Part shown: in pieces, positions 1-64,000 of the stretch
Numbering within the stretch: position 1 is the stretch's first letter
Layout: each line of letters starts with the position of its first letter
Source of the DNA: a virus
Taxonomy: Duplodnaviria > Caudoviricetes
Length of the DNA: 64,000 nucleotides
Reading direction: 5' to 3' (one strand)
Virus record (IMG/VR): IMGVR_UViG_3300010049_000011
Span: 64,001 to 128,000 of that record
Position numbers and translations under genes: made by a program
Notes under the pieces: model-generated
Databases searched by the model: none
Told to the model about the DNA's origin: nothing
Seen by the model: only the letters and a program-made list of their open reading frames with translations

Positions 1-1393
1 AATATCCCCGTTGACGCAACAAAGAATCCGTTATATGTCTTTTTGTTTCTTCGTTGTAGTAGTGTTTGTTTGAGGACCCTTTAGATTTTAAATTAAACCC
101 GAGACGTCTATAAACCTCACCACCAAATTTAGAGTTATCGCAATAAGAGACTACAGATTCTGGAGAACATGTTTCTGAGAAGTGTTTGAATAGCTTCTCC
201 GATCCCCCAACCACAGCATATCCCGATTTAGTGCAGAGTCTGAGTAGCTCCCACTCTACTTTCTTATTATATCTAGGTTTACCGAAAGTTATGACCTGTA
301 TAAGATTGTTTTCGTCGAATAAACCTAACCTAACTTCCTGACCTCTGCAAGAATTCTGTAAGTGGTGTGTCTTGAGAAAGTCTTCACAATCTTCTTCGGA
401 AAGTTTCTTAATGTCTAGATTCCTGGCATACAGTTTCGTTTTGTTTACAAAAATCATGTCATAAACTTTTACTAGATCTTCCCAGGGATACGCTTTGAAG
501 AATTCCTCGGAAAACTCACACACGAAACTAGGGTTGTCGTAATACTGAGATTCCCAACAATGCATAATCCTGTATCCTGACTTCTTAAGATAGCATAATT
601 TCTCGATAGTTTTTAAAAACTTGTCCGATTTTTCAGGAAAGCTCCGAGGATTTCCATGCCAATAATCTCCGCTAAACTCGTAAACAGTTTTGGAGTCGTT
701 TAAATACCCGTCCACTAACCTGTGATTGACTGTAACTTGCCTATTTTCTTCTTTATCGGGAACTCCGATATTATCCAACCAGACATTTTCAACTTTAGAG
801 GAATAATACGATTTTCCATCAAGCTCCATTTTCTTGTATGCTTCATCTATCTTCTTGAGACCTTCCTGAGAAGTTAGGAAATTGATTGACCCGTACCTTT
901 CAATGTTGGTTTTTCTCCTAGTCTCAATAGTTCGCTCTTTCACTCCCGGAATTTTCCATTGGTCCCCAGACATCTTCCTACCTTCATCTGTTTGTCTCCA
1001 GTAAGCTTTCCCGTAGGTTTTTATGCATGTCTCTTCTTTCTTTCTTAGAGCTTCTGGTGTAGAGTTTAGTATAATCGCCTTTTTCAATATTTCTGGATTC
1101 TCGTACGTGTACTTATACCCTGTAGACTCTAAGCAAGTTGCCTCTTTCTTTCTTTTTATGTCCTCTACCTGGCTGATGTTGTCAACTCCGTATTTTCTTC
1201 GAACTGTTTCCTTTGACTTTCTGTGTATCTCTGGGTTATGCAGCGGAGATTCATACCCGTATTTATCTAAATTAGATTGCTTGACTTTATCCTTAACGGC
1301 CTTACTAGATGCAGGCCAGGGAACACCCCACTTCGCAACATTTGCTGCGATTCTTTTTTGTCTCTCTTCCTCAGTCCACTTTGTTTTGGGCAC
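1..1393 (-). mobile_element. Free-standing homing endonuclease-like gene (KYG-repeat N-terminus, Vsr/EDxHD-type nuclease, Mom/GNAT-like C-terminal domain); 3' end runs off the window
   Basis: Not in ORF track. Manual translation from GTG 1393 (AGGAG upstream): MPKTKWTEEERQKR..LDKYGY..RKYGVDNISQ..ERYGSINF..LVDGYLNDSKTVYEFSGDYWHGNP..IMHCWES..LYARNLDIKK..HHLQNSC..FGKPRYNKKVEWELLRLC..VVGGSEKLF..SYCDNSKFGGEVYRRLGF; no stop before base 1. Confidence 0.8.
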
Positions 1394-1476
1394 ACAACAC
1401 TCCTTTGTTCAATAATAAATCAAACATATACATGTGTATGCTAGAACTATTGTAAGTTAGACACCCTACATAAAAG

Positions 1477-1485
1477 GTTCTAAAT
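1477..1485 (+). promoter_or_regulatory. Putative late promoter GTTCTAAAT
   Basis: TTCTAAAY recurs just upstream of virion genes (8706, 18531, 24740, 27390, 31498, 42278). Confidence 0.6.
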
Positions 1486-1497
1486 CCTAGCTAATTC

Positions 1498-2277
1498 TTG
1501 TTAGGTTTCGATCACGTGTCCAATAATATATTCCAGATGACTCCAGAGATAAAGCCGATCGTAGAGAAAAATCTCCGACTCATGCTTGGTGCTAATATCT
1601 TAGGTATGGCTGAGTGGGAAGAGACTACTATGCAAGATGCTATGTCTCTAGGTCTTATGGATTACTTTAGGTGCCAGCCATATATAATAAGGACCTTTGA
1701 ATATATATCCGGAGTCAATACTCCGTCTCGTGTTGTTCCATTTGAGCAGATCCTAGCGAGAATACCCGAAGGGCATCGCAAGTATGCATATTTCCTAGGA
1801 ATCGTGCGTACTGACGTGGCTATTGGTACCTTTAACCTAGGTCTATACAGCTTTGATCAGTTCCTTATGGGATTCAACGTAGGCACACAATCTAACCAAT
1901 CAATCTTTGATCCTCTCAAGCAGGTAGCTATGAACTCTATCTCAGACTTAGTGACTGGAGAAGTAGAGTACGAGATAGATAGAGTCAATAACCAGGTTAA
2001 CTTCACGTTCCCTGTTACAATAGGGCAGTGTGTAGTAGATTACGCTATTGGATTCCAGGACAGGTGGGAATATGTCAAACCTAACCACACAGAATTCCTC
2101 GCTAAATTATGCGCAGTAAAGTTTCTTAACTCTATTATAACCTCTAGGACAGCGAGCACTCTGACTGCCGACTTTACAGTCGACACATCAGCACTGCAAA
2201 AGACTGTCGACCGCCTCGAAGAAGAGCTGAAGAAGGATAAGTTGCATTATCGTCGCTTACCTATGCTTTGGTCTTAA
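1498..2277 (+). CDS. Neck/head-tail adaptor (T4 gp13-like)
   Basis: 259 aa; 'LEEELK..LPMLWS' C-terminus and position before the tail tube. Confidence 0.55.
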   Translation: MLGFDHVSNNIFQMTPEIKPIVEKNLRLMLGANILGMAEWEETTMQDAMSLGLMDYFRCQPYIIRTFEYISGVNTPSRVVPFEQILARIPEGHRKYAYFLGIVRTDVAIGTFNLGLYSFDQFLMGFNVGTQSNQSIFDPLKQVAMNSISDLVTGEVEYEIDRVNNQVNFTFPVTIGQCVVDYAIGFQDRWEYVKPNHTEFLAKLCAVKFLNSIITSRTASTLTADFTVDTSALQKTVDRLEEELKKDKLHYRRLPMLWS

Positions 2278-2340
2278 TTGAGTTAGTTAGTAAGAGTCTT
2301 AACCAAATCACATTAACTAGTAATAAATAGGATTACTAAC

Positions 2341-2847
2341 ATGGCAATAGCAGAAATTCAGAAAGTCCAATCTATGACGGATCCTCTGAAGCGCTTTATG
2401 TTCCACATGGTTCTGGCAGAAACTCGTGGTGGATTTATAAACGCAGAGAACTTCGAACTACAGTGTACGGCTTACGATTACCCCGGATACCAATTCACCA
2501 AGACCTCGGTAACATTAGGAGCTATAAAACGCACAGATGCAGCGATCCAAGACCGTTCTGGTGCGTGGAACACCTCTATGGTCGAGACTTGGGATGCAAC
2601 CGTAGACCAGGAATTCTCGGCGTGGGCTAATATTGCTCACAACCCAATCACTGGAGTGATACAACCTTCGAGAGCATATAAGACTTCGGCCCGTATATCG
2701 ATCATAGACGGAGACTTTAACGACATCGTTGTTAAGTCTCTTAAGGGTCTGTGGCCTGAGACTTACAAGTCTAACGGATTTGATTCTTCGAACTCTGGGG
2801 AGGCTGTAGCTCCTACAATCACCTGGTCCTACGACTATTGGGAATAG
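2341..2847 (+). CDS. Tail tube protein (T4 gp19-like)
   Basis: 168 aa; DPLKRFMF N-terminus, LKGLWP motif, ITWSYDYWE C-terminus. Confidence 0.85.
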   Translation: MAIAEIQKVQSMTDPLKRFMFHMVLAETRGGFINAENFELQCTAYDYPGYQFTKTSVTLGAIKRTDAAIQDRSGAWNTSMVETWDATVDQEFSAWANIAHNPITGVIQPSRAYKTSARISIIDGDFNDIVVKSLKGLWPETYKSNGFDSSNSGEAVAPTITWSYDYWE

Positions 2848-2870
2848 AGTCTTAATATAGGAAATCTACT

Positions 2871-3617
2871 ATGTTGAGATTCTGGAACCAGGAGTCGGTT
2901 GCTGGAATTGCAGATGCTCTCCGCAACGACCGATTCGAAGCTTTCTTCCCAACCATAAACGGTTATTCACCGATCGTGGAAGACGTCAATATAACCTTCC
3001 CTACATTTGAGTACCACGAGATCCCTTACGGGTCTAGAGACATATTTTACGCATCTGCCATCAAGAACGCTTCTCTAACTGCTGTGTTTTACGTAGATAT
3101 CTCAGGAGAGACTCTAAACTATATTGCTGAGTGGAAACGTCTAGTTCGAGATCCACGAACCCACCTATTTGGGTACGCTGATGACTACAAACGCAACGCA
3201 GTAATATATATATACGGGCCTGATGTCTCTGGGTTAGCTGGAGGGCTTATCGGGGGGGTTGTTGATCAAGTAACCAATACAATAAACAAGACTCTCCGCC
3301 TAGATAAATTAAGCAATGTCGCTTCTAACATAACGTCTAAGGTCGGCCTAGGAAGCGTAGACCTTAAGATAAAAATACCGCCTATTGCTCTTCCCTCTAT
3401 TAAGATAAAATTAGACGGGATATGGCCTAAGGGAGGAGAGAGTTTGCAGCTCAAATACTCAGGTAAACCAGACAGAGTTAAGTTAAGTGTAAACTTTGCA
3501 ATAGACGCAATGTATCCCGTCCCTCAGCAAGTAGGAAGGACGATCGGAAGGCTCTACGGAGGAGCACTGTTCTCTGCTTCCGACTTAATTTCAGAAGGTT
3601 TTACCCAACTAATATAA
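2871..3617 (+). CDS. Tail tube initiator (gp54-like tube paralogue)
   Basis: Tube-fold motifs LRNDRFEAFF, YIAEWKRLV, LDGIWP..L.YS..LSVNF. Confidence 0.65.
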   Translation: MLRFWNQESVAGIADALRNDRFEAFFPTINGYSPIVEDVNITFPTFEYHEIPYGSRDIFYASAIKNASLTAVFYVDISGETLNYIAEWKRLVRDPRTHLFGYADDYKRNAVIYIYGPDVSGLAGGLIGGVVDQVTNTINKTLRLDKLSNVASNITSKVGLGSVDLKIKIPPIALPSIKIKLDGIWPKGGESLQLKYSGKPDRVKLSVNFAIDAMYPVPQQVGRTIGRLYGGALFSASDLISEGFTQLI

Positions 3618-3635
3618 TAACGAGAGGAATCTACT

Positions 3636-4436
3636 ATGGATGTAAAAGACAAACTACTTAAGATTGAACTACCCGGACATGCCTTTTACAAGGAGGAGAT
3701 GACAGGAAGGACCTTAACAGAGCTAGAGGTTAAGAAGCTAGCGGCTCTCACTCACGGAGACAATATTAAGGGTATTGTCCAACTGCTGAACGACGCAGTC
3801 AGCAACGACCTGTTCGAGCTATATACTGACGACTTCTGGTACCTTATGTGGTGGTTGAGGGTTCAGACATTCCCTAGCTACCCAATCGTTGTGCCTTGGA
3901 CCTGTAAGTGTGGTGCGGAGAACAAGTCTGATTTAACAGCAGATAAATTGAAGTACATAGACATTCCTGAAGAGTTTAACCCTCTACACGCTCAAGTAAG
4001 GCTCTCCAACGGGGAACTGATCTCCATCAGACCTCAGAAGGTTAAAGACGAGTTCGATGTAGACGCCTACCTGAAGCAAAGGATGATTAAAGACCCAGAC
4101 AGATCTATTAAAGGGGTCCTGTTAGACCTGGCTTGCTTAGGAGAGGGGAAGACTATCGACGACCTATACAAGTCTTACAAAGCAGGGAACTTCTCAACAG
4201 AAGACTTCTTTACCATCCAAGGTTTCAAAACTCTCTATACGTGGGGTGTTAATAAGATCGCAGACTTCTCCTGCTACAAGTGTAAGGAGGGAGTTAGTGT
4301 TGAATACGAAGTCACACTAACAAACTTCTTTCCCGACATTCTCCATCGAGAGTATCTTAAGCAGAGAATACTTTTTAATGTACCATCTACACCAACCGAG
4401 GAACCAGTTAGAGATGATGGACTTCAGCGAGTTTGA
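3636..4436 (+). CDS. Baseplate hub assembly protein (T4 gp26-like)
   Basis: IELP start, D..YLMWWLR, CKCG and CYKC Zn pairs, TNFF near C-terminus. Confidence 0.7.
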   Translation: MDVKDKLLKIELPGHAFYKEEMTGRTLTELEVKKLAALTHGDNIKGIVQLLNDAVSNDLFELYTDDFWYLMWWLRVQTFPSYPIVVPWTCKCGAENKSDLTADKLKYIDIPEEFNPLHAQVRLSNGELISIRPQKVKDEFDVDAYLKQRMIKDPDRSIKGVLLDLACLGEGKTIDDLYKSYKAGNFSTEDFFTIQGFKTLYTWGVNKIADFSCYKCKEGVSVEYEVTLTNFFPDILHREYLKQRILFNVPSTPTEEPVRDDGLQRV

Positions 4437-4512
4437 TTGGTTTTACAAGAAACACGTGGAACACCTAACTAAAGAACAAGAAAAGATAGAACAGAGTAAG
4501 AATAGTGGCTAG
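4378..4512 (+). CDS. Small gp51-like/tail assembly chaperone, overlapping the gp26-like gene in the +1 frame
   Basis: Not in ORF track: (REYFL)MYHLHQPRNQLEMMDFSEFDWFYKKHVEHLTKEQEKIEQSKNSG*; directly precedes the tape measure gene. Confidence 0.6.
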   Translation: MYHLHQPRNQLEMMDFSEFDWFYKKHVEHLTKEQEKIEQSKNSG

Positions 4513-5806
4513 CGCATCTGCAGTATTGATCGGAAAGGACTCTAAGATCCAGTTAGATTTTGGAGGACATTCTCCCGTTCGAAGGGCTCAGAAGAACGCG
4601 GACAAACCCGAGAACAAGCAACAAGAATCTCTAGATAAGATCGCTAGTATTCTCTCTCAGAAGCAGGAAGAAAGTTCTGACTCCTCTAACACAATAAAAG
4701 CTGACAATCTTAAAAAAGAAAGTGAACCTGAAAATTTCTGGGGAAATCTAGGAAATGGTTTTATAAAGTTCTTCACGGAGATGAAAGCTCCAATCGTCGA
4801 TACCGTCAGGGCCTGGGGAGGAGCTGTCAAGAATATCGCTAAGACCATAACTGCTCCATTCGCTGCTGTGTGGAGCGCTGGGTCTGCGATAGCTGGGTGG
4901 TTTAAGGGGGACGATAAGAAGAAAGGAGGGAAAGGAGAAGACTCCGCAGAAGATGCCGAGAAAGCTAAGGAGGAGGAACAACAAGGAAAACTAACGGGGG
5001 CCGTGTTAGATATCCGGGACCACCTCTTCGGTATGGATAGAGGAGAAGGGAAGCCAGAAGAAGAGAAGAAAACCGTCTGGGATTATATTAAGAGGGCTGG
5101 TGCGATACTGGCGGGAGCTATAGGAGCCGTCTTAGGTCCTCTGAAGTGGCTTGCTGCTGCGCTGGGAGGAGGTCTGAAGTTAGCGCTTAAGAGTCTGGCA
5201 GCGGCCTTGACTCCTCTAGGATTGAAGATTGCCGCTGTAGCTGCTGTTGGGTATGGGTTGTACAAGATTTACGAATTCTTTAAAGAGCACGGCTTTGTTG
5301 AGGGTATGAAGATCGCGTTAGGGAAGGTCGGAGACGCCTTTACCGCTGTTGGTAAATTCTTCGGGGGAGTTATTGATAGGATCCAGTTGTGGCTCCCTAG
5401 CTGGATGGGGGGTATCTCGCAGGAAGAATACGACTCTAGAGCAGAAGCTCGGGAATTAGGAGTCCGCAGAGAAGAATTCGACGCGGAGAACACGCAACGT
5501 AGATCTCACGGTTTACGAGAATTTACGATGGCCGAGTTCGCATCCCTTAAGAAGGGTGCTTCGACAGTACAACAGCACAACATGACTTCTCTTTTAGACG
5601 GAGGAACAGCCTACAGCTCGAGCCAAGAAGAATTACAGACCTCGCAGATGCCTACAGAGTCTAGCATTCAAACCCAGGCTACTAGAGAGGCACTCCTAAT
5701 GGGAGTTAAAGCTCACGGAGGCAACGTACAGAACATAAACGTGGCTGTCAAGAATTCCAACGTTTCCACAAACCCTCGTCCACTAGACGGGACAGGAGGT
5801 AGGTAA
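4505..5806 (+). CDS. Tape measure protein (gp29-like)
   Basis: Ala/Gly-rich amphipathic helices with W/F periodicity; canonical position. Confidence 0.7.
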   Translation: MASASAVLIGKDSKIQLDFGGHSPVRRAQKNADKPENKQQESLDKIASILSQKQEESSDSSNTIKADNLKKESEPENFWGNLGNGFIKFFTEMKAPIVDTVRAWGGAVKNIAKTITAPFAAVWSAGSAIAGWFKGDDKKKGGKGEDSAEDAEKAKEEEQQGKLTGAVLDIRDHLFGMDRGEGKPEEEKKTVWDYIKRAGAILAGAIGAVLGPLKWLAAALGGGLKLALKSLAAALTPLGLKIAAVAAVGYGLYKIYEFFKEHGFVEGMKIALGKVGDAFTAVGKFFGGVIDRIQLWLPSWMGGISQEEYDSRAEARELGVRREEFDAENTQRRSHGLREFTMAEFASLKKGASTVQQHNMTSLLDGGTAYSSSQEELQTSQMPTESSIQTQATREALLMGVKAHGGNVQNINVAVKNSNVSTNPRPLDGTGGR

Positions 5807-6774
5807 TGGTTGTAAGTCTAGCTAATCTCGGGTTAGGGAGCGGTTTTGCGGGAGAAGATAAGAAGGTAGCTGCATCGAAAGTTCCTACGGGTTCGTCTTC
5901 TTTTACGTTTACTTTAACAGCCGAAGCGAGCGCCGCTCAGAAGCTCCCCAAGCTAGACTTTGTTGGAGTACTTCCGAGAGAAGGTATTGAGCTTAAGGCA
6001 GAATCCATCTATGAAGATTTAGATGTAATGGATCAACTCGGAGCAGGAGCCTTGTCTGGTGGGGGTTCTGGAGCTCTGTTTGGAGGGATAAACCAACTAC
6101 TCGGAACCGCTAACGTAGCTAAGAACAAATATTACAATCTCCAAGTCTGGCAGAAATCGACCCCCTTCGAGTTTAATTTCAAAGTGTATCTAACAGCGGA
6201 TAACGAAACCCAAGCTCGCACCATGCAAAGCCAAGCTAGAGGTCTTATGAAGCTAGCTCTACCAAAAGAGAGTGAAACCTTAGGAGCATTAATAGCACCT
6301 GGTCCGTCTCCGATAGGATCAAGTATGTCTAAAGAGATCCAAAGCACGATAAATTCGGGACGTGAGTCTGCTTCTTCCTTTCTGGAAATCAAACCTAAAA
6401 CCCGAAGCCCTTGGTCCTTGCCCGCAGAAGGAGGTAGGAACGTAACTATCCAGGTTGGAAACATACTAACTCTATACGACGTTATAGTCAAGAGTGTTGC
6501 CGTTAAGTTTTATAATAATTTCGCTAGATCATCTTCGGGAGACTCTCGTTTCTCTATGCCTGTTGTTGGCGAGGTATCTATATCTGTTAAGTGTCTATAT
6601 CAAGCAACTCAAGACCAGTTGGATAAGATGTATAACGTAAAACCTGACCAACCAAATACAGATAGGACTCCGCAAGTTGGAGGTAATAAGCTGTTAGGTG
6701 CTCTTAAAACTGCAGTGAAGAGTGTGACTGGGGTAGATCTCAACCAACCAGAAGATCTATATACGGAGAAGTGA
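5806..6774 (+). CDS. Baseplate tail-tube cap (gp48-like)
   Basis: QVWQKSTPFEFNF..LMKLALP..VIVKSVAVKF tube-like fold. Confidence 0.6.
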   Translation: MVVSLANLGLGSGFAGEDKKVAASKVPTGSSSFTFTLTAEASAAQKLPKLDFVGVLPREGIELKAESIYEDLDVMDQLGAGALSGGGSGALFGGINQLLGTANVAKNKYYNLQVWQKSTPFEFNFKVYLTADNETQARTMQSQARGLMKLALPKESETLGALIAPGPSPIGSSMSKEIQSTINSGRESASSFLEIKPKTRSPWSLPAEGGRNVTIQVGNILTLYDVIVKSVAVKFYNNFARSSSGDSRFSMPVVGEVSISVKCLYQATQDQLDKMYNVKPDQPNTDRTPQVGGNKLLGALKTAVKSVTGVDLNQPEDLYTEK

Positions 6775-6775
6775 T

Positions 6776-7153
6776 ATGGATGAAAACGCACGTCTGTCTC
6801 TAGATGATTACCTTTCCTCTTATAGGAACCCGGAGACTGGAAAATACGAGATAGCATTCGCTACGGGAGTTTTTTCAGTCTTGAGAGACTACCTACTGTC
6901 CTCTACTCTAGAGGAAGTAGTGGTGTCTAATCTAGAGGAAAATACCCCAGATTTGATATCTTTCAAGTACTACGGGACTATGTCTTACTGGTGGTTCGTC
7001 TGTTTGGTGAACGGAATAAACGACCCTTTTACAGAGCTAGTTCCGGGCACAAGGTTATTAATGCCTCTAGCTTCTGATATCTCTCAGTTCGCCGAAACTT
7101 TAAACATATCCCCCAACTCTGGTTTTAACTCCGGAACAATAATATCTCTCTAG
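6776..7153 (+). CDS. Baseplate wedge LysM-like protein (gp53-like)
   Basis: PDLISFKYYG..YWWFVCLVNGINDPF..L.PG..L. Confidence 0.85.
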   Translation: MDENARLSLDDYLSSYRNPETGKYEIAFATGVFSVLRDYLLSSTLEEVVVSNLEENTPDLISFKYYGTMSYWWFVCLVNGINDPFTELVPGTRLLMPLASDISQFAETLNISPNSGFNSGTIISL

Positions 7154-7162
7154 GACCCCTAA

Positions 7163-8287
7163 ATGTTTATCTCTCAGAAGATGTATGGTTTAAAGATCTT
7201 CCTAGCGGGAGATGAGTACACCGAGGATTCGGGGCAGCTTTCTTACATAACTATAACCGAAGATGTAACCAACCCCATACCTAAACTAGATATAGTTTTA
7301 GTTATGAAGGCCTCTTACGTCGAATCAAACCCAATCAGGGATGGGATGTCGATAGTTATTGAAGAGAACTCGACTGAATCCCGTTGGGAATTTAGAGCTT
7401 CGTCAGAAACCTCAGATGTAGATAGAGCAACAGGGTTGGTTACAACGAGGATCTTAGGTTGGTTAGACGTTCCTGGTATCTGGGTTGTGAACTCCTCCTA
7501 CAGCGGGGTATACACATCGAGCTCTGTGTTTCAGACCGTAGCACAGGGTTTAGGTCTGTCTTATGTCGGGTCCTCTACGAACGATCGACAAGCCTGGTGT
7601 TCGGGGAACCAGCGGGTGTTGGACTACTTGAATTTTGTAGCGGACCACGCTTATTCCGACGATCTATCTGTGTTTATATGGTACATAGACAAACGTAAGA
7701 ACATAACGTTGAATAATTTAACCAGGACAATGCAAAACAGTTCAAACACTAGCTTTGAACCAGGAATATTCACTTCTCCAAGAAAGTCTGGTTTAGTCCA
7801 CTATATAAGCTATAAAGTCAACTCTGACTTTGGAGTTGATAACGTATACCAAGGTTACGGAACGGACTTCCTGATATTTGACGCTCTGGAGAACAAAAAT
7901 TCTCCTATACACCCAGAAAACTATGTTAAGTTCTCGGCATCCCTAAATATAAATAAGAACTTCGCTAGTACCGTGAACGTGGAGAATTACGAACTGAATG
8001 CTGGAAACGACCACCCTAAGATGTATTTTGCGGAGAACCATAACCAGAGAGGACGCGCCTTATGGAACCGGAGAATAACTCTGCAGAGTTCTTTTTTACA
8101 GCCGGAGATAACTTTAGGGAGTAAAGCCGAACTCCGAGCTGATTTGGTTGAAGGTGTTAGATCGGATAGGTTTTCAGGGCCTCACCTAATCACTCTTATA
8201 AAGACCACGTTTAGGGTGGATGAGTGCGAGGTTATATACGAGTTAACCTCTCAGGGGTTCTTCTCTAACACTAAGGACATGTTGTAA
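7163..8287 (+). CDS. Baseplate hub (gp27/late control D-like)
   Basis: Size and position; FSGPHLITLIKTTF C-terminal strand motif. Confidence 0.65.
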   Translation: MFISQKMYGLKIFLAGDEYTEDSGQLSYITITEDVTNPIPKLDIVLVMKASYVESNPIRDGMSIVIEENSTESRWEFRASSETSDVDRATGLVTTRILGWLDVPGIWVVNSSYSGVYTSSSVFQTVAQGLGLSYVGSSTNDRQAWCSGNQRVLDYLNFVADHAYSDDLSVFIWYIDKRKNITLNNLTRTMQNSSNTSFEPGIFTSPRKSGLVHYISYKVNSDFGVDNVYQGYGTDFLIFDALENKNSPIHPENYVKFSASLNINKNFASTVNVENYELNAGNDHPKMYFAENHNQRGRALWNRRITLQSSFLQPEITLGSKAELRADLVEGVRSDRFSGPHLITLIKTTFRVDECEVIYELTSQGFFSNTKDML

Positions 8288-8697
8288 TGCTCTATAACGA
8301 AGACAGAAAGATTAATCCTTTCCTAGACGGCTATATGTCTGCCGCAGTACTAGATAATATAGACCCTGTGAACAAGCAGAGATGTAGGATCAGAGTAGAC
8401 GGGTTGCATGATGGTCTACAAGACAAAGAGTGTCCCTGGGCATTACGGCTTAAATCCCCATTCTTCGGATCAGGGGACGGGTCGGGAGTTAGGTCCTCAA
8501 TAAACATTGGGTCGAGAGTTATTGTTGTGTTCATGAATAACGACCCTATGAATCCTCTAATGGTCGGGGAACTAGATGATGGGTCGAGCACAATACCGGA
8601 CGGATCCTATGGGTTCGTTGGGCAGAACGGGGAGTCTGTCCAATGCGACACTGAAGGGAATCTAAGAATTAAAGCAACGAAAATCTACTTAAACTAG
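8287..8697 (+). CDS. Baseplate spike, gp5/gpV OB-fold (short)
   Basis: V.DN.DP..QRCRIRV.GLH..PWA..IGSRVIVVF.N.DP..P..G; ends IKATKIYLN. Confidence 0.85.
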   Translation: MLYNEDRKINPFLDGYMSAAVLDNIDPVNKQRCRIRVDGLHDGLQDKECPWALRLKSPFFGSGDGSGVRSSINIGSRVIVVFMNNDPMNPLMVGELDDGSSTIPDGSYGFVGQNGESVQCDTEGNLRIKATKIYLN

Positions 8698-8705
8698 CGC
8701 AAAAT

Positions 8706-8714
8706 GTTCTAAAT
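8706..8714 (+). promoter_or_regulatory. Putative late promoter GTTCTAAAT
   Basis: Intergenic, just upstream of the gp25-like gene. Confidence 0.6.
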
Positions 8715-8725
8715 AACGAATTATT

Positions 8726-9091
8726 ATGGACTCACAAGACGTAAATCTTTTCTTTTTCGACGATCCGCAACCCCTAATAGTTAGCGGTAATATTGCTATA
8801 CAGAGAAGAATTGCTAACGTCGTCGGAAATATAAGGGGGTCGAGGTTCTTCAATAGAGGGTTCGGTTCTGGTGCTTGGGATTTCGTCTTCAGGCCAATAA
8901 CAGAAGAGAATGCGGGGTTTCTCCGACTTACTTTGTACCACGATTTCTTGCGAATGGACTCGGACTTGAATATACTAGTGTCTGATATATACGTAACACC
9001 ACAACCAGAGCAGAAAGCATACTCTGTGTTAGTATTGTACGACCCCGAAGTTGAACCTTACAGCTTTACGCTGTCCGATAGGAGTGCCTAG
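8726..9091 (+). CDS. Baseplate wedge gp25-like
   Basis: AIQRRIANVV..GSRFFNRGFGS. Confidence 0.85.
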   Translation: MDSQDVNLFFFDDPQPLIVSGNIAIQRRIANVVGNIRGSRFFNRGFGSGAWDFVFRPITEENAGFLRLTLYHDFLRMDSDLNILVSDIYVTPQPEQKAYSVLVLYDPEVEPYSFTLSDRSA

Positions 9092-11443
9092 ATGCCTACA
9101 CTTGAAAAAGAAAGGATTAGTACAATAAGGGTCGACGACCCATCGACAGACTTCAACGCACTAAGGAATCTGCTTTCCGAAGACCTGTTGAATGTCTCTC
9201 CTAGCTTTTCTTCGATACACCCTTCTGCCACATCCCAATACATCCTAGACCTATTGTCTGGTTACGGCGCGATGCTCTCCTATAGAACAGTCTCGGCAGT
9301 TAATAATAACTTCCTTGAGGACGCTGTAGACCCCCAAGTGATCTATAGATTAGCAGACTTTTTAGGAAATTACCAAACAGGATCCAAAGCTGCCGCATGT
9401 ACTGTTAGACTTGTGAAGAGCTCTCAATCCACTGGTCAGTCCTTCTTTATCCCGCAATTTAGTGAGTTCCAGATTAACGGACAACCATTCTATAACCCCA
9501 ACCCAATTAACTGGGCGTCTTTCCTAAATACGATAAACGTACAACTCAAACAAGGCAGAATCCAGACGACTGACTTCGTTGCTCAAGGTAAAGATTTTGA
9601 GAGATTTTATTTCTCCTCAGGGTTCCAAACAGACATAACCTCCGACGTCTCGATCTTCTCTAACGGAGCAGTAATTCCCTTCGTGGTTGAGTTTGTATCT
9701 TATAGATTAGATGAGATGAGGAATTCTGTCTTCCTCAGAACGTCCGGAGACGGTAGATCTTACATTATGTTCGGTAATGGGTCCTTAGGGCTGTCTTCTT
9801 CTTCTGGGAGCCTAGTTACGGCGAGGTACTTCGAAAATATAGGGGAATCTGGGAATATTCTGCAAGTAGGCGTTCCTGTCCAACTATCCTCGGGAGTTCC
9901 AGGACTTATCCTAGATCCTACTTCCGTTACTATAACTTCTGCCCTGGGAGGTACTAACGTACCTTCTCCAGACGTAGTCAAATGGTCGTCCCCTAAATTA
10001 TTCGCGGCAGCGGATAGGTGTGTAACGAGAAACGATTATCGTGCCAGGATCCTCGAATTAAACAATTCTCTTATTGCTGCCCAGGCCTGGGGGGAATACG
10101 AGATGGCTCAATTATTAGGTTACTCAGACAACACTCTTATGAATAGAGCTTATATATCTGCGATCAAGAACGTACTACGTTACCCGAACCAACCTATGCC
10201 TACACTACCTTCTCCAGGATTCGTCGAAGTTCCGACCACGGACGACTACGTACCGGGAACATTCTCAAACACAGTCAATTGGATGTACGACGACATACCT
10301 CGGTCTCAGACGTATGTAGACGACAGAGGTTATGGTTGGTTAACCAGCCCCTCATATCCTAACGAGGTTAGAGGGTTTGTTAACTTTACTCTCTCGGACA
10401 ACCCCAATAACAACACCAACCCGACCTATCCTGTATCAAACATTCAACCGCAGCAACAGGATCCTGGTAATCCCGTTAATTACGACGCGAGCTGGATCTA
10501 TGCAATTGATAACAGCCAATATTGGCAGACGACAAGGCAACCAGACATCTCGAATTCTGTAATCCTCCAGTTACAAATGCCGGACGAGACAGCAATACTG
10601 GGTTCTATAGTCCTTAGAGCCAACAACCAAATAACTGCGTCTGGTAGGGCATTTCCTAAGACTATGAAGGTTTTCGGTTGGCCTAGCGACTACGCTCTGA
10701 AGCAAGGTGTAACTGATCCTACCACAGTGCTTACGATCGGGAATCAAATTAATAACCCATATTTTGACAACATAACCGACTTACTAAACATTCCAGAACC
10801 CGGAATTAATGGGGCCGTGGAGGTGTCGCTCAACACTCTTCACCAATTTCAAGACCCGACAGCTGTGACTCCGAAAGTTTATTCCCAATACTTTGTTGAG
10901 TTTTACGATTCTTACGGATCCGGATCTATATCTCTCGGGGGAATTAAAGCAGCTCATCTTATGATTGACTTATCAGACGGGGACATAAGCTACCAGAATA
11001 CTTATGGGGGGTTCACTCTAGGAACCAAGCTTTATTCCTATACCGGTTTTTACTTCTTTTACACCAACGGTATGACTCAGACCGAGAAGGACTCTTTAGT
11101 CTATTTATTAAAGCCGAGGAAAAACTTCACTCCCGTAATAAAGTTTATTGACCCAACAATATCTCTGATAGATATAGATCTGTCAGTGAAACTAAACGAG
11201 TACGTAAACAGTAGCGATACATTAAACGAGGTAGAGAGAATAACCACGTCTCTGATAAACCCGAAAGTGGGGGAAGATAGTGGATATGGCACTAGATATG
11301 TAAAGATGTCCGACCTTAACGCAGAACTCCGTGAGATCGATGGAGTAGATAACGTAAGAATCAACTTACCATCCCAAGACGTCTTCCTCCTTTGGAACGA
11401 AGTAGCGTTACTAGGCAATCTAACTATAAGCACGCTTGAATAA
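9092..11443 (+). CDS. Baseplate wedge gp6/baseplate J with internal insertion
   Basis: DFNALR..FLEDA..LA.FLG; FGNG..G; ADRCVTRNDY; IDGVDNV. Confidence 0.85.
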   Translation: MPTLEKERISTIRVDDPSTDFNALRNLLSEDLLNVSPSFSSIHPSATSQYILDLLSGYGAMLSYRTVSAVNNNFLEDAVDPQVIYRLADFLGNYQTGSKAAACTVRLVKSSQSTGQSFFIPQFSEFQINGQPFYNPNPINWASFLNTINVQLKQGRIQTTDFVAQGKDFERFYFSSGFQTDITSDVSIFSNGAVIPFVVEFVSYRLDEMRNSVFLRTSGDGRSYIMFGNGSLGLSSSSGSLVTARYFENIGESGNILQVGVPVQLSSGVPGLILDPTSVTITSALGGTNVPSPDVVKWSSPKLFAAADRCVTRNDYRARILELNNSLIAAQAWGEYEMAQLLGYSDNTLMNRAYISAIKNVLRYPNQPMPTLPSPGFVEVPTTDDYVPGTFSNTVNWMYDDIPRSQTYVDDRGYGWLTSPSYPNEVRGFVNFTLSDNPNNNTNPTYPVSNIQPQQQDPGNPVNYDASWIYAIDNSQYWQTTRQPDISNSVILQLQMPDETAILGSIVLRANNQITASGRAFPKTMKVFGWPSDYALKQGVTDPTTVLTIGNQINNPYFDNITDLLNIPEPGINGAVEVSLNTLHQFQDPTAVTPKVYSQYFVEFYDSYGSGSISLGGIKAAHLMIDLSDGDISYQNTYGGFTLGTKLYSYTGFYFFYTNGMTQTEKDSLVYLLKPRKNFTPVIKFIDPTISLIDIDLSVKLNEYVNSSDTLNEVERITTSLINPKVGEDSGYGTRYVKMSDLNAELREIDGVDNVRINLPSQDVFLLWNEVALLGNLTISTLE

Positions 11444-13206
11444 TGGTTCCTTTTTATAGATACGTGACTCAGGAATCTCAGGACTCTCAGTTCTTGCTGT
11501 TCCATGAGGGCAGGGCCTTACTTACTAAAGGATTAGTAAGCTTTGCACGTAATACTTTCACTGTAGATTTTATTACAAAAGAAGGAGAATCCGTTTCCGT
11601 ATGTAACGTGAGGAACTACAGCATACAGGATTGGATATATTTGGAATACGTGGTTTCCTCTCCAGACGGGGTTGTGGTAGGGTACGACCTCGGAAGTGTT
11701 TTATTAGACCTACCCAACCCCGCAGAATCTTTAGTATTCTTAGACGGCCTTCTGTTAAACTCTACTCAATACACGATCTCTAGCGATACCTTAACAATCC
11801 CATCCGCTCAGGTAGGGGAAAGTGTTATTATCCTAGGGTCCAAAACTCCCGGGAACATTTCGGTGATATCGAGCTTTAGGAGGGGTGCAGCGCTGTATTT
11901 TGACGCGAGCGGTACGCAGAGTGTTGACGCGAGCGGTACGACTTCTGTGTTCTTCAGCAATTCGAACACCTACTACTTCACTGCCCAAGACTCCCAGACT
12001 ACATTCGGTTTCGTAGATTCCTTAGGAACGAGATATATAACTGCCCCAGTCGGGTTGAACCATAGACTATATTCGAACTTCCATAAGAGACATGTCGGAT
12101 GGTCAGTTGTAGAGTCCAGGAAGTCCGGTCTGAACGGAGAGGCCTTGATAGTAAACGAAGAGGAAGCCTCTGTTGTAAGTCTATTCTCGGATATGTCTTT
12201 ACTGGCCCCTACTTCAGGGGATAAGGTTACAGTTATTCCTAACCCTGTAAGAAACTCGGTAATTCAAAGAGAAACTGGAACTATATCTGAAGTCCTAGTA
12301 GATGGAACGGTTAACGTTTTCCTAGACACATCCCAAGTAGAGGTGAATGTATCCCTTGGGGACATAGAGAGAGCATCTAACGTTCTTTACATAGCTCCTC
12401 CTCCGAGGAAGAACATAGCTTCCTACCTAACCCCAAGAGAGCTTAAGACCAGCTTTATTCCTGACATAATGGAGTCTTTTCAGAGGACAATCTTAGACCC
12501 CATACAATCTACGATAGATTACATAACTAATATTAGAGACACGACCTACCTAAACGAACTAGATTTCCAAAAGTCCCTGAGGTTGCGAGGTTTTGACCTT
12601 CCAGTATCTGCGTACTCCCGAGAAACTGCAATAGCTCTAGACGCCTTATTACCTCAACTGCAGAAGGCCCGAGGATCTGAGAGTTCCTTATTGCTGCTTA
12701 ACTTAATAACCGTGAATGGTCAACTTTCTGAAGAGCTCTGGACCGACGACTATAGAAACTTCTTCACTAGAGGAGACTTAGGTGTCGGGCAAACCCCTAT
12801 AATTCAATATTTTAAGGTTGATTATCTCCCCATAACGTTGTCGGCCATAAACACTGTTGATTATGAATATGTATCTCTCCCTAACCAAGAACTAGTAGAT
12901 TACGATCTAATCACAAGCCCCGATTTTGTGGTTTTAGGTTTGCAAGATGCAGGAGAACCACCAGCACCATACTACCCCACAAATCACGTAGTACTGACTG
13001 TTGCGCAGGGTAAGGAGATCACCGACGCAGACTACCGTATCCTAGAGGAGATGTTCTACAAGCTAGCTCCGATCGAACTACTTCTTTACGGTACTGTTGA
13101 AGAACTCAACCTAGGTTCCAACACCACAAATCTAGTAGGATCCGAAATATTTGTATCAGAAGAATTTATAATGGCATCACCAATCCAATACATCGAAGGA
13201 CTATAG
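11443..13206 (+). CDS. Baseplate wedge gp7/tail protein I-like
   Basis: KARGSE..ELWT.DY..F; YYPTNHV..FYKLAPIELL; follows gp6. Confidence 0.65.
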   Translation: MVPFYRYVTQESQDSQFLLFHEGRALLTKGLVSFARNTFTVDFITKEGESVSVCNVRNYSIQDWIYLEYVVSSPDGVVVGYDLGSVLLDLPNPAESLVFLDGLLLNSTQYTISSDTLTIPSAQVGESVIILGSKTPGNISVISSFRRGAALYFDASGTQSVDASGTTSVFFSNSNTYYFTAQDSQTTFGFVDSLGTRYITAPVGLNHRLYSNFHKRHVGWSVVESRKSGLNGEALIVNEEEASVVSLFSDMSLLAPTSGDKVTVIPNPVRNSVIQRETGTISEVLVDGTVNVFLDTSQVEVNVSLGDIERASNVLYIAPPPRKNIASYLTPRELKTSFIPDIMESFQRTILDPIQSTIDYITNIRDTTYLNELDFQKSLRLRGFDLPVSAYSRETAIALDALLPQLQKARGSESSLLLLNLITVNGQLSEELWTDDYRNFFTRGDLGVGQTPIIQYFKVDYLPITLSAINTVDYEYVSLPNQELVDYDLITSPDFVVLGLQDAGEPPAPYYPTNHVVLTVAQGKEITDADYRILEEMFYKLAPIELLLYGTVEELNLGSNTTNLVGSEIFVSEEFIMASPIQYIEGL

Positions 13207-13207
13207 A

Positions 13208-14860
13208 ATGGCTAATTCAGTACTCATGACAACCGCAGCAGGTCGTAGGGCAGCGTATGACGCTATTATGGCGGGTATTAAGATCAAAATAGGATCGGTA
13301 GTTTTCGGCGATACTGTAATTTCTGACCCAACCACCATAGACTCCATGACTCAGGTTCCCGGAAACCAGGTTATCGTCCTATCTGGTGCTGATTTCGATT
13401 CTGCTGTATTCGTGTCTGGAAAGTTTATGGGAGACGGATTGCCTGGGTCGGACGGATTCCAGATATCTATTAACTTATCGAACGAATGGCCTACTGCTTC
13501 CCAACAACCTGATCCGTCAATCAGCACAGTAAATATCGGTTCTGTTGGGTTGGTGTTAGATAACAACGTGTTGTTTGCTGTAGGGACGATCTCTCAGATA
13601 GTCAACGGAGCGGAAGTTCCAATAACTAAGACAAGAGTAACTAACGAAGGCGCAGGAGACTCAAAAAAGTTCTTTGGAGTAGTAAATCTAGTTCAAGGAG
13701 GTAATGCGGTCGAGACCAACGTAGTTCAATCCCCTATAACGGCCCTATATAGGGTCTCTAACGACAGACCTCAAGACCCCAACACAAACCCAGGAGGAAT
13801 CCCTCCTACTCTACAGTCTCCTTTAAACTCGTTATTCGTGGAGAATTTCTGCAATACAGGAATGTCGGCTTTCGCAGTTCGAGACGAGACCTCTCCCAGA
13901 AACTGGAGATTCAGTACTATGGAGGGTAGGATCCAACAGATAGATCAATCTCAGTTCCCTCTTTATGCTGCTTCCGTAGGTTTATATATATCTTACGACC
14001 CGTCCACAGGAACCTACCTACCCACTAACGGAACCAACGCAGCTACGAACAACTTCAACCCGATAGGTTTATACGTTGGGGACGGAGGATATAATAACGT
14101 TGGATATGTGGTCGTCTCCGGCCCCGTCCCTAACTACGCCGGATCGAACACTATAAGCCCCGAACCCTACTTAGCGAACACTAGATATACTATAGGAGTT
14201 TCCGGTTCACTGATCCCTGCGACAGGTCAGGACTCGTTTGTTGTTGGGTTATCTGATGTTAACGGAAACTTAAGAATAAATCTAGAGAGACCCACAGCAA
14301 CAACAGTTCAGGTCAATTCATCTATTAGCGACTGCCCTATCCCTTCGAGAATGGCCTCCAGGTTCGCCTTAATAGATTCAGCTAGGACTATCTCCGGAAA
14401 CTGGACATTCACAGGATCTCAGACATTCTCCCAAGTTATTCAGGGAACAGCTCTACGCGCTCAGTGGGGAGACTTAGCTGAGTATTACGAATCGGATGAA
14501 GATTACGCTCCTGGAACCCTAGTTAAGTTTGGAGGATCTAAAGAGATTACGACAGCAGGCATTGACGATGTTGAGGTTAACTTCGTTGTATCCACCAAGC
14601 CTGGACTAGAGTTGAATGCTCCGAAGAAAGAAGAGAACTCCCCTGACGAAAGGATTATGCTTCCATGTGCCTTAGTGGGGAGAGTTCCAGTTCGAGTTTG
14701 TGGATCAGTTAAAAAGTTCGATAAGTTATATCTTAGCCATGAATTCTCAGGGACGGCTACCAACGTAGTGTCGAACACTCACGAGCTTATCGGTGTTGCT
14801 TTAGAGGATTCCGTAGACGGATATGTGCTGGCGTCCGTTAAATTAAATCTTGGAGCGTAA
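13208..14860 (+). CDS. Baseplate-anchored tail fibre protein with C-terminal DLAEYY (peptidase G2/IMC-like) domain
   Basis: N-terminal T.AGR..IGSVGL..LFAV collar motif; C-terminal AQWGDLAEYY..PGTLV.FGG..EIT..ALVGRVPV. Confidence 0.7.
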   Translation: MANSVLMTTAAGRRAAYDAIMAGIKIKIGSVVFGDTVISDPTTIDSMTQVPGNQVIVLSGADFDSAVFVSGKFMGDGLPGSDGFQISINLSNEWPTASQQPDPSISTVNIGSVGLVLDNNVLFAVGTISQIVNGAEVPITKTRVTNEGAGDSKKFFGVVNLVQGGNAVETNVVQSPITALYRVSNDRPQDPNTNPGGIPPTLQSPLNSLFVENFCNTGMSAFAVRDETSPRNWRFSTMEGRIQQIDQSQFPLYAASVGLYISYDPSTGTYLPTNGTNAATNNFNPIGLYVGDGGYNNVGYVVVSGPVPNYAGSNTISPEPYLANTRYTIGVSGSLIPATGQDSFVVGLSDVNGNLRINLERPTATTVQVNSSISDCPIPSRMASRFALIDSARTISGNWTFTGSQTFSQVIQGTALRAQWGDLAEYYESDEDYAPGTLVKFGGSKEITTAGIDDVEVNFVVSTKPGLELNAPKKEENSPDERIMLPCALVGRVPVRVCGSVKKFDKLYLSHEFSGTATNVVSNTHELIGVALEDSVDGYVLASVKLNLGA

Positions 14861-14884
14861 GAAAACTCTAAGAATCTAGGTACT

Positions 14885-16582
14885 CTACACCCAAACTAAA
14901 GCCTCTTGGAAGTATTTGGGAAATAGATTCTTGTTCCTCTTCCACAGAGACTCGAAACTCCCGTCCAGGATCCAAGTATCCGCGTAATCCGATACTGACC
15001 TCACAGACCTTCCAGAACCTTGGACTATCTGCTCGATAGTCTTACCGGCATACCACTCAGAATCTCTCTCCATACGAGCTTTTATCGCGTTATCCCCTAA
15101 CGACAGGTAGGGAACTTTTACGAACATCTGGAACCTCGAAAGATCGTCGTCTAGACTTATTCCTTCAGTACAGGAAGGAGATAGTAAGATCCCGTTTTTG
15201 CTCTTGTAAAACGCTTCCAACACCTCTTCTTTTGTCTCGGACGTATGGATAAGCATTCTTTTGGCGTTTCGAGAGTGTTCGAACACAAATCTAGCATTTG
15301 CGTAGGAAGTTGTGTGAACAATACCTTTCGAGGTACTGTAGGACTTTTCGATTAAGTCATCCATGAAGGAAACCATCTTAGGGAGCGTCTTTTCTTTATT
15401 CGCGTAATTCATGTATCCAACAGGGCAGAAGAAGATCTTACGATTCTCCACAGGAAAGGACATCGGTAGTTCGAGAACTTCACATTGGTCGAACGGTATT
15501 CCTAGATCCTTAGCGAATCTTCGGGGGTCGATTGTTCCAGACATAAAGATCAGCTTACGTGCAAATTGGTTGAGAATATCTTCCGTCATGAATTCCACAG
15601 AGATTGGAATAACCTCGAACCCCACCACATCTTCCTTCTCATCGAGGTAGTAGTTCGTAGCCCAATCGGTCTTTTCTTTGTGTTTGCGGTAGTTTGCTAT
15701 CTTACAAATTACGTGTTCGATCTCGTAGGAAAACTCACCCAAGCAGCAATTCTTGAAGTATTGGTCTATGACGAATTGATCCTTCTCAGTCTGTTTCATG
15801 TATTCTTGGATATTCTCGGAGTATTCGTCTATGTCTTTTTTGAATTTGCAGAGGTTTGAGAATAAAGAATCTATCCAGCGAAACAGCTCCTTTTCTTTAC
15901 GAACCTCGTTATCGATAACTAACTCTTGAGGGATAAATCCTGAGTAATTCTCAAAGCCCTTCGTTTGGTTTTTCGCGTAGGATACGACCTTATTGAAGTA
16001 TGTTAGGAATTTCTGATCGACAACTATAGCTCGATAGCCTTGGATCACTTTCTCAGCGCAATGGCATTCGTCGATAACAGCTAAATCCCTTGTCCCGAAG
16101 GAGCCGGTGAAGTCGAAATCAAGCAAGAGGAAGTGTAGGTTGGTCAGACAGATTGGATGGTTCTTCGCTCTCTCTTTAGCGCACTTATACGGGCATTCTC
16201 CAGCACATCTCATGGAGAATTTTTTATTGCTTCTGCACGGAGCTTCGGTATACTTGCAGGGACGAATAATACAGTCGTAATTATCCTGACCCTTTATGAG
16301 GGCCAATTGTTGTGGCGAGAACGTCCTCTCGTACTGCTCGAGTAGCGCATTAAATGGTGCAAGTAAGAAGGTAGAGCCACCGCCTCTTTGAACTAATTTC
16401 GAGGTAATATAAGCAATCAGGCTTTTCCCTGCTCCTGTTGGTGCCGAGATAATCATGTATTTCTTGGGGTTGTCCTGTGTGTTATACCACTTTTTGATGG
16501 TATCAAGAGCATCGATCTGCTGAGGACGGAGAGTGTCTGAAACAGTATTAAACTGCTGATAAGTTAGGTTTTCGGGAATCAT
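14885..16582 (-). CDS. DinG/Rad3-family (Fe-S) SF2 helicase
   Basis: LRPQQ Q motif, APTGAGKS, Cys cluster, IDECH, MSGT, EGISL, QGSGRSVR..D. Confidence 0.9.
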   Translation of the reverse strand: MIPENLTYQQFNTVSDTLRPQQIDALDTIKKWYNTQDNPKKYMIISAPTGAGKSLIAYITSKLVQRGGGSTFLLAPFNALLEQYERTFSPQQLALIKGQDNYDCIIRPCKYTEAPCRSNKKFSMRCAGECPYKCAKERAKNHPICLTNLHFLLLDFDFTGSFGTRDLAVIDECHCAEKVIQGYRAIVVDQKFLTYFNKVVSYAKNQTKGFENYSGFIPQELVIDNEVRKEKELFRWIDSLFSNLCKFKKDIDEYSENIQEYMKQTEKDQFVIDQYFKNCCLGEFSYEIEHVICKIANYRKHKEKTDWATNYYLDEKEDVVGFEVIPISVEFMTEDILNQFARKLIFMSGTIDPRRFAKDLGIPFDQCEVLELPMSFPVENRKIFFCPVGYMNYANKEKTLPKMVSFMDDLIEKSYSTSKGIVHTTSYANARFVFEHSRNAKRMLIHTSETKEEVLEAFYKSKNGILLSPSCTEGISLDDDLSRFQMFVKVPYLSLGDNAIKARMERDSEWYAGKTIEQIVQGSGRSVRSVSDYADTWILDGSFESLWKRNKNLFPKYFQEALVWV

Positions 16583-16605
16583 ACTCCCTAGAAGGTGGCG
16601 ATGTT

Positions 16606-16962
16606 TTACGAATTCGCGTTAAGATCGTTTGGGTGTTGAGGACAGGTTATGTGTGGGAATTTTCCAGACAACAACTCCAAGACATCGAACTTATTCTGCC
16701 TTAGAGCGCCCATTCGAGATTTGTAGTATTCTCTCTTAACACTAGACGACGCTTTAAGTGTACAATCTATTCCTACCCAACTCTTACCGTCGTCATGAAC
16801 CTCAGCTTCAGGATATTGCTTATCTTCGTAATCGTAGTAGATTGAAATATCTTTCGCCTGACAATACGTCTTCTCGTCGAAGTAAATCCTACAACCCTTC
16901 CATATTGAAATATTGAATCCAGAGTCTCTTAACTGCTTTGCTGCTAATTCGATTTTCTTCAT
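16606..16962 (-). CDS. Hypothetical protein
   Basis: 118-aa ORF co-oriented with the helicase. Confidence 0.6.
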   Translation of the reverse strand: MKKIELAAKQLRDSGFNISIWKGCRIYFDEKTYCQAKDISIYYDYEDKQYPEAEVHDDGKSWVGIDCTLKASSSVKREYYKSRMGALRQNKFDVLELLSGKFPHITCPQHPNDLNANS

Positions 16963-17887
16963 ACAGACGCGTAGAAGTAATTAAAAATTCCTCAGAGTAA
17001 ATATTCTGAGGTTCAAATAATTTTAATACGTTTGCTAGGTTCTTAGAGAGAATGCAGTGGCTCCCCTTGCCTCGTAATACTCGTTCGATAAATCTCACTC
17101 GTATTACTCACCATACCCCACTTAGCTCGTTCGCTTCGCTCACTCGGTCTATGTGTTACTCGCTCCTCGAATACAGAGTATTCTCGTCGACATTTCAAGC
17201 GTTCACTCACTTACGTTCGTTCACTGTGAAATGTATCGTAACAGAATCAATATTAACTCGCAAAGTATTGCTCGTAAATTGATTCTTGGACCCTAGAACC
17301 TATGTTTAGTCGAGAAAGAGCGCTACGCTACTTTCCTCCTAGTTGGCTACCCGCCAGGTCAGATCTACTCTCGAAACAGAGTTTCTCGTAATTAACTTCA
17401 CTACACAACTGCGTCTTTTAGAGACTTGTTGTTGGTTCAATTAATTAAAGTTCGCTTCGCTCACGATCTGAGAACAGGTAGACCTTTCGGTCCTAAGGGT
17501 AGCAAGTTCAAGTACTGTTTAATTTCTTCTCTCATGCATGTGTAGATCTATTCGAATACTACTAGATAAATCTAGTAGATATTCTCATATCTCTATCATC
17601 TGTTATGTTTCTTCTTAATCTTCTTAATCTACTCTACTATTATTTTTATTTATTCTTTCTTCTTACTTATTCTTAAATAATTAATCTATAATGTTATAAA
17701 AACTAGGATAACTAGATCTTAATAAGAATTATTCTGTTTATTATGTTAAGAATATTAAATTATGTATCCAGTTATTTTTAAGATTCTACATCTACAGTAT
17801 TTATTCAGTATTGTTAAGACTTAGTATTACTCAATTACTCACTTCGTTCGTAATCTCGTAAACATAAGTCTTGTAAACCTAGGTAAT
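16963..17887. other. Long non-coding region with repeats, palindromes and an AT-rich tract (candidate origin or ncRNA)
   Basis: Divergent gene junction; GTTCGCTTCGCTCAC at 17129 and 17450; palindromes at 16990-17011 and 17554-17584; AT-rich ~17590-17840. Confidence 0.55.
17021..17094 (+). promoter_or_regulatory. Degenerate fifth copy of the early promoter architecture, pointing into the non-coding region
   Basis: TTTTAATACGTTTGCTAGGT box ending 17040, 26 bp, TTGCCT at 17067; -10 poor. Confidence 0.4.
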
Positions 17888-17893
17888 TTGAAC

Positions 17894-18529
17894 ATGTTCC
17901 AGAAGTTAATAGAATACCTCGAGAAGCTGTTTAAGAAATTACTAGGTGTTCGTGAAGAAGGTTTGGAAAAACGTCTCTCGAAGGACTCTAAGGAAGATAA
18001 TAACCAATCTAAAGGTGTAGTTATGACGGAAGTAAGAGAATTTGTAAAAAAGAACGATATGTGGGTAGATTTTGATCCTAAGGATATTTCAGACGAGATC
18101 AAAGTGAGGTTGGAGATTACAAGATCTAAAGTTAATCTCCTGTTAGCTGAAGCACCCGAAGAGCTTACTAAGTTAGTAATTGTTCAGAGAGGTTGGAGAT
18201 CTCCTGAAAAGAATACTTCAGTAGGAGGAGTATTGAATTCACCTCACGAGTCTGGAGAAGGAATAGATATTAGGGAACTCAAATTTAGTAAACAAGAACT
18301 AGCTAAGTGGTGTGCTAAGAACCAAAACTTACTAAAGAAGCATGGGTTGTATCTTGAAGATCCAGCTGTAACTGTTGGGAACTTTACTGATTGGTGTCAC
18401 TTACAGACTCGCCCAACTAAATTAGGTAATGTTGTGTTCATGCCTTATTCTTACACAGGGTATAATTCGTCTAAGGAATCAGTGTCTCAAAAGTGGTGGT
18501 CTGATTTAGGTGTTAAGAGGCCGTTTTAA
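17894..18529 (+). CDS. Endolysin, peptidase M15 family
   Basis: GWRSPEKN..VGG..NSPH..GEGIDI..WCHLQ Zn-ligand pattern. Confidence 0.8.
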   Translation: MFQKLIEYLEKLFKKLLGVREEGLEKRLSKDSKEDNNQSKGVVMTEVREFVKKNDMWVDFDPKDISDEIKVRLEITRSKVNLLLAEAPEELTKLVIVQRGWRSPEKNTSVGGVLNSPHESGEGIDIRELKFSKQELAKWCAKNQNLLKKHGLYLEDPAVTVGNFTDWCHLQTRPTKLGNVVFMPYSYTGYNSSKESVSQKWWSDLGVKRPF

Positions 18530-18530
18530 G

Positions 18531-18539
18531 GTTCTAAAC
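18531..18539 (+). promoter_or_regulatory. Putative late promoter GTTCTAAAC
   Basis: Intergenic, before the Mtd_N fibre gene. Confidence 0.5.
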
Positions 18540-18580
18540 CACAATCGTAACCTGACAGCAAGCCAACACTAAATCGAAAA

Positions 18581-18619
18581 ATTACTAAGATGTGCAAGAA
18601 ATTACTAAGATGTGCAAGA
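18581..18619 (+). repeat. 20-bp-period tandem duplication spanning a start codon
   Basis: ATTACTAAGATGTGCAAGA at 18581 and 18601. Confidence 0.9.
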
Positions 18620-19944
18620 CTCTCCAGTTAAAGAGGGGTAGTGCTTCCGACAATAATTCTTTTACAGGACTTCCTGGAGAATTGACTGTTGATCTAGACA
18701 CTCCTTCTCTAAGGCTCCACGACGGATTAACATCAGGCGGCTTAACTATCCAGACATCTCCAAGAACGGTCTACGGGTACTACTACTTTCCTACAGATAT
18801 GTTTTATTGGGATCCAGGTTGCACCTTTCCTATAACAGAGGACTACCAGGGAAACGTAGGCTCAGATCCACAAGAAGGAAACAAGTTCTTCGATATTCGG
18901 TACGGTGTGGGGAATGCTAAAGAGTTTATATATTGCCTCGCTGGAGGCGGTAGGTATAGTAGTCGTAGGTTCTTGCGTAAGAGATCGAACTTGGGTGTTA
19001 GACCTAATTTCAAGGCCGTAGATTACACCCAATCCGTTAGTTCGAACTCTCAATCTCTGGTGTGTAATTTTCGCGGGTCTCTGTTTCACGGAAATCGTGC
19101 TAATACCGGTATGGGTTTTCATACGTTTATAGGCTCTCCTGAGGTTATTAGATTCTCGGGTCATAGTATAATTTGGCCTGCATCTAGAGATTGGATAGCA
19201 GGGACTTACGTTGGTCGTAGATCTAGTGACGGTTCGGATGTGTATTTGTTGGGGTGGACTAATAGAGGGTTAGCGAGAATTGTAGTAGACAACCCTGATA
19301 GCGGTACTCCTGCGTTAAACCCTGAGAGTGCTGAATTACCTCTTCCTGTAGGATGGGTGAACGATATACGTAAATTGAATACGTCGTATTATTGTTGGGA
19401 TAACTCAGGAACACCAACAACGGTGTTGGTGGGTAATGGAAACCAGATAGTTGCGTGTACTTATGATGTAGACCTTAACCCTGTTTGGGGAACCGTTAAC
19501 ACCACACCTATAGCTATAGATACGTATGCTACTGCCTGTGGGGTGTCTGGACTTCCCTTCGACGACGATATCGTGGAACACTTTCAGACTCAATACGGTG
19601 GATCTCAAGGTGTAGTTTCTTATATATCTAGATCCACAGGGGAACTGTTAAACTCCATTGCATTCCCTAATGTCGGAACAGGTTTAAATTCCTCGGCGGC
19701 GTTTTGGGATCTACAATTAGACGTAATAATCCACCAACAGAACGCCTCAGCGAACAATTTCGGCGGTTTTAGTGTGAACACCGACGACTTAGGGGATTCT
19801 CCTTCTTGGGTTGCTTACAGGTTCTGGTTGACGGATACTGCAAACACAACTAATGGAGAGTTCGCTAACTGCGCCTTTGACGGTCTCGGTAACTTCTGGT
19901 CTGGTAGGAACGCTGCGGTTCTCCAGTACGGAAGTTTGGATTAA
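18610..19944 (+). CDS. Receptor-binding/fibre protein with Mtd_N-like N-terminus
   Basis: LQLKRG..FTGLPGELTVD.D..LRLHDG.T.GG; beta-rich C-terminus; ATG 18610 preferred to the track start. Confidence 0.7.
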   Translation: MCKTLQLKRGSASDNNSFTGLPGELTVDLDTPSLRLHDGLTSGGLTIQTSPRTVYGYYYFPTDMFYWDPGCTFPITEDYQGNVGSDPQEGNKFFDIRYGVGNAKEFIYCLAGGGRYSSRRFLRKRSNLGVRPNFKAVDYTQSVSSNSQSLVCNFRGSLFHGNRANTGMGFHTFIGSPEVIRFSGHSIIWPASRDWIAGTYVGRRSSDGSDVYLLGWTNRGLARIVVDNPDSGTPALNPESAELPLPVGWVNDIRKLNTSYYCWDNSGTPTTVLVGNGNQIVACTYDVDLNPVWGTVNTTPIAIDTYATACGVSGLPFDDDIVEHFQTQYGGSQGVVSYISRSTGELLNSIAFPNVGTGLNSSAAFWDLQLDVIIHQQNASANNFGGFSVNTDDLGDSPSWVAYRFWLTDTANTTNGEFANCAFDGLGNFWSGRNAAVLQYGSLD

Positions 19945-19960
19945 TTATCCTACCCAATCA

Positions 19961-20041
19961 AATTTATTTATTAGCTTTGCTAGGTTCTTGGTTCAAAAAC
20001 CAAATTTTCCGCTTGACTTTTGGAAGGAAGCGAGCTATCGT
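19961..20041 (+). promoter_or_regulatory. Early sigma70-type promoter with upstream box
   Basis: Box ..CTTTGCTAGGT ends 19985; TTGACT 20013; 17 bp; TATCGT 20036. Confidence 0.75.
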
Positions 20042-20084
20042 TGGAAAGCATGGAACAAAAAGAAAGGGGACAAGGTTGGAGAAA

Positions 20085-21047
20085 GTGAGCAAATCGGGCC
20101 ATGTGGGGATTTATCCACTCCCGGAGGACGTCGGGGGATACAGGGTTTGTGTTTTCAAAGATGGGTGGGAGTATAGAATTTCGAAAGTGTCGTCGATCGA
20201 AGAAGGTTTGGAGAGACAAGTCGGTCTCAAAAAATTATTCTTCAAGGCGAGAGAAGGTTTGTGGAGCCCAAACGACGTGAAAAGTCAAGCGGAACTTCTT
20301 GGTTGGAGGGTGAAAGACAACTATAGAAAACCTGCGGAGATAAAAACAAACCAGGACAAAGTTTCCAGACCAAAAAGACACCTGGGAGCCTGGAGGATAT
20401 ATTTCACAGCCAAAGAAGGTTACAAAACCTCGAGGTCGTGGAAGACCGAGGAGGAGGCTCAGAAAGCTTATAAGGATTTTCAGAACTGGATCCTCGAAGG
20501 CCGGGATATCTCAACTTGTTTTGGTCGAGGGAAGAAAGCTCCAGGATGCAGTGCTGTGAAAGAGACGAATTTCAGCAAGCTAACTTTCGAGAACTGGAAA
20601 GATAACATACCTTTGGTTCGAGAGAAGATCAGATTCTCTAGGGAAGAGGGAGTTAACGAGATATACGACCTTTTTGAGAATTCTCTCGAAGGATCCACCC
20701 ACTTATACCTTAAAGTTTGGGACTCGGAGAGAAAAGATTGGGTTATAGAGATCCGTCCAAACACAGAAACCTGCGAGGAGGAGCTATTCTCCATCTATAG
20801 AACTTATCAGACCTCTCCCAAGCCTAGCGTTGGTGTTGTGGAAGAGAGTGGAGATCTCTTGAGACTTTCTGATCCTTGTGGTGGAAAGAAGCAAGGGACG
20901 TATAACACGAGAACTCTTCAACTGACCACTGAATTTTATGAGGTTAGGTTCTTTTCTCAGGAACAAGCGGACAAGGCTCTTGCTCCGTACGACGTTATAG
21001 ATTTGGCGGGTTCTGATTTGAAGTTGATTAAAACAAGAACAAAGTAA
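20085..21047 (+). CDS. Early protein with AP2/Arm-like DNA-binding segments
   Basis: Start revised to GTG 20085 (GGAG upstream, downstream of promoter); SKSGHVGIY..YRVCV and WRIYF..SRSWKTEEEAQ. Confidence 0.45.
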   Translation: MSKSGHVGIYPLPEDVGGYRVCVFKDGWEYRISKVSSIEEGLERQVGLKKLFFKAREGLWSPNDVKSQAELLGWRVKDNYRKPAEIKTNQDKVSRPKRHLGAWRIYFTAKEGYKTSRSWKTEEEAQKAYKDFQNWILEGRDISTCFGRGKKAPGCSAVKETNFSKLTFENWKDNIPLVREKIRFSREEGVNEIYDLFENSLEGSTHLYLKVWDSERKDWVIEIRPNTETCEEELFSIYRTYQTSPKPSVGVVEESGDLLRLSDPCGGKKQGTYNTRTLQLTTEFYEVRFFSQEQADKALAPYDVIDLAGSDLKLIKTRTK

Positions 21048-21069
21048 TATAAACTGGAAGGAAAAGAGT

Positions 21070-21801
21070 ATGGAAAACCAAGAGATAGTCAGCGTTGTGA
21101 CTGACGTAACGGAAGAAATAAAAGATATTGTTCGAGACAAGGATGTTCGAGAAAAAATTCTCAAGGAATCTCGGATCACGCGAGAAAAGTGGCTTGAAGA
21201 CGCTTACTCAAAGCTGAAAGGCGTGTTCCCAGCGTCCTATGATCTCCCTCAAACAGCCTCTATAAGCGTTGGAGATTGCGGGATGGATGTTTTAGGTAGG
21301 TGTTATAACGCAACAATCCATACGGGGAACTTGTTCACAATTATCTTGGATTTTACAGAAGACCGACCACTCAATGTCTTGGGAACTCTCCTCCATGAGA
21401 TGATCCACTGTCTCGAAGGGTGCAGGAATCACGGAAATAAATTCATGAAGGTCTGTTTTGAGGTCGGCCTCGCTATGGTTTGTAAAAATGGCCACACAGA
21501 AATTACGGAGCAGCTCAAACCTAGGCTCGAAAAGATCGCACAAGAGCTTGGTCCTTTCCCCCACAAGAAAATTGTCAGACCTATCAGGGACAGAAATATG
21601 AGGGAACCTGCGATAAAACTGATCTGCATCAACGGACACGAAGGACCCGACACAGAGAATCTTCACTGCGAATATCGGATAAAAGAGAAATTCTTCAAGG
21701 TAAAGATGGAAGCTTTCAAATGCCCTGTCTGTGATAGATTGATGCAGGATCTCAGAGTTCATCTCGGAACCAAGAAAGGGGTCGAAGTTGAAGACGTATA
21801 A
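21070..21801 (+). CDS. SprT-like zinc metalloprotease
   Basis: TLLHEMIH..NHG..F; C-terminal CPVC. Confidence 0.8.
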   Translation: MENQEIVSVVTDVTEEIKDIVRDKDVREKILKESRITREKWLEDAYSKLKGVFPASYDLPQTASISVGDCGMDVLGRCYNATIHTGNLFTIILDFTEDRPLNVLGTLLHEMIHCLEGCRNHGNKFMKVCFEVGLAMVCKNGHTEITEQLKPRLEKIAQELGPFPHKKIVRPIRDRNMREPAIKLICINGHEGPDTENLHCEYRIKEKFFKVKMEAFKCPVCDRLMQDLRVHLGTKKGVEVEDV

Positions 21802-22171
21802 CAAAATATTCGAGAAAGACGTCGAGAGGACTTGGGGGTTCTCCCATAAGGATATACCTAATAGGGAGCAAGACATTCTCCACGCTGCGTTAGGGTTGTC
21901 TGGAGAAGTTGGAGAAGTCTGTGATGTACTTAAGAAGTCTCTAGCGGTTGGAAAACCTATAGATGAAGAAAATCTACTAGAGGAACTAGGGGATGTAGCT
22001 TATTACGTCTTCATAATCCTAAACAGAATCGGGAGATCCCTCTCAGAAGCTCAGAAGAAGAATATAGCTAAGAGGGCTGTCAGGTTCCCTAGAGGATTCT
22101 CAGAAGATAGGTTCGATCGTAAAAACAGAAACCTAACCCAGGAAAGGAAAGCCCAAGATGGACAAAGATAG
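21788..22171 (+). CDS. MazG-like nucleotide pyrophosphohydrolase
   Basis: LGLSGEVGEV.D..KK..EELGDV.YY..NIAKR..RFP.GFS. Confidence 0.9.
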   Translation: MKTYNKIFEKDVERTWGFSHKDIPNREQDILHAALGLSGEVGEVCDVLKKSLAVGKPIDEENLLEELGDVAYYVFIILNRIGRSLSEAQKKNIAKRAVRFPRGFSEDRFDRKNRNLTQERKAQDGQR

Positions 22172-22451
22172 CGCAATAACGTATTTCCTAGACCACTTCG
22201 ATGCGTTATTAATATCAGGATCGGTATGTAGCAAGTGTCGTGTAGTTAAGGATTTATTGTTTAGGAAATTTTCCAGTGTTCCTGTTGGAATTGTAGAGGC
22301 AGACTCTGCAACAAGAGATGAAGACGTGATAATCTTAGAGGCCTTTAATGTCCAATCCATTCCTGTAGTGATAAATCTAAAGACGAAAGAGAAGTTGGTT
22401 GGGGACGAGATCACCGAACTCTCTCTTAAGGAGCTGCTGCATGTACAGTAA
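22158..22451 (+). CDS. Thioredoxin/glutaredoxin-like protein
   Basis: CSKC and VQSIPVV cis-Pro motif. Confidence 0.7.
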   Translation: MDKDSAITYFLDHFDALLISGSVCSKCRVVKDLLFRKFSSVPVGIVEADSATRDEDVIILEAFNVQSIPVVINLKTKEKLVGDEITELSLKELLHVQ

Positions 22452-22803
22452 GACGGATAGACAGGTCCTGGTTTCTGTGCAAGAGATAATAGACGAGGCC
22501 TACCTAAACCTTGAGGATAAAGGAGATCTTTGTGAGTTTCACGAGAGCCTAAAGGGGTTGTTGAGGGTGGTTAAAAACCACCTATATTTCGAGCACTACA
22601 AAACTCTCTACATTGAGGAGTTAGGTTTGGGAAACAGGTTGGTTTCCGCCTTAAGACGTATAGACGTGAGAGTAGTAGGGGATTTATATAAGCCTCAGGG
22701 TCCTGTCCTTAAGGGAATCGCAGGTATCGGCGCTAAGTCCCTTCTAGACTTGAAAAAGAAACTAAAAGAGCTAGGCCTCGAACTACCGCAAAGGAAGATA
22801 TGA
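22441..22803 (+). CDS. Protein with RNA polymerase alpha-CTD-like domain
   Basis: IEELGLGNRLVSALRR..VGDL..LKGIAGIGAKSL.DLK..L.ELGLEL. Confidence 0.75.
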   Translation: MYSKTDRQVLVSVQEIIDEAYLNLEDKGDLCEFHESLKGLLRVVKNHLYFEHYKTLYIEELGLGNRLVSALRRIDVRVVGDLYKPQGPVLKGIAGIGAKSLLDLKKKLKELGLELPQRKI

Positions 22804-23123
22804 TGGATATAAGAATTGAAACACTACTAGGTAAAGTCGAGAACATTCTTGAGTCAAAGAATTCGAGTTCCGAGACTTTGAATATCTTCCTAGATGATGT
22901 AGCAGATTTTGCCAAAAATTGTGGTATTTTTTACAACCAGCAGGTTGAGAAGTTTAAAGATCTATCAGAAGATGGTAAGGCTTGTGTTGTTGCTCTCGAG
23001 TCCTTGCTGGGGGAGTTTAAAGAGCTCCAGAACACGTCATCTAAAGACACTTTTCACATAGACGTGATGGAACTGATTCGGGCCATCGTCACAGTGTTGG
23101 TGAAGTTCGAGCAACCTGCTTAG
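22800..23123 (+). CDS. Hypothetical protein
   Basis: Coupled ORF, 107 aa. Confidence 0.6.
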   Translation: MMDIRIETLLGKVENILESKNSSSETLNIFLDDVADFAKNCGIFYNQQVEKFKDLSEDGKACVVALESLLGEFKELQNTSSKDTFHIDVMELIRAIVTVLVKFEQPA

Positions 23124-23136
23124 GTTAGGAACCGAC

Positions 23137-24753
23137 GTGGTAAGGGTTGAAGCAAGAAGTTGTGAACTGAGATCCGTCTCCCTAAAAGAGGCGGATTTAT
23201 TTTTAATTAACCACCACAGACAGAAGTCGTGCGTAGGACAAGAACATAGATATGGCCTATTTTATAATAAAGATTTAATTGCGGTTATGACGTTCGGAAA
23301 ACCTAGATACAATAGACATTTTCAGTTCGAAATTCTTAGGTTGTGTTTCCGAGAAGGGTACTTAGTGGTCGGCGGCAGCGAGCGGATGTTCGCTAACTTC
23401 TTAAAAGACGTTTCCCCTATTTCTATACTATCTTACTGTGATAAGAGATATTACACAGGGGAAGTCTACAAAAGATTAGGGTTCAACCACTTATACGATT
23501 CTCCTCCTCAGAAGATCTGGTGTAAGGGAGACAAGAAGATAACGTCCAATCTTCTGAGGAGATACGGACCAGATAGACTTATAAGAACCGGGGACGGGAA
23601 AGGGTCTGATAACGAAGAGATTATGTTGAGGGAAGGGTGGGTTCCCGAGGAAGATCTAGGTCAGGGAGTTTGGGTTTGGGAATCTCCGGTTAGAGGGAAA
23701 GTTGGTTACATATGTAGGATAATAAACAAGATAAACAACAGTACTTACGTAGGGCAGAAGTATTGGGGAGAGGAAGGTATAGACCCCACGTACTTAGGGA
23801 GCGGTACTCTAATAAAGAAGGCTGTAGAGAAGTACGGAAAAGACAATTTTAAGGTTGAGTTAATCGAGGAGTGTTATTCTGTTTTTGATCTTAATAGGAA
23901 AGAAATCGAGTACATAGAGTCTGAACGGAAGGTGGGGGGAGCTGAGTATAACATCACCTCCGGAGGGTTCTGGGGGTATGGTGTTGTTTCGGAAGAGACT
24001 AAGAGAATTATCTCCCAAAACAGCAAGAAGATGTGGGAAGATGAGGAATTTAAAGAACACATGACTAAAGTGTTTAAAGACCGTTGGAAGGATCTGGAGT
24101 ATAAGAAGAGGGTAGTAGAGGCTATAGTTGCTTCTCAGAAAACCGAGTCTTACATACAAAAAGCAACCAACTCGGCTAGGGACCGTTGGATCGATCCCGA
24201 GCAGCGGAAGAAGGTATCGGAGGCCGTCAAAGAATACTACGACAAAACCGAAGGATCTAGAGAGAAGTGTTCGGAGATCTCTAAAAAGACGTGGGAAGAT
24301 GAAGAGTTAAGAACTCGACAATCTAACACTTATAAAGAAAAATGGAAAGATCCTAAGTTCAGGGCAGAGAGGATTAAAAAGACTCAAGAAGCGAGAAGTA
24401 CTGAAGAGGCTAAGAAGAAGACATCCCAAGCTTCAATAGAGATGTGGAAGGACCCAGAATTCAGGGAAAGAGAGACGTTGAGAAAGAAAGAATCCGTGAC
24501 TGAAGAATTCCGAGACTTAGTTTCCCAAAACAGCAAGAATCTCTGGAAAGACGAAGAGTATAGAAGAAAACGTAAGGAATCCTTAGATAAATATAGATCC
24601 TCTAGAGAGGGCAAAGAGAAGTGCTCTGCTGTTTCAAAGAAAGTTTGGGTAGACCCAGAGAGAAGGAAGGCAGCGTCGGAGAAGAGAAAGGTCCTGTGGA
24701 AGGACCCAGAATTCAGGGAAAAGATGAGATTAAACTCCGGTTCTAAACCCTAA
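23137..24753 (+). mobile_element. Free-standing homing endonuclease: Mom/GNAT-like domain, Seg-like GIY-YIG, W-x-D-P-E helical repeats
   Basis: GYICRIINKINNSTYVGQK..YLGSG..IKKAVEKYGKDNFKVELIEE..E..YN; about ten WKDPEFR-like repeats. Confidence 0.85.
24740..24748 (+). promoter_or_regulatory. Putative late promoter GTTCTAAAC
   Basis: In the last codons of the endonuclease, before virion gene 24778. Confidence 0.5.
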
Positions 24754-24777
24754 CTAACTCTCGCTAGGACTTAACGT

Positions 24778-25377
24778 ATGCCGACTAATCAAATTTCTTC
24801 CCAACAGCTGCAACCAGAAGTTCTTCTCTCGCTCGTAACTCAGCTTGGGTCCAATTTCCTACCGACTCAGATAATTTTAGGACAACCAGGGTCCACTCGT
24901 GCCCTTCAAGCTGTCGTTAATACGTATACCTTGTTTAATAAGACTATAAACGGGACTGGAAACGATGTGAACGGCGTAGCATTCAATGGAATAGCATACG
25001 GCGCTAATTATATGGATGTAGCGGAATACTACGTGTCGGATAGAGATTACGCGCCAGGCACGTTGATCAGGTTTGGTGGATCTAAAGAGATCACCCAAAC
25101 AGAACCAGATATGGAAGTACATGGAGTTGTCTCTGAGAAGCCGGGATTGATATTAGGGGAGCCTGGAGAGGGTAAACTGAAGGTTGCGCTCATAGGTCGG
25201 GTTCCCGTCCTATTCGACGGTGCTGAGTGCCCTCCTAAGGGAACTAAGTTGTATAGATCGAGAAGTATCCCTGGAAAGGCATCTACGTCAATCACCGGTA
25301 TTCCTTTCGGGGTAGTCGTCGGAGAAGCTCTCGATTCCAAGGGACGTGTAGAGTGTGTTGTTCGCCTTTCCTTCTAG
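24778..25377 (+). CDS. Virion protein with DVAEYY domain (paralogue of the 13208 C-terminus)
   Basis: ANYMDVAEYY..DYAPGTLIRFGGSKEIT..ALIGRVPV. Confidence 0.7.
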   Translation: MPTNQISSQQLQPEVLLSLVTQLGSNFLPTQIILGQPGSTRALQAVVNTYTLFNKTINGTGNDVNGVAFNGIAYGANYMDVAEYYVSDRDYAPGTLIRFGGSKEITQTEPDMEVHGVVSEKPGLILGEPGEGKLKVALIGRVPVLFDGAECPPKGTKLYRSRSIPGKASTSITGIPFGVVVGEALDSKGRVECVVRLSF

Positions 25378-25418
25378 TCGGTTAGTTAAATTCGCTAATC
25401 TATTGTAAGGAATCTAAT

Positions 25419-25739
25419 ATGTCTGCAAGTCAATATTCTGACTTAACCCCGTTTAATAATACCTTAATCGTTAAAGAAATAGATACCTCAGAGCAAGATC
25501 TCGGGGCCGGTTTGTATTCTCCTCCTTCTTCAGGCAGCGTTGTTGAAGCAGAGGTACTAGCTGTCTCTGAGTTGGTCTACAACGATCGAGAATCGAAGAT
25601 CGTGCCCTCCAACAGTCCTGTGGTTGCTGGAGATATCGTTATTTTTAGTAAGTTCTCGGGGACTGACTACGACTACAACGAATCTAAGTGTAAGTTGATA
25701 AAAATCACAGACATAATGTCCTATAGGAGGAAAATCTAA
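25419..25739 (+). CDS. groES: Co-chaperonin GroES
   Basis: LTPFNNTLIVK..GLYSP..AEVLAV..V.AGDIVIFSKFSGT..DIM. Confidence 0.9.
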   Translation: MSASQYSDLTPFNNTLIVKEIDTSEQDLGAGLYSPPSSGSVVEAEVLAVSELVYNDRESKIVPSNSPVVAGDIVIFSKFSGTDYDYNESKCKLIKITDIMSYRRKI

Positions 25740-27373
25740 TGCAGATGGTAGCGACTAAAGTTCTCTTCGGAAAAGAGGCTCAGGATAAACTAATAGAGGG
25801 AATCGAGCTCGTCCATAACGCGGTCTCTTCGACTCTAGGGCCTGGAGGTCGTTGTGTTCCTATTATGGTAAGCAATGCTCTCAACTTTAAGATCAGCAAA
25901 GATGGAGTTAGCGTGGCTAAATGTATCTCCTCTAGAGATGCGGCGGTCAATGTTGGTGTTAGACTGATCAAGCATGCAGCAGAAACCGCAGGTAGAGTGG
26001 GAGACGGAACGACGACAGCTACAGTTCTCGCATACTCTCTAATTAGAGAGGCCCAGAAATATATAGTTCCTGGTACTAACGTAAACTCCTTGACGGAGGG
26101 AATAGATCTCGAACTCACGAGAGTCCTAAACTATCTAGACGATAAGAAAGTTAAGATTGATATAAGCAGCTCTATGCTTGATCATGTGGCGGCAGTTTCT
26201 TGTAATGGAGACATTAAATCTTCTTCGATAGTCGTCGAGGCTATTAGATTCGCCGGAGAAGACGGGTCTGTTGTAGTCGAAAAATGTCCCGAGTACCAAC
26301 ACACACAGATCAAGAAGGTTGAAGGGATGAAATTCGCTAAGGGTTTGTTCTCGTCCAACTTCGTAAACACTCCTGAATCTGGAGAAGCTGTATACGAAGA
26401 TGGTATAATCTTAGTGACGGATAAGTCGATAGTGTCTAAGAACTCCCTCATGCCTTTATTAAGAGAGCTTGCAGGATCTAACACTCCAGTTGCAATAGTC
26501 TGTCCTAAACTGTCTGGAGAGGCCCTCGAGTTTTTATCTTTCAATAGGTTAAAATCAAATCTCCCTGTAGCGGCTATCTTGGCTCCTGGGATTGAGGGGT
26601 CGGAACACCAGAAAGAAATCCTAAAAGACATAGCGGCCTACACAGGAGGAACTTTCATCTCCTCTGAGACAGGGTACTCCAGTATAGAGACTGTTAAGAT
26701 CTCTAATCTAGGGAAATTCCGCAAGATAGTTTCTTCGAGAGGAGATCACCCCGAGACCACCATCCTTGGCACTACAGACTCTACGATACAAGCAGTAAGA
26801 GACGATCGAATACTTCTTCTTAAGTCCCAGAAAGAAGCAGCTACTAATACGTTCGACAAGGAAAGGTTCGCTGAGAGAATCGGTTGCCTTAGCAGCGGAA
26901 TAGCTGTGATCCAGGTTGGAGCTAAAACAGAACAAGAAATCCCTGAGATAAAAGACCGTATAGACGACGCTTTGTGCTCAGTTAGATCGGCTCTGAGAGA
27001 TGGAGTGCTTCCTGGAGGTGGTTCCTCTCTGATCTCTGCAAAAAGTTCTCTCGGGAAACCCTCAGACTCCGATAGGGATGTAGAGAGCGGTAAGATGGTC
27101 CTCTGGAATGCTTTAGAGTCCCCTCTCAGGGTGATAATGGCGAACGTGGGAATATCCTTCGACGAGTATAAGAAGGATCTGCAATCGTGCGACTTTGGTC
27201 TCGGTTATAATGCTAAATCTAAGAAGATGAGTAATCTCATAGAAGATGGAGTTATGGATTCCTTTGGGGTTGTGTCTTCCTCCCTAAAAGCAGCAGTAAG
27301 TACCGCAACGCTTATTCTTAAATCCTCTGCTCTTATATGTCCTGACATAGACATTAGTGGGATTGAGGGGTAG
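25739..27373 (+). CDS. groEL: Chaperonin GroEL
   Basis: TLGPGGR, KDGVSVAK, GDGTTTATV, KDRIDDAL, GVLPGGG. Confidence 0.97.
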   Translation: MQMVATKVLFGKEAQDKLIEGIELVHNAVSSTLGPGGRCVPIMVSNALNFKISKDGVSVAKCISSRDAAVNVGVRLIKHAAETAGRVGDGTTTATVLAYSLIREAQKYIVPGTNVNSLTEGIDLELTRVLNYLDDKKVKIDISSSMLDHVAAVSCNGDIKSSSIVVEAIRFAGEDGSVVVEKCPEYQHTQIKKVEGMKFAKGLFSSNFVNTPESGEAVYEDGIILVTDKSIVSKNSLMPLLRELAGSNTPVAIVCPKLSGEALEFLSFNRLKSNLPVAAILAPGIEGSEHQKEILKDIAAYTGGTFISSETGYSSIETVKISNLGKFRKIVSSRGDHPETTILGTTDSTIQAVRDDRILLLKSQKEAATNTFDKERFAERIGCLSSGIAVIQVGAKTEQEIPEIKDRIDDALCSVRSALRDGVLPGGGSSLISAKSSLGKPSDSDRDVESGKMVLWNALESPLRVIMANVGISFDEYKKDLQSCDFGLGYNAKSKKMSNLIEDGVMDSFGVVSSSLKAAVSTATLILKSSALICPDIDISGIEG

Positions 27374-27397
27374 AGTTCGCTAGCGAACTTTCTAAAT
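27374..27397 (+). promoter_or_regulatory. Perfect 16-bp palindrome (terminator or operator) abutting late motif TTCTAAAT
   Basis: AGTTCGCTAGCGAACT 27374-27389, then TTCTAAAT 27390-27397. Confidence 0.55.
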
Positions 27398-27430
27398 AAT
27401 GCGTAATAATCAGTGGTTTTGAGCTAATTT

Positions 27431-28096
27431 ATGGATCACAATAAGAACCTTCGAAGTGAAGTGATAAATAGATCGGCTCTTTACCAATCTGAGCTTAGAG
27501 ACAGAGCAATACGTATGTACGGCATTAAGGTCTCCCATAAGAGGCCTAAAGAAGACCCTAAATATCAGGGCGTGTATACAGACTATGACAACGAGACGGA
27601 ATTTGAGACTAAAGAGGTGTATGTACATCCTCAATTCAAAGAATACTACTCTGTAATAAACGAAGCAGGATATAACGCAGAGGACAACTACCCTCTAACA
27701 GTCTCTATAATGTCTAAGGAATACGTTCCAGAGAACTCGAGATTTATTATAGACAGGCTCGGAGATAACGGCGAGACGTACAATCAAGAATGGAAGGTAC
27801 TGTCGACAGAAGTAAAACAGATCGACGGGACTTATTCAAGGATAGCTTCCTGTGTTCCCGCGAGGACCAACAAAACTCGAACGAGTCGCTTAGGTCTAGT
27901 TGTCGCTCGGTTCGATATCTCTTCAGTAGAGATGCACTCATCTAAGAACGCATCTACAGATAACGTGCAATTAGCTCCGATCGAGGAAAGGTTTATATTT
28001 AATCTTGAGACTGGGGTGCAGAGAACCGACCACAGACTGAGGCCTTTAATGGTTCGGTTCTCGGCCCGCATAAGACAACCATCAATACTAGCATAA
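27431..28096 (+). CDS. Head closure/neck protein (gp14-like)
   Basis: AIRMYGIKV..R..D..Y pattern; after a late motif. Confidence 0.45.
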   Translation: MDHNKNLRSEVINRSALYQSELRDRAIRMYGIKVSHKRPKEDPKYQGVYTDYDNETEFETKEVYVHPQFKEYYSVINEAGYNAEDNYPLTVSIMSKEYVPENSRFIIDRLGDNGETYNQEWKVLSTEVKQIDGTYSRIASCVPARTNKTRTSRLGLVVARFDISSVEMHSSKNASTDNVQLAPIEERFIFNLETGVQRTDHRLRPLMVRFSARIRQPSILA

Positions 28097-28105
28097 GGAA
28101 TTAAT

Positions 28106-28516
28106 ATGTCTGGACTAACAAACACAGCTCGCGATGCTATACTAAATTGGGTCGCTCTAGGGAATTCTGGAGAGTTTCTCCCCCCTAAGAATCTAACGGT
28201 GGGACTTTTCCTCGAGGATCCGACCCCCGGAAACGTGGGGGTGGAGGTATCTACTGAGAATACAGGGTACCAGCGCATGTCTATGTCTTTTATCCCTGGC
28301 CTGAATCCAGGTTCCGTCCGAAACGGGAGTGCGATTATATATCCTCAGGCGACCTCTAACTGGGGTATTGTAAAGTTCGTTGGAGTATTCGGAGTTATAG
28401 ACGATACTAACGTAGAGCAGCTACTCTTTTACACCAACTTAATCTCTCCGACTGAGGTTCCTGTTGGAGCTGTTACGTCGTTTAACCCAGGAAATCTGGA
28501 AATATCTTTGGTCTAA
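28106..28516 (+). CDS. Virion structural protein (small beta-sandwich family)
   Basis: VGLF..DP..EVS..GYQR..I.YP.AT.NWG.V..VG. Confidence 0.7.
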   Translation: MSGLTNTARDAILNWVALGNSGEFLPPKNLTVGLFLEDPTPGNVGVEVSTENTGYQRMSMSFIPGLNPGSVRNGSAIIYPQATSNWGIVKFVGVFGVIDDTNVEQLLFYTNLISPTEVPVGAVTSFNPGNLEISLV

Positions 28517-28526
28517 GAGGCGTATT

Positions 28527-28673
28527 GTGGATAAACAGAATCTATTAGAGCAGCTTGGAGTGTCCCAGGCCCCTGTTCAAGAACAAATAGTTAAGATAAA
28601 CGAGACAGGTACTCACGTAGCCTACCTGAACGAGGACTCTCAGATGGTTGTTAAAACGATCCTCAACGGTTAA
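28527..28673 (+). CDS. Small hypothetical (possible prohead core) protein
   Basis: GTG start with GAGG; 48 aa with LLE/INE/LNE motifs. Confidence 0.5.
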   Translation: MDKQNLLEQLGVSQAPVQEQIVKINETGTHVAYLNEDSQMVVKTILNG

Positions 28674-28687
28674 GGAAGGATTTAGTT

Positions 28688-29149
28688 TTGAACCCTCTAG
28701 TATTGTCTTATTATGCGTCAGTTAAAAATCTAAGAGATGAAAAACACTCTTACGTTTTCGCATTCAGGTTTTACAACTACATAATCGAGTGCGATGTACC
28801 GTTTGCTAGAGGGGATGTGTTAGAGATAATCTCCCTTGAATGCGGAGATAAGTACAAGAAGATTACTGTAAAAGTTAAGGAAGATTTTCAAGGAGACAGA
28901 AAGACCTTGAAAACATTAATATTTACATCTGTTCGCATGATATATAGTAGGTATAGTTCTTTTGACTTTGTCTCTAGAGATGTGTCTAAGCTAGATCTTT
29001 ACGATAAATCAGAATTTTTAATTAATCACAATCTGTCTGTTGTTTGTGCGGTTTTAGTCGCGGAAGGTAAGCATGTTGCCACCCTGGTGGATAAATACCT
29101 AAAGAACAAGCTACAGTTAAAGTATGACCTTAAATTTATAGAGGTATAA
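28688..29149 (+). CDS. Hypothetical protein
   Basis: 153-aa ORF with RBS. Confidence 0.6.
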   Translation: MNPLVLSYYASVKNLRDEKHSYVFAFRFYNYIIECDVPFARGDVLEIISLECGDKYKKITVKVKEDFQGDRKTLKTLIFTSVRMIYSRYSSFDFVSRDVSKLDLYDKSEFLINHNLSVVCAVLVAEGKHVATLVDKYLKNKLQLKYDLKFIEV

Positions 29150-29151
29150 GT

Positions 29152-30879
29152 ATGTCGAAGATAATAGACCAAATCAGGGGCCTCTCTAAGAGATCTACAA
29201 TAATTGAGGGCCTCTCTTACAATGCTAAATCTAAAACGGCAACCGTAGGGGTAGACAATAAGTACCTCAACAACTTAAAAGAGTTTGCTCGTAGACAAGG
29301 TCTAGACATTAAGACCGATAGGGAAGGTAAATATATAACAATCCCTGGAGGATACTCTAGAGATGAGCAGAACTCCTTTATATCTGATTGGCTTACCTCG
29401 TTCAATCTTCCTGGGACTGAAGTAGTTAAATCTTATTACGACGCTTACGACCTTATGGATTCCAACGTCAGTTTGATAACCTTAGCTCTCGATACTTACG
29501 CAGATGAAGCTCTGTCTGTTGGGTTCCTCGACAACGACCCTCTCAAGATAGAGATATCTGATAAAGAGATTCAGGAGAAAGTAGAGAAGGTACTAGATAT
29601 TAATAAGTACTATAAGAAACAGCGTGGTATAGTTAGATCTCTCGCCAAATACGGGGACATAGGAATCGAGTTACAACCGGAAGGGGTAGTGTCTGAAGAG
29701 CATAGTATTAAGTTAACAACTAGGAGAGCGACTTTAATCACCCCTATCGTGATGGATGACTCAGAAGTAATCTCTTCTTTCAAAATTAAGATGGATCTAA
29801 AGCGTCTGTCGCGCCTCAGGAACTTTACTAAGACACGCTCTGAGAGAGTGGTTCAATCCTACGACTTTGCCTACTATTCCCTTTACGACGAAGAACTGTT
29901 CCCGTACGGTCGGTCTATGCTGTATAACGCCAAACCTATAGCTGACCAGCTTACAACTCTAGAGACTCTTCTGGCTCTTGGCCGCGCTAATAATGTAAAT
30001 CGCTTAATTATTAAGGTTCCCGCTCCTGAAGGAGACGCTGTTGAAGCCTTCGAGAAAGTCTCGCAAGTTAAAGGGATGTATAAAAACACTCTGTTCGACG
30101 AACCTAACCTAGGTCAGAAGGCTGGTAGGAAGATTCCGGGTGTGAACGAGATACTTTGGATGCCTAATACCGAAGGGTTCGATATATCGAACCTAAAAGT
30201 CGATGTTAATATGGCAGACACTGCTGACGTTGACCATTTTGAAAATAAATTAAAAGACGCCACGAGGCTGCCCAAGGGCTTCTTCTCGGGTGATGAAGTA
30301 ACTTCCCGAGGGGGTGCATTAGCCGAACAAGACTTGAAGTTCTCTCGGTTACTCCTCACGCTCCAGGACGCGTATTGTGAGGGAGTAGCTGATCTTGTTC
30401 TCCGAATAATCCTTAAACTGGGATGTGAGATTACAGACGATCTAGAGATTAAAGTCTCCCTAGAGAAACCGATACAGCTCTCTGCAGACATGATCGCTCA
30501 ATTCTCAGATAAGATTAATCTCGCTAAAGAATTCCTCAGCCTGAACTCTGAAATAACGGCAGTTCCAGGGCAGGAATCCCCCAAACCTATGGTGCAATCT
30601 AACGCTTATCAGCTCCTACAGCTTCTCGGTATACCCGAACAGATAGCTAAGTTGGTTACATCTGTGGGTGCCCTCGAAGTTATGCCTAAGGCCCAGGATA
30701 ATTTCCTGCTAGGCCAGAAGGTTGCAATATCTGAAGGTAGTAAGAACGAAAGCAAGAATAAAGACGTAAAGGATTCTGGGTACTCAATAAGAGTCCCGAT
30801 TACATCTTATACTTTAAAGTGTAAGGACACTGCTCCTAAGACTCTGATAGAATCGTGCCGAAATCCTGTAAAGGTCTAG
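29152..30879 (+). CDS. Portal protein (T4 gp20-like)
   Basis: ALDTYADEA, R.LAKYGD, PYGRSML, D.DHF..KL..RLP.GF, LAEQDLKFSR. Confidence 0.9.
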   Translation: MSKIIDQIRGLSKRSTIIEGLSYNAKSKTATVGVDNKYLNNLKEFARRQGLDIKTDREGKYITIPGGYSRDEQNSFISDWLTSFNLPGTEVVKSYYDAYDLMDSNVSLITLALDTYADEALSVGFLDNDPLKIEISDKEIQEKVEKVLDINKYYKKQRGIVRSLAKYGDIGIELQPEGVVSEEHSIKLTTRRATLITPIVMDDSEVISSFKIKMDLKRLSRLRNFTKTRSERVVQSYDFAYYSLYDEELFPYGRSMLYNAKPIADQLTTLETLLALGRANNVNRLIIKVPAPEGDAVEAFEKVSQVKGMYKNTLFDEPNLGQKAGRKIPGVNEILWMPNTEGFDISNLKVDVNMADTADVDHFENKLKDATRLPKGFFSGDEVTSRGGALAEQDLKFSRLLLTLQDAYCEGVADLVLRIILKLGCEITDDLEIKVSLEKPIQLSADMIAQFSDKINLAKEFLSLNSEITAVPGQESPKPMVQSNAYQLLQLLGIPEQIAKLVTSVGALEVMPKAQDNFLLGQKVAISEGSKNESKNKDVKDSGYSIRVPITSYTLKCKDTAPKTLIESCRNPVKV

Positions 30880-30881
30880 GC

Positions 30882-31214
30882 ATGAAGCTTCCGGATCTCT
30901 TTATTCTTAGGTTCAATCCCGACGATAACTTAAACCAGGTTAGTATAGAGGATCCCTTAAACAAACAGAGGTTTAGATATGGGTTCGAACCTTTCTTCTT
31001 CGCTTTAGGGGGGAAATTAACCGAGGACTTAATTGACAAGGTTAAGAGCCTACTGTTTGGGGGAGAGCAAGTAATAATAAACTACGATGCTGGGAAGATC
31101 TACAGAGAGAAGAAGAGCGACACACCTCCCGAACTACAATTCTTCCTAAACGAGATGAAAGAATTTAGAGAAGACATAGATTCTGGAAATAAAAAAGGAG
31201 TTACACAATGGTAA
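30882..31214 (+). CDS. Hypothetical protein
   Basis: ATG 30882 after the portal stop. Confidence 0.55.
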   Translation: MKLPDLFILRFNPDDNLNQVSIEDPLNKQRFRYGFEPFFFALGGKLTEDLIDKVKSLLFGGEQVIINYDAGKIYREKKSDTPPELQFFLNEMKEFREDIDSGNKKGVTQW

Positions 31215-31504
31215 GGTTGGTACCAACGGCTACTACTAAGACTTTAGTGTTAAACACTAAAACTCTAACAGAGGAGGAGAAGAGAGATTTAGACGCCATC
31301 CTCAGGGACGTCTTCTCCTCAGAGAAGGGTAACAAGTTTTACGATAACGTGTCCTACATGAGAGAGAACTCTAAGACGTGGGATTTCTTGTTTCCTGACG
31401 AAACTCCCGCAATATATGTTCCGATTAGAGATATGTTTTATAAACTGGATCCGGACCTACAGTTTCTTATTATGGGATATATAGTCTCTCGTCGGCAGTT
31501 CTAA
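31208..31504 (+). CDS. Hypothetical protein
   Basis: AGGAG RBS, 98 aa. Confidence 0.6.
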   Translation: MVRLVPTATTKTLVLNTKTLTEEEKRDLDAILRDVFSSEKGNKFYDNVSYMRENSKTWDFLFPDETPAIYVPIRDMFYKLDPDLQFLIMGYIVSRRQF

Positions 31505-31506
31505 AT
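31498..31506 (+). promoter_or_regulatory. Putative late promoter GTTCTAAAT
   Basis: GTTCTAAATCCTAG identical to the copy at 1477. Confidence 0.6.
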
Positions 31507-31554
31507 CCTAGGATATTCCCTCTATTATGTCGTTCTCTCTAGGTATATACATCA

Positions 31555-33090
31555 GTGTCTAAAGAAATTCTCATCGAATCCAGTGGATTCTCTGTAGGTC
31601 TATCTGACTTCGAGTCCTCTAAATCCCTAGTCGAATCTGTTGACGGAAATAAGCCCTTCCTAATAAAGAGGGTGCCTTGTTCTATACTCAATAAAAACAC
31701 TCTCAATGGTAGGTTTTATTCCACAGACGTTGTTAAAGCGTCTTTAATAAAAGCTGTTGAGGCTATGAAAGCTAAACGCCTGATATGCCAGGGGGATGAT
31801 CACCCAGTAAAGACATCTTATGTAAAACCCACACACACCTCGCACGTAGTCGTCAATGCTTGGGTCGAACCTCTTAAGAATAAAAGAGGGGAGACTAACG
31901 ACGTCTTGTTTAACGATTGGTTGATAATCCCTACTGTCGAGGGGGATAATCTTAAAGCGCTTATAACTTCTGGGGTATCTTTTGGTACATCGATCAGAGG
32001 TCTGGGGGAAGTTGTCGGAGGAAAAGTCTCGGACTACGAGTTCCTAGGAACCGATGTAGTAGGGAATCCTGCGTCTGGTACCTTCTCTGAAATGTATGAC
32101 GGGTCTAAAATGGTTGTTGAGTCCTGCGAGACGGATGAGGCTGTAAAGTCTTTGACTGAAGAGGCTAACGTCTATTCCTCGGAAGAGACCGCAAACGTCG
32201 AAGGCGAGTGGGCTGAGAATCTAGCCAATAACGAGGGAGGAGACGTAAACCTCTCTAGTGTTGCTGAGAAGGTCGAAGTTGAGATTGAAAACTCTCCTGG
32301 AACCACGGTTGAAATAAAGACCGAAAAAGAAATTACTAACTCTACTATAGATAAATCTAGCTCTGAAGGAAATACCATGGACGCTGTAAACAATGTAGCT
32401 GCTTCCGAGAACGCTCTCGAGAACGGCACAAAAGTGGAAGTCAATATGGGTGACGGTAAGGTAGCGACTGGCGATGTTATTTCGACTGTCCCTGCGTCTG
32501 ACGGTGAACCCGAAAAGGCTTTCGTAAAGATAGATTCAATCGTGAACACTGAAGGTTCTGCCAAAAACGACGGCGCTGCACTTAATGCGGCCCTCGATAA
32601 CGCGAACATTGCTATGCGTGATCTTGAGAATCTGAAGATCGAAAACGCCGCTCTTAACAATACTGTGAAAGATAAAGAATCTGAGATCAATAATCTCGGT
32701 GAATCCGTCAAGAAGCTCTCTAAGCTTCTTGAAGCTGCTCTCTTGAAAGCCGCTGAGGTTCGTAAAGAATTCGGGGACCGCAACTTCGAGCAATACGAAG
32801 ATGCTGTGAACGACTGGGCTGAGAAAGAGACTAAAAGGGCCGTAGCAAATAACGCTAAGCTCTTACATGAAGCTATGCTGCATGCCCGCACACTCCATCG
32901 CGACCTTATGGAGCGCTACGAGGAAGTCACAGAAGCTCTTAAAGAGACTACCGCAGTCCGTAACGCAGCTATCCGCGTAGCGAACACCGTTACGACTGAG
33001 ATGCAGAAAGTCCGTGCCCTTAACAACAAGCGTTTCAATCGCGTAGAGTCTTACGCTGAGAAGATCCGCAACAAGAAAATGGGAGGCTAA
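31555..33090 (+). CDS. Prohead protease (gp21/S77-like) fused to a coiled-coil scaffold
   Basis: NGRFYS, DHP..SHVV, GTSIRGLG, DVVGNPAS; Ala/Glu coiled-coil C-terminal half. Confidence 0.9.
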   Translation: MSKEILIESSGFSVGLSDFESSKSLVESVDGNKPFLIKRVPCSILNKNTLNGRFYSTDVVKASLIKAVEAMKAKRLICQGDDHPVKTSYVKPTHTSHVVVNAWVEPLKNKRGETNDVLFNDWLIIPTVEGDNLKALITSGVSFGTSIRGLGEVVGGKVSDYEFLGTDVVGNPASGTFSEMYDGSKMVVESCETDEAVKSLTEEANVYSSEETANVEGEWAENLANNEGGDVNLSSVAEKVEVEIENSPGTTVEIKTEKEITNSTIDKSSSEGNTMDAVNNVAASENALENGTKVEVNMGDGKVATGDVISTVPASDGEPEKAFVKIDSIVNTEGSAKNDGAALNAALDNANIAMRDLENLKIENAALNNTVKDKESEINNLGESVKKLSKLLEAALLKAAEVRKEFGDRNFEQYEDAVNDWAEKETKRAVANNAKLLHEAMLHARTLHRDLMERYEEVTEALKETTAVRNAAIRVANTVTTEMQKVRALNNKRFNRVESYAEKIRNKKMGG

Positions 33091-33092
33091 CC

Positions 33093-33596
33093 ATGTCTAA
33101 ACGTATTAACCTGAAGTCTCTCGCGGAGAACTACGAAGCTGGTAAAAAAGCTATCTCTGAAGCTGCCGAGAAGAAAGCTCTAGCAGAGTCTTTTGAAGCT
33201 AAATCTGGTGAGGTGTGGAAACTTCCTAACGAATCTGTTATGCGTAAGTTCGTGAACGGGTACGCGACGAACGGAAACGAAATCACAGTTCCAGCTGGTA
33301 CTGAAGTTCTTGTTGTCGAACAACCTCGTGCCGGAACCAACTCTTATAAGGTGGCCTATAATAACACGATGTGGTTGGTCGATCCTGAGAACAGACTCGT
33401 TGTTACAGAATCTACTGAGGACGAAGACTCCGCAGAAGAAGGCGAAATTCGTTATCTGGTGGGAGAGATCGAGAGGGCTTGTAAAGTCCTTAAGGATTCC
33501 GTGAATAAAGGGAACTACGAGGCAGCTACTACCCCTACGAGGCTGCTCTACAACTATTGTTCCGACATTCTTCCTTTGTTGAGTAGAGTTTCCTAA
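33093..33596 (+). CDS. Prohead core/internal head protein
   Basis: Follows the scaffold; repeated LAE/ISE/VTES motifs. Confidence 0.5.
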   Translation: MSKRINLKSLAENYEAGKKAISEAAEKKALAESFEAKSGEVWKLPNESVMRKFVNGYATNGNEITVPAGTEVLVVEQPRAGTNSYKVAYNNTMWLVDPENRLVVTESTEDEDSAEEGEIRYLVGEIERACKVLKDSVNKGNYEAATTPTRLLYNYCSDILPLLSRVS

Positions 33597-33617
33597 GTCT
33601 TCACGAAACCACTTAAG

Positions 33618-33643
33618 AAGCCCTGCCTCCGGTGGGGCTTTTT
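33618..33643 (+). terminator. Rho-independent terminator
   Basis: AAGCCCTGCC-TCC-GGTGGGGCTT followed by a T run. Confidence 0.85.
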
Positions 33644-33687
33644 CGTTTACCCTTCTACGTGTTTGGGTCACTACTTTAGGAGGAGTT

Positions 33688-33924
33688 ATGGTAAAAGTTT
33701 CCACTTTGATTTTTTGCTTGTTGCTTGGTTTCTTCACGGGGTATTCTTTCGGTGTTAGTCCGTCGATCTATTTCTTGAACGATAACATTATACACAAGAA
33801 CGCTGTTGCAGAGTACTGTTACAATCTTCTTAAGTCTTCTCACGGCAGTGCTGCGTTTTCTCGACACGTTATAGATTGTGACGACACGCTGCGTAAGATA
33901 GAGGAGGGAACCTATGAAAATTAA
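33688..33924 (+). CDS. Small membrane/secreted protein
   Basis: AGGAGG RBS; hydrophobic N-terminus. Confidence 0.6.
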   Translation: MVKVSTLIFCLLLGFFTGYSFGVSPSIYFLNDNIIHKNAVAEYCYNLLKSSHGSAAFSRHVIDCDDTLRKIEEGTYEN

Positions 33925-34399
33925 AGTATCTAAAAAGTCCCCTTGCCTAGAGATAATCAACGTAGACTACGTGGACGTAAAAGGAAACAAAAACAAACTA
34001 GTCGACGTTTATCTACAGGTTCCTGGGTTACAAGACGTAAACGGGTGTGGTGTGTTTCTGGGAAGTCTAGTTTACCCTCTCAAGAAATTCCTTTGTGAGA
34101 CAAAGAGGTATCCCGCCGAGAATGCTTTCTTCGGGGAAGAATCTGTAGAGAAGGAGGTTCCTTTACCTGAAGGGTTCGAGAATGTCTGTGAGAAGCAAGT
34201 AGGAAAAGACGAAAGGATCTATCGTTGGGCCTTCGATTCAAGGGAACCTCCTCTACAGGTTGTGTACTCTAAGAACAGATTTGGGTTTTGTCTCAGAGAT
34301 AGAAAAGGTAATCTTTCTAGGCTTAACTTTAAAGATCTTTATTTCGTCGCAGGCCACAAGATCTCTGAAATCGAGAAGGTAAAACGTGAATACTCCTAA
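33914..34399 (+). CDS. Hypothetical protein
   Basis: GGAGG RBS, 161 aa. Confidence 0.6.
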   Translation: MKIKVSKKSPCLEIINVDYVDVKGNKNKLVDVYLQVPGLQDVNGCGVFLGSLVYPLKKFLCETKRYPAENAFFGEESVEKEVPLPEGFENVCEKQVGKDERIYRWAFDSREPPLQVVYSKNRFGFCLRDRKGNLSRLNFKDLYFVAGHKISEIEKVKREYS

Positions 34400-35282
34400 A
34401 TTATTTATACAGGCGGGGATAAGTGGAACGGGAAAGGGGGTAAGAGTATCCAGCCTCCTGGAATTTCTTAAGACCAAATTCGCTTGTGAATCTTACGTGA
34501 TAGAGGAGTGTAACGGGTTCTTGTTCAAGAACCCTCCTCAGATAGCCGTAACCTTCCCGGAGATTAAGGTCGCCTTTATCGGGAAGTGGGTTAGATCTAA
34601 TAAGGGAGAGAGGTTAATATCTTTCCAGGGTTTAGACGCCTACTCGTTCGATGGAGGAAAATCCTATCCGGCACTATGCGAGTACTTCTTGTCTAGAGGG
34701 TTCCATCTATTCGTAGAGGGTTATTTTGCATTTAACGCTAGGATGGTTAACTTCCTTAAGGCAATCGGGTACTTACTTAACGACAGAAGCATACCTGAGT
34801 TTGCAGGAAATAAGTATTTTCCGAGCATAGTGCATTGGTTGTACTCCGACGTCGAAGAACTCCAACAGAGAATGCTTCAGAGGTCTGGGTCTCGTATAAA
34901 GGGAACTTGTTGGGGAGACAATAAATCCTGCAATAAACCTGAGAACCAGAAGATCCGTTTGAAAGAAATGCAGGAATTTTCTTGGGGAGAAGGCCGAGGG
35001 ATCGTAACTCCCGTAGAATACTCTTTTAAGAACGCTCAGGAAGACCCCATCTATTACGGAATGGTGTGTCTCGCGAAGATTGGTTACTCAGACCTCGCAA
35101 AACAGTACGCAGAGTCTGGAATAAACACTCACAGGTCCGTGAACGATCCTGAAGGGAACTCTAAGTATTCTAGGAATATCCCTACGGACTCTTCTACGAT
35201 CCATCGGATTAAAATCTCCGACAAACTTTGCAACGAAATATTTACCAATCCCCGTGGTGGGGTTAAAAAGAAGGAGGCGTAA
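34386..35282 (+). CDS. P-loop kinase, 5-hmdU DNA kinase-like
   Basis: AGISGTGKG Walker A, FIGKW..QGLD, LFVEG, R..RSG lid; co-occurs with the amino acid:DNA transferase and dUMP hydroxymethylase. Confidence 0.65.
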   Translation: MNTPKLFIQAGISGTGKGVRVSSLLEFLKTKFACESYVIEECNGFLFKNPPQIAVTFPEIKVAFIGKWVRSNKGERLISFQGLDAYSFDGGKSYPALCEYFLSRGFHLFVEGYFAFNARMVNFLKAIGYLLNDRSIPEFAGNKYFPSIVHWLYSDVEELQQRMLQRSGSRIKGTCWGDNKSCNKPENQKIRLKEMQEFSWGEGRGIVTPVEYSFKNAQEDPIYYGMVCLAKIGYSDLAKQYAESGINTHRSVNDPEGNSKYSRNIPTDSSTIHRIKISDKLCNEIFTNPRGGVKKKEA

Positions 35283-35863
35283 TGGATTGGGGGTACATAC
35301 TTCTCTCTTTAGGAATTATTTGTGCGGGAGTTAGTTTGGTTAAGTGGGGTCTAGATCAGAAACACCCTGCTTACTACATTATAGGTTATAACAACAAATA
35401 TCCCATAGGAATCTTAGGAATAGGAGACAATTTCTTCTACGATACCGAGTATTTAAAAAGCTTCACCTTCAAATTCTGGGCCAATAGATACCTAAAGGTC
35501 TTGGTTAATAGGCGGAAGAGTAGGAGTATGGAATCTAAGTATGAGGTTATATACTTGAGAGACTCCACAGACCTTGTGTCTGAGACGAGTAAAATAAGGG
35601 AGGAGAGCTTGAGAAAACATAGAGAGTGTAATGGAGCGTTCTTCGGGGAAGAACCTAAACCAGAACCTATATTAAGGAAGTGGAGGCCCGCAACTATTCC
35701 CTCCGGGGTAAAGAAGGGTTCTCTAAAGAGGATCTTGAGTAAAGATCTACCTAAGAAGAAAAGAGTCAGTAGATCTCCTGCTGTGAAAATTATTTCCCTA
35801 GCGGATCTTAAAGGTAAGAAGCTCGGAGTTACTAAGGCAGGAGTGCTTAAACTCGTAAGTTAA
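35282..35863 (+). CDS. Hypothetical membrane-anchored basic protein
   Basis: N-terminal TM helix, Lys/Arg-rich tail. Confidence 0.55.
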   Translation: MDWGYILLSLGIICAGVSLVKWGLDQKHPAYYIIGYNNKYPIGILGIGDNFFYDTEYLKSFTFKFWANRYLKVLVNRRKSRSMESKYEVIYLRDSTDLVSETSKIREESLRKHRECNGAFFGEEPKPEPILRKWRPATIPSGVKKGSLKRILSKDLPKKKRVSRSPAVKIISLADLKGKKLGVTKAGVLKLVS

Positions 35864-35897
35864 GTAAGTCTATTATCAGTGTCGAGGAGAATATCTA

Positions 35898-36149
35898 ATG
35901 CCTAAAATTTATGTCCGTGTCGGTGAAGAAGACAAAGTAAGAGAACCCTTGAAGAAAGAAGACGTCTCTAGGTGTGAACAGATAAAACCAGAAGACATCG
36001 TTAAGTTTGACGGCAAGATGGTTCAGTACAGGTTTGGGGTGATCGGAGAATACCGAGAAGCTGTAAAGGAAGACGTTTATATTGAAGGCGTTCTCAGATG
36101 GTGTGGTAAATTCTATACAAGAAACTTTAATGGAGGAATAGTAGAGTGA
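35898..36149 (+). CDS. Hypothetical protein
   Basis: GAGGAG RBS. Confidence 0.6.
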   Translation: MPKIYVRVGEEDKVREPLKKEDVSRCEQIKPEDIVKFDGKMVQYRFGVIGEYREAVKEDVYIEGVLRWCGKFYTRNFNGGIVE

Positions 36150-36796
36150 AAACAAGAAGGATTGCAGGAGTAGGGGCAGGAGGGTCAGGAAAGACCACTA
36201 CCTTAGATCTCGTAGCGAAGAAGCTTAATATTCCAGTGGAACAAGTAACCACTAAACAGGTCAGAGATAAGTACTTACTAAACTCCCAAAACGAGATACT
36301 CGCTGTCGGGAATACAGTACCTCACATAGGGATAGCTTTTCAAGAAGAGATGATAAGAACCCGGAAGGACCACTTTGATTTTTTATGTGACGGGAAATGT
36401 GTTACTGAGTTCTGCACCGACCGCACCCCGTTAGACTCTCTGGCTTATACATACTTGCAGAACTCTTATTGGGATACCGAAGAGCATATAAACGTGTTGA
36501 AGGATCTCGTCAGAGACTCTGCTGATAATTATGACTATATTTTTATGTTCCCTACTGCAGTGTTCCCTATAGAAAATAACGGGCAGCGCGGTTTGAATAG
36601 AGAATATCATAGGATGGTCGAGACGGTTATTCGTTGGCTTGCCCCCCAAGTTGGGTACGAGCTAATCGACGTACCAGTGTTCGACGATCTGGAAGCCCGC
36701 GCTCAGTGGATTTGTGATTACGTGAGTGGGGTATTCGAAACAGAAAAGATTAAAGAGATGGTGGACGATGTAGATTTTATCCACGAAGCGAGGTAA
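36146..36796 (+). CDS. P-loop nucleotide kinase (AAA_28/dNMP kinase-like)
   Basis: GAGGSGKTT, TDRTPLDSLAY, YDYIF..ENNGQR. Confidence 0.8.
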   Translation: MKTRRIAGVGAGGSGKTTTLDLVAKKLNIPVEQVTTKQVRDKYLLNSQNEILAVGNTVPHIGIAFQEEMIRTRKDHFDFLCDGKCVTEFCTDRTPLDSLAYTYLQNSYWDTEEHINVLKDLVRDSADNYDYIFMFPTAVFPIENNGQRGLNREYHRMVETVIRWLAPQVGYELIDVPVFDDLEARAQWICDYVSGVFETEKIKEMVDDVDFIHEAR

Positions 36797-36797
36797 C

Positions 36798-37436
36798 ATG
36801 CTAACGTACATAGAAGTTTCGGACAAATTCGACAGCGCAAGAAAGTCTGGTGTTAGTACTGCAGAACTCAAAGTCTGGGCCGAGCTGAGACATCTATATC
36901 AGTACAAGGCTATAGAGTTGGGGACAGACCCAGAATCCTTAGAGGAAGACGTTAGATCTAAAATCGTAAACAAGGCTCTAAAAGAACATAGAGAGACCTT
37001 CAAGGACATCGTAAGATATCTGCACGAAGAAGGGAAGAATAGCCAAGACAAGGGTGTACTGTTCCAAACGCAACGAGCGAGCGAAGAAGAGAGAATTATT
37101 AAGGTCCTCGAGAGTTTGTCGCCTAAAGAGTTGACTGTTGAGGAGATAGAGAGGGAGATACATACTATAAAGTTCTCCGAGGACGTAACGGAGTGGAAAC
37201 AGGGTGATTGGGCGAAAAGGTTAAAGTCTGTTAAAGGTATGAGTATCGCTAGCGCGTTTGTTATTCTTAAGCGCTTGGGAATGCTGTGTCTGGCTTTAAC
37301 TGCGGCGGCCTGTTCCCCTACTAAGGAAGCTCCTGCTACGATCGTACGAACCGTACCTATCTACGTAGTTCAATCTTGCGATTGTACTTTCGTGAACTAC
37401 GGGGAATTAACTTGTAACGTGGAGGTATCAAACTAA
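36798..37436 (+). CDS. YqeY/GatB-like protein with a C-terminal lipoprotein-like tail
   Basis: ARKS..KALKEHRETF..EEERIIKVLESLSPKELTVEEIE; tail KRLGMLCLALTAAACS. Confidence 0.65.
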   Translation: MLTYIEVSDKFDSARKSGVSTAELKVWAELRHLYQYKAIELGTDPESLEEDVRSKIVNKALKEHRETFKDIVRYLHEEGKNSQDKGVLFQTQRASEEERIIKVLESLSPKELTVEEIEREIHTIKFSEDVTEWKQGDWAKRLKSVKGMSIASAFVILKRLGMLCLALTAAACSPTKEAPATIVRTVPIYVVQSCDCTFVNYGELTCNVEVSN

Positions 37437-38050
37437 TGTCTAAATCCGGGAAAACTCCTCTAGCATACAACAAAGCCTCCCTCTGTGATAGGAGAATAGA
37501 CTGGGAGAAGTATAAACCAACCCTGTGGGAATTGTTCCTAGCGGATTATTGGTATAACGGTTTCCTCCTACTATTCCGTAGAGGAACTTGGGTTAGGTTG
37601 TTACAGAGACTTACTAGGGGTTGGGACGATTCAGATACGTGGTCCTTAGATGTATCTGTAGCTAAGTTTTTGCTTCCTCGATTAAAGAGATATAGAGAGT
37701 TACGCCAAGGAGTCCCCGCGGATTTGTATAGAGTGTGTTGTATGAAGTACACTCATAAGAGAATCAAGTCTGGGCAGAAGTACGAGGGCGAAGAATGCTA
37801 CGAGTATATAAAAATAAAAAACGACTGGGAACTCACGGAGAAGCAGTCTAGGGACGTCCATAATAAGGCTGAAAAGATGTGGGATACGGAAATCCGCGAG
37901 ATGATAGATTGGCTTCAGGATATTGTGGACGAGAATTCGGATGAGTTCTTCTCTCCCAAGTTCCAAAGGATTAGCCACGAAGAACGCGGCAAACTTCGTG
38001 AAAGAGGAAAGAAATTGTATTGTGAACGGTTTGAGGACTTGTGGTGGTAG
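37436..38050 (+). CDS. Conserved phage hypothetical protein
   Basis: QRLTRGWDDSDTWSLD..LPRLKRY..GVP..EMI..F.DLWW. Confidence 0.65.
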   Translation: MSKSGKTPLAYNKASLCDRRIDWEKYKPTLWELFLADYWYNGFLLLFRRGTWVRLLQRLTRGWDDSDTWSLDVSVAKFLLPRLKRYRELRQGVPADLYRVCCMKYTHKRIKSGQKYEGEECYEYIKIKNDWELTEKQSRDVHNKAEKMWDTEIREMIDWLQDIVDENSDEFFSPKFQRISHEERGKLRERGKKLYCERFEDLWW

Positions 38051-38355
38051 CTGTGAATAAACTTACGTTAGGCCTATCGGCCACATCGATAGCACTTATC
38101 GGGCTGTTCTTCGGTCTCTGGAGATATAACGCCGCTAAGAGAGAGACTGCAGAGAATACAGTTAAAGAGAGGGATGCGACAATAAGCACTCTTAAGAAGG
38201 AAGTCGAGAACCAAGTAGCGTTCGTCAAGGCCAAGGATTATGAGAATAAGAAGATTCAGGCAGAGTACGAGTCGAGGTTAGCTTCGATCCCCAGAGACGA
38301 ATGCGGCGACGCTAAACCTTCTACGGAATTATTAAACTATTTGAGAGGGAACTAG
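38041..38355 (+). CDS. Putative i-spanin (Rz-like)
   Basis: N-terminal TM helix, coiled coil, C-terminal Cys..P. Confidence 0.6.
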   Translation: MVVAVNKLTLGLSATSIALIGLFFGLWRYNAAKRETAENTVKERDATISTLKKEVENQVAFVKAKDYENKKIQAEYESRLASIPRDECGDAKPSTELLNYLRGN

Positions 38356-38357
38356 TT

Positions 38358-38855
38358 GTGGAAGCGAAGAAAATTGTAGGGACTTTTTATTTAGAGCCAG
38401 ACGAGCACATAGACTCTGATACCGTTGTCCTAAAGTTCAAAACTAATAAGAGAAACCTAGTAATAGATACATCCTGTCCGGAAGCTGCTGAGTACGTTCA
38501 GACAGGGGATTATGTTATCCCTAAGGCGAACGAAGCTGGATGTCTGTCGGGGGCCTTTATGGTTGCCTTTGGAGACATTAAGTGCAAGGAATATCTAAAG
38601 ACCTTGTACAAGGATCGGGATTATTCCGAGAGGAACTGGTTCACAGGAGATCTGCACAGCAATTTCTATCTTCAGAATTTCCAGTTAGATCCCTTGCTCT
38701 TCGAGATCCAACCATCCGAGATGTACGAACCTGAACACGAGAACCACGTGCCTTTAAAGGTGGCCTTTTTCAACTCCCTAATCGCGGACAAACCCGCCGC
38801 AGAGATTGAGTATTCGTTTTATTTCGCTAAGAGGAAAGATGGGGTATCCGCATGA
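38358..38855 (+). CDS. Hypothetical protein
   Basis: 165 aa between the spanin candidates. Confidence 0.6.
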   Translation: MEAKKIVGTFYLEPDEHIDSDTVVLKFKTNKRNLVIDTSCPEAAEYVQTGDYVIPKANEAGCLSGAFMVAFGDIKCKEYLKTLYKDRDYSERNWFTGDLHSNFYLQNFQLDPLLFEIQPSEMYEPEHENHVPLKVAFFNSLIADKPAAEIEYSFYFAKRKDGVSA

Positions 38856-39088
38856 ATTGTTCTGTCTCGAAGATACTACGGAGTCTCGCTCTATGTGTGG
38901 TCGTGGCAGGTTGTACCGTAGAGCGTAGAGACGTTATACAGACCAATCGATTCTATCAGGAGAACTTCGATAGCGGTTGCATTCGAGATGGGGTGTCTTT
39001 CTCAGAGATGATTCTGTGCCAGCAAAAAGACCTCAAGTCTGAGCATTCTCAGAACGAAATAACTAATAGACTAGTGTTTGGAGAGTAA
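38852..39088 (+). CDS. Putative o-spanin lipoprotein (Rz1-like)
   Basis: Lipobox VVAGC, 78 aa, two further Cys. Confidence 0.55.
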   Translation: MNCSVSKILRSLALCVVVAGCTVERRDVIQTNRFYQENFDSGCIRDGVSFSEMILCQQKDLKSEHSQNEITNRLVFGE

Positions 39089-39090
39089 CG

Positions 39091-39273
39091 TTGGAAGATA
39101 AGAAAGATACGAAAGTTTCAAACCCAAGCAGAACTAAGTGTGAAGTATGGACACGTGCTATGGGATACCATCGACCTGTCGAGAACTTCAACGTCGGAAA
39201 ACGTTCTGAGTTTAAAGAGAGGGTTTTCTTCTGCGTGAAGAAGACTGAGAAGAGAGTACTGGAGATAGCTTGA
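39091..39273 (+). CDS. Stand-alone NrdD C-terminal glycyl-radical domain
   Basis: TKCEVWTRAMGYHRPVENFNVGKRSEFKER..F. Confidence 0.85.
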   Translation: MEDKKDTKVSNPSRTKCEVWTRAMGYHRPVENFNVGKRSEFKERVFFCVKKTEKRVLEIA

Positions 39274-40352
39274 ATTACGGATTCAATAGGAGTGAGAGTA
39301 AATGGGAGGACTCTGTTTGGCGGTTAACTCCCGTAGAGATCCACGATACTCCTCTAGGAAGCATATATCTTAAACGCGAGGATAAGTTCTTCCTCGGAGG
39401 AGAGATGTTGTCTAACGGGTCTAAAGCTCGTCAAGGAGTATATCTCGCAAGTATGTACGCGAATAAACCCGAGATCCACACAATAATCTCTGGTATGGCT
39501 AAGAATTCCCCTTCACATTTTCATGTTCCGTCTATAGCCAGGCACTTTGGCAAAAAGTCAGTGGAGGTGATTGGTCAATGTAGGCTAGATTCCAGGTTCC
39601 TGGAAGAGACTGAGATGTGCGCTGCTGCAAACTACCTTGGAGCGTCTTTCCTCCGCGCTCCGTGCAATTATAATGCGGTTATCCAAAAGACTGCTCTCGA
39701 GTACTCTAGGAAGGATCCAGGGGTGTATTACCTTGAATATGGAATCACGTTAGATCACAAGAAACATCCTTCTGAAGAGATCTTTTTCTTCCACAGAGTG
39801 GGGGCTAACCAGGTAAACAACATTCCCTCACACATAAAGAAGTTGGTGATTGCGTTAGGTAGTGGAAACTCTGCTACGTCTGTGCTTTTAGGTATAGCGA
39901 TGTTTAGAGATAAACTCCCGAACCTTAGGAGTATTGAATTAATCGGGACAGGGCCGGATCACCTATATTACGTGAAAGAGCGTCTCAATACTATGTCGGA
40001 AGTCTCAGGAGTTGACACGGACATCTTTAAGTGGGAATACGCCTCTCTGGAACCTAGAATACTTCAAGGCGGAGGTCTGTTGGACTTCAGTGGAAAAATC
40101 CTAACAAGATTTCACGACTGCTCCGGATCCTTCGGTCTCTACAATTACGACATGAAGATACCTAACAAGATAGGAAACGTAGAGCTACACCCCCGCTACG
40201 AGGGTAAAATGTGGGATTATATTAAGAGGTCCCATCCTAGCTGGGTCAACGAAGATACTCTGTTCTGGGTTGTGGGTTCTGAACTAAAACTAGACAAGCT
40301 TAAGCAGGCCGTAGACGGATACGAAGGAAACCCTCAAGAAGTGTTTATCTAG
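39270..40352 (+). CDS. PLP-dependent (fold type II) enzyme, DNA-base decarboxylase-like
   Basis: LTPVE..YLKRED..NGSKARQ (PLP Lys), LGSGNSA, LHPRYEGK, LFWVVG. Confidence 0.8.
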   Translation: MNYGFNRSESKWEDSVWRLTPVEIHDTPLGSIYLKREDKFFLGGEMLSNGSKARQGVYLASMYANKPEIHTIISGMAKNSPSHFHVPSIARHFGKKSVEVIGQCRLDSRFLEETEMCAAANYLGASFLRAPCNYNAVIQKTALEYSRKDPGVYYLEYGITLDHKKHPSEEIFFFHRVGANQVNNIPSHIKKLVIALGSGNSATSVLLGIAMFRDKLPNLRSIELIGTGPDHLYYVKERLNTMSEVSGVDTDIFKWEYASLEPRILQGGGLLDFSGKILTRFHDCSGSFGLYNYDMKIPNKIGNVELHPRYEGKMWDYIKRSHPSWVNEDTLFWVVGSELKLDKLKQAVDGYEGNPQEVFI

Positions 40353-40364
40353 GAAGGAGAAGTT

Positions 40365-40703
40365 ATGGTTAGTATACAAAAGTCCTTAGGATTTGATTAT
40401 ACGGAGTTTACAGAAGGAAGATTGTTTTGTGTGTTAGACGTTCACGGAATGTCTTTAGATAGCAGTTATAGGTATGTTCGAGGATCTATTGAATATCTCT
40501 ACTCTCAGAATCTTCGCAACGTTAAAGTTATTACAGGTCACGGAGAAGTGTACAACAAGCTCGAGGAGTGGCTCGAAGACATGTTTGACTCGTTTATTTC
40601 GATGGATCGGAAGAATGGCTGGTATGAAATAACTCTAAGGAAACAGGAACATCTACGTGCTTCTAGCCTGCGTAAAGGATCTAATTGTGGAAAAAGACTA
40701 TAG
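40365..40703 (+). CDS. Stand-alone Smr domain protein
   Basis: LDVHGMS..VKVITGHG..L.EWL..N.G. Confidence 0.8.
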   Translation: MVSIQKSLGFDYTEFTEGRLFCVLDVHGMSLDSSYRYVRGSIEYLYSQNLRNVKVITGHGEVYNKLEEWLEDMFDSFISMDRKNGWYEITLRKQEHLRASSLRKGSNCGKRL

Positions 40704-41799
40704 GATCAACGACCTCGCGACCCGTCAAGAGTACTTCGATGACTGGTTCGCGTTTATGGCTGAGTACGGCATCTTCGCAGGATGTGTTCAGCTATATTTT
40801 CCTGAGTTCGCGAAGAGATTGAATCTGAGTCGCGAGCAGAGGTTCTGGTGGGCCTGGGTAAACTCCCACTGCCAGAATGCTTGTGTGACATATACGATCA
40901 CGAGGTTCTTCCCAGACCTCCCTCGAACCGAAGAAGAAATATCTCGCCTGGAAGAATGGTACAGTAAAAACTGGCGTAGAATGGAGTACGACACGGACCA
41001 ACGTTATAGAAAGGCTAAGCTCGTTAGCGAGTTGCGTGATTATTTGTCTCTTTTAAATGGTAGGACCCAAGAGCAGGTTTTCGACGTTGATCTAGCAGAC
41101 CCTGACCCAAAGAAATACTTCCGTAACGTGCATGACTTTATCGAACAAATAAAGGGTTGGGGAAGACTCACTTGCTGGTCTGGGACAGAATTCTATAAGT
41201 GTCTAGCAGATCTCCCTGTCGAGTGGGATTCTTTCATGATGTATAACGTTGATGGGTCAAAATCTCACAGGAACGGGTGTTTCAAATCCTACGCTAAGGA
41301 CGACTTAGTGTGGGATAAGAGAGAACCCGTCTTCGACGAGAAGAACAGACCAGATTCCCAACTCTGTTCGTTCGCAGAATCTTTAGGTTGGCAGACCGTA
41401 AAGAGGTTGAGAGAGAAATATAAAGAAAAACCCTGGTTCAGGTTTATCGGGCCGGAGACAGTAGAGACAGCCTTCTGCTCTTACAAGAACAGCTTTTACG
41501 GACGCAGGTACGTAACCGTGTATTGTGATATGTCTTATAAACGGATTAAAAGAGCGGAGAGGGATTGGCCAGAAGTGAACTACTCTATCTTCTGGGATAT
41601 ACGCAGAGAACGCCTCCCTAAGAAGATTCTCCTCGAGTATAACCCTCGAGATGCGGAGATATGCAACTCGATGTCCGATCTATCTAAGGTTAAGAAGGCG
41701 CACGTGTTTAAGGAAACTGGAACCCCTCCTATGATGTCCGTCTTATTTCCGGGTAAGTATCGCAGCAGTTATGATGAAGAATTTTTGGAACAGAATTAA
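40687..41799 (+). CDS. Amino acid:DNA transferase (aGPT-Pplase2 family)
   Basis: YDTDQRY, HhH-like IKGWGRLTCWSG.E, DGSKSHRNG, ETAFCSYK, RRYV.VY.D, FWDIR..LP; GTG 40687 with AAGGA. Confidence 0.8.
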   Translation: MEKDYRINDLATRQEYFDDWFAFMAEYGIFAGCVQLYFPEFAKRLNLSREQRFWWAWVNSHCQNACVTYTITRFFPDLPRTEEEISRLEEWYSKNWRRMEYDTDQRYRKAKLVSELRDYLSLLNGRTQEQVFDVDLADPDPKKYFRNVHDFIEQIKGWGRLTCWSGTEFYKCLADLPVEWDSFMMYNVDGSKSHRNGCFKSYAKDDLVWDKREPVFDEKNRPDSQLCSFAESLGWQTVKRLREKYKEKPWFRFIGPETVETAFCSYKNSFYGRRYVTVYCDMSYKRIKRAERDWPEVNYSIFWDIRRERLPKKILLEYNPRDAEICNSMSDLSKVKKAHVFKETGTPPMMSVLFPGKYRSSYDEEFLEQN

Positions 41800-42058
41800 G
41801 TCTCTCAGGGACAGTCTCAACTTAGAGATCCTGTTTGGCCCCTTTTGGTTCCTCTTTAAGGACCTGTTATACGATCTTTTACACATCACCGTTTTCTCAG
41901 TTAAATTTACTTTTAAGTTAGGGTTTTATCTTCTATTTTGTGTTTTTTGGACACTGAACCTTCCAGTCATGATGTTCCAATCAAAAATAACAGTCTTGAA
42001 CAGTGTGCAGAATCTAGTAAATAAGATCAGATCAATCAACGGAGAAATAAGTGAGTAA
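41771..42058 (+). CDS. Hypothetical membrane protein
   Basis: Hydrophobic 95 aa. Confidence 0.5.
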   Translation: MMKNFWNRIKSLRDSLNLEILFGPFWFLFKDLLYDLLHITVFSVKFTFKLGFYLLFCVFWTLNLPVMMFQSKITVLNSVQNLVNKIRSINGEISE

Positions 42059-42272
42059 ATCAGACAATCAAGAGAAAAACGTATATATTAGTGCTAAAGA
42101 GCAGCAGAGGTTGGATAAGAAGTTATATCACGAGAATTTTTTAAAAAAGAATGCGCTACACGTACTCCATCAAAATTTTAGGACAGATGAGGAATTGCGT
42201 GATTATTGTTTTAACACTTACGGCCCTTATTACGGTGCAGATCTATACGCCTATTTAGGTAAAGCGTCCTAG
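42051..42272 (+). CDS. Hypothetical protein
   Basis: GGAG RBS. Confidence 0.55.
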   Translation: MSKSDNQEKNVYISAKEQQRLDKKLYHENFLKKNALHVLHQNFRTDEELRDYCFNTYGPYYGADLYAYLGKAS

Positions 42273-42277
42273 GAATT

Positions 42278-42286
42278 GTTCTAAAT
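42278..42286 (+). promoter_or_regulatory. Putative late promoter GTTCTAAAT
   Basis: GTTCTAAATCTTAGCTAATT nearly identical to the 1477 context. Confidence 0.6.
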
Positions 42287-42314
42287 CTTAGCTAATTATG
42301 TACGGATTTCAGTA

Positions 42315-42827
42315 ATGGATTTGCTCGCTCTCAAGACACTTGTTAAGGATTTTATCACCTCTCCCGAGGAGGAAGCGACGTTCAAGTCCGTAGCTTCTGA
42401 CGAATCTTCGAAGATGGTAATGTTCTTGACCGAAGAGTCTAGAGGAAAGATACAGGAATTCTGCGAGAGATGGGAACTTCCTTGTAGTCAAGAGAAACTT
42501 CTCGAACCGATCGTACTGCTCCGCTCAGACAAGGAACTTAGGTTCCCTGAACTAATCGAAATTGAGGGCCAGGTTATACATACTAGTGGTTTAAGCATCG
42601 AAAACACAGACGAAGGCTCTGATATATTCTTCATCTACCGTAGCCCAACAATCGACAACATAGTCGCTAGGACTGTAGAGATGCTCTCAGAACTTAAGAT
42701 AGATGACGAGAGAAACGAAAGAGTAGTTTTCTGGAGGGATGCTAACCCCAGACAGGCTCTGGACTCTAATAACGACTTTAATCCTAGACTCGAGTTGAGT
42801 GTTTATTTAGAGATCGAGAAAGCGTAG
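42315..42827 (+). CDS. Hypothetical late protein (possibly tail completion)
   Basis: After a late motif; no firm family motif. Confidence 0.4.
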   Translation: MDLLALKTLVKDFITSPEEEATFKSVASDESSKMVMFLTEESRGKIQEFCERWELPCSQEKLLEPIVLLRSDKELRFPELIEIEGQVIHTSGLSIENTDEGSDIFFIYRSPTIDNIVARTVEMLSELKIDDERNERVVFWRDANPRQALDSNNDFNPRLELSVYLEIEKA

Positions 42828-43072
42828 TGGTCGCATCAATTCCTCTGAGATTCTACTATACGTGCACTAAGTGTAACCTAAACTCGGTAGAGTTCGTCAC
42901 TAAGGATGGCAAAGTTCCATCTGGGACCCAAAAATTCATGAAAGACCGTGGTTGGTATCTAAGCGTTGATATTTGTTTGTGTCCTAAATGTAATAAACGA
43001 GATCCTACTAAGACGCACCACTCCTTACTTAAATACAAGTTAAAAGATAAGACAAGCAATTTTCAATTATAG
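42827..43072 (+). CDS. Small zinc-ribbon protein
   Basis: CTKC..GW..CPKC. Confidence 0.6.
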   Translation: MVASIPLRFYYTCTKCNLNSVEFVTKDGKVPSGTQKFMKDRGWYLSVDICLCPKCNKRDPTKTHHSLLKYKLKDKTSNFQL

Positions 43073-43082
43073 AGACACCTAG

Positions 43083-45386
43083 ATGGCAGCAACAGTATTT
43101 CTTCCTCGCAGAGGCTCAACGTCCCAGATGGCGTTATTCACCGGACAACCAGCCGAGCTAACAGTAGATACTACTAAGAGTGTTGTAGTTATGCACGACG
43201 GTATAGTTCCTGGGGGCTACCCGCTGTTGAGGGAAGATTTCGGAAACGTAAACCCTGCTACCGCAGCAAACTCCCTAATAGCCCTCAGGTCTATGTCTAA
43301 CGTTTCTCCAGACAGTATTGCTCAGCTAGGAATAGCTTACGCTGACCTGAATAACATGACGAATCTATCGAGTCAGGGTAAGTCTGTTATTCTTGAGTCT
43401 ATAACTCCTTCTGATCTAGACGGACTCGGAGCAGCCTTGGTAGACATGTCTAACGTCTCTTTATCTGCTGTGTTGGATCTTGGAGTAGCCGCCCAAGACA
43501 TGACTAATGTGAATAGGCAGAACGTGCTAAACTTGGGTATAGCTTCCAGCACCCTGGCCGAGAACACGGATATACTCTCTTACATTGATCCCTTAGCAAA
43601 TAACGATTTATCGAACATAAATTGGGATGCTGTAGATTTCTCTGCGATGCCTCTATTAAACGTAGACGGGTCTAATGCAGCGTCAATAAGTAAGGTTTTG
43701 ACCCAGTCTCTGAGAAACTTGGTTATTAACGGAAACTTCTCTGTAAACATCGGAGATTACGTTCCGGGTACTCCCGTGTCTGTTCCTGTAAACCCCGATC
43801 CGGAACCCCTACCTCTATATACCGGTTGGAGCACCGTTGTAGATGGATCTTACGTTGATAAGACTCAAACATCTTCTTCGGGACAAGACCCTATCGGATC
43901 ATCCATCGTGTTTGGAGAAATATTCTCTGACGTATGCGATTGGCAGGAGACTCAGTTCAATAGGAGCTCTCCTAGCATAACTGCTTGGTTTACTTCGCAA
44001 ACGTATGTTGAAGACGGTTCCTTCCAAATAAACCTCATCTCTGAAAATGGAACCGTAACCTTATGGAGCTTCGGCCCGTTTACGGAAGACGCCAACAACC
44101 CAGGACTATGGGTCGGTGATAACCCTTTAACAAGCACGGCTGCTAGCGCTCTAGAGACGTTCAGAATTCAAATAATCTCAGGAACTTCAGGGTCGTATAA
44201 AGAAACTACGTTCAACATGCTAACTCTAGATTTGTGCGGCCACGTATCCCCGTACGAACAGAGGCCGATTACTTTAGAGAAGTGCTTAGCTGCTGACCCC
44301 GTACAGATGGTCCAGGACGAGACTGAGAGAGCTATAGCAGCAGAACGTGCACTACAGGCCCTCGGAGGCAAGTGGATCGGTGAGAATTTCCCTAACTACT
44401 ACATGTCTCTTCCGTCAACGGTTAACTTTATTAGGCCCTCTAACTTTGATCCAGTCGGGTATAATAACGTAGAGTTTGCTTCCTTAACTGATCTCCAAAA
44501 CGCTGACCCGTCTCCCTCAGAAGGAGATGTAGGTATAGTAACAACGGACTGGAGGACAGTAACTTACTACTTATACACGAGCGGATCTTGGGTTGCTCAG
44601 ACCCCGGACGCTAACTCAGCCTACACATACTTGCAGGGAGTCGTAAGTGGGTCTAACCCGACTCCTGACCCGAACGATTGGTTTAGGATTCAGCAAGACA
44701 TGCCTAGAGGAGGCAATACTACTCAGTGGGTTTGGTCTACAGCAGTTTCACAGACTCAACCTACGTTTAACTTTAACTTTATACTATCTATAAAACCTAG
44801 AGATTTTGAGACCGACCCCATACAGTTAGACGAGACGTCTACAGTAATACAGACTTTATTGTCTTACGTGGATACGGGAGACAGTATTTCGACTCTGTTG
44901 GCCGGTAAGCAGAACACAATAGGGCTGACTCCAGGGTTCTTTGTTCTGCGAGGAGATCCTACAGGGTCTTTTATCCAGAATACTTGGGTCGTATCTACCT
45001 CTGATTCTTACGCTGTATCCACAGACAGTGAGATTTACACTGCGGCGCGAGTGGATGCCTTGGTGGCAGCTTCGATAGGATCTATCCCTATTGGAGCACT
45101 CCCCTTGCTTCCTACTAATGTAGGGCAGTATACTCTGTCGTACGACGGGACTAACTATTCTTGGAGGAACCAGCAGTTCCAAGAAACGGATTTAACCCCA
45201 CAGATAACTGGGTCTAACACAGTATTCAATATTAGCTCTCTGATAAACAACACTTGCTACGTCCAGGTCTTCTTTAACGGGTTAAAACAGAGGGCTACTA
45301 ACTTTACGATAAACTATAGTGCGTTGACGCTGACCCTCGGATTCACTCCGGCTACGACAGACGCCTTAGAGATAGTGTGGGTCTAG
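43083..45386 (+). CDS. Fibre/virion protein with Mtd_N-like N-terminus
   Basis: PRRGST..FTG.PAELTVDT..MHDG..GGYPL; A..DMSNV repeats; RNLVINGNF. Confidence 0.75.
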   Translation: MAATVFLPRRGSTSQMALFTGQPAELTVDTTKSVVVMHDGIVPGGYPLLREDFGNVNPATAANSLIALRSMSNVSPDSIAQLGIAYADLNNMTNLSSQGKSVILESITPSDLDGLGAALVDMSNVSLSAVLDLGVAAQDMTNVNRQNVLNLGIASSTLAENTDILSYIDPLANNDLSNINWDAVDFSAMPLLNVDGSNAASISKVLTQSLRNLVINGNFSVNIGDYVPGTPVSVPVNPDPEPLPLYTGWSTVVDGSYVDKTQTSSSGQDPIGSSIVFGEIFSDVCDWQETQFNRSSPSITAWFTSQTYVEDGSFQINLISENGTVTLWSFGPFTEDANNPGLWVGDNPLTSTAASALETFRIQIISGTSGSYKETTFNMLTLDLCGHVSPYEQRPITLEKCLAADPVQMVQDETERAIAAERALQALGGKWIGENFPNYYMSLPSTVNFIRPSNFDPVGYNNVEFASLTDLQNADPSPSEGDVGIVTTDWRTVTYYLYTSGSWVAQTPDANSAYTYLQGVVSGSNPTPDPNDWFRIQQDMPRGGNTTQWVWSTAVSQTQPTFNFNFILSIKPRDFETDPIQLDETSTVIQTLLSYVDTGDSISTLLAGKQNTIGLTPGFFVLRGDPTGSFIQNTWVVSTSDSYAVSTDSEIYTAARVDALVAASIGSIPIGALPLLPTNVGQYTLSYDGTNYSWRNQQFQETDLTPQITGSNTVFNISSLINNTCYVQVFFNGLKQRATNFTINYSALTLTLGFTPATTDALEIVWV

Positions 45387-45390
45387 TAAT

Positions 45391-45768
45391 ATGGACGAAT
45401 ATAGGCAATTATCCACAGGGGTGCTCGAAGTAGTCCTTCAGCGCCAGGGAACTGTCAACTGGCACGACTTAATGTTGTCTACATCAAACGGTGGTGTGGC
45501 TCTAAATACCCCTCCTGTGACTACTATAGATCCCGATTCAGGAGTTATAACTACCGTTGTAGGGAACAACGTAACCAAGACTCGGATTGTCAGACCCCAA
45601 CCCAACGACTGTGGTTGGATGGATGGTACCCAGACGCATTCTTTAGACTTAGGAGTGATTGGAGATCTTGTTGACGATTCTCTTGACCTAGGATCTCCAA
45701 CTAATGTTGTAGAGCAGCCTTGGATGGTTATGCCTGAAGATATTACTCTTCCTTGGGTTTCTGTTTAA
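45391..45768 (+). CDS. Small virion/fibre-associated protein
   Basis: LDLG..LDLG acidic repeats; follows the fibre gene. Confidence 0.5.
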   Translation: MDEYRQLSTGVLEVVLQRQGTVNWHDLMLSTSNGGVALNTPPVTTIDPDSGVITTVVGNNVTKTRIVRPQPNDCGWMDGTQTHSLDLGVIGDLVDDSLDLGSPTNVVEQPWMVMPEDITLPWVSV

Positions 45769-45848
45769 ATTTATTTAATACCTTTGCTAGGTTATTACTA
45801 TCACACCTAAACTTTTCACTTGCCTTTTGGAAAGAAGCAAGCTATAGT
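45768..45848 (+). promoter_or_regulatory. Early sigma70-type promoter with upstream box
   Basis: Box ends 45792; TTGCCT 45820; 17 bp; TATAGT 45843. Confidence 0.8.
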
Positions 45849-45909
45849 TCGTTCTGAGTTGTGTCCGCAAGTAAAATGTTTGAAGGGAGATTACGGTTGG
45901 ATGTGTGTT

Positions 45910-47289
45910 ATGAACTATAGAGAAATAAGCTCGGACTTACAGATCTGCGTAAACGGGCAGAAGAAACAATACGCAGATTCTATCCAACTTATAGCCTCAG
46001 AGAATTACCCAAGTCAAGCAGTTCTCGATCTCATGGGTAGTTGTCTGTCTGCAAAATATTCCGAAGGATATCCAGGTAAAAGACATTACGGAGGTTGCTC
46101 GATAGTTGATGAAGTTGAGCAATTCGCAATAGACAAGGCGTGTGAGTTGTTTAAATGTGATTATGCGAACGTCCAACCTTGGAGCGGAAGCCAAGCCAAT
46201 CAGGCGGTGTACTTAGCTTTCCTAAAACCGCATGAAGTTATACTGTCTATGTCTTTGTCTAGCGGAGCTCACTTAACTCACGGAAGCAGGTTTACTTCCT
46301 CCGGTAAGTTTTATGTTCACAAGGAGTTTGATCTTGACGAGAATAACGAGATAAGCATGATTCTTTTGAGTAAGTCTCTAAAGGAACACCAACCACGTAT
46401 GCTAATCATGGGGTACTCTGCGTACTCCCGAAAGATTAGCTTCGCACAAGTGCGTGAAGAGGTTGATCGCCACAACACTTGGTTGTGGTTGCACTTAAAA
46501 GAGATGTCTATCGGTATAGAGGAAGCGATCGTAGAGGAAACTTACGAGAGTAAGAAATGTCTCTTGATGGTCGATATGGCCCACTTTGCGGGTATAGTAG
46601 CAGCCTCCACCCGCACGAACGTTCAAGATCTGTTAAACGACGCAAACCTGTTGTGGGAAGATGAATGTCTCCCGTTCCCCTATGCAGACGTCGTGACTAG
46701 CACAACCCACAAGACTTTAAGAGGGCCGAGAGGAGGCCTTATTCTCTGGAACGATGAATCCTTTACTAACAAGATAAACCATGCAGTATTTCCAGGCATC
46801 CAAGGAGGAGCCAACCAAGCAACAATAGCAGCGAAGGCCCAGTGTTTTATAGAGGCCCTGGACTCTGAGTTTAAAAGATATATAAACAACGTTCTCAGGA
46901 ACACCCAGGCCTTAATCAGAGGATTGCTCAGTACTGACGATAGGCTGAAGGTAGTGACTGGGGGTTCTGACAACCACATGATTTTGTTGGACTTGAAAGG
47001 GATTAACTTACTGGGGTCGGACGCTGAGTCCGCATTGGAATCTGTAGACATCATCTGCAATAAGAATTTAATGCCGGGAGACAAGAAACCCGCTGAATCT
47101 TCTGCTATACGTTTAGGGACAGCCGCTATGACTTCGCGAGGGTTCACAGAACAAGTGTTCGAGGACTTAGGAGTTGTGATTGCCAAAGTGTTAGCGAAAG
47201 CTGCAGGAAGATGTCTCTTCTACGAGGATAAGACCGTTTACTCGAGACAGGTTGCTGGTTGGGTTAAAGAGTTCCCGTTGGAGTATTGA
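45910..47289 (+). CDS. glyA: Serine hydroxymethyltransferase
   Basis: LIASEN, KYSEGYPGKRHYGGC, NVQP.SGSQAN, DMAHFAG, TTHKTLRGPRGG, RLGTAAMTSRG; two short insertions. Confidence 0.97.
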   Translation: MNYREISSDLQICVNGQKKQYADSIQLIASENYPSQAVLDLMGSCLSAKYSEGYPGKRHYGGCSIVDEVEQFAIDKACELFKCDYANVQPWSGSQANQAVYLAFLKPHEVILSMSLSSGAHLTHGSRFTSSGKFYVHKEFDLDENNEISMILLSKSLKEHQPRMLIMGYSAYSRKISFAQVREEVDRHNTWLWLHLKEMSIGIEEAIVEETYESKKCLLMVDMAHFAGIVAASTRTNVQDLLNDANLLWEDECLPFPYADVVTSTTHKTLRGPRGGLILWNDESFTNKINHAVFPGIQGGANQATIAAKAQCFIEALDSEFKRYINNVLRNTQALIRGLLSTDDRLKVVTGGSDNHMILLDLKGINLLGSDAESALESVDIICNKNLMPGDKKPAESSAIRLGTAAMTSRGFTEQVFEDLGVVIAKVLAKAAGRCLFYEDKTVYSRQVAGWVKEFPLEY

Positions 47290-47292
47290 ATA

Positions 47293-47421
47293 ATGTGCTA
47301 CGATGTATTTTGGTGCCCTATGTGTCGAGGTTCTGGTAAGATCTTGAGTTGCGACGTGTTCTCGTTCTTATGCGGGCCGAGATTCGAAGTATGTACGTTC
47401 TGTCGTACCTGGAGTGGTTGA
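47293..47421 (+). CDS. 42-aa Cys-rich zinc-finger microprotein
   Basis: Not in track: MCYDVFWCPMCRGSGKILSCDVFSFLCGPRFEVCTFCRTWSG*. Confidence 0.5.
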   Translation: MCYDVFWCPMCRGSGKILSCDVFSFLCGPRFEVCTFCRTWSG

Positions 47422-47466
47422 TTGTGTTCTGAGTTATATTGAACAACCGTGTAAAGGAGGAAAATA

Positions 47467-48615
47467 ATGCCGTTTAAATTTGCAGAAAAGAAGTATATCC
47501 ACCGAAACGCAGACACTCTGATCGTGGATATCGTGAAGGACTTGAGAGAGATAGACGATGTCCAACAGTCCCGCCTCGGAGATTACACCAAGGAGATTCT
47601 CGGGGCCTCCTCTGTCTTGACCGATGCCCGGAATGTGTGGCAGACCAATAAGGGGAGGAAATATAATTTTATCCACGCCATCGCAGAAACTGTCTGGATG
47701 CTATCCGGGAACAAGGATCTAGACTTCCTTGAAAAGTTTCTTCCACAGTGTCGAGCGTTCTCGGATGATGGGTTACATTGGCGTAGTTGTTACGGTCCGA
47801 GAATCCGTAATTGGGTCGGAAGGAACGATAACAACTACTGTCGTAAAGGAGAACCCGAAGAAATGGTTCTCGACCAGTGGAAAAATGCTATAGAAGAACT
47901 CCAAACGCGACCGGACTCTCGACAAGCTATAGTTCAGATATGGGATCCTTGTGTTTGTGGAGATTTCCGTGGCCGCGAGAAAGTTCTCGACAGGGCGTGT
48001 AACCGCAGTGTTGACTTCAAACTGCGGGATAACAAACTGTCTATATTTATTGAAAACAGGAGCAACGACGTCTACTGGGGGTTGTCTTCCATAAATCTTG
48101 TTGAGTTCAGTATAATGCTCCAACTAACCGCCTCCGTACTCGGTTGCGAGTTAGGGCACCAACAACACGATTCGAGATCTCTCCACGTCTATAACAGGCA
48201 TTTCGATAAAATTGAAGAGTTACTGACGGACAAAGAATTGCTCGAAGATTTTAGCATATCCAACACTGAGGGGGATTCTTGTAATTTTGAAAAGTTGCCG
48301 AACTTCGCGACACTATCAGATATATTGGATCTTACGTATAAGAACATTGAACATGCAACGAAGAATCCTGGGAGGAAACATTTACTGGAACCTAACGACC
48401 TCTTGGAGGGACGTAGGGAAGATAAACTGTCCGAATATGCGAAGCTCTACCCCAATATAGTATATACTTTAAACATCCCTGTGTTGAAGTACGTTGAGGA
48501 AGATTCCCTCCGCGGAGAAGTCTTCGGCCTTATGAACAGGAATCTACACCCTGCCTTGAAAATCCTCCTCGAAAGGAAGTACTTGAAGGTAGACGCAGTT
48601 ATTATCGGGGGTTAG
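47467..48615 (+). CDS. Thymidylate-synthase-fold dUMP hydroxymethylase
   Basis: AET.WMLSG, YGPRIR, DSRQA..IWDP, catalytic DRACN, RSNDVYWGLSSIN (Asn = dUMP-type), SLHVY. Confidence 0.8.
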   Translation: MPFKFAEKKYIHRNADTLIVDIVKDLREIDDVQQSRLGDYTKEILGASSVLTDARNVWQTNKGRKYNFIHAIAETVWMLSGNKDLDFLEKFLPQCRAFSDDGLHWRSCYGPRIRNWVGRNDNNYCRKGEPEEMVLDQWKNAIEELQTRPDSRQAIVQIWDPCVCGDFRGREKVLDRACNRSVDFKLRDNKLSIFIENRSNDVYWGLSSINLVEFSIMLQLTASVLGCELGHQQHDSRSLHVYNRHFDKIEELLTDKELLEDFSISNTEGDSCNFEKLPNFATLSDILDLTYKNIEHATKNPGRKHLLEPNDLLEGRREDKLSEYAKLYPNIVYTLNIPVLKYVEEDSLRGEVFGLMNRNLHPALKILLERKYLKVDAVIIGG

Positions 48616-48636
48616 GTTGGAATTATTCTAGCGTCT

Positions 48637-49179
48637 ATGAAGACTTTGATCGTAAACATATTTGGTTCTCCGGGAGTAGGAAAGAGCTCCTTCGCGGCAG
48701 ATCTGTTCGCACGTCTTAAGTACTCTGGAATATCCTCAGAACTAGTCACAGAATACGCTAAGAGGTTGGTGTGGGAGGAAGACTGGAGAGGGTTAAGAAA
48801 CCAACTCCAGATCCTCTCTGAAGCCGTCCGTACCCTTGAAACTTTGGATGGTAAAGTAAGGGTTATTGTGAACGAGCAATGTGTATTGAATTCTATCGTT
48901 TTCGTAACTCCCGAGTCCAGGATCAATACAGATTACTTTGCCCAATATGTACTATCTCTAGACGAGAAATATGGCGGACTCAACTTCTTCGTCGACAGGG
49001 AACCTGTGTTCACAGAAGAAGGTGCTCGCGTTCAGAAGACTAAAGAAGAATCTGACATGCTAAAGGAGAGAATTTTAGGAGTCCTTGATATGTCAAAAAG
49101 ACCCTACGAGAGGGTCTCTTCTTGTGACAGCATGTTCGATGTGGTTATAGGACTCTTAGAGAACGATACCTTCGTCTGA
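48637..49179 (+). CDS. P-loop kinase/ATPase (AAA_28-like)
   Basis: NIFGSPGVGKSS, ELVTEYAK.LVW, R.Q..EES. Confidence 0.8.
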   Translation: MKTLIVNIFGSPGVGKSSFAADLFARLKYSGISSELVTEYAKRLVWEEDWRGLRNQLQILSEAVRTLETLDGKVRVIVNEQCVLNSIVFVTPESRINTDYFAQYVLSLDEKYGGLNFFVDREPVFTEEGARVQKTKEESDMLKERILGVLDMSKRPYERVSSCDSMFDVVIGLLENDTFV

Positions 49180-49512
49180 CATCTCTTTCCTCATCCTTAT
49201 TTCGTCTTCTCTTACTTGGAGCTCTATGTCTAAGAGTTGTTTGATTCTCTGCGATTCTGGGTGTCCTTCATCTTGGGCCACGTCGAACGCTGCAGTGAGT
49301 AGGAGTATATTCTTCCACTCACACTGGTCCAGTACATCCCTCTTTTCTTCTCCTAAAGCACACCCAAGACCTAATATTGTGTTCTCGTAGGAATAAAAGT
49401 GTCCTATAATAAGAGCACCGAAGTCGTGAGACATGTCTGGAACGTCGTAAAACTTAGATTTAACAGCTTCCACGAACCGTTTGTTGTCTACGCACAAGTA
49501 TCTGTTCTTCAT
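49156..49512 (-). CDS. Hypothetical protein
   Basis: AGGAG RBS on the minus strand; fills the gap. Confidence 0.55.
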   Translation of the reverse strand: MKNRYLCVDNKRFVEAVKSKFYDVPDMSHDFGALIIGHFYSYENTILGLGCALGEEKRDVLDQCEWKNILLLTAAFDVAQDEGHPESQRIKQLLDIELQVREDEIRMRKEMSDEGIVL

Positions 49513-49556
49513 GAGGTTTCTCCTGTTTGGTTAGGGGCTAGAAGATTCTACTCAAT

Positions 49557-50174
49557 ATGGTTGTTATTAAACACGATTACGACGAATTCTGGTCTAGCTT
49601 TAACCAATTAGACCTTTTTAAGAAGACGTTGGACCCGAGATACACAGCAGACGAACTTAAACTAGTTCTTATGAAGTGGTGGAGATTTGACCGCAGACAC
49701 GACCTAATAGCCACAGAGGTGGGTCGGGGAATAAACGCCGACGCTTTAGGGATAGATATTGCAGATCCCGCGAGAGGAGAGATTACAGAGTTCGAGGTGA
49801 AGGTTGACTTCGAAGACATGAAGGCCGATCGAGACAAGCCTAAACACAAGAGATATCTAATAACTAAGTCCGGACTTATTCCTGATTATTTTTACTACGT
49901 CGTCCCAGAAACTCTAGAGAGTAGAGCTAAGCGGTGGCTGGAGGATACCAACTGTCCTTACGGTCTTATTGTATATTGTCGATGTTCTCAGGCTCTGTAT
50001 AGATATAAGACTTGTCCTAAACTATGTAGTTCTCTCGAGAAACGTGCTGAGCTGTTTAGACAACTATGTTGTAGGGCCTCTAGCCAGTTAATCTCTAACA
50101 ACCAAGACTACCTCGTAGAGAGAGATAAAACAAAGGAAATGGTTAAGGAACTTCTCAAAACCAAATTTATTTAA
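49557..50174 (+). CDS. PD-(D/E)xK nuclease, MmcB-like
   Basis: ATEV..ADAL..EFEVKV..DMKAD..K.KH..Y..PDYFYYVVP..YGLI. Confidence 0.7.
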   Translation: MVVIKHDYDEFWSSFNQLDLFKKTLDPRYTADELKLVLMKWWRFDRRHDLIATEVGRGINADALGIDIADPARGEITEFEVKVDFEDMKADRDKPKHKRYLITKSGLIPDYFYYVVPETLESRAKRWLEDTNCPYGLIVYCRCSQALYRYKTCPKLCSSLEKRAELFRQLCCRASSQLISNNQDYLVERDKTKEMVKELLKTKFI

Positions 50175-50244
50175 TACCTTTGCTAGGTTCTTACTCTCAC
50201 AACCAAATTTTCCACTTGCCTTTTGAAGAGAAGTACGCTATAGT
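50163..50244 (+). promoter_or_regulatory. Early sigma70-type promoter with upstream box
   Basis: Box ends 50188; TTGCCT 50216; 17 bp; TATAGT 50239. Confidence 0.8.
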
Positions 50245-50280
50245 TGAAGGTATGAACAAAAAGAAAGGGATAGGGTTGAC

Positions 50281-51433
50281 ATGGCTATAAAGTATTACAA
50301 AGTTGGTGGTTGTGTTCGAGACGGAATCATACGAGAAGTCCATAAAGATTTAATTATACCCGTTAAGGGGGGATATCGACTGTGTTGTAACAGGAGCCAC
50401 TCCTCAACACATGTTGGACAACGGGTTCGCTCGCGTCGGTAAGGATTTCCCTGTGTTCTTAGACGACGTGGGAAACCAAATAGCTCTCGCCAGAACAGAG
50501 AGAAGTACCGTAGAGTCCAACACAGATTTCGATTTTGATTACAACCCCGAAGTCACTATCGAGGAAGATCTATTCCGCAGGGATTTTACCATGAACGCAA
50601 TAGCTGTCGAGTGTGTCGGAGAATTTGAAGCTCCCAAGGAGATTGATCCTTACGGAGGGAGAGAGGATATAAAGAACAAAACAATACGACACGTTAGCAA
50701 ACATTTCTGTGAAGATCCTTTGAGAGTTTTGAGAGCCTATAGATTCTCTGCTCAATTAGGTTTTAGTATACATGAAGACACGAGAAAATTGTGCCGGAAG
50801 ATGGTGAAAGATAAGGCCCTCTCCTCCTTGTCTAAGGAAAGAATAATCGAGGAGATTTATAAAATCTTTACACAACACTTCTCTACTGCCGGGACCTTGC
50901 GGTACATGCTTGAGGACAAAGTGTTCGATGCCCTTGGGATTATGAATTCTTCGGTAGGAGACGACGCAATCGAGAAGGTCCTATACAACGAAGACTTAGT
51001 TTCCGAACAGAAGCTCGTTTTATTTTTGAAGTCGTGCGATAGAAATTTTAATAGCTATTTCTTTTCCGAGAGAGGTTACAAGACAGACACTTGTACTCTG
51101 TATGAGGATGCCCAGCAGGATTTCTATAGCAACATAGTGAACGCTGTTGAAACTGTGACTAACGGTTTTCAAGGGCCTTTGAGGATTGAGAGGGTCTTAC
51201 CTGTTGTCTCTGCCTTTTTCCATGAAGACAAACACAACTCGCTTATTACGAAACACCTGAGGAAGATCCAGCTTGAATCCAAGGTCCTCTCCGTCTATAA
51301 CGCGGGCAGGCTTATAACTTTCGATCTAATTCGTAAGACTTACTTTCCGAATATAGGGGATGTTACAAAATATCTAGATGTTATAAAGAAAAAGCGCCTA
51401 GATGTAATTTCTGAAGTATTAACGGAGGACTGA
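50281..51433 (+). pseudogene. cca: CCA-adding tRNA nucleotidyltransferase with a +1 frameshift in a G6 run
   Basis: MAIKYYKVGGCVRD..PVKG in one frame; DIDCVVTGATP..VGKDFPVF..LARTE..EEDLFRRDFTMNAIA..EDPLRVLRAYRF in the next; GGGGGG at 50367-50372. Confidence 0.85.
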
Positions 51434-51537
51434 GGCGGTTAACAACACTGTCCGCTTAGGTGCTGGAAGCGTCGGGAGATGTTCGTCAGCAAGATACCTT
51501 TCTACGCTACGTACTGATATAACGTAGCGTAGAGGAT
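51433..51537 (+). promoter_or_regulatory. Structured intergenic RNA element; last hairpin overlaps the RBS of gene 51541
   Basis: Three consecutive stems, including a perfect 12-bp inverted repeat 51501-51512/51522-51533. Confidence 0.5.
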
Positions 51538-51540
51538 TAC

Positions 51541-51915
51541 ATGACTGACTTAAGCGACCTAACACAACCTAAGAAATCCGAAGACACACTAATCCAGATA
51601 GACACTAAAGATCCACGTGATCTTATTGCTCATGCAGAAAGAGTGGCTCTAGAGAGAGGTCTGAAGGCATATATAAACATGATGCCTGCGATTGGGTACG
51701 ATCATGATAAGGGGAAGTGGGTTGCTCCTTGGGAGTTAACCGTGGGAGGGGAACACCCTCAGGCCTATTTTTCCCTCGAGACTGAAGCATTCAGGACTCA
51801 TGAAGAGTCTAAGAAGAGATGGGGAGAAGCTCACAACAACTTAGTTGAGGCTTATCAGAAGGACGAGGCTAGGAAAGAGTCTCTAGATACTCAGGAAGCA
51901 GAACCTTCGGAGTAG
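51541..51915 (+). CDS. Hypothetical protein
   Basis: GAGGA RBS, 124 aa. Confidence 0.6.
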   Translation: MTDLSDLTQPKKSEDTLIQIDTKDPRDLIAHAERVALERGLKAYINMMPAIGYDHDKGKWVAPWELTVGGEHPQAYFSLETEAFRTHEESKKRWGEAHNNLVEAYQKDEARKESLDTQEAEPSE

Positions 51916-51952
51916 TTTCTTCTACCCATTCGAAATATAATGGAGGAAGTAC

Positions 51953-52219
51953 ATGCTTACACAAGCAACTCTTACGCTGTCGCTGAAAGATTTGAAGTCG
52001 AAGAAATCCGTGATTAAGGTATTCCCTGATATAGATTTTCCGTGCGAGACTCTAGCGGAGGTCCGAGGGACCAAGCTGTACCAAGAATGGGTCAGGGCCG
52101 CAGCTCCTAAAGGGGACTTTCTGATTAACTCTACTCACCTGTCCTTAAAGATGCCTAAGCCTCCAACAAAAAGAGATTCTAGCGGGGATATAATCGACGT
52201 TAGGAATTCGGTGAGCTAG
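51953..52219 (+). CDS. Hypothetical protein
   Basis: GGAGG RBS. Confidence 0.6.
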   Translation: MLTQATLTLSLKDLKSKKSVIKVFPDIDFPCETLAEVRGTKLYQEWVRAAAPKGDFLINSTHLSLKMPKPPTKRDSSGDIIDVRNSVS

Positions 52220-52220
52220 A

Positions 52221-53576
52221 TTGGTAGAGAAGAACTACAACGCGGACGAGGGGACTCAGAGGAAGATTTTAGGCCTTATAATCTCTGATAAGACTTACTT
52301 TCTTTCCACGGCGTCGGACACAATAAAGGCTTCTTACTTTACCTCACAGATACATCAACTCATGTGTAGATGGGTTTTCGATTTTTACCAAAGATTCCCG
52401 GACAACCAGTGCACTGAATCTTTCCTTCAGGATATGCTAAAGAGGTATTCCACAACGTGTCGGTTCCGCTCAGACGTTTTAATGCGTTATGAAGAGGAGA
52501 TAACTCTGATCTGCGAGTCGGAGATACTGGACGAGGACTACGTTAAAGAGCGGGTTCTTGAGTTCGCCAAAAGACAAGCGATGCACGAGGCTTTCCTGAA
52601 GTCCATAGAGATTTACGAGTCTCACGGAGAGACGGATAAAATAGAGCAAATCTGGAAAGAGGCCCTGTCTGTAGGAGGTGGGGATAATCTAGGAATAAAC
52701 CTCCAAACAAGCCTTGAGGACTTCCCTGACAAATTAAAGAAGACATTTGATCGAGGGAGCCTGATTCAGACCCAGATTCCTGGGTTGGATGATTCTCTGT
52801 TAGGAGGAGTTGGAAAGGGAGAGCTACACATTCTGATGGCAGCGTCTGGAGGAGGAAAGTCGAAGGGTCTAGCTTACCTGACTAAGGCTGCCTTGTTACA
52901 ATCTAAATCCGTCTTGCACATTACCTTCGAAATATCTGAAGAGGAATCCCTAGCAAACATAGTGTCGTCGTTAACCGGTATGGGTTTGTTAGACCTAATA
53001 GATGAGGGAAAGAGAGAAGACTACAAAAGGAGAGTCGAGAGATTCAAAAACCTCAACCTGAAACTGATGGTTAAAGAATTCCCGAACTATAGCGTCAACT
53101 GCAACAATCTCCGTGCTTACATTATGAAGGTTATAAATAAGGAGAACTTTAAGCCGGATATAATCTTCCTAGACTATGCCGACCTTATCCTCCCGATAAA
53201 AAAGATTAAGAGTTCTGGGGAAGATAGTACCTACGAGGCCCTCGGGACGGTGTTTTACGATATAATAAACCTAGCAAAGACCTTTCAGGTTCCGATCTGG
53301 ACTGCATCACAGACAAATAGAGGAGGGTGGAATTTGCAGGAGGAGGGTGTCATAACTATGGAGAACATAGCTGATAGTGCCCGCAAAGCCCACACGGCTC
53401 ACTCCATAGTCACAATAAATAGCAACGCAACCGAGAAGAGGTTAGGTAAGGCCAGGCTGTACACAGCGAAGGTTAGACGAGGGAAGGACTTCCAGACCAT
53501 ACACGTGGACTTCGATAGGAAGAATTCGACAATAAAACAGATCGAGCCTTATACTGTAAAATCTCTCGAGGGATAG
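52221..53576 (+). CDS. Replicative helicase (DnaB/gp41-like)
   Basis: AASGGGKS, HITFE, IFLDYADL, IWTASQTNR, AKVRRG. Confidence 0.92.
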   Translation: MVEKNYNADEGTQRKILGLIISDKTYFLSTASDTIKASYFTSQIHQLMCRWVFDFYQRFPDNQCTESFLQDMLKRYSTTCRFRSDVLMRYEEEITLICESEILDEDYVKERVLEFAKRQAMHEAFLKSIEIYESHGETDKIEQIWKEALSVGGGDNLGINLQTSLEDFPDKLKKTFDRGSLIQTQIPGLDDSLLGGVGKGELHILMAASGGGKSKGLAYLTKAALLQSKSVLHITFEISEEESLANIVSSLTGMGLLDLIDEGKREDYKRRVERFKNLNLKLMVKEFPNYSVNCNNLRAYIMKVINKENFKPDIIFLDYADLILPIKKIKSSGEDSTYEALGTVFYDIINLAKTFQVPIWTASQTNRGGWNLQEEGVITMENIADSARKAHTAHSIVTINSNATEKRLGKARLYTAKVRRGKDFQTIHVDFDRKNSTIKQIEPYTVKSLEG

Positions 53577-53578
53577 TT

Positions 53579-54175
53579 ATGGCTGTTGGGTTAGACATGC
53601 TTCTTCACAGGCCTAAGGAAATTGGGAACATAAAGGTTCGCGACGTCCCGACAGAGAAATACACAAACAATAACTATAGTCGTAAAAACATTCTCTTAGG
53701 AGAACGTAGCGGGAATTCGACATATCTTAGAGTATTAGGTTCGGTCCACTGGAATCGTGTTAAGTTTCCCTACCAGTCCTATGAGGTAGAACTTGAAGGA
53801 GGAGAGAAGATATACCTGTCTGGGAATCAAGAGGTTAGGACCGATCTCAGGGGGTGGGTCAGGGTTAAAGATCTCTACGAGGGAGAAGACCTGTATACAT
53901 TCGAAGATTCGAAAAGATTCGGAAAGATATTTGAGAGGATAGAACATCACGGAGACTCAATCGAAGGCGCTTACGTCGCGATATCTAAAAACAGAGGCCT
54001 CCCCTTTAAATTAGAGAATGCTTTAGAGGAAGGAAAATCTATAGAAGAGTTTAGGGAGGAGAAGAAAGAGTTCTATAAAGACTGCCTCCAGAAAGCAATT
54101 GATTGGAGGAAGGACCAAGCTCTGAAGAAGTTTGAAAGTAAACTATACGGAGATGACAACGAAAACCATTATTAG
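53579..54175 (+). CDS. Stand-alone degenerate Hint (intein-like) domain protein
   Basis: YEVELEGGEKIYLSGNQEVRT..GWVRVKDL.EGEDL block-B pattern; FKLENAL block-G-like; catalytic residues absent. Confidence 0.55.
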   Translation: MAVGLDMLLHRPKEIGNIKVRDVPTEKYTNNNYSRKNILLGERSGNSTYLRVLGSVHWNRVKFPYQSYEVELEGGEKIYLSGNQEVRTDLRGWVRVKDLYEGEDLYTFEDSKRFGKIFERIEHHGDSIEGAYVAISKNRGLPFKLENALEEGKSIEEFREEKKEFYKDCLQKAIDWRKDQALKKFESKLYGDDNENHY

Positions 54176-54262
54176 CTTTCCTAGGATTTTTACTTTTATT
54201 TAATACCTTTGCTAGGTCAGTGAAATTTTTCACTTGCCTTTTGACAAGAAACAAGCTATAGT
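54168..54262 (+). promoter_or_regulatory. Early sigma70-type promoter with two upstream boxes
   Basis: Boxes end 54186 and 54217; TTGCCT 54234; 17 bp; TATAGT 54257. Confidence 0.8.
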
Positions 54263-54382
54263 TGGTTGTTGGGGAACAGTTCCCGAGAAAACAGAAAGGA
54301 GCACAAAGGGCAGGAAAGTATGGGAAGTATAGCCTTGAAAATTATTCTACGATTTATTTAACCGCAAGCAGAGGAGAGAACA

Positions 54383-55942
54383 ATGCATGCACCTTATAAG
54401 AAACCTCTGAGGACTTTTGTCCTCGAGGGCAAGAAGAACGTCCTTAAAGCTCTTAGGGACCCCAAAAACCAACACTATTTGAGAACCTATGACTTTTATC
54501 CAGATTCTGTGCCTGGGTATGAGATCCGAGTTCCCGACAATGTGTCTCAATTCAAGTGGATCAGCGAAGTCAAGATCAGAGTTCCTTGTCCCGAGACAGG
54601 ATCTGAGAAAGAGAAGTGGGATATACGCCGAGACGAAGAGGGGAGACCTCTTTACTGGCAGAGAACCGGCAACCCATTCACAGAGAAAGAGTTCCCTAAG
54701 ACCCCGTTGAAGGATTGCAAATCCGTAAGGATACCTAGGTTCGGTAAGGGGGAGAAAGAATGGACAACTATGCCTGGCACTGGTATAAGGTCCCACTTAA
54801 CCAAACTAGGCATCGAGCGAGGACTTCTGAGGAACCTCACGTGGATAAATCGCCGTAAACCTTTCCGCACTGCTGAACTTGTCGGAGAGTATATCGATAA
54901 ATATTTCGAGAAGTTTCTCCCGCGGTTAACCAGAGAAAATTGGGACAAATGCGTAGACCTTGCTGTATTTTACTCGAAGAACAAGATGATAAATGTGGCT
55001 AAGAAAATTCACAACTCCTACTGTTCCGAGGACGATATTGTGGCGGAGATGAAGGTTAAGGCCTTGGAAGTGGCTCAATTTGTGAAAGAGGAGTACATCG
55101 AAGATGGGCACTTCTTCATAGAGCTTTGGGGTTATGTGATATATTGTATAGGTACCCACACAGGGGAACTTATGACCAGATTCTCGAGACAACCAGATTC
55201 CTCAGTCTATAGCCGAGTAGCTTTACCCGAGACCGACGACGAAGGTAACGACAATGCTCACACGACCTTTACAGAGAACGTGATAGCTCAGAACCCGGAC
55301 CTAGCTGTAACTACCCCAGACGAAACGTACGAGCACCACCACCTAAAGAATCAAAACATGAGAGAACTCCTGAAGGAGGAGATCCCTCACGTATGTTTGG
55401 ACATGTCTGAAGAGGAGGAGGAATTCTTCACTAAACTCTCGAAGAGCCTCGTAAGTTTCTCAGAGGAACCGGAAGATCTTACAGTTACCTTTCGATACAA
55501 AATCGGCGAAGACGAACACCTACATTGCCAGTTTTACGAGTTTTTCTGCAAGGTTAAAATCTTCGATGGGAAGGTCTGGCTGTTCAACAAGACTTACTCT
55601 GTGAAAGAGGACGGCAGTCTGGTTCCTGAGAGAACGACCCCGCAAGGCATTTCCAAGCGTTGTGTTCCTAGCGATTACAATACAACGGATAGGGGAGACA
55701 GGGTTGGTTACCTTAAGATGAAGACGTTTCTCGACTCTCTCGGGTTGTTTTTATGGTCTATAAACGCACCCCAGACACGTATGGACGAAGCTATGGATGT
55801 TTTAAAGAAGATCTTCCTGACTTCGAAGTATAGAGTCCTGGGGTCCTTAGACGAGGACGATAAGAACGTCGTACGTGTTTCGGATCAAGAATGGAAGGAC
55901 AACTGGGACAAACACCGAGTTGGCTACGCAGGACAGTGGTGA
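54383..55942 (+). CDS. Large protein with a divergent sigma-factor region 2/3-like core
   Basis: MINVAKKI..EDDIVAEMKVKALEVAQ..LWGYV..I; acidic linker..PDETYE..MRELL..MSEEE. Confidence 0.45.
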   Translation: MHAPYKKPLRTFVLEGKKNVLKALRDPKNQHYLRTYDFYPDSVPGYEIRVPDNVSQFKWISEVKIRVPCPETGSEKEKWDIRRDEEGRPLYWQRTGNPFTEKEFPKTPLKDCKSVRIPRFGKGEKEWTTMPGTGIRSHLTKLGIERGLLRNLTWINRRKPFRTAELVGEYIDKYFEKFLPRLTRENWDKCVDLAVFYSKNKMINVAKKIHNSYCSEDDIVAEMKVKALEVAQFVKEEYIEDGHFFIELWGYVIYCIGTHTGELMTRFSRQPDSSVYSRVALPETDDEGNDNAHTTFTENVIAQNPDLAVTTPDETYEHHHLKNQNMRELLKEEIPHVCLDMSEEEEEFFTKLSKSLVSFSEEPEDLTVTFRYKIGEDEHLHCQFYEFFCKVKIFDGKVWLFNKTYSVKEDGSLVPERTTPQGISKRCVPSDYNTTDRGDRVGYLKMKTFLDSLGLFLWSINAPQTRMDEAMDVLKKIFLTSKYRVLGSLDEDDKNVVRVSDQEWKDNWDKHRVGYAGQW

Positions 55943-56271
55943 GATTTGTGCCAGTTAATGGCATCGTCAAAAGTACGCCAGAGGAGATATGTGTGGCCCA
56001 GACCCTCAACTCTCCTCTGGAATTCTATCTGGGTGTCTGTTTGCTTTGACGCTTTATCGGGGGTTTTAATCTCAACAAACACAACTCTACCCTCAGGAAG
56101 AACAATCACAAGGTCTGAGACTCCCGCAAGGACTCCTTCACTCTTCATGATGGAGGCTTCGATTATACTTCCACGATAACCTCCGTTCGGGCAAGCGAAG
56201 ACGTAGTAACCGAGTGTTCTGAGATACTTAACGATCCCTTGCTGTATCTTGGATTCTTTGTGGTTCGGCAT
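55924..56271 (-). CDS. VRR-NUC domain nuclease (resolvase-like)
   Basis: ESKIQ..I, PNGG.R, EGVLAGVSDL, FVEIKT, Q..Q..F; TTCTAAAC motif upstream on the minus strand (56296-56303). Confidence 0.9.
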   Translation of the reverse strand: MPNHKESKIQQGIVKYLRTLGYYVFACPNGGYRGSIIEASIMKSEGVLAGVSDLVIVLPEGRVVFVEIKTPDKASKQTDTQIEFQRRVEGLGHTYLLWRTFDDAINWHKSHHCPA

Positions 56272-56317
56272 AGAGTTCTAGGGGTTGTGCTTTACGTTTA
56301 GAAGCTAGGAGGATTAT

Positions 56318-56788
56318 TTGTCGGGAAGCTTTTACTCAACGAACCAGATATCTCAGGAACTGGATTTTATTACAGATCAGGAACTTTCTTTTCTTCTCGA
56401 GGATAGGGCATCTTATGATCATCTAAGAGTCTTATTGGAATCTATACGGAACTTCTCCAACAAACTCGTAGAGGAGAGAACTAAGATTCTCGCTGATGTT
56501 AGTTTTTGGAAAGGGGAATTCACTTCTCTCAAACTCCAGCTACAGGCGCTGGTTAAGAAGAAAGAGGCTCTACAATTTAACAAAATCATGGAAGATATGC
56601 GAGTGTCTGGATCCAAGTATTCTTCCGAGATTGTGACTAATAAAAAAGACGCAACTCTAGCAGAGGACACAGCCTTCAGTAAGATCGAAAGGGCCTTATT
56701 CTACGCTAACAAGTGGGGAGACATATTCACGGATTGTTATTACATATTAAACGGAACGCATAAGATACTTGACAAGGATATAATTTAA
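56318..56788 (+). CDS. UvsY-like recombination mediator
   Basis: Helical 156 aa, position before the SSB. Confidence 0.45.
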   Translation: MSGSFYSTNQISQELDFITDQELSFLLEDRASYDHLRVLLESIRNFSNKLVEERTKILADVSFWKGEFTSLKLQLQALVKKKEALQFNKIMEDMRVSGSKYSSEIVTNKKDATLAEDTAFSKIERALFYANKWGDIFTDCYYILNGTHKILDKDII

Positions 56789-56812
56789 ACAACTAAATAA
56801 AAGGTAAACACG

Positions 56813-57049
56813 ATGACAAGACTAAACACAAACGTAATACAAGAAAAGATAGACAACTCTAGCATTGACATAGTCTTGCTTGAAGGATATATACAGGAAG
56901 CTAAGGACAGAGAAAAGACAGACAACGTTGATTACGAGAAGAGTATAGACAATATAGTCGCTCAATCAGAGATGAAGCTAAAATCCCTAGAAGTTTCTCG
57001 TGCAAAGCTTACACTTCTACTCGAAGAAGAACTAAAGAAGGGAGAATAA
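56813..57049 (+). CDS. Hypothetical coiled-coil protein
   Basis: 78 aa, RBS. Confidence 0.6.
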   Translation: MTRLNTNVIQEKIDNSSIDIVLLEGYIQEAKDREKTDNVDYEKSIDNIVAQSEMKLKSLEVSRAKLTLLLEEELKKGE

Positions 57050-57051
57050 AC

Positions 57052-58152
57052 ATGAACGCGAAATTCGAAAAGAAATCTATCGATCTATCGTGGGTTAAGG
57101 ACTACCTACAGAAGAATAAAAAAGAAGATCGTCAGTATGAGGATGACGGACCTAAGATATGGTGGTCGTCAGTTCGCAGCAAGGTTGCGGGACAGTACGT
57201 TACGAGCCAGTACAACTTTAGGCTAGTCCCTAATTCCGAAAAAGACATTCAGCGAGGCGAGCGATTCGGTCTAATGGTTTACCGCCACTGGGGTATGCCT
57301 ACGAACGGAGGGAAAGATACTCGCTTCCTTTGTCCCGAGTACACTTATCCTTCTTCGGACGTTAAGTGTCCTATCTGCGAGGCAATTCGGGAGATGGAGA
57401 GGGCAGGTATAGATCCTGAAGCTCTCGACGACTACAGGCCTTCGGACGAGTTTTATATGCGAGGAGTAATGCTTGATACTCCGAATCCTGGAGACGCAGA
57501 TTCTGTGGGCAAAGCTGGAGTAATCCAGATGAACGGTCTTGGTAGCAAGAATGCTCTTATCGCCGAATATGCTCGAGAAGATAGGCCGGACTATCTAGAC
57601 ACGAGCGATGGCGAAGTAGTATCTTTTATGTTCGATAAATCGCAAGGGAACTTCGGGATGTGGAAGCGCGAACTGAACGCATACCACCCTATGAGCAAAA
57701 AACCGTTGAACAGTGAAGTAATCGAGGTATTCAAAGATCTCAACCTAACAGACGTCTTTCCCGTCCCCACGGATAATAGAGTCAACTCCATGATCGACAG
57801 CGCTAATCTTCTCAAGTCGAAGATTCTCCCTGCAGGAGCTGCTATAAAAGAAGCAGTGTCTGTGGTTAAAGAAAGTGTAGTTGGCGACGACCGTATCCCG
57901 GAAGAATTCAAAGCGCAGCCGCGCTACGACGGGGAAGGTAATCGTCTAGACAACAACGGTAAGAAGGAAAACACCCCGACCATCGAGGACGATAATATAG
58001 GAGAAGTCTTCGGGCCGAGAAAAGAGGAGACTCCTAAGCAAGTTGAGGGTGAATGTATTCTCGGGGATAAGACTAAGTACTCTCTAAGCGAGCAGGCCTG
58101 TATGGGTTGTCCAATGGGGTTTAACTGCTACAAAGCTTCGGTCAATAAATAA
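57052..58152 (+). CDS. Single-stranded DNA-binding protein (gp32-like)
   Basis: FRLVP..HW..CP..CPICE Zn site, D..DG; C-terminal Cys cluster. Confidence 0.8.
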   Translation: MNAKFEKKSIDLSWVKDYLQKNKKEDRQYEDDGPKIWWSSVRSKVAGQYVTSQYNFRLVPNSEKDIQRGERFGLMVYRHWGMPTNGGKDTRFLCPEYTYPSSDVKCPICEAIREMERAGIDPEALDDYRPSDEFYMRGVMLDTPNPGDADSVGKAGVIQMNGLGSKNALIAEYAREDRPDYLDTSDGEVVSFMFDKSQGNFGMWKRELNAYHPMSKKPLNSEVIEVFKDLNLTDVFPVPTDNRVNSMIDSANLLKSKILPAGAAIKEAVSVVKESVVGDDRIPEEFKAQPRYDGEGNRLDNNGKKENTPTIEDDNIGEVFGPRKEETPKQVEGECILGDKTKYSLSEQACMGCPMGFNCYKASVNK

Positions 58153-59198
58153 TGCCGAAAGATCCAGCGATTCTCTCTTTAGCTGGAAATATTGAAGGGT
58201 CAGGGAACAAAAACTCTGACCCCATTTTTGATATAATAATCGTAGACCTTGCTTGTGTTGTGATGAGTCGTTTGACCTCTAATAACGTAGATCCTATTGA
58301 GATTCGTCCGGGAGAGTGGTTGTGTGTGGAGGGGGTGACGGAGACAATGCTAGCGCTTAGGCACTATTCCGGGAGGTTCCAGTGCCGTAAGATTGTCTGC
58401 TGCTTCGAAGGCTACCCAGCTTACCGATATGGGTTGTTCGAGTCCTATAAAGAAGACCGGAAGACAAATCCTAAAGACCCTAGAGCAGTGATCCTGAGGA
58501 GATCTAGGAAGTATGCTTTCAATGTCCTAAAGGATCTCCTTCCCAGGCAAGGAATTAACACAACAGATTACGATAATCTCGAAGGAGATGACCAATTATA
58601 TTTGGCAACTCAAACAGCAATAACTAGCGGTTATAAAAAGATCCTGATAGTGTCTGAAGATAGAGACCACTACCAGCTCATGAAATATTTCCCTAGTATT
58701 GAGATATATCATCCTGTGAAGAGGGTCGTGGTATCTGCCAGCAATGTTCACGAACACTATTATTTAGGTGATCCGACCTGGATCGTCGTAGCTAAGGCCT
58801 TGACGGGAGACTCTGGAGATTGTATACCTCCATGTGTGAAGGGTCTGGGGGAGAAGAAAGCTCAAGTTATGTGTAAGATTCTCCAGCTTAGTGGAGTCAA
58901 TCCAGATTCTCAAGACGTGTTTGTTAGACTGTCCCAAATAATCCAGAATAATTCTGAGAACGTGATTGAGAGGGCCTGTATCTCTTGCAGCACTACTCCT
59001 GGTAGAGTTAGGTCTACTCTCGAAGATTACGTATCCTCTGGGGTGAAAACGGCGGAGAGGAACAGAGAGCTTGTCGACTATCGTAGGGTTCCTATCTCTG
59101 AGGCTACTAAAGAAGACTGTTTGAGGATGGTTTCTACGCTGAGAGATTTCGAATATAGGAGAGATTTAATTGAACAATCGGTACTTAATCGCGGGTGA
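58152..59198 (+). CDS. 5'-3' exonuclease/RNase H (FEN family)
   Basis: IIVD, YR..F.SYK..R, EGDD, SEDRDHYQL, LTGDSGDCIP..GLGEKKA. Confidence 0.9.
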   Translation: MPKDPAILSLAGNIEGSGNKNSDPIFDIIIVDLACVVMSRLTSNNVDPIEIRPGEWLCVEGVTETMLALRHYSGRFQCRKIVCCFEGYPAYRYGLFESYKEDRKTNPKDPRAVILRRSRKYAFNVLKDLLPRQGINTTDYDNLEGDDQLYLATQTAITSGYKKILIVSEDRDHYQLMKYFPSIEIYHPVKRVVVSASNVHEHYYLGDPTWIVVAKALTGDSGDCIPPCVKGLGEKKAQVMCKILQLSGVNPDSQDVFVRLSQIIQNNSENVIERACISCSTTPGRVRSTLEDYVSSGVKTAERNRELVDYRRVPISEATKEDCLRMVSTLRDFEYRRDLIEQSVLNRG

Positions 59199-60210
59199 CG
59201 AACATATAAATTCCTGCCACGAATTTAGCAAACCCACAAAGGATGGATTGTCTGTTCGGCTGCAACAACATCTACTTCACGCCAGACAGATCTCCCAGAG
59301 GATCCTCGATTATAAACCTAGCTGTTTCGTCTCTTTAGGGGACATCTTCCACACACATACCACAATCGGTGTTGACTCTCTTATCACTGCCAAGAGGTGG
59401 TTTGATACGATATACGCGGCCTGCCGGAAAGTCGGTGCGCATTTTTATATAGTGGTCGGAAACCACGACTACTACTCCCTAACCTCTAACCTACATGCTT
59501 GTGAAATATTCAAGGGTATCGAAGGAGTTACGGTGGTTGATGAGTTCCTAGACACTCCCCAGGGAGTATTTATTCCTTACATGGAAGATTTTCGAGTAGT
59601 GGAAGCTCTAGTTAATGGGGTCTCTGATAAAGAAAGTAAAGTCTGTTTTTCTCACATCAATTTTCTCGGTGCAGGATTTTCTCCGACAATAAAGGACACT
59701 ACCTCCAAGAACTTACCTGATTGGTTTAAGGACTTCAGGAAGGTTTATGCGGGCCACATACACATGCCTCAGGTTCTGGGGAAGAACATAAAATTCCCCG
59801 GATCACTCAACGACTTTTCCTTCAAATCTCCTCGGGCAGATAGGGGTCTAATCCTGTTCGACTCAGGAACCGGAGACGAGGACTTTATTCAGATAATCTC
59901 TCCTGATTTCTTAACATTCAACGACGACAACATACAAGACGTAGGTCTGGGTAGTGGAGATTTTTATGCCAATATAAACTTATCCTCTAAGATGGTGTTG
60001 GAGGCTCACGGTTATTCAGAAGAATGGCTCAAGGAGAACACCGCAGGATACTATATAAATTACGACTATCAGAGAATCAAGAAGGGAGAGGCCCTTTCTG
60101 AGTCAGTACAGGAGAGATCTTTCCAGGAGATACTGAGCGAGTACGTCTCTTCTTCCATTGAAGATCCTAAAGACCACATTAAGTACGCACAGTCGAGGTT
60201 GTTGAAGTGA
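59170..60210 (+). CDS. SbcD/Mre11 nuclease (gp47-like)
   Basis: GDEH, LGDIFH, GNHD, AGHIH, PGS. Confidence 0.92.
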   Translation: MNNRYLIAGDEHINSCHEFSKPTKDGLSVRLQQHLLHARQISQRILDYKPSCFVSLGDIFHTHTTIGVDSLITAKRWFDTIYAACRKVGAHFYIVVGNHDYYSLTSNLHACEIFKGIEGVTVVDEFLDTPQGVFIPYMEDFRVVEALVNGVSDKESKVCFSHINFLGAGFSPTIKDTTSKNLPDWFKDFRKVYAGHIHMPQVLGKNIKFPGSLNDFSFKSPRADRGLILFDSGTGDEDFIQIISPDFLTFNDDNIQDVGLGSGDFYANINLSSKMVLEAHGYSEEWLKENTAGYYINYDYQRIKKGEALSESVQERSFQEILSEYVSSSIEDPKDHIKYAQSRLLK

Positions 60211-62030
60211 ATTTAAAAACAATAAAATTACAAAATTTTAGGTCCTTCAAGAATTGCGAATTTGATGTGACTGAAGGTCTCTGGTTGGTGCAAGGAGAGA
60301 ACCTAGACGACGGTATGTCGAGCGGGAACGGATCTGGGAAGAGTTCTTTGATCCTAGAGTCTATTCGGTGGTGTCTGTTCGGTTCCTCAAGAGACCCCGA
60401 GAAGGTTATTAATAACGCCGTCGGTAAGAATTGTTGCGTCTCCTTAGTGTTTGACAAGGACGGAGAAGAGGTGGTAATATCTAGGTATCGAAAGCATTCC
60501 GACTTCGAGAACGGTTTAAAACTTTCTCTTGGAGGTCAAGAGGTTACTGGTTACAGAATAGCGGATACCCAGAAGAAGATAGAGGAGATACTAGGGGTTT
60601 CTGAGGATCTCTTTAATTCTCTGGTTGCTATGACCTACGATCTATCTGGGAGTTTCTCCCGACTGACTCCTGCTCAGAGGGTCGAGGTTTTAGAGTCTCT
60701 CGGGGTGTCTCAGAACTATGACGAGATGAGGAATCGGGCGAGAACAGACTCTGCGGAAAGCAAACGAGAGATGCAACGTTTACAGGTTTCTCTGAGCGGG
60801 CTGCAGGGGTCCTTGGTCGAGAAGAAGAAAAGGTTAGACGATCTCGTGGAGGAATTAAGCAAGACTCCGGACGTAAAAGAACTCTCAGAGCAGAAAGCAT
60901 CGGCCGATCAGGAAGTCGTGTTTCTCGAGAAGAACTTAGAGGGTATCCAAGAAAAAGTAAAAGAGCTTCCCTTTAAAATCTCAGAAACTAGGGACAACCT
61001 CGCTAATACTAAGGTAGGGATTCAAGAACATAATAACGAGTTAGATAAGAAAATTCTCACCCTATCTAGTGAAGAGTCTAACAATAATAAAGAAATTCAT
61101 ACAATAAAAAAGACCTTAGAGAGCGGTATATGTCCTGCCTGTAAGTCCGTTATTAAATCCTTCAGCGAATCCGAGAAGGCCGAATATACTTCGAAGATTA
61201 TAGAGCTGGAGGGCAGGAACAAATCTATAAACGAGGAGAAAGACTCCCTAAGTAAGTCTCGAAAGACCACAACCCCCGAGATCGAAGACTACGCTAAACT
61301 AATCACGCAACTAGAGTCTGAGCACCTCCAAATTAATAACGTAGTTCGGGAGATGCGGTCTAAGATCTTCACGGCCAAGACCCAGTCTAGTGTTATCGAG
61401 CAAAAGGTTTTAATCTTGTCGGAGAGTAAGGACAAACTGTTAATCGAACGCGAAATTAAACTAAAAGAAATAGACTTTGTTGAGGGGGAACAGAAAACTC
61501 TAACAGCGAGGGCTAGGGATGAATCTAAAAAAGCAGCGATAGCGGATTACTTTTTTAAGACCCTATCTCCCGGAGGAGGTTTAAGGAATAAAATCCTCGA
61601 GAACACAATTAGATCTCTCAACGTAACTCTCCACAAATACATCTCTAGGCTGTTCCAAAACTCCTTCGTAGAGATGGAAATTATAGACAAGAACATTGAG
61701 ATTAAGTTTAAAGATGTGCGAGGAGAGAGAAGCGTAGAGACTCTATCCCAGGGAGAGATGCGGAGAGTAGACCTAGCGATACAGTTCGCTATATTAACTC
61801 TGGCTAAGAACTGTTCAAAGACGGACTTTAATTTCCTCGTGTTAGATGAAGTTGGGATAGGTTTAGACGTTGTCGGTGTCCAGCAGATGATATCTCTCCT
61901 AGAGGTGTTGCAAGGGCGCATACCTTCGATTTACGTTGTCTCGAACGACCCGATGTTCACTAATGCGATAGAGACACGCATTCTAGTCCGTAAGCAAGGT
62001 GGAGAGTCTAGAGTTGTCGGAAACAATTAA
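60207..62030 (+). CDS. SbcC/Rad50 ATPase (gp46-like)
   Basis: NGSGKSS, CPAC hook, LSQGE, VLDE. Confidence 0.93.
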   Translation: MNLKTIKLQNFRSFKNCEFDVTEGLWLVQGENLDDGMSSGNGSGKSSLILESIRWCLFGSSRDPEKVINNAVGKNCCVSLVFDKDGEEVVISRYRKHSDFENGLKLSLGGQEVTGYRIADTQKKIEEILGVSEDLFNSLVAMTYDLSGSFSRLTPAQRVEVLESLGVSQNYDEMRNRARTDSAESKREMQRLQVSLSGLQGSLVEKKKRLDDLVEELSKTPDVKELSEQKASADQEVVFLEKNLEGIQEKVKELPFKISETRDNLANTKVGIQEHNNELDKKILTLSSEESNNNKEIHTIKKTLESGICPACKSVIKSFSESEKAEYTSKIIELEGRNKSINEEKDSLSKSRKTTTPEIEDYAKLITQLESEHLQINNVVREMRSKIFTAKTQSSVIEQKVLILSESKDKLLIEREIKLKEIDFVEGEQKTLTARARDESKKAAIADYFFKTLSPGGGLRNKILENTIRSLNVTLHKYISRLFQNSFVEMEIIDKNIEIKFKDVRGERSVETLSQGEMRRVDLAIQFAILTLAKNCSKTDFNFLVLDEVGIGLDVVGVQQMISLLEVLQGRIPSIYVVSNDPMFTNAIETRILVRKQGGESRVVGNN

Positions 62031-64000
62031 CACAAAATTTAACATCATGGTTCCCTGGGCAGACGGGAAGGCCTGCCTAGAGAATGGTAGGATACTTCTT
62101 CTTTTTCGGGCCCCTGCGGGAGAGTACTTTACGGGTAAGGGAGAGGCTCGACAGTTTACAGATAAAATTCTCCCTGTTCGCATCAAGAACTATTTTAACA
62201 TAATCAAGAACCAAGGGTTCGATCTATACGGGGAATTCTTCGTGAACTATCTATGCTCCGAAACTCTCGGGACTAAGGACCCCGTCCCACACAACCAGAT
62301 ACCCCAAGGCTTGTCGGGTTTGGAGGGGTTGATCTCAAGCACTCCCTCAATTCAACTAGTGATGTTCGCAGGAACCAACACTTTCACCGAATTCTTCTCT
62401 GAAGAAAAGGTAGAGATGAAGGAGAAGGAAACAGGCGTAAAGGCTGTTAAGTCCGGTCTAAAGCAGGGAGTTGTCTACGAGATCGTATGGCGGAGTTTAT
62501 CGTTCGAGTTTGTAATAACTCCCTCAGAATATTACTCAGATATGTTTGGGCAAGCGAGAGATGTTCAACACAAGAGATTTATCGAACAAGCGACAAGTTT
62601 ATACAGATATCTGAACCCCGATGTAGTCGAGGAAGACTACGGGGGTCTGGTGACCCCGGAAGAGTTTATAGAAACCCTCAAAAAGTACGAGGAGTGGTAC
62701 CATTCCGGAGAGATAGATCGTATCGGGTTCGATATAGAGACTACCGATTTTGACCCAACTAACGAGAACGCTAGGATCTGTATGTTCTCGATCGCAGATA
62801 TGAAAACCCATCGAGGATATGCGGTAGCCCATTACCACCCCGAAGTCTGGATGTCGCAGAAGAAAAAGGAATACTGGACAGCTCTGTTGGGGAAACTACA
62901 GGTCCTCCAGAACGTAGTATCTGCGAACAACGAACACTTTGTTAAAGCCCTAACGATTGAACTTCAGGGGGTTAAGAAGGAGTGGGAACTACTTTTAAAG
63001 TCTACAGGAGAAGTTCCGTCGTCGGACGAAGACTCAATCATAGAGGCACTAGATACCTTCGTCGCCTTCTCGAGGCTAAAAGCGGTCAAGTACCCGAAGG
63101 ACGAGTTCGAGTTTACTCTTCTGAAGATCAACACTCTATCCCAAAGCCTTAGGAAGCTGATAGCTTCGGACTACGACAGTAGGATCAAAGCAGTCGAAAA
63201 GCAACTAGACTCGACGCTGAGGAAAATCCCCTTAGTCGGGCATAACATTAAGTTCGACTTAGGTTGGTGTTACTCGAGAGGTATAGCTAACGACTGGATG
63301 AAGGTTTATGCGGATACCTATGCTTACGCTGTCGCCTTCGAGGGAGTCGAGGCCCCTAAGAACCTCGAAGATATCTCTATAAAAAAGCTAGGCGTCGATA
63401 ACAAGTGGAAGTCTAAGTTTAAATCCCACCCACGCCTGACTACTAGGTTGTGGGGCCTGAGGTATGATAACGTACCTTTAGATATTCTCGGACCGTACTC
63501 CTCGGGAGACGCTCTCGCTACTCTTCTGATAGAGGAAAAGTATAGGCCTGAGGCCGAGGAATTGAAGGTGTCTCCTCTCATGAAGGAAGTAAATATGGCT
63601 ATAGAGGCCTACGCTTCGGCTGAGGCTGTGGGGTTCACTATTATCGAAGAAGATGCGAGAACCCTTTATCACCACCACAAGGAAAACCTAGAGAGGAATT
63701 TCTCGGAGATAAAGGCTATGAAAATGCCTCAGAAATTATTGGAAGATAACCCAGACCTCCAAGAAGAATGCGCTTTAAAGTTCGAGGGAGTCACTCGGTT
63801 ATTCCGTATGAAGAAGGGAGAAGTCCTCCAGATAGCGGACGATAACCCTAACGGGCCGACTTTAAAGGAGTACACAGAACTCGAGGTCGGAGACAAAGTT
63901 TACGATAACGACGGAGAGTTACGCGTCATAAAAGAAATTCGCTTGTCTGGGGGGTTCTCAATAACAAACACGGGAGCTAAATCTCACAGAGCTCAAGTCC
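62014..64000 (+). CDS. polA: Family A DNA polymerase (SPO1-type, degenerate UDG-like N-terminus), partial
   Basis: Not in track. Open from TTG 62014 (GGAG at 62001) to the window end: ExoI IGFDIETT, ExoII LVGHNIKFD, ExoIII YSSGDALAT, then AEAVGF. Confidence 0.85.
   Translation, partial: MSETINTKFNIMVPWADGKACLENGRILLLFRAPAGEYFTGKGEARQFTDKILPVRIKNYFNIIKNQGFDLYGEFFVNYLCSETLGTKDPVPHNQIPQGLSGLEGLISSTPSIQLVMFAGTNTFTEFFSEEKVEMKEKETGVKAVKSGLKQGVVYEIVWRSLSFEFVITPSEYYSDMFGQARDVQHKRFIEQATSLYRYLNPDVVEEDYGGLVTPEEFIETLKKYEEWYHSGEIDRIGFDIETTDFDPTNENARICMFSIADMKTHRGYAVAHYHPEVWMSQKKKEYWTALLGKLQVLQNVVSANNEHFVKALTIELQGVKKEWELLLKSTGEVPSSDEDSIIEALDTFVAFSRLKAVKYPKDEFEFTLLKINTLSQSLRKLIASDYDSRIKAVEKQLDSTLRKIPLVGHNIKFDLGWCYSRGIANDWMKVYADTYAYAVAFEGVEAPKNLEDISIKKLGVDNKWKSKFKSHPRLTTRLWGLRYDNVPLDILGPYSSGDALATLLIEEKYRPEAEELKVSPLMKEVNMAIEAYASAEAVGFTIIEEDARTLYHHHKENLERNFSEIKAMKMPQKLLEDNPDLQEECALKFEGVTRLFRMKKGEVLQIADDNPNGPTLKEYTELEVGDKVYDNDGELRVIKEIRLSGGFSITNTGAKSHRAQV

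Follow-up and report, generated by a model that had tools for sequence, protein, structure and literature searches.

A probable ViI-type thymidine hypermodification pathway in an uncultured contractile-tailed phage

We found that an uncultured contractile-tailed phage probably encodes a thymidine hypermodification pathway of the type described in Salmonella phage ViI (Kuttervirus). The window that we analyzed is a stretch of 64,000 nucleotides (positions 64,001 to 128,000 of IMG/VR record IMGVR_UViG_3300010049_000011), and the remainder of the genome record, which is ~58% complete, was searched as well. From homology, intact catalytic residues, predicted folds, gene linkage and gene fusions we infer all of the activities in this phage, the identity of the donor and the extent to which T is replaced. 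The predicted product is an amino-acid adduct of 5-hmdU that has been decarboxylated. With serine as the donor, which is the leading candidate and the simplest guess, it would be 5-(2-aminoethoxy)methyl-dU (5-NeOmdU). A first-pass annotation had placed such a pathway between positions 34386 and 48615. The pathway genes were present at or near these positions, with matches far beyond chance. The kinase, the amino acid:DNA transferase (AADT), the PLP enzyme and the TS-fold enzyme that it named are each homologous to an experimentally tested ViI counterpart, which supports its interpretation, and each of the four retains its catalytic residues. The relevant genes are:

21788..22171, plus strand: MazG-like nucleoside triphosphate pyrophosphohydrolase, 127 aa (PF03819, 28 bits, cut-off 22)
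34386..35282, plus strand: predicted 5-hmdU DNA kinase, HMUD2 type, 298 aa (PF18747)
36146..36796, plus strand: small P-loop nucleotide kinase, 216 aa (AAA_28, 1.3e-9; phrog_2107 'thymidylate kinase', 3.9e-14)
39270..40352, plus strand: fold-type II PLP enzyme, 360 aa, homologue of ViI gp226
40687..41799, plus strand: predicted AADT (formerly aGPT-Pplase2), 370 aa (Pfam ADDT, PF18724)
45820..47289, plus strand, start probably near 45901-45910: serine hydroxymethyltransferase (SHMT), up to 489 aa (PF00464)
47467..48615, plus strand: thymidylate-synthase-fold (TS-fold) enzyme, most likely a dUMP hydroxymethylase, 382 aa (PF00303)
48637..49179, plus strand: small P-loop nucleotide kinase, 180 aa (AAA_28, 1.3e-7; phrog_2107, 9e-14)
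genome 51341-52339, minus strand, outside the window: HMUDK_hel protein (PF18723; aGPT-Pplase1; 126 bits, E 2e-36, above the curated Pfam cut-off)

The 5-NeOmdU pathway of ViI consists of a dUMP hydroxymethylase, the 5-HMUDK proteins gp67 and gp243, gp160, the serine:DNA transferase gp247 and the PLP decarboxylase gp226 (PMC5889632, PMC8989533). The activities of gp243, gp247 and gp226 have been demonstrated experimentally (PMC8989533). Homologues of gp243, gp160, gp247, gp226 and the TS-like enzyme were all found in our phage. The identities are only 22-37% and the two phages are otherwise unrelated; seven shared proteins were detectable by BLAST across ~120 kb of ViI, and five of these, including gp160, are pathway proteins, leaving two others. 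The scatter of the genes over 14 kb had been cited as one reason why the base could be new, but it is a feature common to both phages: the homologous genes of ViI are dispersed over its 157-kb genome, at 37-39 kb, 87-89 kb, 140-142 kb and 149-152 kb.

The P-loop kinase noted earlier at 34386 matched Pfam HMUD2 (E 2.9e-18, 66.5 bits, curated cut-off 25), with HMUD2 profile positions 2-181 of 298 covered; the C-terminal third of the protein is unmatched by the profile, which counts against the assignment. In pairwise comparison it is 29% identical to ViI gp243 (E 1e-14), the founding member of the HMUD2 type. The P-loop (Walker A), G11-ISGTGKG-18, conforms to a GxSGTGKG pattern common to both proteins (GISGTGKG in the phage kinase, GTSGTGKG in gp243). 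By this relationship the enzyme is predicted to act on 5-hmdU in DNA and phosphorylate its hydroxymethyl group, as gp243 was shown to do in duplex DNA in an ATP-dependent reaction (PMC8989533). The first-pass annotation described this step as a pyrophosphorylation, which is incorrect: the product of 5-HMUDK is 5-PmdU, with one phosphate added, ADP as the by-product and no pyrophosphate (PMC8989533). No HMUD1-type kinase (the type of ViI gp67) was found, the record being only ~58% complete; this is a difference from ViI and counts against a ViI-type pathway. The HMUDK_hel gene came from a genome scan for aGPT-Pplase1 that the earlier annotation had suggested; its product is related to ViI gp160 (E 8e-11) and to M6 gp55 (E 5.5e-13).

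The PLP enzyme had no Pfam match. It matched phrog_3650 (4e-70) and, over its full length, ViI gp226 (32% identity, E 1e-60; phmmer 2.7e-56), and is thus far nearer to gp226 than to M6 gp52, for which the value was only 0.002. Its Schiff-base lysine, K52 (NGSKARQ), is invariant across 29 homologue sequences and aligns with the lysine of gp226 NGSKLRQ, which we take to be the K92 named in PMC8989533. The structural model (pLDDT 88) is of fold-type II, as the first reading of the sequence had proposed, and its best matches are structures of D-cysteine desulfhydrase and ACC deaminase; among them is 1j0a, which had served as the reported template for gp226 (PMC8989533). We predict that the enzyme is a decarboxylase of the DNA-bound amino-acid-thymine adduct.

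The gene at 40687 had been described as an AADT-type protein, and the comparisons bear this out. It matched Pfam ADDT (E 1.5e-19, 71.1 bits, cut-off 26.2), was also recovered by the genome search, and is 29% identical to ViI gp247 in pairwise comparison (E 5e-29). The start at 40687 used in the earlier annotation is to be preferred: the codon is GTG, AAGGA stands ahead of it, and the resulting N-terminus agrees with those of homologues. The motif E260-T261-x-x-C264-x-x-K267...R-Y275 is conserved, and the pattern E260-T261-A-F-C264 (370-aa numbering) is kept in 103 of 105 aligned homologues. In the ADDT family, the Cys is catalytic and the Glu-Thr pair beginning four residues upstream binds metal (PMC13458397). 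The model (pLDDT 95.3) has the all-helical, HhH-containing fold of the family, and its only PDB matches at probability 1.00 were to PaMx11 gp46 (8z2m and 8z2n; TM by target 0.60-0.62), with the next match at a TM of 0.15. The enzyme is predicted to displace the phosphate of 5-PmdU by a donor molecule.

The PLP and AADT genes are linked in other phages as well as in this one. Here they are separated only by a single 112-aa ORF with an Smr domain, which is a difference from ViI. The closest homologues of the two proteins (AADT, 54% and 41% identity; PLP enzyme, 50% and 36% identity) are found in the contigs L012 (Logan SRR13494361) and L013 (ENA ERZ27279261) and in fused proteins. In L012 and L013, which are two unrelated phage backgrounds, the PLP gene is immediately upstream of the AADT gene, with genes for a TS-like protein and HMUDK_hel nearby. 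Natural AADT-PLP fusions occur in four proteins (P0011, P0025, P0038 and P0016), in the arrangements AADT+PLP, PLP+AADT and kinase+PLP+AADT; in P0016 an HMUD2 kinase is joined to the PLP and AADT domains. The contigs are from uncultured phages, and neither the contigs nor the fused proteins are characterised. The backbones of L012 and L013 differ from that of our phage (podovirus-like; PolA and primase type), and these contigs encode different types of TS-like protein and no SHMT.

The phage also differs from ViI in the clade and the donor pocket of its AADT. In a FastTree phylogeny, the AADT fell in an 11-row clade (support 100) within a 50-row clade (support 95) that has no characterised member, and ViI gp247 fell in a separate 6-row clade (support 98). 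In the donor pocket, the residue after the catalytic Cys is S265, where the ViI clade has Trp, and the residue four positions on from the Cys is N268, where ViI has Lys. Neither the tree nor the pocket residues place the AADT in the ViI-type serine:DNA transferase clade, and membership of that clade therefore lends no support to a serine donor. The caveat in the first-pass annotation that the base could be new was justified on these grounds.

It is possible, at somewhat less than an even chance, that the pathway has the same architecture and a donor other than serine, such as threonine, homoserine, cysteine, or a diamino acid attached via its side-chain amine. The position of the AADT in the tree is consistent with this, as are S265 and N268, which also differ from the Lys of the M6/YuA type, and in this family the donor can be switched by as few as two pocket residues (PMC13458397). 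Furthermore, the E value of 5e-29 to gp247 is weaker than the cut-off of 1e-50 used in the published similarity network, so the two proteins would have no direct link there (PMC13458397). On the other hand, the PLP partner is a clear homologue of gp226, and the sole characterised AADT with such a partner and without an isomerase uses serine. The pocket residues are also highly variable within the PLP-fused AADTs themselves, so a change of residue does not necessarily imply a change of donor. A point in favor of the ViI-type pathway is that Y275 is kept: the Tyr at this site of the YuA enzyme takes part in binding the carboxylate of the donor, and phage 15599, whose enzyme uses a diamine, has Asp there (PMC13458397). 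Serine is the donor that we continue to favor as the leading candidate.

The 5-NedU pathway of Pseudomonas phages M6 and YuA comprises the glycine:DNA transferase gp51, the radical-SAM isomerase gp53, the PLP decarboxylase gp52, the kinase gp54 and gp55. Our phage shares with it the order of kinase, AADT and PLP decarboxylase steps and a homologue of gp55. A route of this kind, in which glycine made by the SHMT next to the pathway genes is attached via its amine, isomerised by a radical-SAM enzyme to a C-linked form and decarboxylated to 5-(2-aminoethyl)-dU, is very unlikely. The earlier annotation had proposed a scan of the whole genome for radical-SAM genes, and its outcome was mixed. Five radical-SAM-like paralogues, candidate isomerases for such a route, are present at genome 4.1-11.1 kb. 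They belong to phrog_1802, a different PHROG family, and lie ~90 kb away in their own cluster with interleaved unknown ORFs. A homologue of M6 gp53 was absent, with no relevant match among all 194 ORFs of the incomplete genome (phmmer, E<=0.1); the lack of a radical-SAM isomerase homologue is shared with ViI. The much closer relationship of the PLP enzyme to gp226 than to gp52 also argues against an M6-like route, as does the AADT, which is ~20% identical to that of M6 and lacks the Lys, next to the catalytic Cys, with which the YuA and M6 enzymes bind the carboxylate of glycine (PMC13458397). Other differences from M6 are that the phage kinase is of the HMUD2 and not the HMUD1 type and that the M6 genes are in a single tight cluster.

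The TS-fold enzyme at 47467 most likely makes 5-hmdUMP, since it combines Asn at the base-specificity site with the published hydroxymethylase signature. The protein matched PF00303 (Thymidylat_synt; E 2e-24, above the curated cut-off) and is 34-37% identical to SPO1 gp29 and the ViI ThyA homologue (34% for the SPO1 dUMP hydroxymethylase, a comparison proposed earlier; E 1e-44 for ViI), versus 22% to E. coli ThyA. Its catalytic Cys is C178. The alignment has Asp three residues before the Cys (D175-R-A-C178) and Ser two residues before the Tyr (S107-C-Y109), where E. coli ThyA has L-A-P-C and P-V-Y; this Asp and Ser together are the published hydroxymethylase signature (PMC6400193). At the specificity site, Asn indicates uracil and Asp indicates cytosine. 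The motif RSNDVYWGLSSIN contains N210, which aligns, as had been claimed, with N177 of E. coli ThyA; SPO1 gp29 and ViI also have Asn, and T4 gp42 (D179) and MilA have Asp. The TS fold, the catalytic Cys and the Asp at Cys-3 are common to the phage enzyme, SPO1 gp29 and T4 gp42, but the Asp of T4 gp42 at the specificity site means that this dCMP hydroxymethylase acts on cytosine. With SPO1 gp29 (383 aa) the enzyme further shares its length, a 120-aa C-terminal extension in place of the TS tail, the FSDDG motif and a one-residue insertion before the specificity Asn; SPO1 itself goes no further than 5-hmdU and lacks the kinase, AADT and PLP modules. Among solved structures, the best relative is the MilA CMP hydroxymethylase (1e-20), and the nearest phage homologues belong to 5-hmdU-containing phages.

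That the enzyme is instead a thymidylate synthase of the usual kind or a dCMP hydroxymethylase, with the kinase, AADT and PLP enzyme acting on another base or being inactive cargo, is also very unlikely: the default annotation of the gene would be 'thymidylate synthase' and one solved TS (6auj, 7e-17) is not far behind MilA, but the signature residues (with Asp in place of the TS Leu), the Asn, the C-terminal extension and the phage homologues all argue against it, as do the presence of a 5-hmdU-specific kinase family and the retention of all catalytic residues in the downstream enzymes.

An SHMT gene (PF00464, E 5e-118, above the curated cut-off) is located directly upstream of the hydroxymethylase gene; it lies within the interval of the first-pass annotation and was omitted from it. 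The PLP-lysine motif TSTTHKTLRGPRGG is intact, with K298 as the lysine, and the enzyme is predicted to use serine and THF to regenerate 5,10-methylene-THF. No SHMT occurs in the ViI-type phages of the phage collection. There was no DHFR, ThyX or second TS in 145 kb of genome, which speaks for the ViI-type pathway; that no dCMP deaminase was found in the ~58% complete record speaks against it.

The two further nucleotide kinases that had been mentioned were located at 36146-36796 and 48637-49179, both with AAA_28 and phrog_2107 matches. The second starts 22 bp downstream of the hydroxymethylase gene, mirroring the thyA-dnk adjacency in ViI, and is the best candidate for a 5-hmdUMP kinase. The first, which has a homologue near the TS-like gene of phage QdP_Psa3, is a candidate dNMP (5-hmdUMP) kinase. 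The MazG-like gene is real, but it lies outside the interval in which it had been placed. Its product is a candidate dTTP/dUTP-clearing enzyme, by analogy with phage 15599, which has a dTTPase/dUTPase (PMC13458397), and a dUTPase is encoded in the genome outside the window. Family-level matches and gene position are the only basis for these candidate roles and for the kinase substrates.

Taken together, these assignments suggest the following scheme. Before replication, the TS-fold enzyme would turn dUMP into 5-hmdUMP with release of THF, and the adjacent SHMT would recharge the THF with a serine-derived one-carbon unit. One or both small kinases would convert 5-hmdUMP to the diphosphate, dTTP and dUTP would probably be depleted by the MazG-like enzyme and the dUTPase, and 5-hmdU would be polymerised instead of T. 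After replication, 5-hmdU in the DNA would be phosphorylated by the HMUD2 kinase, probably aided by HMUDK_hel. The AADT, by means of its catalytic Cys and metal site, would then put an amino acid in the place of the phosphate, and the gp226-like PLP enzyme would strip the carboxylate from the adduct.

The pathway of this phage is a further example of the known ViI-like system, plus the phage's own SHMT. If the donor is an amino acid other than serine, the virion base after PLP decarboxylation would be an undescribed thymidine hypermodification.

The overall reading supported by our analysis is that this locus encodes a pathway of the ViI type for hypermodifying thymidine, carried by a distant phage. 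The genes concerned are listed below, with positions in the window unless the whole virus record ("genome") is named. ViI proteins are those named in Table 1 of PMC8989533, with sequences from NC_015296.

Genes of the proposed pathway and their closest matches
34386-35282, 5-hmdU DNA kinase: Pfam HMUD2 ("5-hmdU DNA kinase 2"), E 2.9e-18; 29% identical to ViI gp243 (E 1e-14), P-loop conserved
36146 and 48637 (starts), two small P-loop kinases
39270-40352, PLP enzyme: phrog_3650 at 4e-70, a threonine-dehydratase PHROG at 4e-8, no Pfam match; 32% identical to ViI gp226 over its full length (E 1e-60), NGSK(A/L)RQ lysine retained
40657/40687-41799, AADT: Pfam ADDT ("amino acid:DNA transferase"), E 1.5e-19; 29% identical to ViI gp247 (E 5e-29)
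45820-47289, intact serine hydroxymethyltransferase (SHMT), whose gene immediately precedes that of the TS-fold enzyme: E 5e-118, motif TSTTHKTLRGPRGG
47467-48615, TS-fold enzyme: Pfam Thymidylat_synt, E 2e-24; 37% identical to the ViI ThyA homologue (E 1e-44)
21788-22171, MazG gene, outside the interval 34386-48615
genome 51341-52339 (minus strand), HMUDK_hel protein, 12 kb upstream of the window start: PF18723, E 2e-36; homologue of M6 gp55 and ViI gp160
genome 57784-58245 (plus strand), dUTPase-family protein, encoded 6 kb before the window begins and adjoining NrdG- and NrdD-like genes

The kinase, AADT, PLP enzyme, TS-fold enzyme and two small kinases named in the first-pass annotation are all present, with profile matches to HMUD2, ADDT, phrog_3650 and Thymidylat_synt. 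A MazG-like gene also exists, but it lies beyond the interval 34386-48615 in which it had been placed, and the SHMT gene, which is inside that interval, had not been listed. The AADT most likely starts at the GTG at 40687, which is preceded by AAGGA and agrees with the N-termini of homologues. The ORFs at 33914, 35282, 36798, 37436, 38358 and 42315 returned nothing usable from Pfam, PHROGs or NCBIfam, and ORF 37436 matched only phage hypothetical clusters in the ESM Atlas. No further tailoring enzyme (acetyltransferase, FAD lyase, amidoligase or methyltransferase) was recognised in the interval.

Several other genes were observed in the window. The MazG gene adjoins an ORF (22399-22803, plus strand) whose C-terminal domain resembles the one found in the alpha subunit of bacterial RNA polymerase (PF03118, 2e-8). 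Two proteins carry an Mtd_N domain (major tropism determinant N-terminus), at 18592-19944 and 43083-45386 (both plus strand); the second has 767 aa and lies amid nucleotide-metabolism genes. An ORF at 49557-50174 (plus strand) with matches to phrog_2776 and phrog_5429 ("DNA repair protein") and a D...ExK-like motif is followed by a nucleotidyltransferase of the CCA-adding/poly(A) polymerase family (50411-51433, plus strand).

The proposal of a ViI-type pathway held up, as the kinase, AADT, PLP enzyme and TS-fold enzyme are each homologous to their ViI counterparts. When approximately 120 kb of ViI was compared with the genome by BLAST, seven proteins were detectable, five of them pathway proteins. 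Of the five proteins with which the ViI pathway was reconstituted in published lysate experiments, four have homologues here, in addition to the hydroxymethylase, although the phage itself is unrelated to ViI. The exception is gp67, the HMUD1-type kinase, which has no homologue in the genome. For 5-hmdU DNA kinases, only the HMUD2 type is present, whereas ViI has both; gp243, the founding HMUD2 member, has been demonstrated to phosphorylate 5-hmdU DNA (PMC8989533). A published metavirome survey would have missed this locus, because its query kinases were of the HMUD1 type (PMC8989533). The scatter of the genes over 14 kb, which had been noted earlier, is real but not unusual, given that ViI's own pathway genes are spread over more than 110 kb. 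The suggested scan of the rest of the genome recovered the HMUDK_hel gene, which, like the dUTPase, probably belongs to the pathway.

Only 214 relatives of the AADT were found when 1.84 billion cluster representatives were searched exhaustively. Its motif E260-T261-x-x-C264-x-x-K267...R-Y275 is kept across the family and matches the metal-binding Glu-Thr and catalytic Cys defined by mutagenesis (PMC13458397). The structural model was of high confidence (pLDDT 95), and its sole fold match in the PDB was PaMx11 gp46; a PDB sequence search gave chance matches only, so that gp46 was reached only by fold. In a FastTree phylogeny of 105 domains, the protein falls in an 11-row clade (support 100) within a 50-row clade (support 95), and ViI gp247 is in a separate 6-row clade. 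The 50-row clade has no characterised member, and linkage or fusion of an AADT to a gp226-like PLP enzyme recurs within it. The pocket residue beside the catalytic Cys is Trp in the ViI clade and Ser in this AADT; it is Lys in glycine enzymes and Gly in the diamine enzyme (PMC13458397). Retention of the Tyr that in YuA contributes to binding of the donor carboxylate favours, at the level of sequence, an amino acid rather than a polyamine as the donor. The simplest guess for the product is 5-NeOmdU, the ViI base.

The PLP enzyme has a lysine, K52, that is invariant in 29 homologues. Enzymes of fold type II match its model (pLDDT 88), and among them is 1j0a, reported as a template for gp226 (PMC8989533). 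In the two uncultured-phage contigs with the closest AADT homologues (L012 and L013), the PLP gene is directly upstream of the AADT gene, and the phage backbones are unrelated. There were four natural fusions among the AADT homologues, all in the same 50-row clade: AADT followed by PLP enzyme (P0011 and P0025), PLP enzyme followed by AADT (P0038), and HMUD2 kinase, PLP enzyme and AADT together (P0016). This repeated fusion, and the movement of the pair between phage backbones, mark it as a functional core. Prediction of a complex between the two proteins gave a score of 0.22 (mark, 0.32), which weighs neither for nor against binding, and a search for related loci with the PLP protein found no relative in the viral_contigs collection.

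An ORF of 112 aa with a Smr domain (PF01713, 1.6e-6; window 40365-40703, plus strand) separates the PLP gene from the AADT gene, whose start it overlaps. L012 and L013, in which the PLP and AADT genes abut, lack this ORF, and it may be a nicking endonuclease insert. L013 (ENA ERZ27279261) additionally encodes HMUDK_hel, a kinase like those of the HMUD1 type, and a dCMP deaminase. The base-specificity site of its TS-fold protein (14961-15782) is occupied by Asp (PYDMGFF), which T4 gp42 has too, so that the protein may act on cytosine. L012 (Logan SRR13494361), the contig of the closest AADT relative, encodes a TS-fold protein of 505 aa with a long C-terminal extension (8277-9794). This protein has no BLAST similarity to that of the window, indicating that the PLP-AADT module pairs with different hydroxymethylase lineages.

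A route like that of M6, using radical-SAM chemistry, appears very improbable. The genome does contain an NrdG-like protein and, at 4.1-11.1 kb, five paralogous radical-SAM-like ORFs (295-337 aa, with CxxxCxxC motifs and matches to phrog_1802 of 1e-8 to 1e-11, under the Pfam cut-off). However, no ORF in the genome is homologous to the M6 isomerase gp53, so these paralogues were rejected as its relatives, and nothing connects them to the pathway. Interspersed among them are five further ORFs (216-239 aa) without a match to any family, and the region (genome 2748-11135) is a repeated enzyme-plus-partner array.

The TS-fold enzyme has Asn (N210) where E. coli ThyA has N177 and T4 gp42 has D179 in our alignment (A2), and an alignment with MilA concurs; by this residue it should be specific for uracil. 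Two features distinguish hydroxymethylases: three positions ahead of the catalytic Cys, the Leu of TS is replaced by Asp or Glu, and two positions ahead of a conserved Tyr there is Ser or Thr (PMC6400193, T4 dCMP hydroxymethylase ternary complex). The window's enzyme has D175-R-A-C178 and S107-C-Y109, in contrast to L-A-P-C and P-V-Y in E. coli ThyA. Like SPO1 gp29 (383 aa), an established dUMP hydroxymethylase, it has an FSDDG motif, an insertion of one residue and an extension of approximately 120 aa at the C-terminus. Among proteins of solved structure, its best relative is MilA, a CMP hydroxymethylase. These diagnostic residues and nearest homologues point to a dUMP hydroxymethylase. A cytosine-directed cassette was rejected, since the specificity site holds Asn and a 5-hmdU kinase family is represented.

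Hydroxymethylases give off THF, for whose recycling SHMT is sufficient; TS, by contrast, requires DHFR (PMC6400193). This agrees with the adjoining SHMT gene and with the 145 kb of the record, which contain no DHFR, no ThyX and no second TS. The run of SHMT, hydroxymethylase and kinase genes suggests that the phage would have its own supply of methylene-THF for 5-hmdUMP synthesis. Phage SHMTs are rare: matches were found in 50 of 50,697 phage records, many of them short unannotated fragments, and the clear full-length proteins among the matches listed were from Aeromonas phages of approximately 170 kb. No ViI-, SPO1- or M6-type phage was among the matches, and the pairing of SHMT with a hydroxymethylase was not seen among the thymine-modifying phages of the collection.

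The virus record is linear, 145,122 bp and approximately 58% complete (CheckV estimate), and includes genes for a tail sheath, a portal like that of T4 and a GroEL-like chaperonin. Judged by the portal protein, the closest phages in culture are Pseudomonas phage QdP_Psa3 and Xanthomonas phage phiXF1, with about 30% identity, and megablast of the whole interval found no nucleotide match in the 50,697 phage records; the earlier description as a divergent myovirus is therefore fair. QdP_Psa3 (PV055685.1: 1-12539) is the nearest cultured relative by both portal and TS-like protein. Its TS is of the same hydroxymethylase type (DRAC, SDDG, Asn), but QdP_Psa3 has no match to ADDT or HMUD2, so that the post-replicative module looks like a mobile addition. 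Nearby are genes for a nucleotide-sugar epimerase, a UDP-glucose dehydrogenase and a nucleotidyltransferase, which might serve another decoration of 5-hmdU.

The locus thus is a known system with modest twists: SHMT coupled to the hydroxymethylase, a kinase of the HMUD2 type only, and an AADT from an uncharacterised clade. Because that clade is PLP-linked and the donor pocket is unlike that of ViI, serine may not be the amino acid that this phage attaches. We regard the resulting proposal, an undescribed thymidine hypermodification fed by the phage's own SHMT and hydroxymethylase, as a serious possibility that falls somewhat short of being probable. Thymidine hypermodifications protect phage DNA from restriction enzymes and supply enzymes for DNA labelling, and the locus, with ViI-type genes in an unrelated phage, is a well-defined test case. 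If the donor is not serine, this AADT clade would indicate a new family of bases in DNA.
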